A stretch of DNA of 64,000 nucleotides from NCBI GenBank assembly GCA_032718475.1, contig JAUCBJ010001318.1, positions 1 through 64,000 of the forward strand, given 5' to 3'. Numbering within the stretch: position 1 is the stretch's first letter; every line of letters begins with the position of its first letter. The notes beneath the pieces were generated by a model. That model searched no databases. It saw only the letters and a program-made list of their open reading frames with translations, and was not told where the DNA came from. The translations under genes were made by a program, and so were the position numbers. Below are positions 1 through 64,000 of the stretch, in pieces. This stretch comes from Nemertoderma westbladi. Lineage: Eukaryota; Animalia; Xenacoelomorpha.

Positions 1-279
1 CATCAAAAGGGTAAGACCACCAACATAAACACTAATAACAATTATGACATAAAGTAAAGCTTCAACATCTGTTGTTGGTGTAGTTGAGTCAATCAATGTT
101 ACATTACGCGTCTCTGTAGATATTGTATTCAGATTAACATATACGCCCGATGTATTGTTAGGAGGCATTCGTGTATCTCTCTCAGCATCAATACTTGTAA
201 CACCATTTCTACCATTAGTTGTAACAACATTTGTTATGGGAAGATTGAACTGAAATATTATTGAGTTATTCTTCATAAC
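1..279 (-). CDS. Coding exon of a small single-pass membrane protein (KCNE-like layout), running off the window start
   Basis: Acceptor ttttag at 280-285, then ATG at 276 opens 92 stop-free codons: MKNNSIIFQFNLP...PPNNTSG...RNVTLIDSTTPTTDVEALLYVIIVISVYVGGLTLLM. It has N-glycosylation sequons (NNS, NNT, NVT), a Thr-rich stalk and a hydrophobic TM segment. Not in the ORF track because it has no stop inside the window. Confidence 0.65.
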
Positions 280-2526
280 CTAAAATTAAATCCCGCAAAT
301 AATTACGATCAGATTTATTGGGACCTGCAGTAATGACAATACGAAACAAGTTTATTTGGATATGTCCAAATTTTAGCTATTACTGTGGGGCGAGCGACGA
401 AAGTAAGCGAGCTTAGCATACAGGTACCACTAACTCAATCGGTAAGCAAAGGCCCCACGAACGTGTACATAGGCCCAACTTACAAAGTGCAGAGAATTGA
501 GCAGACGTAAGTAGTCAGAACAGAAAAGTATCCCTCCCTGCATTAAGACAAAGAAAAAATGTTCAAATCTCGTGAAGGAGGAGGGGGTGGGGGGGGGGGG
601 GGGGGGGGTTGATGCAAATTCCATCTCGGCGAATTAACATCTCGTCTTCTCAATGTTAAAATATAAATTAAGGGAAATAAATTTTAACATTGATACCAAA
701 ACGCAATCAAACAATAAATTCCTTGTAGAATTTGCGTTGCCTAGATTTCCTACAAAATCATACAATAAACAATGAAACACTATTATAAAAGAAAAAGTAA
801 TAGAATCGGCTCTGGTTAGTTGAGCTCATTCGTCTACAAACTTTATAAAGTTGGCTAGGCCTACTTCCGATGTCCAACATTGTCAACATAAAACTAATAT
901 AATTGCTCATACAGTATACACCACATACTGTAAGTAAGTAGCTACAAACACTGCTGGAAATGAAAATGAGATCCTCATTTTCTTCATTTATGTTAATACA
1001 AAACGTGCTGGGATAGGTGACCATGCTCAACTAAGCTTACCATACTATAGGTTCGAGTGCTACAGTATACACTATACAGTAATATACAGTATTATAACAT
1101 GAAGTATGTACTGTACAGTACGTACATTATCCATGAAGATAATTAGATTACAATAACATCGCAAACTGGAATAGTAGGTAGTGTTGGTTTGTAAATACCA
1201 AGGGAAATTATCCATATCCCTACTGTGTGGAATTAATTATCTTTTAGTGATGTAAAATGGTGAACTTGTTGCGTTGATAAGTTGCATTGTCGACATCAAA
1301 TGTTTTTTAATAAAGTTCAAATCAGAATAAATTAATATTGATTTGTCATGACTAAGTATCAAATGTCGCTCTACTGTAACATTATTATGCCATAACATTA
1401 TGTTGTAACATTGTTATGTAATCAACTAGGCCTACTGCACACTCTATACCAATAATCGTTGACTATATTGCATGAGCTAGCCTACAATACAATACAGTAC
1501 AACACACTGTACACAGTTAAGTGATAATGATAGGGCATCCGTAAATTTGGCGGAGATAAAAATAATAGCGAAACTTGAAATAGATGAGGTAGGCCTATAA
1601 AATACAGCATATTCCGTGGATAACTTTTTATCCATTATACCTACTGTATGTATTATATTAATGTTACTATCTATACGGGTTCTCTATTAATATCTTTGTG
1701 CTACTGTATATTTACTGTGCCCATGTGATGCTACAGTAATTGTATGATTTTTGTAAACTATTTGAATGTTTGTTTTAAAAGTTTGTTAGACAAGCAGTGA
1801 GAATGGTTGTGTGCCTGAGTGAAGTAGGTTTATCTGAGAAAGAAAAATAATAAATACAGTAGTTGAAACATCAAACGAGTCTCGAAGGTCGTAATAAAGA
1901 AAATGAATTACCCGAGTTGAATATTTGCTGTGTTTCCACAGGATATTCAACCACTGTATCAATATTTGCCGAACGCCAATCGTTAAGATTCAAACCCAAA
2001 ATCGACATTACTCGTTGCTCCATGTATCCATTACTTAATTAATAGCAAACTTCCTTTCAAGTTTGTAAAACAAACATCAAATCAAATCTAGCTGCATCAG
2101 CACACACATTTATTAAACTGTGAACTACAAATTAATTAATATACACTACTGTAGAAATTGTTATTAGTATTAAGGTTTAAGGCGTCACCCTGCCTGGCAC
2201 TCTTTGTTTTACGGATGTTTTGAGTAAGATGAATTACTAATTGCACACTGTAGGCCAGTCAAAACAACGTGGCTCTAAGCCAAAAAAGATAGTGGGACTA
2301 TTGATCACCATTCAGACTAATAAATGTAATGCAGCCCAGCCAGGCCGGAAACCTTGTGGATATATATACTAACGATGAAACACAGGCAATTTATGGCAGC
2401 GATAATTCCCGCCATGTGTACGCGTTCCAGACCTCGAGTTCCAGGGTCGGGTACAAACAATTACGCAATTATGCCTCGGAAAATCTAATCATTGCGATGG
2501 AATGAAAGCACTCCTCTAGCCGCATC

Positions 2527-2730
2527 GCCTCAGCAGCACGGCCCCTGTAGAACGGCCCCAGCAGCACGGCCCAGCGCCACGGCCCCAGCAGCACAGCCCA
2601 CCACACGGCCCCAGCAGCACGGACCCATCATCACGGTCCCAGCAGCACGGCCCAGCACGGCCACTGCAGCACGACCCAGCACGGCCCCAGCAGCACGACC
2701 CAGCAGCACGGCCCACAGCACGGTCACAGG
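2527..2730. repeat. GC-rich minisatellite (CAGCACGGCCC-type units)
   Basis: Degenerate tandem cagcagcacggccc units; same family as 4315-5450. Confidence 0.9.
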
Positions 2731-2870
2731 CTCTCTTACAGTTTGCCGTGCCACCTATTGCTATAATGGCACGGTAAAGTGTAATAGGACTGAGGAGCTC
2801 TCTTACAGTGCCGTGCCACGTATATATTAAATATAATTCAAAAAAATATAATTGTTATAATTATATAATA

Positions 2871-3778
2871 CACCATGACCCGTTATATAGTGTCATTTTC
2901 TGATGACACGGACCCCCCCCCCCCCCCCAAATTTTTCTACAAATCTTTATCATATTGTTTGAAATTTGAAACACAACTAGTTCAACTCACCGTGGTTGTT
3001 ACCATGAAGCCGGAATTTTCGATTTCGCCTTTAAATTTTATTTATAAGCGTTTTAAAAAAGTGTCTTTTGCGAAATCGCACCCTCTGTATCATTGCCATT
3101 CTTCACTTTAGTCGTAATTTTTTCACATCAATAGAAAGCTTGCGTTGCAAGGATTCCAAATATGTAACAATGTCTGAATTTCGTTGAGAAACAGCTGAGA
3201 AATAGGCATTCAAAGATTGCAAGAATTATTGTTCACTGCAGGCCATTTATTCTATTTAATAAATACACAATATTCTGGAACAATTTGTTTATGTATGATT
3301 AGCTACGCAATATAGATATTGTATAGGCATACCGCTGTTGCCTACCAACTCATAAAATAAATAACACGTTCTAGAATTTTGTGTATTTATTAAATAGAAT
3401 AAATGGCCTGCAGCGAACAATAATTCTTGCAATCTTTGAACGCCTATTTCTCAGCTGTTTCTCAACGAAATTCAGATATTGCTACATATTTGGAATCCTT
3501 TCAACGCAAGCTTTCTATTGATGTGAAAAAATTACGACTAAAGTGAAGAATGGCAATGATACAGAGGGTGCGATTTCGCAAAAGACACTTTTTTAAAACG
3601 CTTATAAATAAAATTTAAAGGCGAAATCGAAAATTCCGGCTTCATGGTAACAACCACGGTGAGTTGAACTAGTTGTGTTTCAAATTTCAAACAATATGAT
3701 AAAGATTTGTAGAAAAATTTGGGGGGGGGGGGGGGGTCCGTGTCATCAGAAAATGACACTATATTACGGGTCATGGTG
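2871..3778. mobile_element. Foldback/MITE-type non-autonomous DNA transposon (CACCATG termini, TA flanks)
   Basis: About 400-bp arms are near-perfect reverse complements (the mirror ORFs 2875-3111 and 3538-3774 are near-identical). Termini CACCATGACCCG...CGGGTCATGGTG, flanked by TA on both sides. Confidence 0.9.
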
Positions 3779-4314
3779 TATATATTTACGCAAGTGATAC
3801 CGTAATTTACTCTACGTACAATTAGATTTTGTTACGTCTTATGTAGCTAATGTTTTTATTGTTTGTTACTAAACCGGGTACACTTCCTTCACTTCCTTCT
3901 AGTTTCCCTAATTATGATATGATAGATTAAAAATTATCATTTTATTATATCAAAAAATTGCAAAATGTGAAGCTAGCTAGTTTTTGGTTCTTGTTTTTTA
4001 AATGTTCTAGAACATTATCAATCCATTTCATATAAAAATGTTGTTCTAGAACAGATACTTTTTGTTCTAGAACAAAAAATACAAAGCACTAGCTAATTTG
4101 TTAATTTTTTATTGTATGTTATCTTTGAATAAATTTTTTATACTAGCTATTTTTTGTTTCTTTTTTTAATGTTCTAGAACATATTATCTATACATTTAAT
4201 ATACAAATTTTGTTCTAGAACAAATATTTTTTGTTCTAGAACAAATATTTTAAGATCCTTTTATTATATCAAAATATGGCTATAATGGCACGGTATAGTG
4301 TAAGAGTCCCCGGT

Positions 4315-5450
4315 CACAGCAGCACGGCCTCAGCAGCACGGCCCCAGAAGCACGGCCCCAACAGCACGGCCCCAACATCACGGCCCCAACAGCACGACCC
4401 AGCAGCACGGCCCTGCAGCACGGCCCCAACCGCACGGCCCAAGAATCACGGACCCAGCAGCAGGGATCCACCAGCACGGAGCCAGCTGCACGACACAGCA
4501 CAGCACCAGCAGCACGACCCCATCAGCACGGCCCCAGCAGCACGTCCCCAGCAACACGACCCAGCAGCACCGCCCAGCAGCACAGCCTCAGAAGCACGGC
4601 CCAGCAGCACGGCCACAGCAGCACGGCCCCAAAAGCACGGTCCAAGCATCACGGACCCAGCAGCACGGTCGGAGCAGTACAGAACCAGCTGCACGGCCCC
4701 TGCAGCACGGCCCCAGCAGCACGGACCCAGCATCACGGACCCAGCAGCAGGGACCCACCAGCACGGAGCCAGCTGCACGACACAGCACGGCACCAGCAGC
4801 ACGACCCCATCAGCACGGCCCCATAGCACGTCCCCAGCAACACGACCCAGCAGCACCGCCCAGCAGCACAGCCCCAACAGCACGGCCCCAGAAGCACGGC
4901 CCCAACAGCACGGCCCCAACACCACGGCCCCAACAGCACGGCCCCAACAGCACGACCCAGCAGCACGGCCCTGCAGCACGGCCCCAACCGCACGGCCCAA
5001 GCATCACGGACCCAGCAGCAGGGACCCACCAGCACGGAGCCAGCTGCACGACACAGCACGGCACCAGCAGCACGACCCCATCAGCACGGCCCCAGCAGCA
5101 CGTCCCCAGCAACACGACCCAGCAGCACCGCCCAGCAGCACAGCCTCAGAAGCACGGCCCAGCAGCACGGCCATAGCAGCACGGCCCCAAAAGCACGGTC
5201 CAAGCATCACGGACCCAGCAGCACGGTCGGAGCAGTACGGAACCAGCTGCACGGCCCCTGCAGCACGGCCCCAGCAGCACGGACCCAGCTGCACGAAACA
5301 GCACTGCCCCGGCAGCACCAACCAGCAGCCCGGCCTAGCAGCATGGAACCAGGAGCACGGCCCCAACAGCACGGCCCCTACAGCACGGACCCAGCAGCAC
5401 GGTCACAGCAGCACAGACCCAGCTGCACGACCCAGCATGGACCTAGCAGC
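4315..5450. repeat. GC-rich CAGCACGGCCC minisatellite with a ~560-bp internal duplication
   Basis: Degenerate short units; the block starting ~4381 recurs at ~4939. Confidence 0.9.
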
Positions 5451-5460
5451 ACAAAACTCA

Positions 5461-5628
5461 AACTCGTTATCGAGTTTGTGCGGAAAACAAACTCATTATC
5501 GATAATAAAGACCCACGGCTCCGTTCTATCTCGAAAACAAACTCGATAATCCTGATGATGGGAGTAAAGATCAACCCCAACTTGACTTTCTGAACTCATT
5601 CTGTATCACACAAACTCGATAATGAGTC
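5461..5628. mobile_element. Small inverted-repeat element (MITE-like)
   Basis: aactcgttatcgagtttgtg at 5461 is mirrored by cacaaactcgataatgagtc at ~5609-5628. Confidence 0.45.
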
Positions 5629-5873
5629 AGAACCCGATCACGTCATATGAACTCTAGGCCGACACCATTGAACTCTAGGCTGAGTAATATTATTTAGGAC
5701 CATACCTTTTATATATAAAATCGTTTGCTTCTATATAGTTCCCTACGTGGAACAAGGCAATAACAAGATTTGTCGCGTTTGTGTGAAAGAAATTTAATTT
5801 TATAATTACAGTTTATGAACTACCTCTGAGAAAAGATAATTAATTATTGTGCGGTGTATTTCAATGTATTTCA

Positions 5874-6048
5874 GAAGGCGGGGTAGCTCAGTTGGTTGAG
5901 CGCCGGGCCTGCAATCTATTGGTTGTAGGTTCAGCCCCCTGGGAGCAAATCTTGGGATAGGAGTAGCGCCCACCCCTACCCTCGGGTAGCAGCTATCGAA
6001 AGAGGAGTCTTCGGGTCGCCTCCGGCTTCGGCCGACTGTTTGCTTGCT
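5874..6048 (+). mobile_element. tRNA-derived SINE
   Basis: A box TAGCTCAGTTGG (5884), degenerate B box GGTTCAGCCC (~5928), non-tRNA body, short (TTGC)n tail, candidate TSD TGTATTTCA (5865-5873 / 6049-6057). Confidence 0.75.
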
Positions 6049-6325
6049 TGTATTTCAATAACTTCAAACAGAAACCGCGTATACTTTTTGGTCAGACACC
6101 AGGACATCACGCTGTGCAGTTATTTTTTTTAGGACATCAAAAATATATTTTTCCAAATCTTGGCTCAAAATCGTTCTTTATGACCAATTTTTTCCAAATT
6201 TGCCATTGGGGGAGTGTAATCAATTTTTCGCGCCTCCGTTGTCAAACGTACAAAATACACTTCCTCAGGACTCTGATTTTAATAACGAAATAATTATAAT
6301 ATAATTATTCCCCCTTTTCTTATTT

Positions 6326-7474
6326 AGTCGTAATATTTATCTCAAAATATTCGACGCAATATTCATCCCGAAAATAGTCATCAAAATATTCTTCTCAGAA
6401 TATTATCCCATATCTCACATTACGATTTATTGCTCCAACCCAGACATTCTTAGTCGTGGTGGGCGTGTCAAGTCTTGCCTAATCCGCCCAGTACACTCCA
6501 TCCAATGCACTATCGAGGGTCCATTGTTATGTAATACACCCTTCCCTTACACCAGCCCCCAGCACGCAGCCTATGGCCGCCATCCAATAGCAGTAGGAAG
6601 TGATTGACAAGTCACATTCTAAACTCCATCCAGGCACCAATATTAATTGGTCTATATTATTGAGTAATTATATCTAATTTTGTTCGAACGTGCACCAATA
6701 TTAATTGGTCTAATATATTGGGTAATTATATTTAACATTGTTTGAACGTAAACGAACGAACGAACGTGGAACTTTCTGGGCGGAGAAGTCCACCCGCGCG
6801 CAGGTGATAATTAGGGGTCAACTCCATATTGACCCCACAGCAGGATATAAATAGGGGCGCATCGGGACTAAAACTTCAAGAGTTTTCACTCTGCCTCAGG
6901 TATAACTGTTGAGCACTGCTCCTCAGTACAGCAGAGGTCCCTGGCCTAGAAGTCAGCTCTGTTCCGAGTTGGGGCCGTCTTTGTTGCTGGATCGGGCCTG
7001 TGAAAGGCTTTGCGGTCACCAGTAACTTAAGACGATTCCGCCGTCGGACGGCTGCAGTATCTTAGCCTAAAGCCAGCTCTGGTCCAACGTTGGTGCCCTC
7101 TTTGTTGCTGGATCGGGCCTGCGAAAGGCTTTGCGGTCGCCAGTAACGTAAGACGGTTCCGCTGTTGGTCTGAGCATATTGGCTAGACAACCCCGGAGCG
7201 CTTGTGTGCTCGCTATTGCCTACCAGGCAAAAGTGGCAGCGTCTCCACCGGCTCGCCTCTCCTGCCCACGGTAGTGCTGGTGCTGGTGCACTGTCCGCAG
7301 ACTATATGTTTATTTGTGGTTCGCCCAAATAGACCTCTATGGTCTGAGTACAAATTGCATCTAACCTTTTTATTCCAATCGGTCCCACCCCTGTTTGGAC
7401 TCAGACGGTAACCTGGTGTTCTGCACTATCGCTAAGTTCCAATAGCGTGAAGCTGCACCAAGTTTATTACGACT
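6326..7474 (+). mobile_element. Possible solo LTR-like element of a second family
   Basis: 10-bp inverted ends AGTCGTAATA...TATTACGACT, CCAAT/ATTGG motifs, TATAAATA at ~6846, and an internal ~120-bp tandem duplication (6948-7160). No clean TSD. Confidence 0.35.
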
Positions 7475-8404
7475 TTTTCTCACGACTTTTACCTACAGCT
7501 TATAGACTTTTCTACAGCGTTGAGATTTTATTCATTATTGTTAGACTTTTTCCCTTTATTTGTATATTTTTTCCGGTGTATTTTTAGCAAAACAGAACGG
7601 CTAAAAATACGGTATATTTTCTCTGCTTTTTGGATTATTTAGAGGCTATACTTTGGATCCTAACGGACCCAAAGCACCCCTCACCCGGTTTCTATCCTTT
7701 TCCTCATCCCAGAGGTTTTTCTACAGTGTTACAGTAAGCTATTTCATTTATTTAGAAGGAAGCAATATACAGTATTATTTGGGAAGAATAGAAAATCACT
7801 GTGTTTTTGTACTATATTGAAAGTTGTGGATGTCTGTAAATAACAAGTCATTGAAGGACCGTGTTCAAGTGGAAATATTTTATGTTAGCCGGAAAACCAA
7901 AACACTAAGCGAAAGTAGAGCACTACCTGGAACGTTTTGAGATTCAAAGCCGTTTTAGGAGCTTATCGTGCCAAGAAATCAAGCATGAGCACGAGAAATC
8001 CATTACACTGAGGCTGAGGCCTTTGATTGTATATTATTTGTATTCCGTCTTACGGTAAAATAAAATGTGTTGTAATTAGTGTTACTGTTATTGCATTACC
8101 CATTACGGGGGGTAGGGTATTTAATATCCAATAAATAGTAATCGATGGCTTAAGCCTACGAAAGTTTGTTAATCGTCAAGATTACCCGTGTTGCCGAATT
8201 GGATAACAAAAAAACATGTTTGCACAGTGCAAGGACAATAACACCTCCATGAGCGTACCTAACGCCTAGTCAACAAGGCCGTGTGGCTCCGTTTAACGTT
8301 AAACTTGAGATAGGGATGAAGGGCATTGACCTGATCTACCCTGCGTTTACAAACTTATAATTGGGTTATATAGAAACCCCGATAACCGACGAGTTTAATT
8401 TCAA

Positions 8405-8860
8405 CGGTGTACGGACAATTCCGACCCGGACAGTTGCGACCCAGACAATTCCGAACCGGAATATTCCGACCCATTCAGAGATCGAATTAAATTTTCATGG
8501 GTAGGACAATTCCGACCTAAATAATTAAATAATAATAATAAATAATAATTTTATTTAACATTAGGCCTACATTGTATTATTATTCAACATAAAGATTGCT
8601 GTGTCCCATGGATATTCTTCGTTCTATACGCGTTTGGTATGTAATTTTGTGTGTATTCGGTGCTAGTTTTTGCTACGCTTTTTGAAAATGTTCTAAAACA
8701 TACTAGGTATTAATTAAGAAAATATTGATGTTCTAGAACACACAATTTTGTTATTGAATACCAGTAATTTCTATTAATTATTATTATTTATTTGGATCCA
8801 GACAATTCCGACCCAGACAATTCCGACCTAGGACAATTCCAACCGGACAATTCCGATTTG
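8405..8860. mobile_element. MITE-like relic with GGACAATTCCGACC subrepeats
   Basis: Clusters of acaattccgacc at 8412-8520 and 8800-8856. Confidence 0.5.
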
Positions 8861-8949
8861 AATGTATAAGAAATTATAATTGTTTATTATGAACTGCTTT
8901 TGATCCATTTCTGAAATATTGTCCAACTTTGGGGCAGTGCAGTGGCGAG

Positions 8950-9200
8950 GGGGAGGGCGGGGGGGGGGGGGGGGGGGGTGGTTTCGACGCAATCAAAATT
9001 CTACCTTCTCCAGGGGACAATCGACGCACAAAAACGAATAAAACTGTATCCTGTTTTTATTGATTTTATTTATTGTTTTGGTTAGAATAACTTCTCCCTA
9101 TAACCTGCTCCTTAGTTGATAATTAACATTGTACAGTAATTTGCTCGCCAAGACGAGAAATTAATTCTCCGAAATTGGCTTTGCAACAAGTTTCCCCTCC
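8950..9200 (+). repeat. Dispersed ~250-bp repeat bounded by G/C homopolymers
   Basis: Homologous reverse-oriented copies at 34712-35020 and 36040-36210; fragments at ~590-655 and ~13630-13670 (shared tcgacgcaa, taacctgctcc and aattaattc..cc motifs). Confidence 0.6.
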
Positions 9201-9204
9201 CCTG

Positions 9205-11444
9205 AACCCTCTTATAAGAATTTACAAATATAATTTAACCCTCTTATAAGAATTTACAAATATAATTTAACCCTCTTATAAGAATTTACAAATATAATTT
9301 AACCCTCTTATAAGAATTTACAAATATAATTTAACTCTCTTATAAGAATTTACAAATATATTTTAACTCGCTTATAAGAATTTACAAATATAATTTAACC
9401 CTCTTATAAGAATTTACAAATATAATTTAACCCTCTTATAAGAATTTACAAATATAATTTAACCCTCTTATAAGAATTTACAAATATAATTTAACCCTCT
9501 TATAAGAATTTACAAATATAATTTAACCCTCTTATAAGAATTTACAAATATAATTTAACCCTCTTATAAGAATTTACAAATATAATTTAACCCTCTTATA
9601 AGAATTTACAAATATAATTTAACTCTCTTATAAGAATTTACAAATATATTTTAACTCGCTTATAAGAATTTACAAATATAATTTAACCCTCTTATAAGAA
9701 TTTACAATTATAATTTAACCCTCTTATAAGAATTTACAAATATAATTTAACCCTCTTATAAGAATTTACAAATATAATTTAACTCTCTTATAAGAATTTA
9801 CAAATATATTTTAACTCGCTTATAAGAATTTACAAATATAATTTAACCCTCTTATAAGAATTTACAAATATAATTTAACCCTCTTATAAGAATTTACAAA
9901 TATAATTTAACCCTCTTATAAGAATTTACAAATATAATTTAACCCTCTTATAAGAATTTACAAATATAATTTAACCCTCTTATAAGAATTTACAAATATA
10001 ATTTAACCCTCTTATAAGAATTTACAAATATAATTTAACCCTCTTATAAGAATTTACAAATATAATTTAACCCTCTTATAAGAATTTACAAATATAATTT
10101 AACCCTCTTATAAGAATTTACAAATATAATTTAACCCTCTTATAAGAATTTACAAATATAATTTAACTCTCTTATAAGAATTTACAAATATATTTTAACT
10201 CGCTTATAAGAATTTACAAATATAATTTAACCCTCTTATAAGAATTTACAAATATAATTTAACCCTCTTATAAGAATTTACAAATATAATTTAACCCTCT
10301 TATAAGAATTTACAAATATAATTTAACCCTCTTATAAGAATTTACAAATATAATTTAACCCTCTTATAAGAATTTACAAATATAATTTAACCCTCTTATA
10401 AGAATTTACAAATATAATTTAACCCTCTTATAAGAATTTACAAATATAATTTAACTCTCTTATAAGAATTTACAAATATATTTTAACTCGCTTATAAGAA
10501 TTTACAAATATAATTTAACCCTCTTATAAGAATTTACAAATATAATTTAACCCTCTTATAAGAATTTACAAATATAATTTAACCCTCTTATAAGAATTTA
10601 CAAATATAATTTAACCCTCTTATAAGAATTTACAAATATAATTTAACCCTCTTATAAGAATTTACAAATATAATTTAACCCTCTTATAAGAATTTACAAA
10701 TATAATTTAACCCTCTTATAAGAATTTACAAATATAATTTAACTCTCTTATAAGAATTTACAAATATATTTTAACTCGCTTATAAGAATTTACAAATATA
10801 ATTTAACCCTCTTATAAGAATTTACAAATATAATTTAACCCTCTTATAAGAATTTACAAATATAATTTAACCCTCTTATAAGAATTTACAAATATAATTT
10901 AACCCTCTTATAAGAATTTACAAATATAATTTAACCCTCTTATAAGAATTTACAAATATAATTTAACCCTCTTATAAGAATTTACAAATATAATTTAACC
11001 CTCTTATAAGAATTTACAAATATAATTTAACTCTCTTATAAGAATTTACAAATATATTTTAACTCGCTTATAAGAATTTACAAATATAATTTAACCCTCT
11101 TATAAGAATTTACAAATATAATTTAACCCTCTTATAAGAATTTACAAATATAATTTAACCCTCTTATAAGAATTTACAAATATAATTTAACCCTCTTATA
11201 AGAATTTACAAATATAATTTAACCCTCTTATAAGAATTTACAAATATAATTTAACCCTCTTATAAGAATTTACAAATATAATTTAACCCTCTTATAAGAA
11301 TTTACAAATATAATTTAACTCTCTTATAAGAATTTACAAATATATTTTAACTCGCTTATAAGAATTTACAAATATAATTTAACCCTCTTATAAGAATTTA
11401 CAAATATAATTTAACCCTCTTATAAGAATTTACAAATATAATTT
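9205..11444. repeat. 32-bp AT-rich tandem array (~70 copies) with a 9-mer higher-order period
   Basis: Unit AACCCTCTTATAAGAATTTACAAATATAATTT; a variant unit pair recurs mostly every 288 bp. Confidence 0.97.
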
Positions 11445-11899
11445 CAAGTAGTGCGTTACAGTACGTCAGTTAGTGTAGATAAATCAACATTTACAAAAGG
11501 TAAAATAATTTATTATTATATTTAGCTGCGCTACTAAGTACAAATCACCAACCAACTATATAGTAATGTGCAAAGGGGATCCGATAAAACCAAGCCATCC
11601 CATTGGTTGAAATTTGAGATCAAAACTTAGATCATAAGAAGAGCAATTATTTTTTGCTTTCTATTCTTATTATCGTGGGAACTGAACTATAAAACTACTT
11701 ATTGATGGAATTGGAAAAAAAACCACACAGTTAGTTAGTTAGTAACTACTTATTGGTGGAATCTGAAGAAACCAAAACCATCCAGTAATTAGTAAATACC
11801 GCCTTTACGGATAAAATTGGAATAGAAATTGTGGCCAGTAAGTAAGGAGGAGTTAGGTGAAACTTTTTTTCGACTTTTTTTCTTTCAGGTTTTTAAATT

Positions 11900-12013
11900 C
11901 TAGATTACAATTTCATGCAATCTGATTAAGATGTTTAGACAAATTTGGGGGGAGGGGGGGGGGGGGGGGGTGGCAGGTACCTGAATAAAGACACTATATT
12001 CCAGGACATGGTG
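11900..12013. mobile_element. Terminal fragment of the CACCATG-ended family seen at 31219-31812
   Basis: caggtacctgaataaagacactatattccaggacatggtg followed by TA, matching the end of 31219-31812. Confidence 0.7.
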
Positions 12014-12704
12014 TATGTAACGAGGTAATATTTTTTTTTACGATCCTTGTGAAGTTTACGAGACTTTCTGCTGTTATATTTCACTTTGCAGTTTACCCCC
12101 ATGTGAAGAATACCAGGTTTTAACTAAAACCACAGGTTTCAGAAGGGCTGAATATAACCAAAATAATAAACGAATAATTCAGGTTATAAGGAAGAAGTAA
12201 ACGCTATAAAACACTTAATATGGAGAAATTTGGAAATATACAAATTCTTCATGTATAAAACTCCAATAGAATTTCGACCGAAAAGTAAAAACCTACAGTA
12301 GTATTCTACACATGGGTTTTTTTACCCAGCTGATTAGCTTGGTTTTAAATTAACTACCTACCAAACCCTAGAGGATTAGCCACTGCATACAGCTGCAGTG
12401 CACCCCGACACAGGAAATTAACTGTATATTATTATTCACTGTATAATAGGAAACTCTGAACTCTTACCAATTAGTAAACGCCCGTGGCACAATCGAAATT
12501 CAGTGGGAAATCTAACAGCGTCTATTCCTGGAATATTTCGAAAAATTACAGTCTCAGATAAGTAACGAGACTTGGGTGTTCCACTTTTTTTTTAACATAA
12601 ATTTTAGTTTTATGAGTTTCAACATCCTTAATTTGAATAAATTATAAGATTAATTTAATCAGGACAAGAAAAGATTTCGTGAATTTATACCAAATGGAAT
12701 CGAA

Positions 12705-13535
12705 TCCGTGTCCGTGTCCGTGTCCGTGTCCGTGTCCGTGTCCGTGTCCGTGTCCGTGTCCGTGTCCGTCCGTCCGTGTCCGTGTCCGTGTCCGTGTCCG
12801 TGTCCGTGTCCGTGTCCGTGTCCGTGTCCGTGTCCGTGTCCGTGTCCGTGTCCGTGTCCGTGTCCGTGTCCGTGTCCGTGTCCGTGTCCGTGTCCGTGTC
12901 CGTGTCCGTGTCCGTGTCCGTGTCCGTGTCCGTGTCCGTGTCCGTGTCCGTGTCCGTGTCCGTGTCCGTGTCCGTGTCCGTGTCCGTGTCCGTGTCCGTG
13001 TCCGTGTCCGTGTCCGTGTCCGTGTGTCCGTTCCGTGTCCGTGTGTCCGTGTCCGTGTCCGTGTGTCCGTGTCCGTGTCCGTGTCCGTGTCCGTGTCCGT
13101 GTCCGTGTCCGTGTCCGTGTCCGTGTCCGTGTCCGTGTCCGTGTCCGTGTCCGTGTCCGTGTCCGTGTCCGTGTCCGTGTCCGTGTCCGTGTCCGTGTCC
13201 GTGTCCGTGTCCGTGTCCGTGTCCGTGTCCGTGTCCGTGTCCGTGTCCGTGTCCGTGTCCGTGTCCGTGTCCGTGTCCGTGTCCGTGTCCGTGTCCGTGT
13301 CCGTGTCCGTGTCCGTGTCCGTGTCCGTGTCCGTGTCCGTGTCCGTGTCCGTGTCCGTGTCCGTGTCCGTGTCCGTGTCCGTGTCCGTGTCCGTGTCCGT
13401 GTCCGTGTCCGTGTCCGTGTCCGTGTCCGTGTCCGTGTCCGTGTCCGTGTCCGTGTCCGTGTCCGTGTCCGTGTCCGTGTCCGTGTCCGTGTCCGTGTCC
13501 GAATCCGTGTCCGTGTCCGTGTCCGAATCCGTGTC
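12705..13535. repeat. (TCCGTG)n hexanucleotide microsatellite
   Basis: About 135 near-perfect copies; it produces the spurious poly-DT/RV/SV/CP ORFs. Confidence 0.98.
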
Positions 13536-13999
13536 TACATTCAACCGTTCCTTTATCTTAACACTACGGGTTACACCACGGTAGCTACGGGCGGCACTTT
13601 TCGGGTAGCAGAACCCTCTCTCTACTGTAGTGTAAAGTCGACGCAAATAACAGCTGATTACCCTCAAACTAAATTAATAAACATAAACAAGCTTAATGTT
13701 CAATACTAAACAAGATGTCCATTACTAAACAATACGGTGAAAAGAAGAATGGTTAACACTCAGTCATAATTTTTGAAAAACTTACATTTTCATAGTCAGA
13801 ATGTCTCTCGCTACCTCTTGTTAACATTTTGCTTCTGGGCGATGGGTGATTGTGCTATATATTAGCTACCCCGCGGCTGGAACTTATCGATAAACTTACA
13901 TGGCTTACTCTGTAAATATTGCACTGAATTTGGTATGCACATAAAACACGTTCGCGGAGCCTTCGCGCAGCACGAGGCTCAATTATAAGATACAAATTA

Positions 14000-14572
14000 C
14001 ACCATGAACCGTAACATAGTGTCATTTTCTGATGACACGGACCCCCCCCCCAAATTTTTCTACAAATCTTTATCCTATTGCTTGAAATTTGAAACACAAC
14101 TAGTTCCACTCACCGTCGATGACCCCATGAAGCCGAAATTTTCGATTTTGCCTCAAAATCTTTTTATAGGCGTTTTAAAAAGTGACTTTAGCGAAATCGC
14201 CCCCTCCGTATCGTGCCCAATCTTCACATTTATTCGTATTTTTTCATATCGTATAAAGCTTGCGTTGCAAGGATACCAAATATGTAAAAATGTTTGAATT
14301 TCGTTGAGAAATAGCTGAGATATATGCGTTCATTATCGTTCGGTGAAGGCCATTTATTCCATTTAATAAATACTCAAAATTATACTGTAGAACTAGTTAT
14401 TTATTTTATGATTTGGTTGGAAACAACGGTATGCCTATATAATTTCTCTACCGCGTTACCATTCATATACATAAACAAAACGATACTTCTTGCAATCTTT
14501 GAACGCCTACTGTATTTCTCAGCTATTTGTCAACGAAATTCAAACATTGTTACATATTTGGAATCCTTTCAA
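14000..14572. mobile_element. Left part of a second CACCATG foldback element, interrupted by insertions
   Basis: TA-CACCATGAACCG start, colinear with 2871-3500; the right arm resumes at ~16975-17114 and the terminus is at 31030-31059. Confidence 0.8.
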
Positions 14573-14903
14573 ATGCGATGTAATATTAGCCTATAGGACT
14601 CACCGTACGGACCGGGAAGTAAATTATATTCGGGAAGCTTAAACTAACGGACATGCATTCATATCAGATAACTGGAAACGCCCTAACAAACCCAACAGAC
14701 TGTTACTCGATGCGCCTCTCACGGGTTTCACTATATAAATCTGTCTCAATGCGACGCCTTTTCATCCGTTCTCAGACAGCTATCTGCCTTTGCCGTTTCT
14801 GCAACCTCTCCTGCTCCGATAGATAACACTGTCTCCATTGCTTACATTGCCCACCCCTGTCTGTTCTCGCATCCACTTAGTCTACTTCAACCTTTATAAC
14901 TCT

Positions 14904-16805
14904 CCCTTTGTAACTAGGACCCCCTTCGTTCTGGGATAAGGACGCCCTTGGTCCTGGATTAAGGACCCATATACTTGGCTGCAAGGGTATATGGCCTGGC
15001 CAGGCAGATTGTGATCTACCAATGGCTGGTCAGGAGTAGAGTGTTCTCATGTCCACTCTGAATGCACTTCACTGCGACCTGCACCGGGCAGCAGGGGTAC
15101 AGGGCATGACCCAGGGACCCAGCAGATGAGCTGCACAGCCAATGCTGGGTCATGTGCGCCAGAGTAGATATGGGTGATGGGCCCCATATCTGACTCCACT
15201 GCGACACCCACCCTGTGGAATGGCAAACCAGGGTGTGGTTTGCCCCGAGAGCTGACTCGGCAAAAAAGCCCCCCCCCCCCCCCCCCCCCAACCCCCACTA
15301 TGGATTACTGTTCGCGCTTTCAGACCTTTGGCAGTTTAACCCGCCAAATTAAGATGTCTTCTAGATATTAAATCGCTTTTTAGCCTATGACAAGTATTTG
15401 ATTCACTACACTAGTCGAAACCAATCCGTGCGCGACCATTCACCCGCTGGATATTCCCGGGAGATTGGGTTCGACGGTTTAATTTTGTTGCTATGTAAGC
15501 CTAATGTATTATTCGACTGACAGTATTATATAATCTCTGACAATATTATTTATCTTCGGGAATATTAACAGTTCCACGAAGCTCCCGTTCAACACAGAGA
15601 AAGAGCAGTGAGATAGGAAATTTTCAGTTCAGTACTCTGTGATAGGTCAAAATCAAGGCTAACTCAAATTCTATTGGGAGATACAAAACAAGGTTATGAC
15701 GCAACCTCCCTAGGCTTGTTGGCCGATTAAACAGAGCCCAGATGCCTGCGTACAGCAAATCAGCCAATAAGCTGGTAACTTGCACTATTTTTAGCTGTAG
15801 ATCACTTTGAGAGTATTCTTAGCGACTGGGGGGGAACTGGCCAACAAGGCAAACGAATCAGTTATCCCACAAAAGCTTTTACAATTACATTAGTAATGCG
15901 AAGGTCCGGCCACTAGAGGCCAGTGGAATTACCGGACACAATCGGCCTCACAGGCGTCAGTTATCTCCTGACCGGCTGCCTGTCTCACCCCCTACTTGAG
16001 AGAGAGCAGCCAACAATTATTTGAGTCCCTTTCCTGATGACCTTTCTGGCCCAAACCTTGGGTCACCAGGGATGCCAGATTGTGAGGGGGAGAGGGAGTA
16101 TGGAGTTGCAGGCTACTCTCATGTTCCACCCCGACCAACAAAGCCATTGGTGAATCTGAGGCAAGTCACTAGACTAGCCTCAGTAAACACCCTAACACTC
16201 GGGTCCCCAATGCGACAAGGTGAGAACATGCTGCTTCTAGTGTTGGTCTTTTTATTAACTCTAGAAAGACCAAAATGTTGACAGTTTACTTTGAAAGTTA
16301 TCAGCAAGTCTCTGATCGGATGAGCATAAGCTCAAAGGATGGTATGCTTGAGCATGTGGACGACTTCTGTTACCTGGGATGATGGATCCGGAAGTCAGGT
16401 GAGGACCTTCGCAGGATGGCACATTCACAAGAATGCTACGCCGGGTTCATTGTGTCAAGTACAATGCACACATCTACAACCAGACACTATATAACATTGG
16501 AGGTGTCTCATTGGTTCCCCCAAGCTTTACCCTAGAACAAAATCGCCTCCGCTCTGCAGGACATTGCTTTCGCCGTGAGGACCAGCCAGTGCATAATCAG
16601 GTACTTTGGCAACCTCATGGAGTGAATAAGCATGTTGGACAGACATGACTTTCTTGAGACGCATCTTAAAGGACACTGGCCTTGAAGATGCGGATGATCT
16701 AGCAAATGTCATGGGTGATAGGGAGTTGTGGCGGCGCAATTTTGTCAACAAGCCGGCACAGCATTCTTAAAATGCCGATCCTAGTAGTAGTAGTAGTAGT
16801 AGTAG
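14904..16805 (+). mobile_element. Internally deleted RTE-clade LINE with retained 5' UTR
   Basis: 10-bp TSD TTATAACTCT (14894-14903 / 16806-16815) and (TAG)n tail. The APE-start-like motif RLASVNTLTL (~16171-16200) is joined directly to late-RT sequence near-identical to 41331-42047. Confidence 0.85.
15309..15883 (-). mobile_element. Solo LTR related to the BEL/Pao element LTRs
   Basis: On the minus strand it reads TGTAAAAGCTTTT...GCGCGAACA, with TSD ATTAC (15304-15308 / 15884-15888). Homologous to ~18590-18708 and 19297-19563 but lacks the ~590-bp middle. Confidence 0.9.
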
Positions 16806-16974
16806 TTATAACTCTGAAACAATATTATAGTCATCACTCTCATGTTCATATTCGTTTTATATTAGTGATTTATTAATAGCTATTTACATTATTGTGTGCA
16901 AAGTATAATAATTTTAATATACGCCGTTCTGTTTACCCCGACTGGGGTGTATTGTATTGTAAAAAAAATATTAA

Positions 16975-17114
16975 CAAATTACGACTAATGTGAAGAATTG
17001 CGTCCATAGGAGGGCAATTTCGCAAAAGACACTTTTTTAAAACACTTATAACAAAAATATACAGGCAAAATCGAAAAATCCGGCTTCTTGGGGTCAACGA
17101 CGGTGAGTTAAACT
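16975..17114. mobile_element. Right-arm segment of the CACCATG foldback element
   Basis: Aligns with 3528-3671 (aattacgactaa..tgaagaat...cggtgagtt.aacta). Confidence 0.75.
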
Positions 17115-17130
17115 ACAGTAGTAGCGTTAG

Positions 17131-17312
17131 AGACGCGTTTCGGCAACTCATAATCGCGTTTCGGCAACTTGGTAACAAGGTTGCGTTTCGGCAACTGAGT
17201 GATGCATTTCGGCAACTCATAGTTGCATTTCGGCAACTGTTAACAGGATGCGCTTAGGCAAACTGATAGATGCGTTTGGCAACTGATAAATTTGTTTCGG
17301 CAACTCGTAAAC
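17131..17312. mobile_element. Left end of a TIR element with GTTTCGGCAACT subrepeats
   Basis: Tandem gcgtttcggcaact units; the inverted counterpart agttgccgaaacgc lies at 30882-31030. Confidence 0.6.
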
Positions 17313-18225
17313 AAAGGCCAACTGGATATTGTACATAGCCTACAGTATAAGATAGGTGAAATCTCAACGTCACCATCGCATTGTATCAACATAGGGCAAG
17401 GCAGAGTAAATCAGTATTATTTATTACCTTTGCCTCATTACGTTTCCCATTATTCATTTTTTCACGCCAGTTTACCCACGCCTACTCCAACACTACTGAC
17501 TATTACCTGAGGCCTACACAAAACCAACAATAAATGAATAATAATTATTATTGTTATTATGTCTGATCCATAAAATCGGAGTTAGGGCTACTACACCTGT
17601 CGTGGAAATCGATGTCCCCTTGTAAGCGTAATCATTGTACCGGTAAGCCTAGTGAGCATCATTGGGCCCCTTGAACAAGCAACAAAATTGTTGTTAGGTT
17701 TTGTTTCAGTTTCAATTCTGAAGGCAGTAGTGCATTCAACAAAATATTCAAAAAAAATTACTAATTCAACAAAATAGTAACTGAAATGAATTATTACTGA
17801 AGTTGTAGCTAGAAACCCCGCCCAGTAAGGTCCGCTTCGCTTTCTATTAGAAAAACTCCCTTGGAAATTGTAAACGGGATTTGTGCTTCAGAGACAGACT
17901 CCAATTCCAAACGTACACATCCTATGGCATACATTTAGTATCAATTTTCAATAATTTAATATGAGTGATATTATTGATCGTTTTAAATGATTTTTGCCTT
18001 GATGAATTATTTCGATTGATATTATTGGTCGTTTTAAATAATGTTTTTCAACTTAATTATTTCGCTTGATATTATTGATCGATTTAAATAATGTTTCAAA
18101 ACTGCATTATTTTGCTTAATAGTATAGGTTGATTTAAAACATTTTGTCTGTTGAATTATTTTGCTTAATATTATAGGTTGATTTAAAACATGTCTGTTGA
18201 ATTATTTTTCAGTGCAGTCACAGTT

Positions 18226-18338
18226 ACACGTTCGCGGGGCCTTCGCGCAGCACGAAGTGAGCAAAGCCTTTAGCATATGGGCACCATTAACGAGTTGTCT
18301 GCCATTAGTCAGAAGTCTTCAACACAATACTCGTCCTC
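18226..18338. mobile_element. Left part of an inverted-repeat element that was the LTR insertion target
   Basis: cacgaagtgagcaaagcctttagcatatgggcaccatt is mirrored at 30792-30850; related motif at 388-430. Confidence 0.65.
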
Positions 18339-19563
18339 TGTAAAAGCTTTTGCGTAATTAGCCGGTTATTATCCCCGTAAAGTACTCTGTGGTTGGTTTA
18401 CCAGGCATAAAAAGGCCGTGTCCTTGCTGTACTGGTGTTTTGGAGGACATAAAAGCCATTTCTTCTGTATTTGTACTTTAGAGGACATAATCTGCAATTT
18501 CGTGACGTAAAAGCTCGATACTCTTGAAAACAGTGTCGCTACCATGACGACGGCTAACGGCTGATATTGCCACGTTGCCCCATAGCCCTGCCTTCTGTAT
18601 CTGCCAATAGGATTTGAGTTGGTTTTGATTTTGACCTATCACATATCTACTGAACTGAATTTCCTATCTGTATGCTCATTCTCTGTGGTGGGTGAGATCT
18701 TTGTAGAATAAGGGTAGCTGGTATTCTTATAGTTATTCTTATCAGTTTTTAGTGTTGTTGGTGATTCTAAGCCAGGAAGAACGGCTTTAGCCCTACACTA
18801 GTAGGCTTAATTATAAGGACATATATCCGTTATCTGCATTTATCACAACATACCATACCATACCTAATCAAACAACCTGTGCATACTTTATATTGTTATA
18901 CTGCTATTTACTGTCAGTTCTTCATAATATAGTTGATGAATTATTATATTTGGAATAACGATAAATAACCCCGAAACCCAATATTCTTGATATACCGAAG
19001 GTAAGAGAGAAGGGTTACATATAACAATTGTGACTTATGTTAAAGTGGTTTGAAGTGAATCTAATGTTATTTGATAGACCCTACATGATTCGGTCCGTGT
19101 TCCTTTTATATGTGACTAAAATCAGTGAAGATCGGCAGATTAGTGTGCAGTATTGTGCAGCATTGTGTATGAGTGAGACTGATAACGAAGCATTTCCTAA
19201 AGAATGCGCCATATATGTGAATTATAACTAAGCCATATCGTTGTGAGTAGTTTAAGTCATAACTCTGTTTATATAGATAGAGCGCCACGTCCTAAAGGAA
19301 CTGTTAATATTTCCCGAAGGTGAATAATATTGTCAGAGATTATATAACACTGTCAGTCGAATAATACATTAAGCTTACATAGCAATAAGATTAAGCCGTC
19401 GAACCCAATCTCCCGGGTATATCCAGCGGGTGAATGATCGCGCACAGATTGGTTTCGACTAGTGTAGTGAATTAAATACTTGTCATAGACTAAAAGTGAT
19501 TTATTATCTAGAAGACATTCTAAGTTGGCGGGTTAAACTGCCAAAGGTCTAAAAGCGCGAACA
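18339..19563 (+). repeat. 5' LTR
   Basis: TGTAAAAGC...GCGCGAACA; only three substitutions seen by eye against the 3' LTR (18636, 18644, 18931). Confidence 0.97.
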
Positions 19564-19575
19564 ATAACGGATATA
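19564..19575 (+). promoter_or_regulatory. Candidate self-priming primer-binding site ATAACGGATATA
   Basis: Directly abuts the LTR end, has no TGG, and is the exact reverse complement of TATATCCGTTAT at 18822-18833 (29891-29902 in the 3' LTR). Confidence 0.65.
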
Positions 19576-19934
19576 GCTTCTTTATTGCAGTAAGCAATAA
19601 AGTTGAAAGTACCGGTTGACCGGTAAACCTGAACCGGTACTTCTGTAGGTAAGTAGGCCCAACTGCCAGAACCGGTACTGCTGTAGGTCCGTAGATCCAA
19701 CTGCCAGAACCGGTACTTCTGTAGGTCCGTAGGCCCAACTGTCCTAACCGGTACTTCCAGTATAAGTACATTAGTATTATTCGAATTTGATAGTTATATA
19801 CCGGTAGGTCTTAGTACTTAATCAGGGAACGGCCGCCCTGGTTTTTTATTGAGATTTTACTTGTTTCTGTCGGTTTTATTTGTTTGTAGGCCAGTATTGA
19901 ACAGAAGGCGTGTAAGCCTGATCAGATTGTACAG

Positions 19935-20510
19935 ACAATTTGTAGGCTGAGCTGTTGTCTGATTGCTGTTAGGTCTGAACGGATTGCAGTATGTGTAGAT
20001 CACCTGTCCGATAAAGAACGGTTAGGAAGTAGGGGCAGCAAATACTGTAAGGTAAACCCCCAACTAAAGAATAAGTCGTACTACTGGGTTAGAACGCATA
20101 CTACCTAATCATTTCGGAGTCTGCATGTCCTGTAGTTTATTTAGGCTTGAGAGTAGTCTGCCATCGTTTAGTCTGTACTTTGTTTGTGTAAGTCTGTACG
20201 GGTAGCGTATAATATTTATTTAGATAATTTGTAGGCTGGATAGTTGTCTGGCTGTTATTAGGTCTGAACGGATTGCAGTGTGTGTAGATCACCTGTCCGA
20301 TAAAGAACGGTTAGGAAGTAGGGGCAGCAAATACTGTAAGGTAAACCCCCAACTAAAGAATAAGTCGTACTACTGGGTTAGAACGCATACTACCTAATCA
20401 TTTCGGAGTCTGCAAGTCCTGTAGTTTATTTAGGCTTGATAGTAGTCTGTCAGTATTTGGTCTGCATTTTGTTTGAGTGGTTTGTACGCGTAGCGTAATA
20501 TTTATTATTC
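19935..20510 (+). repeat. ~289-bp tandem duplication in the element's 5' leader
   Basis: taggtctgaacggattgcag...tcggagtctgca occurs at ~19970 and ~20259. Confidence 0.9.
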
Positions 20511-21834
20511 AGAGTTTATGCGATTATTCGCAACATTCATTCCCCAAGTTTGTTCCTACAGTAATTGTGTTTGTTATACATACCGCTATAGTTAAATTAA
20601 CCCCGGTACTACACGGGCTGCTTGGTGTAGGTAAAGACTGGTGATTTTGTGCATCGGTCACTCCAGCAGATGCCGTGGTTCTTTTAGCTGTTCAAGTATA
20701 TTTAACTACTGATTATATGTTGTACAAGTACTCGTACCTAATTTAGGGTTTAGTGTACAGTGCTTTCCGAAAGTAATTAGTGTAGGCATTATATTTGTGT
20801 TGTAAACTGGTTGATAGGCACGTTCGATTAGCTCTATTAACTTCTAGGTAGGGACACTCCGTGATACATAACGTAGTACCTATAGCGATACGGCTATAGG
20901 TCGTCAGGCGGTGGTATTTTCCTATCTGGACAACGCAGTGTATCTACTACTACTTATTATTTTCAAATACCGTAGTACCCTGTCCGTTGTAATTACCAGA
21001 TTTCTAACCCTTTGTTAGGCTGGTTTGTAGACTTCTTGTAAAATTACCCTAAAAATTCGTATTTTGTGTTTTTTGTAAATTTTTGTGTTTATTTAGAGAT
21101 TGTAATCTCACCCGAATTGTACGTAATTTGTAGTATTAAGTAACTTAGGTAAATTAGTATTATTTGTTTTAGTGTCCTATAAGTAACACTTCACTGAAAG
21201 CGCACCGCTTTGTGTAGTGATTACTCCCCAGAAATAATAACATTTATTTCAAACATTGACAAAACCCATTAAAACGGGTATATATATATTATAAATCAAA
21301 TCTAACGATTTATAAATAGTAGGCCTACCATACAACCATTAGGTCTCAATATCAGTTGGACTACTGCTCGAATAACGGTAATAAAGTAAGTAAAGTAACA
21401 AAGTAACCCTAAAATTCAGAAATTCAATTATTTAAAATAATTGATATACTGGTATTTACGATAGGCCTATTATCTTTATTTCGATAAATTTCGGCTGAAA
21501 TTATACCGGTACTTGTAATTAATTCTAGTACAGAATTATACTTATATATGCTACAAACTGTAAGCTGTATACCGGTATTCCCGATAGGCCTATTATATAT
21601 TTATATATATTTGTGCTAAAATTATACCGGTATTCTGCGATAAACCTAGTCTGTAATAATACTTATATAGTTATATATACTATAAGCATACCGGTATTCT
21701 AATATATTATATATATATCACGCTACACTGAGTAGCAGTATCGGTAATTAATTACTAGGCTAACAGTTAATACAGAATTACTAGACTTGCTTAGACTGTA
21801 ATATAGCAGTAGGCATCCAACTGTACACATAAAC

Positions 21835-24800
21835 ATGTCTGACACAAGGCAAACTCTGTCAGATAGTCTCCTAGAAACAACAGTCTGTTTATCAGATAGG
21901 AGTATAGAGAATCCCAGACCGAGGTCTGAAACCCCTCCTACTGTAAGAAAGACAACCCCTACAGTAGCTGTGTCAGAACCTAGGTTAGTAGAAGCAATTT
22001 CGCAATTCGCGAAGTTAGTGAAGCGCCGTAGGTCTATCATCGGTACTCGGGCCCAAGTTAAGCGGGACCAAGAAGCAGCGGAACCGCAACAACCCGCGAC
22101 CCAAGGACTTACTTCTCAATGGCCCGATAGCTCCAGTAGTTCGGATACTGATGAGCGGACGCCCGAACGCGGAGCGAAGATGGCGGATAAGGTTTATGAT
22201 GAGCGGCCAACCTATGAAGAATCAACCGACGCCACTTCTTCTCAAGAAGAAAGCGAAGTGACAGCAGAGAAACCGCATAAGAGGGATGCTATTGACATCT
22301 ATCTGTCAGACTATCAACGCTTTGTAGGAGATGAAGAGTTGAGGAGAAGGCTGGAGGGACTTAGCCCTAATAGTGAAGGAACCAAGCTTGTGCTGGACGC
22401 AATCGATGCGGAAATGTTAGCGGCGAACCAGGCTAAATTTGATGAACTCCTCCGCATCACTAGAGTCCAAGAAGAGCAAGTAAAGAAAAAACTTATAGAA
22501 GACAGAAAGAAAGCAGCAGTGGCAGCGGCAGAGGCAGAAGCGGAAAGAAAAGCGGCAGAAGCGGAAAGGAAAGTGGCAGTGGCAGAAGCGGAAAGAAAAG
22601 CGGCAGAAGCGAAAAGAAAGGCAGCAGAGGCAGCGGCAGAGGCAAAGGCGGCAGCTGCAGCCGTAGAAGCGGAAAGGAAAGTGGCAGTGGCAGAAGCAGA
22701 AAGAAAAGCGGCTTTAGCAGCTGCAGTGGCAGAAGCAGAACGAAAGGCATCTGAAGAAACCACCCAACTAGAATTGGAATACATTCAGGAGAATCAAGAC
22801 TGCATAAATAAACAGTTAACAGCTAGTAATATGCAGATGATGAATCGATCTACTCCCAAAAGACAGGGATATACATCATCTGAGGAAGGCGATACCACCG
22901 ATACTGAAGGCAAAGGAAATAGATCTCGTCTAAGCAGACGTAAAAGAACATTCCACCGTCAGAAATTGCCTGATTTGCCTCCAGCTGTTAGAAGGCAACT
23001 AAATAACACCAACTTAGGTAGTACAGAGCCCACAGACCAAATAATTAAAATAGAAAGACTCCCTACTATAGTAGATGAGCCTGAAATAATTAGGCCTGTT
23101 CTTGAAATCACCCCTTCGGTGATAGACACACCTGTGCTCCCTGAAACTACCTCTAAATTCCCTCTGCATAGCACTAAGCTACCTGTGCCCCGTAGAACTG
23201 CCCAGGATACAGTTCAGGTCCTGGACCCCGAGCGAAATATTCCTGATTTGTCGCCCGTTGTCGCTCGTCCGCTCGCTACAACGTTGGCGACTCCCGCTTC
23301 GGCGGTCGAATGGGTGGACGAGAGACGGCGGGGGATGGATCTCCTGCTCGGGCAGATGCAGGAGACGGTTCAGCAATTCAAGGGCACAGTAAGGGAAAGT
23401 AGGCTTGAGTTGCAAGAAGTGCAGCAAAGTATCGCGCTAGAACGCGATAAATTAGTAAATACACAAAGGGGTATACCACCACCCCCTGTAACAATGTGTC
23501 AACCTGTTAGGTCTGAAGTATCTCATGCGCAAGGTGTGGAGCCTACACGCATCTATACTGCTAGCGAAATAGAAACTCCTATAGTGAACCCTATTAAGGG
23601 TAATTATAAACCTGTTGATAATGATATCTCATCTAGACTTGATAATAATCCGAGAAACTTATATACCGATAATTCTCTATTCAATAATGCGATGGCTCAA
23701 GAAAGTTTTACACGCCAAATGGCTAGAACCGAAGCCCGACAAGCGGTAAAGGTTGGAGAGATCGTCAAGTTCAATGGAGATGAGATGAAATGGTTACCTT
23801 TTAATGAATATTACAAAGATAACATACAGAACTCTGTACTATCTAACGGAGAGAAACTTAGATTCCTCATCGAATGTTTGGAAGGACCTCCCAAGTCAAT
23901 GGCGTTAAAATTTATTGGACATCCAGATGGATTAAGACAAGTTTGGGATACACTAAACATCAGGTATGGTAATAGGACTAACATAGCTAGGTATTTATAT
24001 GCGAAATTAATGGCGCCCCGAAAGTTTCTTAGCAGCGGGATTATAGAGTTTTCCGATGAGATTCAGGAGATCTGTAGACAACTAGATTGGTTAGGTAAGT
24101 CTCATGAATACCAGAATTCTATGGTTGTAGGAGCCTTAGCATCTACTTTGCCCGAGGGTGGAGTAGGTACACGCTGGGATAAGAAGGTGTTATATATGAT
24201 GGAACAACAACAACGAGACCCTACCATGACTGATCTCATGTCATTCTTAGATAGAGAAGTGAAATTACAGCTCCTAAGGCAGTCCAGAGAGAAGACATTG
24301 GAAAACAAGGTAAGTGAGAAACCCGTTTCTAGGAGAAGGGTAACACCAGTATGTTATACCGACGACGGTGAAAGCCAAACTTCTCAAGGAGAAGACAGCG
24401 GGAAAGACACTGACAGATCTTATTATGTCAATAAAATGCCTAAAGATCAGGTAAGTAAATCCGAGTCTCGACCCAATGACAGAAGGGAACCGGTACAAAA
24501 AACCCTTCCTACGTCTCCTAAAAGAATTCAGGTGAGAAAGCCCGAGGAAAGAACAAGTGTGCACCACATAGCACAGGTTAAAGTAAGTAACATCAAGCCG
24601 AAATGTGTGCTGTGCGACGGGCCCCACCGTTTAAATGCGTGTGATAAATTCCTGAGGAAATCACTAAAGGATAGACGTGAAGTCATGTGGGATAAGCGGT
24701 TGTGTTATAATTGCCTCAGACGAGGACACCAACGGCGAACCTGTTACTCCGACGCAAGGTGTGCAAAGTGCGGCGCAAAACATCATATCTTGTTGCACAC

Positions 24801-26259
24801 GGAATTCGAACGAAACAGCCCGAGTCAGGTAAGTGAGTCCGAACTACATGTCCAATTCAGTGATGTGAACGACACTGATCAATCTGAGATGGAAGGATTC
24901 TATACGGACGAGTTCTCCGACGAAAACGAATCCTGTTACTTAATAAACACCACCGCAGTGTATCGAGCACTCATGTATGAGAAAGACACAGACAGCGACC
25001 TCACCCTAACTACTTCAGATCAACAACCATCTTGGAAAGCGCCAACTTCCAATATAGGAATCCGAGAATTTCCTGTAGTCCAGTTACGGGTCCACGGACC
25101 TCAGAAGAGCTATATAGTGAACGCCCTCCTGGACTCCGGTAGCACAGGAACATTCATCGATAAAGAACTAGCCGAAGTCATCTTTGCTGGACAACCCAAG
25201 TTCCGAACCAAGCTAAACATGTCAGGGATCATGCAGGTTTGGAATTCTACTGTAGCTGCCGACTATTATATAGGTGAGTTGTCCACTCCACAGGATAAAC
25301 TTGGAGAATACAGTATAAGGTTAGTAAAAATGGTGGCAATAAAGAACTTCGCTACCACCCAAGTGGAACCTTATAATTGGGACGAAGATGATCATGCCCA
25401 ACAACTTAACATCCCTAGATTCGACACCGATTATCCTGGAGTACAAATATTAATCGGTCAAAACGCGCATGAGGCGCTGGAGACATTAGAGAAACGACCT
25501 ACTCAACCGCAACCACTTCAGACCTATGCGGTAAGAACTAGAGTAGGTTGGTACCTTACTGGACCTTCCCGAAGAACGCTCAGAGAAAGACTGCTTCAAG
25601 ATCGCGTCCGCCAGGTGAGCGAATGGGAAGATGATACTAGTGAGGGAGACGACCCAACTGAGGGAACACCACACTCCTCAGATAATGACAATCTTAGCTC
25701 CAATGTAGATCAATGGAGATATTGCCCCAAGAAGTTTAATCCAACTGACATCGCTTCCAGAGGAGCAACTCCTCAAGAACTGACAGATACTACAGACCGG
25801 TTAGGTGAACCCAACTTCCTGAGTAAGGAGGATGAATGGCCTCCCCATCTTACTCCGACTGAGATTAGACCAGCCAAGGGAGCGGAGAAAGTTAAACCTA
25901 AAACCCGGACGGGTGGAGCGGAGTTATTTGAACCCGGGATAGATCTGTCGGTATTACATATTGCCAGGGACGACGCCGTGGATCTGGACCTCCCCACCGC
26001 GAGTGGATCCTTCATGAAGATCAGAGAGAGCGATTGGAGCTCTGGAACATCAGACGTCTCGCAGGGACTCTCACCTCTCCTGCAGGGAGCGACGGACCAC
26101 TATAGCTCCTGGAATCGGCTTTGTAAGGCCGTCGTGTACTTAGAGCGATGTTTCTATCGTCACTATTCCAGGACGAAGAGGAAACCTGGAATTGTATTCG
26201 GGATGCAGCGACTCAATCACCCAGTCGGTCGTTTGTGTTTACCGGAAGGGAATGGATGA
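21835..26259 (+). CDS. BEL/Pao Gag-protease polyprotein lacking RT, most of RNase H, and integrase (1474 aa)
   Basis: AEAERK coiled-coil repeats; KFNGDEMKW...LSNGEKLRFL (DUF1759-like Gag core); three Cys/His knuckles (CVLCDGPHRLNAC, CYNCLRRGHQRRTC, CAKCGAKHH); protease ALLDSGSTGTFI; remnants QWRYCPKKFNPTDIASRG, YSSWNRL and HPVGRLC. No YVDD/RT or integrase core motifs. Confidence 0.93.
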   Translation: MSDTRQTLSDSLLETTVCLSDRSIENPRPRSETPPTVRKTTPTVAVSEPRLVEAISQFAKLVKRRRSIIGTRAQVKRDQEAAEPQQPATQGLTSQWPDSSSSSDTDERTPERGAKMADKVYDERPTYEESTDATSSQEESEVTAEKPHKRDAIDIYLSDYQRFVGDEELRRRLEGLSPNSEGTKLVLDAIDAEMLAANQAKFDELLRITRVQEEQVKKKLIEDRKKAAVAAAEAEAERKAAEAERKVAVAEAERKAAEAKRKAAEAAAEAKAAAAAVEAERKVAVAEAERKAALAAAVAEAERKASEETTQLELEYIQENQDCINKQLTASNMQMMNRSTPKRQGYTSSEEGDTTDTEGKGNRSRLSRRKRTFHRQKLPDLPPAVRRQLNNTNLGSTEPTDQIIKIERLPTIVDEPEIIRPVLEITPSVIDTPVLPETTSKFPLHSTKLPVPRRTAQDTVQVLDPERNIPDLSPVVARPLATTLATPASAVEWVDERRRGMDLLLGQMQETVQQFKGTVRESRLELQEVQQSIALERDKLVNTQRGIPPPPVTMCQPVRSEVSHAQGVEPTRIYTASEIETPIVNPIKGNYKPVDNDISSRLDNNPRNLYTDNSLFNNAMAQESFTRQMARTEARQAVKVGEIVKFNGDEMKWLPFNEYYKDNIQNSVLSNGEKLRFLIECLEGPPKSMALKFIGHPDGLRQVWDTLNIRYGNRTNIARYLYAKLMAPRKFLSSGIIEFSDEIQEICRQLDWLGKSHEYQNSMVVGALASTLPEGGVGTRWDKKVLYMMEQQQRDPTMTDLMSFLDREVKLQLLRQSREKTLENKVSEKPVSRRRVTPVCYTDDGESQTSQGEDSGKDTDRSYYVNKMPKDQVSKSESRPNDRREPVQKTLPTSPKRIQVRKPEERTSVHHIAQVKVSNIKPKCVLCDGPHRLNACDKFLRKSLKDRREVMWDKRLCYNCLRRGHQRRTCYSDARCAKCGAKHHILLHTEFERNSPSQVSESELHVQFSDVNDTDQSEMEGFYTDEFSDENESCYLINTTAVYRALMYEKDTDSDLTLTTSDQQPSWKAPTSNIGIREFPVVQLRVHGPQKSYIVNALLDSGSTGTFIDKELAEVIFAGQPKFRTKLNMSGIMQVWNSTVAADYYIGELSTPQDKLGEYSIRLVKMVAIKNFATTQVEPYNWDEDDHAQQLNIPRFDTDYPGVQILIGQNAHEALETLEKRPTQPQPLQTYAVRTRVGWYLTGPSRRTLRERLLQDRVRQVSEWEDDTSEGDDPTEGTPHSSDNDNLSSNVDQWRYCPKKFNPTDIASRGATPQELTDTTDRLGEPNFLSKEDEWPPHLTPTEIRPAKGAEKVKPKTRTGGAELFEPGIDLSVLHIARDDAVDLDLPTASGSFMKIRESDWSSGTSDVSQGLSPLLQGATDHYSSWNRLCKAVVYLERCFYRHYSRTKRKPGIVFGMQRLNHPVGRLCLPEGNG

Positions 26260-26869
26260 CTCTCCGGAAACTGTGGAAGGCAAGATTCTCTTCCCACGAC
26301 CACCTCCCTAATCCTTCAAACATCTAGGGACTCCATAACGTAACAACATATGGAGTGGGTGTGTGACTCTATTATTTTATATTATTTTATTATTTTTATA
26401 TTTCTGTATGTATTACTATGTAATTTTATTATAATCGTTTTCTTTAATTTTATTCAGTAGAATGTTATTTTAGCGATTATTTAGTAGATTAGTGTAATAT
26501 ATATTCGCGTTTATTACTTAATTACGTATATATTATATTTAATGCGACGGCAAGAAATAATTCTTTTTCTCTTTCCTTACTGTCCGTATCATATTATAAA
26601 TACGTGACTACAGTAAGATGAAATGTCCGTACTTATTAAAGTACAATAAAGCCACTACTATATTTAAGTATTATTGGTAGGCAGAGTATTAGGAATGCAA
26701 AGTTCAGATCCTCGTGTCTCGGCTAAACCAAGCTCTGGGTAGACCTTGGAAACGACTTGCCTCTTCACACTGACATTGCTTCGTGCGATATTGCTCTCAT
26801 ACCGTATATAATAATACATATAGTAGCGTGATGTCCCTCTAACAGTAGCGTAAAACGCACATAAATCTG

Positions 26870-27180
26870 TTAAACCTTTTGACCATCTGTAATTCTAGTC
26901 GATTAAGATATCGCGGCACCCACCGATATACTTGAAAGACAAATTATAGAATCAGTGGTTAACGTCCCCAGACAAGTTCTGGAATAAATCGGTGCCCATC
27001 TCAAATATTAATTATTTAATATTTGCAAATCTAATAAATCAAAATCTGTAAAATTCAGATCCTTCAACAATTCTAGTCAATTAAGATATCGTAGCATTTA
27101 CCGATATTCTTAAAAAGACAATTGTCATAGAATTAAGGATCTTGTGTCCCCAGACATATTCTAGAATCAAAATATGTCCA
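26870..27180 (+). repeat. Diverged ~178-bp tandem duplication in the element's 3' region
   Basis: aattctagtc.attaagatatcg...tccccagaca at 26891 and 27069. Confidence 0.75.
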
Positions 27181-27809
27181 TTTAATTATTAAATAATAAA
27201 ATTTCAGGGAATAATTTAAATTCATGCCTTTTAAGGAATTTAATAAATTGCCATTTTTACGCAATTTATAACATTCCCAAAATTCCATTAATTAATAGAT
27301 CACGGGAGCGGAGATTTATCTTATCATGCGTATGAGTGTGCGAAAGTCTCCCAAACATAGTCAATAGCCGATAAAATTCATAAAGTCATGTATAAAACAG
27401 AGCATTGATCATTAAAGAATTACTATTAAATAACATCCCAGATCTGTATGCATTGGAATTACCCTAATTCTACCGCTAGCTTTGCATAATGTCACCATAG
27501 CAACAACCACGCTAGAATTAGAATTGAGTTAAAAGAACAATAGAAAGCTTGTCCCATTGAATAGCATAGGGAATAAATAGCGCACTGCTAGTATCCAAGG
27601 ATACATAATAATACAGTGACATTCTGGAAGGCATTGACTAACGGACAAGTGACCCGAGTGTGTGTAATTTGTGACAAGTTGTGTGTGTGGTATTTGTGAG
27701 TTTATAGGCGAATGTTACTACTAAGGTGTGTTTACAGTAGCGAGTCGCAATTGTGAAAGTAACCCTAACTCTCCAGTAAGAACCTGAGGTGTATCTAAGC
27801 CTTTGGGAT

Positions 27810-27915
27810 GGACAGTCGAGTGACTTGTGCCGGTTGTCGTTGTCGTTGTGCGGCTACGTCGTTGGCGAAAGTACAGCGGCGACGACACATCGGCGCTGAG
27901 GATCTCGTACTGTCC
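27810..27915 (+). other. Long RNA stem-loop inside the retrotransposon 3' region
   Basis: 27829-27851 pairs with 27871-27894 (23 bp, one bulge, five G.U); outer stem GGACAGT/ACTGTCC and CGAG/CTCG. Confidence 0.65.
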
Positions 27916-29407
27916 GGGGGTTGATTGGGGTAGGCAGCGACGCCCGCTCGCCTAAATATAAACTCATTATAATATGGATAAACTCATATATAGCAGATAT
28001 GACGGAGTTGATAGAAGATGGTCTTAGTATCGGGGAGCGATATACTCTACTTTTACAAGCGTTTGTTGATAGCTTAATACGCGGCGACGTTAGTCCAACT
28101 GCTGCGGAGGACGATGGTCGTTATATCGAACCGCCAATGTCCCAAGAGCAGCTCGCGCGAGTTGGACTATAGAAAATTCGCTGCTCGATATACGCAGCGT
28201 AATGGTACGTATATGGTCTTCTTAACTACTGGTCATCCTATCGATTTACATAATACGGACTATGTCGACTATATATCCTGCCCAGCGGAGTCGGAACCAT
28301 AAACTGAAATTCGAATGCGAAAATTCTATTCGAAATCGACTCGAAAGAAAAGATACTAAAGAAACAAATAAACGCGGTAACTCCAACGTATATTTGGAAT
28401 TCTTGATAGAAGCATTGTAACAACAAATAAATATCACCCGCGTTTCCCCTACCAGACGTGCGTCTTTGGTATTATTACGATAAATGCCCTAGACCCAACT
28501 AATAAACGGAAAGACATAAACATCCACGGAAACGTTGTGTTAAACACAGTTGTGCTCGTTATATTTACTGGAGTTTCGAGCGAAACTTGTTTGACGTATC
28601 ACCTATGCTCACTCGGCTCGAACGATCCTGGAGTAAACCTACGATCAGAGTCCCGGAATACTCGGTCAAACCTCCTCATTCCTTAGTTGGACCTCAGACC
28701 TGCGATCCTGGCGGTGTCGCGGATCCTCGCGGACTGTATTCACTGTTCAAAGATCTAGTGCTACCCTAACAATTAATCGGTAACACTCCGACAGTGATTT
28801 CTAGCTAGCCGCCCATCTTACCTAGCCGGATTGTGACGCGGACACCTAATATCACTATCCAACCGTATGGTCGTTCCCGTTTAACGCGATACAACCCTTC
28901 ATCAAGGTGAAGGAGAGCGTTGTACGAAACGAGTTAAACGCTATTCTATAAAGATCAAAAAAGAAACCTGCGTTTGTTCAGATAAACGTAAGTTATAACA
29001 GTAAGTCCAATCGATAAACGAATTGGCCTTATCTCAGTTCGATTGGGAAATCTCGAATCTCTAAGAAGATATCAAGCTTAGAAAACCCTATTCTCTGCGA
29101 GAGTTTTGGATGAACGTATCCAGCTACGAGCGGAGGAAAATCAGCTCGAGGAGAAGCATATCGAAACGGCGGATACCCCGACCATAATCCTACACCTTCT
29201 GATGCAATCATATTGCACCCTTCACCCAGGATTTATAGCCCTCCTAGTAAAGTGGCTCGCCCCAAAGAGAAAAGGACTCTTGCTAGCCTCAAAAAACTGC
29301 GTAAACGCCGTCTGCGTAAGAAAGACTAACTGTTTAGAGTATCTTTATATTTTAGAAACTGTGATTTGTTATATTTTATAGACTTAAATCCCATTTTCTG
29401 GGAGCGG

Positions 29408-30632
29408 TGTAAAAGCTTTTGCGTAATTAGCCGGTTATTATCCCCGTAAAGTACTCTGTGGTTGGTTTACCAGGCATAAAAAGGCCGTGTCCTTGCTGTA
29501 CTGGTGTTTTGGAGGACATAAAAGCCATTTCTTCTGTATTTGTACTTTAGAGGACATAATCTGCAATTTCGTGACGTAAAAGCTCGATACTCTTGAAAAC
29601 AGTGTCGCTACCATGACGACGGCTAACGGCTGATATTGCCACGTTGCCCCATAGCCCTGCCTTCTGTATCTGCCAATAGGATTTGAGTTGGTTTTGATTT
29701 TGACTTATCACAGATCTACTGAACTGAATTTCCTATCTGTATGCTCATTCTCTGTGGTGGGTGAGATCTTTGTAGAATAAGGGTAGCTGGTATTCTTATA
29801 GTTATTCTTATCAGTTTTTAGTGTTGTTGGTGATTCTAAGCCAGGAAGAACGGCTTTAGCCCTACACTAGTAGGCTTAATTATAAGGACATATATCCGTT
29901 ATCTGCATTTATCACAACATACCATACCATACCTAATCAAACAACCTGTGCATACTTTATATTGTTATACTGCTATTTACTGTCAGTTCTTCATAATATG
30001 GTTGATGAATTATTATATTTGGAATAACGATAAATAACCCCGAAACCCAATATTCTTGATATACCGAAGGTAAGAGAGAAGGGTTACATATAACAATTGT
30101 GACTTATGTTAAAGTGGTTTGAAGTGAATCTAATGTTATTTGATAGACCCTACATGATTCGGTCCGTGTTCCTTTTATATGTGACTAAAATCAGTGAAGA
30201 TCGGCAGATTAGTGTGCAGTATTGTGCAGCATTGTGTATGAGTGAGACTGATAACGAAGCATTTCCTAAAGAATGCGCCATATATGTGAATTATAACTAA
30301 GCCATATCGTTGTGAGTAGTTTAAGTCATAACTCTGTTTATATAGATAGAGCGCCACGTCCTAAAGGAACTGTTAATATTTCCCGAAGGTGAATAATATT
30401 GTCAGAGATTATATAACACTGTCAGTCGAATAATACATTAAGCTTACATAGCAATAAGATTAAGCCGTCGAACCCAATCTCCCGGGTATATCCAGCGGGT
30501 GAATGATCGCGCACAGATTGGTTTCGACTAGTGTAGTGAATTAAATACTTGTCATAGACTAAAAGTGATTTATTATCTAGAAGACATTCTAAGTTGGCGG
30601 GTTAAACTGCCAAAGGTCTAAAAGCGCGAACA
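29408..30632 (+). repeat. 3' LTR
   Basis: Direct repeat of 18339-19563, followed by TSD TCCTC. Confidence 0.97.
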
Positions 30633-30850
30633 TCCTCCTCTTGTGCCTCGTTGCGTTCGTTCGTTTTTGATCAAACTTCAGATTCTTTCTAAACTTTCGA
30701 CGGACTACATACGTACCAAGTTTTGTTAAATTTCATCGAGGAATAACCGAGTTATTAGCGTTCAAAAATTTACGACGACAGACGATGACGACAGACCACT
30801 CGCCAATGGCACCCATATGCTAAGGCTTCGCTCACTTCGTGGCTCGCCCC
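30633..30850. mobile_element. Right part of the inverted-repeat element split by the LTR retrotransposon
   Basis: 30792-30850 is the reverse complement of ~18250-18301. Confidence 0.65.
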
Positions 30851-30881
30851 ACATTACATACGAGGGTATGTGACCTACTAT

Positions 30882-31030
30882 AGTTGCCGAAACGCGACTT
30901 CAGTTCGCCGAAATGCAACTACGAGTTGCCGAAACACAACTATAGCAGTTGGTGAAACGAAATTGTTCAGTTGCCGAAACGCGAATTTGAGTTACCTAAA
31001 CGTGACAGTTGCCGAAACGCGATAGAACCG
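30882..31030. mobile_element. Right end of the GTTTCGGCAACT-subrepeat TIR element
   Basis: Tandem agttgccgaaac units, inverted relative to 17131-17312. Confidence 0.6.
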
Positions 31031-31218
31031 AAAATGAGACTATATCACGGGTCTTAGTGTATATCTTTTAGGCGTGGAGGCACCCAATTTGTAGGAAATA
31101 TTAAAACTTACCTTAATATGCCGATAGTATTGATGCTGATATATTAAAATTTACAACGTCAACACCTCAACGAAATTATTTCACAAATTATTATACGAAT
31201 CTATGAATTCTATATAAG

Positions 31219-31812
31219 CACCATGTAATGGAATATAGTGTCTTTATTCAGGTACCTGCTTGGAAATAGCTGAAAAAGAGATATGGGCATTCGAAAGATG
31301 CATGTATTTGCTTCCCCCGCACGCCATTTATACTGTTTAATAAATACATCATATTCTAGAACATTTTATTTATCCCGTATGTAGCTGGGCAACAATGCAA
31401 TGCTTCTTTAATCATACTATTATGTAGCTATTCATAGGTGCAAAACATCGCGTACTGTAGCTGCAAAACCACACAACTTTTGAATCTCAGCTATTTCCCA
31501 ACCAAATTCAAATGTTTTTACACTTATGGAATCCTTGCACGGTCAGCTTTCTATTGGTACCAACAAATCACGATAAGTTTCGAATAACTGCAGTATAACT
31601 GGTGAAATATCACCTCTGAGACACCTTTTTCAAATGCTTGTATCTAAACATCGAAAGCAAAAATAAAACTTCTGGCTCACCCACGGAGGAGGAGGGAGGT
31701 GAAACTATCTCTGTTTCAAATTTCATACAATCTCATTAAGATTTGTAGAAAAATTTGGGGGTTGGTACCGTTCAGATACCTGAATAACGACACTATATTC
31801 CAGGACATGGTG
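31219..31812. mobile_element. Non-autonomous TIR element, second CACCATG-ended family
   Basis: CACCATGT..TGGAATATAGTGTC.TTATTCAGGTA at 31219 is mirrored at 31773-31812; the interior resembles the 2871 family. Confidence 0.75.
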
Positions 31813-32011
31813 TATAAGAATCAGGATTAAATAGTCAGCTAATCATTTTGCGAGATAAATAATAAACGAGATGTCGTATTAGTCTGGTTCATATAGATAT
31901 AACTACCCTTTCCCCGCCGGCTACAGTAGTTGGTAATAAAACATCATAGCAGCAAGGTCATCTAATAATTTTGTGTACTTGGGTGGAGTACTATATTTAC
32001 AGATTCCGTAA

Positions 32012-32384
32012 AGGCCTGTTTACACGTGGCAACTTTTAGAGCAACTTTCTCGGCAACTAGCAACTTTTTTTGGAGCAACTTAATTTAATGGCTGTTTACA
32101 CGTGGCAACTTTACCAGCAACTTTACCAGCAACTCTGCCGGCAACTTTTAGAGCAACTTGGCTAGTTTGACTGTAAAATAGTGGGTCATTTTATCTACTA
32201 GCTAGTTTTTGATATTTCATTTGATTATTCGTCAACGCAAATTCCTTTAAGTTGCCGTAAAAGTCGAGCAACTTTTACAGCAACTTTTTTACGTGTTTAC
32301 ACGGAGCAACTTGATCGGCAACCTGGGTTGCTCTACAAGTTGCCGAGAAAGTTGCTCTAAAAGTTGCCACGTGTAAACAGGCCT
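32012..32384. mobile_element. PIF/Harbinger (Tourist-like) MITE
   Basis: ~47-bp perfect TIR AGGCCTGTTTACACGTGGCAACTTTTAGAGC..., TAA TSD (32009-32011 / 32385-32387), GCAACT subrepeats. Confidence 0.9.
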
Positions 32385-33390
32385 TAAGTTCAGTGACGAC
32401 ATAGAGAAAAGAGAAACATCAGATCCATGAAGCAAGAAAATATTTTGAAGTATTCAATGTTCAGGAAGCTTTATTCTGGGTAAAGAAAACAGTTTTAGAA
32501 ACAGCCGCCGCCGCTTAGGTATTTTATGATGAGAAACGTCAATTGCGCAACTCACTTATTACATGATGGTGTAACGCTTTCTCTGAGTCCGTAGCACCAC
32601 AGGTAATTAATTATTGGTAAAGTTTCCCAGTTCACCAATGTTTGGCCATATCCAAGGAATCAAAAACTTACGCGAATGAAAAAGTTATATTATTCATTAC
32701 TAAATTTATCCGTTTCATACCAGTCTGTATTAATCGCACCGAATCTTGGACAAATATCTGTAACCAAAAATTCCGACAACCCGCGGTACTATATTGTTTA
32801 CAATCCATTTCCACTTCCTAATAACAATTAATAGTAATAATTATTCAGCTCCCCAAAATCGGCTTTGACGTCGAAGTGGGATCGAATTGCGGATATCACC
32901 ACACGATGTATTTCCCATATAACCCTGATAGATATAACGACACAATATTAGACAAGGATAAATTAATGTGTATATAAATGGAAACCCGCTATTGAGACTC
33001 GCCTCTCTGCATTATTTTGGGACGTAAACAGATTGTTTATAAAGAAATGAAGCTTAGCAAACACACTTTAATATATTTATCACAATATTAAACATCATTT
33101 ACAGATAAATAAGAGAGACGGACATAAGTAATAGTAACAGAAGGTTAAATCCATAATTACCAAACGGACACATTAGTCCAATTATATAAAAAAAGTTGAA
33201 ATATCGATTAATATTAAATTATCTGTGTCTCTAACTATATTACCTGTCCTGTACTGCCACCACCCACCTGGCACAGTGACTGGACTCATTATCACTACTC
33301 TAAATGCATAATGTAATTGCACTTTACTGCAGCTGATTAATTGTATTCAATATCTAATGTTTGTTAATTATATTTCGCTAACAGTTGTAG

Positions 33391-34652
33391 CTAACACCAT
33401 TCTTCTTCCCCCCCAGAGTCCATATAGTAACCAGGTACTTTGCCAGTTTGTGCACCTGGGAGGGTCGACCTGGCGTGGCGTGTATTACTTAGCGTTGACG
33501 GATCGTGGGTTACAATGTCTAATCGCGCCGCTTGATGGCGCACGGGCGACTCCGCGATCCGGAGTAAACCCACCAACTCGAGGTTAACCCCGGACGACGA
33601 TGCTGGAGTGTAGGGCAGTCGACGGCGGTTAGGGCCGCCGCCCCTGGGGCACATAATGGCGCTGCGGTAAGCGGAAGGGCTGAGTGGCGGGGAGAAGTGG
33701 CTGAGGAGGGAAGCGCCACCGTGGTGGCTGTGGAAGGAGGCGTCGCTGGATATGGAGCGACCTTGACTGTCTAGAGACCGCCGCTGGCCTTCCAACGATC
33801 GACGGACGGTCAGTTGGTTGTTCTGCACTTCATTAGTTTGTCCCGTCGGTATGTGAGATGAGTTCCGTTTACACGCAGATTTCTCATCCGACGGATCGAA
33901 TTCCGAAGCTGTTGGAGAAACATCGATCCGTTCCTGACGTATTGGTTTTAATCCTTTCTTACTGAGCTGTCTAGACAGTCCACCACCAGTTTCGTCCATT
34001 GACGTCCCTATTACTGGTTTTTGTGGTAGTTCCCTGTGCACCATCACATTGGGTGGAAGTTCTATTCGCACCGGTGCACCTGGCGGTAGTTCCCTATGCA
34101 CCGGTGCACCAGACAGCAGCTCTCTATGCACCGGTGCACCAGACGGTAGTTCTCTATGTATCGGTGCACCGGTATGCAGTTCCCTATGCACCGGTGCACC
34201 GGTAGGCAGCAATGGGGGTCGCATTACGGGACGGCTCGGAAGAGTCCGCGCTGGAGCGCCTCCCTCCGGCCGGTACCGGTACACCGTCCGAGTGGCCGGA
34301 GGGAGCGGGGGTTTACCCGAGTCGGATTGGCTCTCGATACTAGATCCCCGACTGTGGGAGACCATCCGCCGGATCCCGCCGGGCTCCGAGTTGGACGCAG
34401 TCATCCCGTCGCAACTCGCGAGGTTCGCGTACATCCGGTGTCGCAGGAGACCTCGTGGCGATTCCCACGCCGGACGTGGGGCGACGCCCGGATGCGGTTG
34501 GGTGCGGTCGGTTTCGTCAGAGAATCCGCGCTGCAGACGATCCAGAGTCCGATGGGACGAGGAACGGTCAACCGTGCCGGTGTTCAGGTACCAGTCGCTG
34601 GAGGTTCGCCTGGGGATCGGGTGGTTGAGGGCGGGATGGTACGGGAAGTAAC
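33391..34652 (-). CDS. Terminal coding exon of a Cav2-type calcium channel alpha-1 subunit
   Basis: Acceptor cgcag at 34653-34657, phase 1; encodes RRRLPYTP (cf. Cav2 RQLPQTP SH3 ligand) and ends DSGGEEEWC-stop (Cav2 PDZ ligand D/E-x-W-C). Confidence 0.92.
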
Positions 34653-34969
34653 CTGCGTTGTAATACAAAACATAAATAATATTTTGTTATAATTGTGACC
34701 AGACAGGATACGGGGGGGGGGGGGGGGGGGCAGACGCAAATCCCATCTTGGCGAATTAATATCCCGCCCCAATGGGTTATGCTAATTTCTCCATTTGGGG
34801 AAAGGAGCAGGTTACAGTGGCGCGTTATTTTAACTAAAACAATAAACTAGACACAACAGAACAGAACAGAACAGAACATGTTACAGTTACAGTTTTTATT
34901 TTTGGGAGTGATCAGCTGTTATTTGCGTCGAATTTCCCCTGGAGAGGGATGAATTTTTATTGCGTCGAA

Positions 34970-35003
<34 letters not shown>

Positions 35004-35464
35004 ACCCCCCCCCCCCCCCTATCCTACCAGACAGACAACAGACCACCATTACCATAGTTGTACAAACTATATAACAACTTTGTCACCTAAACCTGGTAAT
35101 ATTAGTCTAAATCTTATATGACTAAGTTTGTTGCATAAAGAAATCCTAAAGTTCTAATCGTCATCAGCCCTTTTTTTAAAGAAGTTTCAGTTTGAAAGTT
35201 TTAAACCGTCATCACTACATAATGTACATAGCAGCTAAGACCTAAAGCAATTATGTGTTATCTTGCATTTATTCCATTACGGAAATAAACTTTATACAAT
35301 CAGATTAGAAAACCTTTTCCTCGAAAAGAGATACATATACATTTTGTGACTCAAAATAAAATTTACCAAGGGTAACTAAAAAGATGTTTTCCTTGAACGT
35401 AAAAAAATAAGCGATCTGATACAATTATAAATAAATCGCATTACGTATTTAATGTGTCACTCAC

Positions 35465-35954
35465 CAGAAATAGAAGAGGGGCTTCCGTACCCACTCGGTC
35501 TCATTTTGTACGGCGAAGGCCACGCCCAAGGTGGGCGACATTGGTCAGCCCGGAAGGAAGGTGGATAGCGGAACGAGTGGTTGTCGTGGTAACGAGGTAT
35601 AAATCCGGGATGCGGAAATGCGGGGCCGGTAAGAGAATCGGTTGAGTGGGAGACGTACCGAGGATGGTAAACCGGGGGGTAGGGGAGGCCAGGGGGCAAG
35701 TCGTAAACGGGGGGAAATCGCTCGCTGTAGAACGGGGGAACGTCGTAAATGGGTTCGGTGCGAGCATCACCCTGTGGATCAGTTCCCGGTAGTTGGTGGT
35801 AGGTGATGTCCGGCTCCTCCGATGGTTGGGTAGCGTCCGTCTCCATAGGGAGTGGAGGGGAGTTGCTGTAGGCCGGGTGGCGCGCTAATGAATCCAGATC
35901 TGGTTCCGGTGACGTTGATGCTTTAGTTACTTGACTGTCACGACGAACGTTTGT
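35465..35954 (-). CDS. Cav2 penultimate exon (Pro/Tyr-rich tail)
   Basis: tttag acceptor and gtgagt donor; 490 nt, phase 0 to 1, open throughout (TNVRRDSQ...SPSSIS) and phase-compatible with both neighbours. Confidence 0.88.
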
Positions 35955-37134
35955 CTAAAATTATATTAAAGTTGTCTCAATAGCGATGGAGTGTTAGAGG
36001 AAAAATTCAAAAAAAAATATTTCCAACGGAGAGGGTAGGGTGGGAAGGAGCAGGTTACAGTGTCACGATAATCTAACCAAAACAAGAACGAAACGCGATA
36101 GTACAGTTTACAGTTTAATCTGGTAAAATGAGCTGCAATTAGCGTCGATTTCTCTTGGAGTGGGATTAATGTAGATTGTGTCTAGAGTCCCCCCCCCCCC
36201 CCCCCCCCCCAGTGTTGCTTTTCTTCGGTGTTTCACAAAATACAATTTGATGCAGACCTTAATTACTTGGTTTGGTTGTTTTGCCTCAAACAGTTTAAAT
36301 TTATATGGTGTTGGTGTGGGACTTTGGTTTCGATACAGATAGAGAGATAATTATATTAAAGGCAACATTTCTAACCAAAAAACAAACGGCATTAATAGTA
36401 TTTAGAACCAAGGTTAAGTATTAGCTATCAACATATGTTTACTGTTGTTAATTGTTTAAATATATAATTTAAAAAAAATTAAAATTCGAATGTTTGTTGA
36501 TAAATCTTTTAAAATTGTATTCAATTTAACAACAATAAAGTAATTTTTGTGATGCATCTGATGTAGCCCTACTATAAAAATTAATATATTTTGGTTTTCG
36601 CAAAATTAATCAACTGAATGTAAAAATAATTATTTTTTAGAACAATAATCCTAATTAGTATTTCTGAGTAGTGTTCGTAAGACGGTCGATCTCGATGTAC
36701 AACATACATCCGTGTGTATCAACACTAGGATTGTTATGATCACGTTGTTCAGGAGATAATTACCGCCCTAACTATAATTACTCTCGGTAGTAACACGAAC
36801 ACCGCGTCCATGGCGGCTGTAGTGTATGCGATAGAACCCCTACAGCCGTCGTCATAAGGGTTCAAACGCAAATTGGAGATACAAATGGTATAATTGCTAC
36901 GTATTCCATTCGAGTGAGACAGATACAATTACGGATTATACACTGAGTGCAAGCGAAATTGAACCCAAAAGTTATTAAAGCAAAATTAATATTATTAATA
37001 TTAAAATATTATTCATAAAATTGCTTTTCCATCCTGCTCAATAGGTGAAGTTGAGTAATAAAGTACATGGCTGAAACCAGCGGGTTCAAGTAGTTTTAAG
37101 TATAATAACGACAGTTATTAAGGGGTCTGGCTGG

Positions 37135-38802
37135 CAGTGCCGGATTAACCTTAAGGCATATAAGGCACGTGCCTTAGGGCCAGCCGAAAATACGGGCCAT
37201 TTTTTCTCAGCTAGCGTGTCATTCCTGTGAAAAAAATATTTTTATCTGAAAAGTCAACATTTTTTCTCACTAGAATTTGTAGAAAACAGAGAAAGAAAGT
37301 GCGTGCATCTTTCACCTACTTTCTTTCCCTAAATTTGTGATAGAAAGTGCAAAATTCTAGCCAGTCGACCGACAGGGTGCTGTGTTATTAGTTCGAGACC
37401 TGATGGCAGGGAAATAATAAAACATGGGCAGTAAAACTTTAAAGTGCTAATTATGAACAATGGAGAATTTAATTTTATTTATTTGTGGGGAATTATTTAT
37501 AGTTATGCTCTTAAACTTTCTAGAACAACCAAATAATGACGTATGGTGACATACTGGAAATACTGTAGGCCCTACATATTAAATGTATTGCGTGGAGATA
37601 TGTTTAGTACGAAATTAATTTTTTTTACCGGAAACGAGTTTTATAAATAAAGGCAATATAGATAAAAAAAAAACAGGATAAATTAGTTGTAGATAAAATA
37701 GTTGTTGATAAAAAAAACCTCAGCAAGTCCAAATATACAGTAAATCAGAAATATTATATTTTTGCACTAAGCTCACACTTTTGGTGTGTTTTATTTCTCA
37801 GTAAGTCCTGTAAAAAGTACCCTGCGAAACCTACCCTACTGTTAAGCCAATAAATAACACATTCCCACGATCCGATCAAAATTACTAAATACCTACAGGG
37901 GCCAGTGAGTCTTAGAGGGGCCAACTATAACTATTATTAATTAATTATTTTTTGACCTCAAAACTGTTCTTTTCAACTATCCTATCTAACTAACCTATCG
38001 TTGGTTTTGTAAAACATGGCCGTTTGGATCTTCTAGACTCGGTTTTGTAACTGCTACCCTTTGTCTATTACAAAATATTTGATTCCCAATAGCCCGGAAA
38101 TACTAAAACCCCCATAAATTTCCCAAAAGCAATAATTTTGTGCTAAAATTTTCATGGAAGATAGCCTACATATCTAGCTCCATTTTACCAAAGTCTTGGA
38201 CCAAGAACTTCAATGCAGGTTGTATTACAGATCCTTAAATATGAGCTAATTTACATATAAATGCCTCAAAATTTATACAATTTTTGAAAAAAAAACCGAC
38301 CTGTTCAAAAAGTGCCATATTTTTCGAACAAACGGTTTATGAAGTTATCTATACTGTACTCAGTTTTAAAAGTAGGCCTGTATAAAAGATCACAGATCAT
38401 TGTGTTAAAATTTCAGAATAGTAGCTTTATAAATAAAACAAATAGATTTCGGGTAATGGTCCCATTAATATATTAAAAATTAAAGCGTAAGAAATTCTAC
38501 CAAATCCATTACACAATTTAAACTATAGCAAAGATTTTATAGGCATAATAATATGCCGTTTAGTAATGTTACAATTCTTGATGAAAACTATTTTGCAAAG
38601 TACTTATTATTAAAGTATGTACTTTGTACTTATTTGCATGCAGTCATCCAATGGAAATACTTTATATTTCCTTCGCAATATTTTCACAGTTTTTAGCAGC
38701 TTTTTCTTTTGAAAGGGTTTGTGGAAAAATATCAATTTTCGGGCCATTTTTGGAGATTACTAAAATGTGCCTTAGGGCCACCAGAGGCTTTATCCGGCAC
38801 TG
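37135..38802. mobile_element. Non-autonomous hAT element (intronic)
   Basis: TIR CAGTGCCGGAT...ATCCGGCACTG with 8-bp TSD CTGGCTGG (37127-37134 / 38803-38810); no transposase ORF. Confidence 0.9.
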
Positions 38803-39069
38803 CTGGCTGGTTAATTTAAAACGCTAAGGTTTAAGAGTAAAACGTTATTAACGGCCTCCTGGCCTGCTTCAGTACTCAAATGCAGGAAAAACGAAACAAA
38901 TAAAAACCTTCACCGCATTAACTAACAAAGCGCACAGTGACAATTTAAATTTCCCTCCACCTAATAGGGGTTTTAACCCGATGAGAGTGATGGTGATTGG
39001 TCGAGCTGGGTTCGTTGTATGCCGTACAGTAATTGGGCGTTTTAATTAATTATTGAATGTCGTTTTAAC

Positions 39070-39445
39070 CGTAATTATGTAAGTATTTACCCGTTACGTA
39101 AGTTATTTAATTATGTAAGTATTATCCGTAATTAGGTAAGTATTTACGCGTTACGTAAATTATTTAATTATGTAAGTATTATCCGTAATTATGTAAATAT
39201 TATCCGTAATTATGTAAATATTATCCGTAATTATGTAAATATTATCCGTAATTATGTAAATATTATCCGTAATTATGTAAGTATTTACCTGTTACGTAAG
39301 ATATTTAAATATGTAAGTATTATCCGTAATTATGTAAGTATTTACCTGTTACGTAAGTTATTTATCTATGAAAGTATTATCCGTAATTATGTAAGTATTA
39401 TCCCTAATTATGTAAGTATTTACCTGTTTCGTAAGTTATGCAAGT
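39070..39445. repeat. ~21-bp AT-rich minisatellite
   Basis: ccgtaattatgtaa(g/a)tattat units. Confidence 0.85.
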
Positions 39446-39933
39446 ATGTATACAAGTAACCAATGGACGCTATGTCAATACACACAATATATTAAATGTG
39501 TGTTTAATATTAAATGTGAGTTTAATATTAAATGTGTGTTTAATATTAAATGTGAATAATTGAAAGTTAAAAATTATTACAGTTATAGGTGAAGTTGTAC
39601 AGTAGGATTATTGCTCTTTATATCCCGAAGGGAGTAAAGGTGTCCTTTAAACACTGTAACTGTTGTAGGCCCACTTAACTATAATGTTTGTTTGAAGCAT
39701 TTTTCGTTTGAAGACTGTATGACTTGCTGAGTTAAAAAATATATTTATTGATCGTAAAAAACGATATGTTTTTGAGGAGGAAGTTCGGAGAGGAGAAAAT
39801 GAAATTTAAGATTAAAAAATTTCGAACTAAATTAAAAACAAACAGTATTTGTATTTTTATGATTATCGGTATTTATATACCAATTACACAATAAAATGCA
39901 ATAACACAACAATAAAATTAATTATACAATAAA

Positions 39934-40871
39934 ATGATTCTATATAAGATTAGGCCTTACATAGAGAAACTACTGCGTAAGAGCCAAAACGGATTTCGAC
40001 CAAATAGACCAACAATAGCTCAGATACTTGCACTACGGAGACTGATTGAAGGAATTAAATTAAATAATCTCCCCGCAGTCATGACTTTTGTGGACTTCAA
40101 AAAGGCATTCGACTCCATCTATAGAGGTAAATTGCTTGAAATCCTAAGAGCTTATGGAATACCAGAAGTAATTGTTGCTGGCATTTGATTGTTATATTGT
40201 GACACAGAAGCGCAGGTACTCTCACCAGACGGTGAAACTGAGTTTTTCTCAATCCTGGCTGGCGTACTGCAAGGTGACACATTAGCACCATTACTATTTG
40301 TAATTGTGCTGGATTACGCAATGAGGACGGCCACAAAGGGTGAAGATCTGGGATTCACACTTCAAGAACGCAGAAGTAGTAGATATCCGGCAACTACAGT
40401 CACAGACACCGACTTTGCGGATGACATCGCCCTGCTCTCTAATACGCTAGCAGATGCACAGCTTCTACTAAATAAAGTGGAGAGGGCTGCTAAGGAGGTT
40501 GGATTGCATATAAATGCTACCAAGACGGAATTCATGACTTTTAATGTTGATAGAAACTTGACAACCATTGATAATAATCAACTAAGGAAAGTCGACGACT
40601 TCCAGTACCTAGGATCATGGATAGAGAGTAGCAAAAAGGACATAGAAGTTAGGAAAGCAAAGGCTTGGGTAGCTCTATCAAAAATGGATACCATCTGGAA
40701 ATCAGATCTCTCCAGGCACCCGAAGACTAAGTTCTTTCGAGCCACGGTGGAAAGTGTATTTTTATACGGGGGTGAGGCCTGGACACTGACTAAGAAGGAT
40801 CTCGGGAAGCCTAAAAGGATCTCATTTCCACTGTCCGAGTTCGCTCGACCTAGTAGTAGTAGTAGTAGTAG
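39934..40871 (+). mobile_element. 5'-truncated, inactivated RTE LINE (RT fragment)
   Basis: QNGFR, FVDFKKAFDSI, GVLQGDTLAP, FADDIAL and FQYLGS motifs; in-frame TGA at 40186-40188; (TAG)n tail. Confidence 0.93.
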
Positions 40872-41147
40872 TGGTATTTATATACCTTAATAATGCAATA
40901 TTGTCCTCGCTCGCTACGTTCGCTACTAAGGGTCGCTGAGGCAACAGTTATACATTTTGGGGTCGGTGTAAAATCCAAGAGCTATTTAGTGTTTCCCTTC
41001 TAATTATAGTTTAAGTCATAAATCAAGACCCACCAGAAGAACTTCCATAAAACATGTTATATACTAAAGAATTGGACGTACAGTATCTTTGTCTATTACC
41101 GATGTGTATTGTGTACGTATTTTTATGTATTTATGTTTTTATTGTAC

Positions 41148-41292
41148 AGCAGCTTGGTCTAGTGGTGACATTAATGTTCTTCCGATTAGGGAGCCCGGGT
41201 TCGATCCCTAGATGGGGCAGCACTGTTTGGGCACAGTGTTTTAAATGCTGCAGCCTAGCCCAACCCCGGCTTCATCCTTCAGTGGTCGATAG
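41148..41292 (+). mobile_element. tRNA-derived SINE (partial)
   Basis: A box TGGTCTAGTGG (~41156), B box GGTTCGATCCC (~41197), then body cttcatccttc..tggtcgata. Confidence 0.7.
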
Positions 41293-41302
41293 TAGTAGTA
41301 GT

Positions 41303-42120
41303 ATCGGCATGCTGCATTGCAGCTGCATTTTTAAGAATGCTGTGCCGGCTTGTCGACAAAATTGCGCCGCCACAACTCCCTATCACCCATGACATTTGCT
41401 AGATCATCCGCATCTTCAAGACCAGTGTCCTTTAAGATGCGTCTCAAGAAAGTCATGGGCTGTCCACCATGCTTATTCACTCCATGAGGCTGCCAAAGTA
41501 CAAGATTATGCACTGGCTGGTCCTCACGGCGAAAGCAATGTCCTGCAAAGCGGAGGCGGTTTTGTTCTAGTGTCAAGCTTGGGGGAACCAATGAGACACC
41601 TCCAATGTTATATAGTGTCTGGTTGGAGATGTGTGCATTGTACTTGACACAATGAACCCGGCGTAGCATTCTTGTGAATGTGCCATCCAGAGATTTGGTA
41701 TCCTCAGCAGTTAGAGCCCAGCATGGACTCCCATAGAGGAGTACTGGAACTACTGCTGCTCTAAATAATCGGACCTTAAGTTTCCGATTAATTCTCGGTG
41801 ACTTCCAAATCCTGGAAAGCCTATTCAAGGCTGCCCATGCCTTTCCCTTACGTATTCGAAGGTCCTCACCTGACTTCCGGATCCATGATCCCAGGTAACA
41901 GAAGTCATCCACATGCTCAAGCATACCATCTTTTGAGCTTATGCTCATCCGATCAGAGACTTGCTGAGAACTTTCAAAGTTAACTGTCAAAATTTTGGTC
42001 TTTCTGGAGTTAATAAAAAGACCAACACTAGAAGCAGCATGTTCTAATGAGCTGAGGAGCCGTTGGGCTCCCTCTAGTGATTCTGAGAGTACTCCTAAGT
42101 CATCAGCAAAGTCTAACAGA
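41303..42120 (-). mobile_element. 5'-truncated RTE LINE (RT C-terminal part)
   Basis: LDFADDLGVLS...VGLFINSRKTK...DFCYLGSWI...VLLYGS; same family as 16220-16780 and 44750-45100. Confidence 0.93.
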
Positions 42121-42232
42121 GTGGAAGGGTTAACTGTGGAAGATCACTCATGGTGGTGAACAGGCATTCCTTGGCTTAACGAGCCTAAAAGATTCTCCCA
42201 TTCTTTTTATGTATTGTAAATTATTCACGTAC

Positions 42233-42355
42233 CTTTAGGAACAGATTATCTATGTTGGAATCGGTTGGAACTTTCCCATTTGCTGTATTAGGAACGAGGA
42301 TTGTGATATCTTTAAGCGAATCATCACTTTTATTAATCGGAGAAATATGTCGATC
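42233..42355 (-). CDS. Cav2 C-tail exon
   Basis: tacag acceptor and gtacgt donor; 123 nt, phase 0/0: DRHISPINKSDDSLKDITILVPNTANGKVPTDSNIDNLFLK. Confidence 0.75.
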
Positions 42356-44072
42356 CTGTAGAATAAATTAATTGTATGTAAATATAATAATATGGAACAA
42401 CGGAGCGAAATCACGACGTTATAAAGGTTAAATTAACTGTCATATTATATACCAATACTATTCAAAAGTATTGGTAGTACTTACTGTGGTTTATAAATTC
42501 ACTTTCAATATTTACCGAAATTACCACTATAAATGTTAACTTGTAAGATTTTCCATCCATATACATACAGTAGATTGAAAATTACCCAGCACCCAGATAC
42601 ATAGCAATCAAATATTATTTAACCAGAAACTCAAAACGGAACTAACTGGTAGTAAAGTAAACCTCACCAAACGGGGTGAAATTTCAATGGTTTACAAAAT
42701 TGGTAAAACCAAACGAATGTAGGCCTATGCTAAGTTATATAAATTACGCACAAAGAATTCATACAGTATAGGCCAGGAACAGAAACAGAGTGAGTATTAC
42801 TTTATTATCCATTTACCAAAATAACAAAACGGAAATTATTACCCAATCACCAAAAAACAAATAGTCAGTCATACTTTATAATCAAATCATCTAACAACAA
42901 ATTAGTTAATATTATGAAATCACCCATTCACCCTACTGAAAAAATGATAGTTATAATCCAACCACCAAAGAAAAACGATACATAAAAAAAAGCTCCAATC
43001 ATAAGTCTGTGATTGGAGCTTTTTTAATCTAAACTCACCTCTCAACTCATAATTAATTATTAGGATCAACAGACGACCCTTTAATCATTGTAATCGATAT
43101 AGAAAATATATTTAATAATATTATTATGTCTCACCCCCGTCCCGTGAAAACGTAGAACTGGATAACTTTAAATGCAACTTAATCGAAACGCCATCGAAAG
43201 AAAACTTAACTAACATCCGAGGAAGACAACATTATAAAGCCAGGGGATGTAGCCCATAGCCATTAATTAATTCCAGGGGAGCTTTAGGTAATTGAATTCA
43301 TAGTGAGGTAAAGGAGGAGAGAATCAGAGGATCGCTGGGTTACAGTAAAATGTAAAACCATTTGGAATCCCAGGATATAAACCTGGAACTGGATATAGGG
43401 CCTACATATTCTACATAATTTGGTTCCGATTAGTTACATCAGCTTTTAGAAGAAACAACACGGTTGGTTATCCGTACGCATATGTCTATAATAATTCGCA
43501 ACGCCAAGCTGAACCAACGCGAGCGAATAATTTGACATCGTAGACATACACACAAGTTCGATTAATAAATTTAAAAGGTTCACATAATTAGTTAGTAATC
43601 CAACGTCACAGACACGTCCTACTCAAGAAAAGCAATATTAACGAAAAAATAAATAAACCCATGGCGCGTTTCGATTATTACAAAATAATCATCTTCAATC
43701 AAACACAAACTCAAAATTTAAAACGCTTTTATTTATTTTTTCGTTACTATTGATTTTCTGTCACTGTTACCTCACACTTCCTACTCAATCCATAACTAAT
43801 TGTTGCAGAAGGGAGAGGTGAATCAGGAATGAAATCAAATAACTTGTGTGTGTAATATAATATAATTTTATTTTAATATTATCAATGTAAAATAACCCCC
43901 ATCACCATCTCAATATTGCACTGGAAGATACGTAATCTAATATCAAATATAAGTAGAAAAAACTCAATTAAGTATAAAATTTATGTATTTAAATAAAAGG
44001 AAAGTCAGGGATACGTTTTTGTTCTTTATATAAAGGTGGATGTGGAATGCAGTAAGAATTGAATATATCTAC

Positions 44073-44193
44073 CTCAGGTGATAGCTTCATCCGACCATTC
44101 GCGCCATTAGAGTTATTCTGGTTTAATCGATTCTTTCTATGAAACAAGCTAAAACTTCTGTGTGTGCTGTGAGGACTGCCCATTCTTTCGATG
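44073..44193 (-). CDS. Cav2 C-tail exon
   Basis: tttag acceptor and gtagat donor; 121 nt, phase 2 to 0: IERMGSPHSTHRSFSLFHRKNRL...KLSPE. Confidence 0.7.
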
Positions 44194-44257
44194 CTAAAAT
44201 AAAATAATGAAGATCATTATTACAAATAAAATCAGAACAATGTAAATAGCAACCTGG

Positions 44258-44550
44258 TTGTTGAAAGGATCCTAACCACCTTACCTGACTAGTGATCCAC
44301 CGATTGTTGAATGGATCCTAACATATTAGCTGACTAGTGATCCACCGATTGTTGAATGGATCCTAACCACCTTACCTGACTAGTGATCCACCGATTGTTG
44401 AATGGATCCTAAACATATTAGCTGACTAGTGATCCACCGATTGTTGAATGGATCCTAACCATCTTCGCTGATAAGTGATCCACAAATTGTTGAATGGATC
44501 CTAACCACCTTACCTGATTAGTGAGGCATCGATTATTGAATGTATCCTAA
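44258..44550. repeat. ~45-bp tandem repeat copying the 3' end and donor of the putative 45117-45186 exon
   Basis: Units ttacctgactagtgatccaccgattgttgaatggatcctaa match 45113-45152. Confidence 0.85.
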
Positions 44551-44744
44551 TGATGGTGTACTTGACCATGTGGACGCCATCTGCTTCCTGAGGTAATAGA
44601 TCATGACTCTCGAATACGTAAGGGGAAGGAATGGGCTGGATTGAAGGGTTGTCCTGGATTTGGACGTCGTATAGAATACATTGGAATCTTATGGTTGCTT
44701 ACTTAGAGTAACAGCACCTATAACTGCTGAGGATAATTTCCGGC

Positions 44745-45100
44745 ACATACACAAGAATGCTACGTCGGGTTCACTGTGTCAAGTACAATGCACACATCTC
44801 CAACCAGACACTATATAACATTGGAGGTGTCTCATTAGTTCCAAGCCTCCGCCTTTGTAGGATATTGCTTTCGTCTTGAGGACTAGCCCGTTCACGATCT
44901 TGTGCCTTTACGGTCTTAAGGGAGAGAAAAATACTGACAGGCAGCTAAAGATCGAAAAGAGACGCCTCTTAAAGAACAATCGCCACGAATGAATGTGAGA
45001 ATAATCTGACGAAAGTCATGGGGATAGGTAGCTGTGGTGGCGAAATATTTGACGAGAAGACGGCACAGCATTATTAATGCGGCTGCATTGCAGCATGCAG
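44745..45100 (+). mobile_element. Degenerate RTE 3' fragment
   Basis: cacaagaatgctacg.cgggttca.tgtgtcaagtacaatgc... homologous to 16426-16770. Confidence 0.8.
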
Positions 45101-45116
45101 AATAGATAGACCTTAC

Positions 45117-45186
45117 CTGATGAGTGATCCACCGATTGTTGAATGGATTCTAGACCGCGATTTTCCGTGGTCGTCTAAGTTGTAAT
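45117..45186 (-). CDS. Putative small Cav2 exon
   Basis: tttag acceptor and gtaagg donor; 70 nt, phase 1 to 2 (YNLDDHGKSRSRIHSTIGGSLI), compatible with exon 44073-44193. It needs an unidentified phase 0-to-1 exon upstream. Confidence 0.45.
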
Positions 45187-45641
45187 CTAAACTCGATACA
45201 GACCGAACTGAACTCGCGCAAATCGTGTCCAACAATTTACCAAACAATGTTGAAGCTCCCTATAGAAACATTACAATGCAAAGTTTAACTAGTTTTCGAC
45301 AATACAATTTAAATTTTTCCTCATAAAAACTGTAACTACAGCAACCGCTGTAACCAAACACATATGACATAATTGTTCTCTTTCTGACAACGTTTTATTA
45401 AGTTGAAATATTTTTTCTAGACCTACTACTACTAAAATAGTACTAAATAGTTTTTTGCATATGTAGTAATTTTTCTTAATAATCATACAGTTTATGACAC
45501 AGTCTATTCCCTTCTCATTTCTCAATATACACCGTGTAGTGGAGTAGGTGTATATAATATATAATAATAATATCATTATGATGTTTTTCATTCAGAATAT
45601 TTTTCCAAGCGTATGAAAGAATGATAGTTTGCAGACAGTAA

Positions 45642-48600
45642 ATCTAGATGATTGACCAATCCGAAACGAATCGTTAAAGGTTACTGCTATCTAGATGGTT
45701 GACCAATCCGAAACAAATCGTTACAGGTAACTGCTATCTAGATGGTTGACCAATCCGAAACGATTCGTTAAAGGTAACTGCTATCTAGATGATTGACCAA
45801 TCCGAAACGATTCGTTACAGGTAACTGCTATCTAGATGGTTGACCAATCCGAAACGATTCGTTACAGGTAACTGCTATCTAGATGGTTGACCAATCCGAA
45901 ACGATTCGTTACAGGTAACTGCTATCTAGATGGTTGACCAATCCGAAACGATTCGTTACAGGTAACTGCTATCTAGATGGTTGACCAATCCGAAACGATT
46001 CGTTACAGGTAACTGCTATCTAGATGGTTGACCAATCCGAAACGATTCGTTAAAGGTAACTGCTATCTAGATGATTGACCAATCCGAAACGATTCGTTAC
46101 AGGTAACTGCTATCTAGATGGTTGACCAATCCGAAACGATTCGTTACAGGTAACTGCTATCTAGATGGTTGACCAATCCGAAACGATTCGTTACAGGTAA
46201 CTGCTATCTAGATGGTTGACCAATCCGAAACGATTCGTTACAGGTAACTGCTATCTAGATGGTTGACCAATCCGAAACGATTCGTTACAGGTAACTGCTA
46301 TCTAGATGGTTGACCAATCCGAAACGATTCGTTACAGGTAACTGCTATCTAGATGGTTGACCAATCCGAAACGATTCGTTACAGGTAACTGCTATCTAGA
46401 TGGTTGACCAATCCGAAACAAATCGTTACAGGTAACTGCTATCTAGATGGTTGACCAATCCGAAACGATTCGTTACGGGTAACTGCTATCTAGATGGTTG
46501 ACCAATCCGAAACGATTCGTTACGGGTAACTGCTATCTAGATGGTTGACCAATCCGAAACGATTCGTTACAGGTAACTGCTATCTAGATGGTTGACCAAT
46601 CCGAAACGATTCGTTAAAGGTAACTGCTATCTAGATGGTTGACCAATCCGAAACGATTTGTTACAGGTAACTGCTATCTAGTTGGTTGACCAATCCGAAA
46701 CAAATCGTTACAGGTAACTACTATCTAGATGGTTGACCAATCCGAAACAAATCGTTACAGGTAACTGCTATCTAGATGGTTGACCAATCCGAAACGACTC
46801 GTTACAGGTAACTGCTATCTAGATGGTTGACCAATCCGAAACGATTCGTTACAGGTAACTGCTATCTAGATGGTTGACCAATCCGAAACGATTCGTTACA
46901 GGTAACTGCTATCTAGATGGTTGACCAATCCGAAACGATTCGTTACAGGTAACTGCTATCTAGATGGTTGACCAATCCGAAACGATTCGTTACAGGTAAC
47001 TGCTATCTAGATGGTTGACCAATCCGAAACGATTCGTTACAGGTAACTGCTATCTAGATGGTTGACCAATCCGAAACGATTCGTTAAAGGTAACTGCTAT
47101 CTAGATGGTTGACCAATCCGAAACGATTCGTTACAGGTAACTGCTATCTAGATGGTTGACCAATCCGAAACGATTCGTTACAGGTAACTGCTATCTAGAT
47201 GGTTGACCAATCCAAAACGATTCGTTACAGGTAACTGCTATCTAGATGGTTGACCAATCCAAAACGAATCGTTAAAGGTAACTGCTATCTAGTTGGTTGA
47301 CCAATCCGAAACGATTCGTTGCAGGTAACTGCTATCTAGATGGTTGACCAATCCGAAACGAATCGTTAAAGCTAACTGCTATCTAGTTGGTTGATCAATC
47401 CGAAACGATTCGTTACAGGTAACTGCTATCTAGATGGTTGACCAATCCGAAACGATTCGTTACAGGTAACTGCTATCTAGATGGTTGACCAATCCGAAAC
47501 GATTCGTTACAGGTAACTGTTATCTAGATGGTTGACCAATCCGAAACAAATCGTTACAGGTAACTGCTATCTAGATGGTTGACCAATCCGAAACAAATCG
47601 TAACAGGTAACTGTTATCTAGATGGTTGACCAATCCGAAACAAATCGTTACAGGTAACTGCTATCTAGATGGTTGACCAATCCGAAACAAATCGTTACAG
47701 GTAACTGTTATCTAGATGGTTGACCAATCCGAAACAAATCGTTACAGGTAACTGCTATCTAGATGGTTGACCAATCCGAAACAAATCGTTACAGGTAACT
47801 GTTATCTAGATGGTTGACCAATCCGAAACGATTCGTTACAGGTAACTGCTATCTAGATGGTTGACCAATCCCAAACGAATCGTTACAGGTAACTGCTATC
47901 TAGATGGTTGACCAATCCGAAACGATTCATTACAGGTAACTGTTATCTAGATGGTTGACCAATCCGAAACAAATCGTTACAGGTAACTGCTATCTAGATG
48001 GTTGACCAATCCGAAACAATTCGTTGCAGGTAACTGTTATCTAGATGGTTGACCAATCCGAAACGATTCGTTACAGGTAACTGCTATCTAGATGGTTGAC
48101 CAATCCGAAACAAATCGTTACAGGTAACTGTTATCTAGATGGTTGACCAATCCGAAACGATTCGTTACAGGTAACTGCTATCTAGATGGTTGACCAATCC
48201 GAAACAAATCGTTACAGGTAACTGTTATCTAGATGGTTGACCAATCCGAAACGATTCGTTACAGGTAACTGCTATCTAGATGGTTGACCAATCCGAAACG
48301 ATTCGTTACAGGTAACTGCTATCTAGATGGTTGACCAATCCGAAACGATTCGTTACAGGTAACTGCTATCTAGATGGTTGACCAATCCGAAACGATTCGT
48401 TACAGGTAACTGTTATCTAGATGGTCGACCAATCCGAAACAATTCGTTGCAGGTAACTGTTATCTAGATGGTTGACCAATCCGAAACGATTCGTTACAGG
48501 TAACTGCTATCTAGATGGTTGACCAATCCCAAACGAATCGTTACAGGTAACTGCTATCTAGATGGTTGACCAATCCGAAACGATTCGTTACAGGTAACTG

Positions 48601-51600
48601 TTATCTAGATGGTTGACCAATCCGAAACAAATCGTTACAGGTAACTGCTATCTAGATGGTTGACCAATCCGAAACGATTCGTTGCAGGTAACTGTTATCT
48701 AGATGGTTGACCAATCCGAAACGATTCGTTACAGGTAACTGCTATCTAGATGGTTGACCAATCCGAAACAAATCGTTACAGGTAACTGTTATCTAGATGG
48801 TTGACCAATCCGAAACGATTCGTTACAGGTAACTGCTATCTAGATGGTTGACCAATCCGAAACAAATCGTTACAGGTAACTGTTATCTAGATGGTTGACC
48901 AATCCGAAACGATTCGTTACAGGTAACTGCTATCTAGATGGTTGACCAATCCGAAACGATTCGTTACAGGTAACTGCTATCTAGATGGTTGACCAATCCG
49001 AAACGATTCGTTACAGGTAACTGCTATCTAGATGGTTGACCAATCCGAAACGATTCGTTACAGGTAACTGTTATCTAGATGGTCGACCAATCCGAAACGA
49101 TTCGTTGCAGGTAACTGTTATCTAGATGGTTGACCAATCCGAAACGATTCGTTGTAGGTAACTGTTATCTAGATGGTTGACCAATCCGAAACGATTCGTT
49201 ACAGGTAACTGCTATCTAGATGGTTGACCAATCCGAAACGATTCGTTGCAGGTAACTGTTATCTAGATGGTTGACCAATCCGAAACGATTCGTTGCAGGT
49301 AACTGTTATCTAGATGGTTGACCAATCCGAAACGATTCGTTACAGGTAACTGCTATCTAGATGGTTGACCAATCCGAAACAAATCGTTACAGGTAACTAT
49401 TATCTAGATGGTTGACCAATCCGAAACGATTCGTTACAGGTAACTGCTATCTAGATGGTTGACCAATCCGAAACAAATCGTTACAGGTAACTGTTATCTA
49501 GATGGTTGACCAATCCGAAACGATTCGTTACAGGTAACTGCTATCTAGATGGTTGACCAATCCGAAACGATTCGTTACAGGTAACTGCTATCTAGATGGT
49601 TGACCAATCCGAAACGATTCGTTAAAGGTAACTGCTATCTAGATGGTTGACCAATCCCAAACGAATCGTTACAGGTAACTGCTATCTAGATGGTTGACCA
49701 ATCCGAAACGATTCATTACAGGTAACTGTTATCTAGATGGTTGACCAATCCGAAACAAATCGTTACAGGTAACTGCTATCTAGATGGTTGACCAATCCGA
49801 AACAATTCGTTGCAGGTAACTGTTATCTAGATGGTTGACCAATCCGAAACGATTCGTTACAGGTAACTGCTATCTAGATGGTTGACCAATCCGAAACAAA
49901 TCGTTACAGGTAACTGTTATCTAGATGGTTGACCAATCCGAAACGATTCGTTACAGGTAACTGCTATCTAGATGGTTGACCAATCCGAAACAAATCGTTA
50001 CAGGTAACTGTTATCTAGATGGTTGACCAATCCGAAACGATTCGTTACAGGTAACTGCTATCTAGATGGTTGACCAATCCGAAACGATTCGTTACAGGTA
50101 ACTGCTATCTAGATGGTTGACCAATCCGAAACGATTCGTTACAGGTAACTGCTATCTAGATGGTTGACCAATCCGAAACGATTCGTTACAGGTAACTGTT
50201 ATCTAGATGGTCGACCAATCCGAAACAATTCGTTGCAGGTAACTGTTATCTAGATGGTTGACCAATCCGAAACGATTCGTTACAGGTAACTGCTATCTAG
50301 ATGGTTGACCAATCCCAAACGAATCGTTACAGGTAACTGCTATCTAGATGGTTGACCAATCCGAAACGATTCGTTACAGGTAACTGTTATCTAGATGGTT
50401 GACCAATCCGAAACAAATCGTTACAGGTAACTGCTATCTAGATGGTTGACCAATCCGAAACGATTCGTTGCAGGTAACTGTTATCTAGATGGTTGACCAA
50501 TCCGAAACGATTCGTTACAGGTAACTGCTATCTAGATGGTTGACCAATCCGAAACAAATCGTTACAGGTAACTGTTATCTAGATGGTTGACCAATCCGAA
50601 ACGATTCGTTACAGATAACTGCTATCTAGATGGTTGACCAATCCGAAACAAATCGTTACAGGTAACTGTTATCTAGATGGTTGACCAATCCGAAACGATT
50701 CGTTACAGGTAACTGCTATCTAGATGGTTGACCAATCCGAAACGATTCGTTACAGGTAACTGCTATCTAGATGGTTGACCAATCCGAAACGATTCGTTAC
50801 AGGTAACTGCTATCTAGATGGTTGACCAATCCGAAACGATTCGTTACAGGTAACTGTTATCTAGATGGTCGACCAATCCGAAACAATTCGTTGCAGGTAA
50901 CTGCTATCTAGATGGTCGACCAATCCGAAACGATTCGTTGCAGGTAACTGTTATCTAGATGGTTGACCAATCCGAAACGATTCGTTGCAGGTAACTGTTA
51001 TCTAGATGGTTGACCAATCCGAAACGATTCGTTGCAGGTAATTGTTATCTAGATGGTTGACCAATCCGAAACGATTCGTTACAGGTAACTGCTATCTAGA
51101 TGGTTGACCAATCCGAAACAAATCGTTACAGGTAACTATTATCTAGATGGTTGACCAATCCGAAACGATTCGTTACAGGTAACTGCTATCTAGATGGTTG
51201 ACCAATCCGAAACAAATCGTTACAGGTAACTGTTATCTAGATGGTTGACCAATCCGAAACGATTCGTTACAGGTAACTGCTATCTAGATGGTTGACCAAT
51301 CCGAAACGATTCGTTACAGGTAACTGCTATCTAGATGGTTGACCAATCCGAAACGATTCGTTAAAGGTAACTGCTATCTAGATGGTTGACCAATCCGAAA
51401 CGATTTGTTACAGGTAACTGCTATCTAGTTGGTTGACCAATCCGAAACAGATCGTTACAGGTAACTGCTATCTAGATGGTTGACCAATCCGAAACAAATC
51501 GTTAAAGGTAACTGCTATCTAGATGGTTGACCAATCCGAAACGATTCGTTACAGGTAACTGCTATCTAGATGGTTGACCAATCAGAAACGATTCGTTACA

Positions 51601-53772
51601 GGTAACTGCTCTCTAGATGGTTGACCAATCCGAAACAAATCGTTACAGGTAACTGCTATCTAGATGGTTGACCAATCCGAAACGATTCGTTACAGGTAAC
51701 TGCTCTCTAGATGGTTGACCAATCCGAAACGATTCGTTACAGGTAACTGTTATCTAGATGATTGACCAATCCGAAACGATTCGTTAAAGGTAACTGCTAT
51801 CTAGATGGTTGACCAATCCGAAACGATTCGTTAAAGGTAACTGCTATCTAGATGGTTGACCAATCCGAAACGATTCGTTACAGGTAACTGCTATCTAGAT
51901 GGTTGACCAATCCGAAACGATTCGTTAAAGGTAACTGCTATCTAGATGGTTGACCAATCCGAAACGATTCGTTACAGGTAACTGCTATCTAGATGGTTGA
52001 CCAATCCGAAACGATTCGTTAAAGATAACTGCTATCTAGATGGTTGACCAATCCGAAACAAATCGTTACAGGTAACTGCTATCTAAATGGTTGACCAATC
52101 CGAAACGATTCGTTAAAGGTAACTGCTATCTAGATGGTTGACCAATCCGAAACAAATCGTTACAGGTAACTGCTATCTAGATGGTTGACCAATCCGAAAC
52201 GAGTCGTTACTGGTAACTGCTATCTAGATGGTTGACCAATCCCAAACAAATCGTTACAGGTAACTGCTATCTAGATGGTTGACCAATCCCAAACGAATCG
52301 TTAAAGGTAACTGCTATCTAGATGGTTGACCAATCCGAAACGATTCGTTAAAGGTAACTACTATCTAGATGGTTGACCAATCCCAAACGAATCGTTAAAG
52401 GTAACTGCTATCTAGATGGTTGACCAATCTGAAACGATTTGTTAAAGGTAACTGCTATCTAGATGGTTGACCAATCTGAAACGATTCGTTACAGGTAACT
52501 GCTATCTAGATGGTTGACCAATCTGAAACGATTCGTTACAGGTAACTGCTATCTAGATGGTTGACCAATCCGAAACAAATCGTTACAGGTAACTGCTATC
52601 TAGATGGTTGACCAATCCGAAACGATTCGTTAAAGGTAACTGCTATCTAGATGGTTGACCAATCCGAAACAAATCGTTACAGGTAACTGCTATCTAGATG
52701 GTTGACCAATCCGAAACGATTCGTTAAAGGTAACTGCTATCTAAATGGTTGACCAATCCGAAACAAATCGTTACAGGTAACTGCTATCTAGATGGTTGAC
52801 CAATCCGAAACGATTCGTTACTGGTAACTGCTATCTAGATGGTTGACCAATCCCAAACAAATCGTTACAGGTAACTGCTATCTAGATGGTTGACCAATCC
52901 CAAACGAATCGTTAAAGGTAACTGCTATCTAGATGGTTGACCAATCCGAAACGATTCGTTAAAGGTAACTGCTATCTAGATGGTTGACCAATCCCAAACG
53001 AATCGTTAAAGGTAACTGCTATCTAGATGGTTGACCAATCTGAAACGATTTGTTAAAGGTAACTGCTATCTAGATGGTTGACCAATCTGAAACGATTCGT
53101 TACAGGTAACTGCTATCTAGATGGTTGACCAATCTGAAACGATTCGTTACAGGTAACTGCTATCTAGATGGTTGACCAATCCGAAACGATTCGTTACAGG
53201 TAACTGCTATCTAGATGGTTGACCAATCCGAAACGATTCGTTACAGGTAACTGCTATCTAGATGGTTGACCAATCCCAAACAAATCGTTACAGGTAACTG
53301 CTATCTAGATGGTTGACCAATCCCAAACGAATCGTTAAAGGTAACTGCTATCTAGATGGTTGACCAATCCGAAACAAATCGTTACAGGTAACTGCTATCT
53401 AGATGGTTGACCAATCCGAAACGATTCGTTACAGGTAACTGCTATCTAGATGGTTGACCAATCCGAAACGAATCGTTAAAGGTAACTGCTATCTAGATGG
53501 TTGACCAATCCCAAACGAATCGTTAAAGGTAACTGCTATCTAGATGGTTGACCAATCCGAAACAAATCGTTACAGGTAACTGCTATCTAGATGGTTGACC
53601 AATCCGAAACAAATCGTTACAGGTAACTGCTATCTAGATGGTTGACCAATCCGAAACGATTCGTTACAGGTAACTGCTATCTAGATGGTTGACCAATCCG
53701 AAACGAATCGTTAAAGGTAACTGCTATCTAGATGGTTGACCAATCCGAAACGATTCGTTAAAGGTAACTGCT
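45642..53772. repeat. 47-bp satellite array (~173 copies), intronic
   Basis: Unit GGTAACTGCTATCTAGATGGTTGACCAATCCGAAACGATTCGTTACA. Confidence 0.98.
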
Positions 53773-54600
53773 TCTACATAATATGTTCTCTAAAAGATAG
53801 TTTCTATTTCTAATCTACATAATTAATTGTAGAGCTAAATGCAAATGATTAAAGAAACACATCGGACATAAATTAAATTAAATTAATCGATGGATGAGGG
53901 GTGGGTGGATTTAAAGAAATTGTTCTAGATTTGGTGCATTAAACAGCCTGTCTGGTGACAGAATACTCCAGCAATTAATTCCCTCTATAAAAGCCAAGCC
54001 TTTACTCTATTTTTTTTATTATTTAACTGCTTAACTAACATTATTTTAGGTTTTAAAATCACTGCCTGGAATACTATAATACTGGAAACGTCCTGAAATT
54101 CCTGATTATTCGTACTGAAATAATTTAGTGTGAAAGACAAAAATATTCAACAACGATAATGAAACATAATAACAATAACTAAGAATCAGTCACAAAACCT
54201 TTCTATATAACCACCCTGTCAGACAAGCTGTTTGTTTATTGTAATTTATGTTAATCAATAGCTAATGAAAACTAAAACAATTAGACTGAAAACGCGATAC
54301 ATCAGAACTAAGATGTTCAGTATTAATCTACGTGAACTATCTGATACGTGACAGACCTCATCAGCAACGGTATAGCCATCTAGTCCCTAATTGCAGCAAC
54401 ATCAATAATACTCAATATTAAATAGACGGGAGATAATAAAGTAAATAAAACGCGGGACAAAAACTTTATATTATCCCATTTTGGTAGATTAAGAAATGAG
54501 TATCTTTTAAATGAGTTTAAAAGTACCAAATAAATTAATAATGACTTTAAAATGTTAGAGAAGTTTAAGTCTCAGGTTTAACTTAATTAACTAGACGTAC

Positions 54601-54695
54601 CGAAACCGCCTTGAATTTCTTCTTATCACGATGATTCTCCACTATTAGGAGACCGGCGTAGATTTTACCGCAAGTAATGTTCGGATAGCGTAATT
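54601..54695 (-). CDS. Cav2 IQ-domain exon
   Basis: ccag acceptor and gtacgt donor; 95 nt, phase 1 to 0: LRYPNITCGKIYAGLLIVENHRDKKKFKAVS (cf. TVGKIYA). Confidence 0.93.
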
Positions 54696-54870
54696 CTGGA
54701 GAGAAAGTTAATAAAAAATATTAACTACACAGTTAATGCAGTAGGTATACATTATCGAAACTCTAAATAAAGCTGCAGATAATATGACAATTAGAAAAAC
54801 AAGTTATCAATGTTACACAAAAACATAAAGGAATATAAAATCTTCTTCAGTAATTAATAACATTCCCAAC

Positions 54871-55042
54871 CTTCTTTTGGGGGCACCAAAAGATCCAACG
54901 TCTTTTGTGGAATTGTTTTCAATATGGCTTTGATAACAACTCGTAGTTCTTCATCCAGATCGTCACTGTATTCCGGACATGGTATTGTGTAAATGCCCAA
55001 AGAGGTTCGAATCAATGCAAATAATGTTGTGTGGAAATGAAC
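54871..55042 (-). CDS. Cav2 pre-IQ exon
   Basis: 172 nt, phase 0 to 1: VHFHTTLFALIRTSLGIY...DEELRVVIKAILKTIPQKTLDLLVPPKE. Confidence 0.95.
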
Positions 55043-55177
55043 CTAAAAATATTTTGTAAATTATATATATTGGAAAATGGAATTATTGAATAATTATTTA
55101 ACAATCTTTATCATAATGGCACTAATCCAACAGTCTAGAAAAGGGAAAAATAGAAAATATGGAAAATATAAAAAATA

Positions 55178-58100
55178 TACCCGGGACACTAACTTTACAC
55201 CCGGGACACGAACTTTACACCCGGGACACTAACGTTATACCCGGGACACTAACTTTACACCCGGGACACTAAATTTACACCCGGGACACTAACTTTACAC
55301 CCGGGACACTAACTTTACACCCAGGACACTAACGTGACACCCGGGACACTAACTTTACACCCGGGACACTAACTTTACACCCGGGACACTAACTTTACAT
55401 CCGGGACACTAACTTTACACCCGGGACACTAACTTTACACCCGGGAAACTAACTTTACACCTGGGACACTAACTTTACACCCGGGACACTAACTTTACAC
55501 CCGGGACACTAAATTTACACCAGGGAAACTAACTTTACACCCGGGACACTAACTTTACACCCGGGACACTAACGTGACACCCGGGACACTAACTTTACAC
55601 CCGGGACACTAACTTTACACCCGGGACACTAACTATACACCCAGGACACTAACTTTACACCCGGGACACTAACTTTACACCCAGGATACTAAATTTACAC
55701 CCGGGACACTAAATTTACACCCGGGACACTAAATTTACACCCGGGACACTAACTTTACACCCGGGACACTAACTTTACACCCGGGACACTAACTTTACAC
55801 CCGGGACACTAGCTATACACCCGGGATACTAGCTATACACCCGGGACACTAGCTTAGCTATACACCCGGGACACTAGCTAAACACCCGGGACACTAACGT
55901 GACACCCGGGACACTAACTTTACACCCAGGACACTAACGTGACACCCGGGACACTAACTTTACACCCGGGACACTAACTTTACACCTGGGACACTAACTT
56001 TACACCCGGGTCACTATCTATACACCCGAGACACTACCTATACACCCGGGACACTAACGTGACACCCGGGACACTAACGTGACACCCGGGACACTAACTT
56101 TACACCCGGGACACTAACGTGACACCCGGGACACTAACTTTACACCCGGGACACTATCTATACACCCGAGACACTAGCTATACACCTGGGACACTAACGT
56201 GACACCCGGGACACTAACGTGACACCCGGGACACTAACTTTACACCCGGGACACTAACTTTACACCCGGGACACTAAATTTACATCCGGGACACTAACTT
56301 TACACCCGGGAGACTAACTTTACACCCGGGACACTAACTTTACACCCGCGACACTAACTTTACACCCGGGAGACTAACGTTACACCCGGGAGACTAACTT
56401 TACACCCGGGAGACTAACTTTACACCCGGGAGACTAACTTTACACCCGGGACACTAATTTACACCCGGGACACTAACTTTACACCCGGGAGACTAACTTT
56501 ACACCCGGGAGACTAACTTTACACCCGGGAGACTAACTTTACACCCGGGACACTAACTTTACACCAAGGGACACTAACTTTACACCCGGGACACTAACTT
56601 TACACCCGGGACACTAACTTTACACCCGGGACACTAACTTTACACCCGGGAGACTAACTTTACACCCGGGACACTAACTTTACACCCGGGACACTAAATT
56701 TACACCAGGGACACTAACTTTACACCCGGGACACTAACTTTACACCCGGGACACTAACGTGACACCTGGGGCACTAACTTTACACCCGGGACACTAACTT
56801 TACACCCGGAAGACTAACTTTACACCCGGGACACTAACTATACACCCAGGACACTAACTTTACACCCGGGACACTAACTTTACACCCGGGATACTAAATT
56901 TACACCCGGGACACTAAATTTACACCCGTGACACTAAATTTACACCCGGGACACTAACTTTACACCCGGGACACTAACTTTACACCCGGGACACTAACTT
57001 TACACCCGGGACACTAGCTATACACCCGGGATACTAGCTATACACCCGGGACACTAGCTTAGCTATACACCCGGGACACTAGCTAAACACCCGGGACACT
57101 AACGTGACACCCGGGACACTAACTTTACACCCAGGACACTAACGTGACACCCGGGACACTAACTTTACACCCGGGACACTAACTTTACACCTGGGACACT
57201 AACTTTACACCCGGGTCACTATCTATACACTCGAGACACTACCTATACACCCGGGACACTAACGTGACACCCGGGACACTAACGTGACACCCGGGACACT
57301 AACTTTACACCCGGGAGACTAACTTTACACCCGGGAGACTAACTTTACACCCGGGAGACTAACTTTACACCCGGGACACTAACTTTACACCAAGGGACAC
57401 TAACTTTACACCCGGGACACTAACTTTACACCCGGGACACTAACTTTACACCCGGGACACTAACTTTACACCCGGGAGACTAACTTTACACCCGGGACAC
57501 TAACTTTACACCCGGGACACTAAATTTACACCAGGGACACTAACTTTACACCCGGGACACTAACTTTACACCCGGGACACTAACGTGACACCTGGGGCAC
57601 TAACGTTACACCCGGGACACTAACTTTACACCCGGAAGACTAACTTTACACCCGGGACACTAACTATACACCCAGGACACTAACTTTACACCCGGGACAC
57701 TAACTTTACACCCGGGATACTAAATTTACACCCGGGACACTAAATTTACACCCGGGACACTAAATTTACACCCGGGACACTAACTTTACACCCGGGACAC
57801 TAACTTTACACCCGGGACACTAACTTTACACCCGGGACACTAGCTATACACCCGGGATACTAGCTATACACCCGGGACACTAGCTTAGCTATACACCCGG
57901 GACACTAGCTAAACACCCGGGACACTAACGTGACACCCGGGACACTAACTTTACACCCAGGACACTAACGTGACACCCGGGACACTAACTTTACACCCGG
58001 GACACTAACTTTACACCTGGGACACTAACTTTACACCCGGGTCACTATCTATACACTCGAGACACTACCTATACACCCGGGACACTAACGTGACACCCGG

Positions 58101-60460
58101 GACACTAACGTGACACCCGGGACACTAACTTTACACCCGGGACACTAACGTGACACCCGGGACACTAACTTTACACCCGGGACACTATCTATACACCCGA
58201 GACACTAGCTATACACCTGGGACACTAACGTGACACCCGGGACACTAACGTGACACCCGGGACACTAACTTTACACCCGGGACACTAACTTTACACCCGG
58301 GACACTAAATTTACATCCGGGACACTAACTTTACACCCGGGAGACTAACTTTACACCCGGGACACTAACTTTACACCCGCGACACTAACTTTACACCCGG
58401 GAGACTAACTTTACACCCGGGAGACTAACTTTACACCCGGGAGACTAACTTTACACCCGGGAGACTAACTTTACACCCGGGACACTAATTCTACACCCGA
58501 GACACTAACTTTACACCCGGGAGACTAACTTTACACCCGGGAGACTAACTTTACACCCGGGAGACTAACTTTACACCCGGGACACTAACTTTACACCCGG
58601 GACACTAACTTTACACCCGGGACACTAACTTTACACCCGGGACACTAACTTTACACCCGGGACACTAACTTTACACCCGGGAGACTAACTTTACACCGGG
58701 GACACTAACTTTACACCTGGGACACTAACTTTACACCCGGGACACTAACTTTACACCCGGGACACTAACTTTACACCCGGGACACTAACTATACACCCAG
58801 GACACTAACTTTACACCCGGGACACTAACTTTACACCCGGGACACTAACTTTACACCCGGGACACTAACTTTACACCCGGGATACTAAATTTACACCCGG
58901 GACACTAAATTTACACCCGGGACACTAAATTTACACCCGGGACACTAACTTTACACCCGGGACACTAACTTTACACCCGGGACACTAACTTTACACCCGG
59001 GACACTAGCTATACACCCGGGATACTAGCTATACACCCGGAACACTAGCTATACACCCGGGACACTGGCTAAACACCCGGGACACTAACGTGACACCCGG
59101 GACGCTAACTTTACACCCAGGACACTAACGTGACACCCGGGACACTAACTTTACACCCGGGACACTGACGTGACACCCGGGACACTAACTTTACACCCGG
59201 GACACTATCTATACACCCGAGACACTAGCTATACACCCGGGACACTAACGTGACACCCGGGACACTAACGTGACACCCGGGACACTAACTTTACACCCGG
59301 GACACTAACTTTACACCCGGGACACTAACTTTACACCCGGGACACTAAATTTACACCCGGGACACTAACTTTACACCCGGGAGACTAACTTTACACCCGG
59401 GACACTAACTTTACACCCGCGACACTAACTTTACACCCGGGACACTAACTTTACACCCGGGAGACTAACTTTACACCCGGGAGACTAACTTTACACCCGG
59501 GAGAGTAACTTTACACCCGGGACACTAACTTTACACCCGGGACACTAACTTTACACCCGGGACACTAGCTATACACCCGGGATACTAGCTATACACCCGG
59601 AACACTAGCTATACACCCGGGACACTGGCTAAACACCCGGGACACTAACGTGACACCCGGGACGCTAACTTTACACCCAGGACATTAACGTGACACCCGG
59701 GACACTAACTTTACACCCGGGACACTGACGTGACACCCGGGACACTAACTTTACACCCGGGACACTATCTATACACCCGAGACACTAGCTATACACCCGG
59801 GACACTAACGTGACACCCGGGACACTAACGTGACACCCGGGACACTAACTTTACACCCGGGACACTAACTTTACACCCGGGACACTAACTTTACACCCGG
59901 GACACTAAATTTACACCCGGGAGACTAACTTTACACCCGGGAGACTAACTTTACACCCGGGACACTAACTTTACACCCGCGACACTAACTTTACACCCGG
60001 GACACTAACTTTACACCCGGGAGACTAACTTTACACCCGGGAGACTAACTTTACACCCGGGAGAGTAACTTTACACCCGGGACACTAACTTTACACCCGG
60101 GACACTAACTTTACACCCGGGACACTAACTTTACACCCGGGACACTAACTTTACACCCGGGACACTAACTTTACACCCGGGAGACTAACTTTACACCCGG
60201 GACACTAACGTGACACCCGGGACACTAACTTTACACCCGGGACACTAACTTTACACCCGGGACACTAACTTTACACCCGGGAGACTAACTTTACACCCGG
60301 GAGACTAACTTTACACCCGGGACACTAACTTTACACCCGGGACACTAACTTTACACCCGGGACACTAACTTTACACCCGGGACACTAACTTTACACCCGG
60401 GACACTAACTTTACACCCGGGAAACTAACTTTACACCCGGGAAACTAACTTTACACCCGC
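55178..60460. repeat. 20-bp satellite array (~265 copies), intronic
   Basis: Unit CCCGGGACACTAACTTTACA with recurring variant blocks. Confidence 0.98.
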
Positions 60461-60682
60461 GTAAATCTTGAATTCACAACAGGACTTACTACACGTAAGT
60501 TAATGATCACTTTTGTTGACATTTTTATTTTCTAACATAGTTTTTGTGCTGATGGCAAGAAATCATAATAAGAAAACAACAATTTAGGAAGGAAAAAAAA
60601 GGTCTTTTAACAAAATGTTCTACCGTTTTAATTATAACTACATTAATTATAAATAAACACAATTTCATGATTTACGACTTAC

Positions 60683-60821
60683 CTTCTTATCATTAGTGAG
60701 CGGCATATTCATCTTGATAAGTCGTTGATAGGCAAGTTTGTAAGGACACTTACGGCCAAGGCCAAGAGGTGGGGCTAATATTCGCAGCATTTCATACATG
60801 TCTGTATACAAGATCCGGCCA
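60683..60821 (-). CDS. Cav2 EF-hand exon (GPHH region)
   Basis: ttcag acceptor and gtaagt donor; 139 nt: [46 protein letters not shown]. Confidence 0.96.
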
Positions 60822-61259
60822 CTGAATAAAAAAAAATAGAAATTAAATAGGAAAAATTAATGGTTCGTGGATGTTCACTTTTTTTTAGCTGTTTTGTACG
60901 TTGATAAAAATACCGAAAACAAATTAATTCAATAAAATAAAGATTACGATAAATAAATAAATAGGTTAGATTAATGTCGTATAGAAATTAGTCGAAAATA
61001 AAATATTATGGGGCATTCCGGAATTTCACGGCAAGGGTCGTGGAAAGAGGTGGTTGAGGAGACATGGAAAAGTAATAATTATTAGGTTACAGTATTTATC
61101 TGGTGAATAATGGCGGTCAGTCAAACACGATCGGTAAAATAAGTATAAAATAACTATAGTTACATTATTTCCTGAAAAAAAAGAGTTATGACCTAAGAAC
61201 ATTAATGTACCGAACGAGCGCAACGAAGGAAGTTTAAATAAACAACGGTTTTTAAACAT

Positions 61260-63661
61260 GTAGCACATGGATCGTATAGAGATTAACTTACGTAGCACAT
61301 GGGTCGTATAGAGATTAACTTACGTAGCACATGGATCGTATAGAGATTAACTTACGTAGCACATGGGGATCGTATAGAGATTAACTTACGTAGCACATGG
61401 GGATCGTATAGAGATTAACTTACGTAGCACATGGGGATCGTATAGAGATTAACTTACGTAGCACATGGATCGTATAGAGATTAACTTACGTAACACATGG
61501 GGATCGTATAGAGATTAACTTACGTAGCACATGGATCGTATAGAGATTAACTTACGTAGCACATGGGGATCGTATAGAGATTAACTTACGTAGCACATGG
61601 GGATCGTATAGAGATTAACTTACGTAACACATGGGGATCGTATAGAGATTAACTTACGTAGCACATGGATCGTATAGAGATTAACTTACGTAGCACATGG
61701 ATCGTATAGAGATTAACTTACGTAGCACATGGGGATCGTATAGAGATTAACTTACGTAGCACATGGGGATCGTATAGAGATTAACTTACGTAGCACATGG
61801 ATCGTATAGAGATTAACTTACGTAGCACATGGATCGTATAGAGATTAACTTACGTAGCACACGGATCGTATAGAGATTAACTTACGTAACACATGGGGAT
61901 CGTATAGAGATTAACTTACGTAGCACATGGATCGTATAGAGATTAACTTACGTAGCACATGGGGATCGTATAGAGATTAACTTACGTAGCACATGGGGAT
62001 CGTATAGAGATTAACTTACGTAACACATGGGGATCGTATAGAGATTAACTTACGTAGCACATGGATCGTATAGAGATTAACTTACGTAACACATGGGGAT
62101 CGTATAGAGATTAACTTACGTAGCACATGGATCGTATAGAGATTAACTTACGTAGCACATGGGGATCGTATAGAGATTAACTTACGTAGCACATGGGGAT
62201 CGTATAGAGATTAACTTACGTAGCACATGGATCGTATAGAGATTAACTTACGTAGCACATGGATCGTATAGAGATTAACTTACGTAGCACACGGATCGTA
62301 TAGAGATTAACTTACGTAACACATGGGGATCGTATAGAGATTAACTTACGTAGCACACGGATCGTATAGAGATTAACTTACGTAACACATGGGGATCGTA
62401 TAGAGATTAACTTACGTAGCACATGGATCGTATAGAGATTAACTTACGTAGCACATGGGGATCGTATAGAGATTAACTTACGTAGCACATGGGGATCGTA
62501 TAGAGATTAACTTACGTAGCACATGGGGATCGTATAGAGATTAACTTACGTAGCACACGGATCGTATAGAGATTAACTTACGTAACACATGGGGATCGTA
62601 TAGAGATTAACTTACGTAGCACACGGATCGTATAGAGATTAACTTACGTAGCACATGGATCGTATAGAGATTAACTTACGTAGCACACGGATCGTATAGA
62701 GATTAACTTACGTAACACATGGGGATCGTATAGAGATTAACTTACGTAGCACATGGATCGTATAGAGATTAACTTACGTAGCACATGGGGATCGTATAGA
62801 GATTAACTTACGTAGCACACGGGTCGTATAGAGATTAACTTACGTAGCACATGGATCGTATAGAGATTAACTTACGTAGCACATGGGGATCGTATAGAGA
62901 TTAACTTACGTAGCACATGGGGATCGTATAGAGATTAACTTACGTAGCACATGGATCGTATAGAGATTAACTTACGTAGCACATGGGGATCGTATAGAGA
63001 TTAACTTACGTAGCACATGGGGATCGTATAGAGATTAACTTACGTAGCACACGGGTCGTATAGAGATTAACTTACGTAGCACATGGATCGTATAGACATT
63101 AACTTACGTAGCACATGGGGATCGTATAGAGATTAACCTACGTAGCACATGGGGATCGTATAGAGATTAACTTACGTAGCACACGGATCGTATAGAGATT
63201 AACTTACGTAGCACATGGGGATCGTATAGAGATTAACTTACGTAGCACACGGGTCGTATAGAGATTAACTTACGTAGCACATGGATCGTATAGAGATTAA
63301 CTTACGTAGCACATGGGGATCGTATAGAGATTAACTTACGTAGCACATGGGGATCGTATAGAGATTAACTTACGTAGCACATGGGGATCGTATAGAGATT
63401 AACCTACGTAGCACATGGGGATCGTATAGAGATTAACTTACGTAGCACACGGATCGTATAGAGATTAACTTACGTAGCACATGGGGATCGTATAGAGATT
63501 AACTTACGTAGCACATGGGGATCGTATAGAGATTAACCTACGTAGCACAATGGGAATCGTATAGAGATTAACTTACGTAGCACATGGGGATCGTATAGAG
63601 ATTAACTTACGTAGCACATGGGGATCGTATAGAGATTAACTTACGTAGCACATGGATCGTA
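61260..63661. repeat. 32/34-bp tandem array (~72 copies), intronic
   Basis: Unit TAGCACATGG(GG)ATCGTATAGAGATTAACTTACG. Confidence 0.97.
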
Positions 63662-64000
63662 ATCGGCCCAAACGCGAATAAATTCATCTAAATGATGCGG
63701 CCCGAGAATAGATTCGTCTCTCGTCAAATATTCGAAGTTATCCATAATTACAGCAACAAATAAATTTAACATCTGCATAAAATATAAATATAAAAATATG
63801 TGTGTTAGGTTGTATGACAATGGTTAATGTTGTTTTATCATAATCTGGTTATTTTCTATAAATTAATTAGGTTATAAGTAGCATGTAACAATGATATAAG
63901 TAAAGCGATGTGTTTAATATAAAGATAATAAAGATGTTTTAAATGAATAAGGAAGTGTCAGGGGAAAGTATGATTGGATCTGCTTAAATCTAAATAAAAA

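Follow-up and report, generated by a model that had tools for sequence, protein, structure and literature searches.

What primes reverse transcription in an LTR retrotransposon whose 5' LTR is not followed by a site for a tRNA? This question is raised by an element of Nemertoderma westbladi, found in the 64,000-nt stretch of DNA that was analysed here (contig JAUCBJ010001318.1, assembly GCA_032718475.1; hereafter the window). According to ICTV, the Belpaoviridae are primed by host tRNAs, with an 18-nt site complementary to the 3' end of tRNA-Arg or tRNA-Gly (PMC8742986). The accessible parts of PMC6317226 and PMC4600332 describe self-priming for the Tf1/sushi group and give Tcn1 and the copia TAR lineage as predicted cases. 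In Tf1, as given in an excerpt of PMC7175516, the primer site pairs with the transcript's first 11 bases, and RNase H cuts between bases 11 and 12.

A preliminary description of the sequence had suggested that the element primes itself. We keep self-priming as the most likely reading, which has gained support from a common block around the proposed primer and from related families, 9 of the 41 having self-complementary primer sites. Specifically, we give a probability of about 0.7 to a non-autonomous BEL/Pao element with Tf1-like self-priming and a reverse transcriptase supplied in trans. The transcript would start at about A18821, and its first bases (18822-18833) would pair with 19564-19575 in the particle. 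By analogy with Tf1, RNase H would then cut near 18833 and free the 3' end of the primer. The reverse transcriptase and RNase H would be borrowed in trans from an autonomous relative, and minus-strand DNA synthesis would be primed by the element's own RNA.

The element and its coding content

One complete LTR element was observed in the window, at 18339-30632, and its parts are listed in Table 1. The 5' and 3' LTRs differ by three substitutions over 1225 bp. The long open frame contains a DUF1759 gag domain (PF03564, E=3.3e-13), three zinc knuckles and a protease motif. Among 17 homologues, 15 carry PF05380 and the other two PF03564 or PF18701, and the profile of the relatives described below matched the element's protein at 4.6e-73 and 8.2e-16. 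On the sequence of its gag and protease and the domains of its homologues, the element is assigned to BEL/Pao, in agreement with the preliminary description.

Table 1. Features of the element and of a related solo LTR, with positions in the window
Feature	Position	Strand	Remarks
Target-site duplication, left	18334-18338	+	TCCTC, 5 bp
5' LTR	18339-19563	+	1225 bp, TG...CA
Block common to family copies with differing flanks	18786-18840	+	55 bp; from summed contig depth and joints
Candidate self-primer	18822-18833	+	12 nt; predicted position, the RNA 5' end or close to it
Candidate splice donor inside the LTR	19001-19006	+	AAG/GTAAGA; from a motif scan only, no acceptor assigned
LTR stretch able to pair with 19576-19595	19373-19396	+	-18.8 kcal/mol; 21 of 500 shuffles as good, marginal
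Primer-binding position	19564-19575	+	exact complement of 18822-18833, offset 0, without TGG
Hairpin	19580-19602	+	9 bp, 3' of the primer site; 3' arm holds AATAAA (19596-19601)
Leader repeats	19631-20506	+	38-bp unit x3.3 (19631-19757); 289-bp unit x2 (19933-20506)
Open frame, gag-protease	21802-26259	+	1485 codons, first ATG at 21835
Polypurine tract	29400-29407	+	abuts the 3' LTR
3' LTR	29408-30632	+	1225 bp; second copy of the 12-mer at 29891-29902
Target-site duplication, right	30633-30637		TCCTC, 5 bp
Solo LTR, related subfamily	15309-15883	-	575 bp, intact ends, 5-bp target duplication

A tblastn search with five full-length relatives matched gag, protease and one short downstream motif and found no reverse transcriptase, RNase H or integrase. 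This short motif, located directly after the protease in the element, lies about 560 residues further on in the full-length relatives, and no YxDD-like motif was observed. The preliminary description had made no mention of the missing reverse transcriptase. Since reverse transcriptase and integrase are missing and the LTRs differ at only three sites, the element is, to judge from its sequence, a young non-autonomous BEL/Pao derivative. Its near-identical LTRs and open frame suggest that it moved while already without reverse transcriptase and integrase. Protein searches, one of which used P0003 as the query, identified no close or autonomous partner, the best matches having 24-44% identity over parts of the protein. 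No relative was found in protein scans of viral contigs, and a pattern for the LTR end had no matches in the viral, metagenome and prokaryote collections.

The 3' part of the element (27900-29381, + strand) contains several short frames of 64-101 codons, one of which ends in a strongly basic run. The four short frames that were tested had no Pfam match; they possibly represent an accessory or spliced gene.

Elsewhere in the window, two reverse-transcriptase fragments with DUF6451 face each other (40189-40890, + strand; 41331-42143, - strand), and an inverted copy of part of the second is located at 16223-16772. Long tandem arrays are located at 9205-11444 (unit of 32 bases), 45642-53776 (47 bases), 55179-60459 (20 bases) and 61260-63661 (34 bases). 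A MITE-like inverted repeat of 425 nt, with arms at 2868-3292 and 3357-3781 that are 97% complementary and 64 nt apart, has related pieces near 14040-14570, 17010-17115 and 31480-31770. A 431-codon frame at 33391-34686 (- strand) had no Pfam match and overlaps a 30/60-base repeat.

Complementarity between the LTR and the primer-binding position

The 12 nt that follow the 5' LTR end (19563) are the exact reverse complement of 18822-18833 and stand flush with the LTR, just as they had been described, with no gap. The motif begins 483 bases from the start of the LTR (39%, earlier given as about 40%) and was found, as claimed, in both LTRs. When up to one mismatch was allowed, the 12-mer and its complement occurred at only three sites in the window, namely the two LTR copies and the primer-binding position. 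The reported absence of a canonical tRNA site also holds, the first TGG after the LTR being located at 19839, after 275 bases without one. A tRNA 3' end would therefore be unable to bind at the LTR end. According to the preliminary description, the primer site of Tf1 starts with the same five letters as that of the element.

The chance of such a match had been put below 1e-4, and this estimate has to be raised. Composition-aware models gave 2.4e-4 to 5.1e-4, and 6 of 16940 control positions (3.5e-4) had an equal match when offsets of 0-5 were allowed. Complementarity of all 12 nt by chance is thus unlikely. Over many thousands of scanned LTR elements, however, a few chance matches of 12 nt are expected, which counts against our reading. 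In plants, elements were called self-primers if a stretch of 10 nt or more, beginning 0-5 nt past the LTR, was complementary to the LTR, as stated in an excerpt of PMC6317226; at 10 nt, 467 of the 16940 control positions would pass too. A longer spliced primer in the element's LTR was considered and rejected, the best spliced complement being 9 nt compared to 12 nt unsplit.

The best energy of the 12-bp duplex was -13.7 kcal/mol, a value reached by none of 25 shuffles. In the predicted fold of 18822-19640, the duplex was present in both the minimum-energy and the centroid structures (z=-4.0, 20 shuffles), and its predicted probability was about 1.0 for RNAs starting at 18810-18822. The 9-bp hairpin that had been noticed at about 19580-19602 is formed by 19580-19588 and 19594-19602, with pair probabilities of 0.86-1.0.

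In the structure of Tf1, the primer site is flanked by two additional duplexes, giving a three-duplex 'pretzel' (described in the accessible part of bioRxiv 10.1101/2022.12.06.519325). In the element, pairing of 19373-19396 with 19576-19595 is an alternative to the local hairpin and would be one arm of such a structure. Both flanking duplexes can be drawn in the right order (19373-19396 with 19576-19595, and 19435-19443 with 19555-19563), and they were equalled by 21 and 36 of 500 shuffles, respectively. Among 10 relatives, the pattern was absent as a general feature. With the primer site held unpaired in the fragment 19369-19610, the pairing with the LTR stretch beat the hairpin, at 0.98 vs 0.02. 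Two pairings are open to the leader. One is with itself, in the hairpin that hides AATAAA at 19596; the other is with the LTR stretch 19373-19396, within which a poly(A)-signal-like hexamer is located at 19384-19389. According to this folding model, the latter pairing, which is possible only at the 5' LTR, could mask the hexamer.

Complementary sites in BEL/Pao relatives

To collect relatives, 20 BEL/Pao proteins were aligned, and a scan of metagenome contigs with this alignment gave 76 loci. In ten of them the LTR end was fixed by the divergence of two copies. Four of these ten (two families) have a TGG tRNA-type site, five (four families) have a site of which 10-15 nt are complementary to a predicted GT-AG joint of their own LTR, and one has neither. 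Self-complementarity was thus observed in five of the six fixed-end relatives without a tRNA-type site. Of the 76 loci, the wider scan for joint complements covered 58, those with 300 bases or more upstream of the match, and left out the other 18. It identified 12 of the 58 loci (L003, L005, L006, L014, L021, L033, L034, L039, L043, L045, L063 and L064), belonging to 9 of 41 families, while cross-family pairs gave 18 of 3258. L014 and L021 have one site in common, so that 8 lineages are represented, and L040 (10 nt, weaker donor) is counted among the five fixed-end relatives and not among the 12.

The complements of the relatives start 2-4 nt past the LTR end, and in most cases an intron of 76-404 nt splits them. 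The letters of the joint complement are particular to each lineage, and among distant families with split complements the primer site and the LTR complement differ as a pair. It is these distant relatives, not the element's own family, that provide the strongest evidence for the mechanism. In L003 and L006, TATATA is located at -31, and the predicted first exon is only about 5-8 nt. A CA dinucleotide, a sequence that can serve as a transcription initiator, was observed within -4 to +2 of the 5' end of the complement in 10 of 11 cases, the element included. None of 200000 simulations reproduced this pattern at a background of 0.16-0.35 per interval, the interval itself having been picked after the data were seen. 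The pattern fits start sites and would put +1 of the element at A18821.

Only one unsplit candidate was found among the relatives, L020, whose LTR end is not independently fixed. Unsplit matches in L003, L004, L025, L034, L036, L039, L046, L058 and L076 were not counted, as none lies at an LTR end that is fixed, and those in L076 are part of a separate inverted repeat. A trait that many relatives seem to build by splicing would, in the element, come ready-made and unsplit.

In the protein tree, the self-complementary loci are located in one clade and the tRNA-type loci outside it, with a FastTree support of 1.0 for the full alignment and an SH-aLRT of 94 for 540 columns. The element's protein is 20-28% identical to those of the relatives over the 540 columns, the highest value (28%) being to members of the self-complementary clade. 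It sits on a long branch without firm placement, and a position inside the clade was not rejected (AU p=0.174, 27 rows). The preliminary description had proposed an independent origin of self-priming in this family; with the trait distributed over a wider clade, the tree neither supports this nor speaks against it. One family inside this clade consists of L052, L050 and L049; L052, which has a fixed LTR end, has no tRNA-type site and no complement of at least 8 nt. Three loci, L023, L028 and L069, were assembled as head-to-tail arrays of their respective element.

Start site, alternative readings and significance

The element's stretch is present as contigs in 6 of 7 sequencing runs of the host, four of which were compared (16015 contigs from run X1). 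None of the six is recorded as RNA, and X4 is possibly RNA. In X1 the summed depth, which is not taken as copy number, was 30-42k at 18685-18794, 312-334k at 18785-18840, 38k at 18841-18868 and high again from 18897. The same shape was observed in run X3, with 149-168k in the block and 10k just downstream. Joints were found at 18786, 18834 and 18836, the copies being common in the block and different on either side, and the family is very abundant and diverse in the host. The block contains a dyad at 18789-18807 (a predicted fold), TATAA at 18812, CA at 18820-18821 and the 12-mer. A pattern for the block had no matches in prokaryote genomes. The shared block around the 12-mer supports self-priming, yet a core promoter would be common too. 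Among 40 of 72 and 40 of 250 variant rows, which were not chosen by frequency, there was no variant in either 12-mer and no paired change between the two within the family.

The solo LTR on the other strand does not contain the part matching about 18709-19296 (about 590 bases), and hence it has neither the shared block nor the 12-mer, and it keeps the region equivalent to 19341. The joint of its deletion has a 4-nt GGAA microhomology, and the deletion may have arisen by faulty strand transfer or after insertion. An LTR with intact ends but no 12-mer counts against self-priming until other copies are seen, although this one copy may be a dead end. In run X5, a contig with a depth of 558 continues like the upstream part of the solo LTR.

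The preliminary description had cautioned that no TATA box stands at -25 to -30, and the caution is justified, since the -30 region is not A/T-rich and a TATA-like motif, TATAA at 18812, is at -10 from the predicted start. The position of this motif bears on the closest alternative, which we consider unlikely. In it the pairing is real but is made by the copy in the 3' LTR (29891-29902), with a promoter further down and the 12-mer in U3; the copy would act as an end-to-end contact or as a primer cut from a second RNA. A TATA box at 18812 would set the start at about 18838-18845, which counts against our reading. The shared block has its end in the same region (near 18840), as could be the case for a core promoter. 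A second motif, TATATAA at 19341, would give a start at about 19372, after which the hexamer at 19384-19389 would leave a short R, and it is the 19341 region, not the 12-mer, that the solo LTR retains. TATA-like words, however, occur six times in this A/T-rich LTR, and a pairing that stops exactly at the LTR boundary has the geometry needed for priming. The complements of the relatives begin next to CA and, in L003 and L006, 31 nt after a TATA box. The strong candidate donor at 19001 also suggests that this part of the LTR is transcribed.

Somewhat less probable is that the match is due to chance or is a relic, and that priming is performed by an RNA of the host, for example a piece of a tRNA, or by the hairpin at 19580-19602, in the manner proposed for the conserved hairpin site of fungal GalEa elements. 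The chance of 3.5e-4 and the self-complementarity of 5 of the 6 fixed-end relatives without a tRNA-type site both speak against this, as does an Rfam search of 18339-21800, which gave no matches. Such primers do have precedents in the accessible parts of PMC6317226 and PMC5445492, where half-tRNA primers are known in copia elements and a 9-bp inverted repeat replaces the primer site in GalEa elements, respectively. The lack of covariation within the family among the sampled variant rows and the solo LTR without the motif would fit as well.

The least probable reading is internal self-priming, in which an RNA starting near 18786 with a short hairpin gives a longer 5' fragment that pairs through its last 12 bases; the joint and loose ends at 18786, the hairpin 18786-18812 (-6.7 kcal/mol) and 7 further possible pairs (18813-18819 with 19579-19585) are in its favor, but the predicted duplex probability drops to 0.26-0.38 for starts at 18786-18800, and no TATA-like word is located 30 nt above 18786.

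Tf1-like self-priming from the transcript's own 5' end, the reading we prefer, can be compared with known systems. Tf1 and Tf2 of Schizosaccharomyces pombe, Tj1, Tosmo1-3 and the rest of the Tf1/sushi group resemble the element in having no tRNA site and a post-LTR sequence complementary to the inside of the LTR. These are Ty3/gypsy chromoviruses, whereas the element's protein, with its DUF1759 gag and three zinc knuckles, is BEL/Pao, so the element is not a member of the group. It also differs from Tf1 in having no reverse transcriptase of its own and no TATA at -30, its start is predicted from sequence, and its 'pretzel' duplexes are marginal. Most likely, the element works like Tf1 without belonging to the Tf1 group. 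With the Belpaoviridae it has in common the LTRs (1.2 kb in the element), gag and protease, the polypurine tract and the 5-bp target duplication, but not the 18-nt site for a tRNA 3' end, the reverse transcriptase or the integrase. The plant elements TAR, Houba and Osr-1, which are Ty1/copia, and Tcn1, which is Ty3/gypsy, were judged by the same complementarity test, which the element passes with 12 nt, although they belong to other superfamilies and other hosts. There is also a likeness to the BEL/Pao relatives with joint complements, which also have no TGG, a complement in their own LTR and a CA adjoining its 5' end; the element's complement is unsplit with an offset of 0, whereas theirs are intron-split with offsets of 2-4 nt.

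No description of self-priming in BEL/Pao was found in the literature that was covered, which lay outside most subscription journals, the primary Tf1 papers and the Repbase reports. It is not described in the accessible portions of PMC3601003, PMC6934838, PMC5443660 and PMC8220671, and PMC3118150, a survey of BEL/Pao, and PMC554778, on Sinbad, contain neither PBS nor tRNA in their main text. So far, Tf1 is the only element for which self-priming is established; for its gypsy relatives and one copia lineage it is predicted.

For the superfamily as a whole, the balance tips slightly towards a wider conclusion, namely that a large part of BEL/Pao has dropped tRNA priming for the 5' end of its own transcript. 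The trait would exist in two forms, one built by splicing a cap-proximal intron and one ready-made and flush with the LTR, in a third superfamily and possibly with a second origin within BEL/Pao. Since the family is abundant in the host, the predicted 5' ends at about 18821 and a primer of 10-13 nt are directly testable. If the reading is true, self-priming would reach a third LTR superfamily and many animals, and it would explain elements that were annotated without a primer site and missed by tRNA-based LTR finders. Replication of these elements would then be tied to the choice of the transcription start site and, in the relatives, to splicing.
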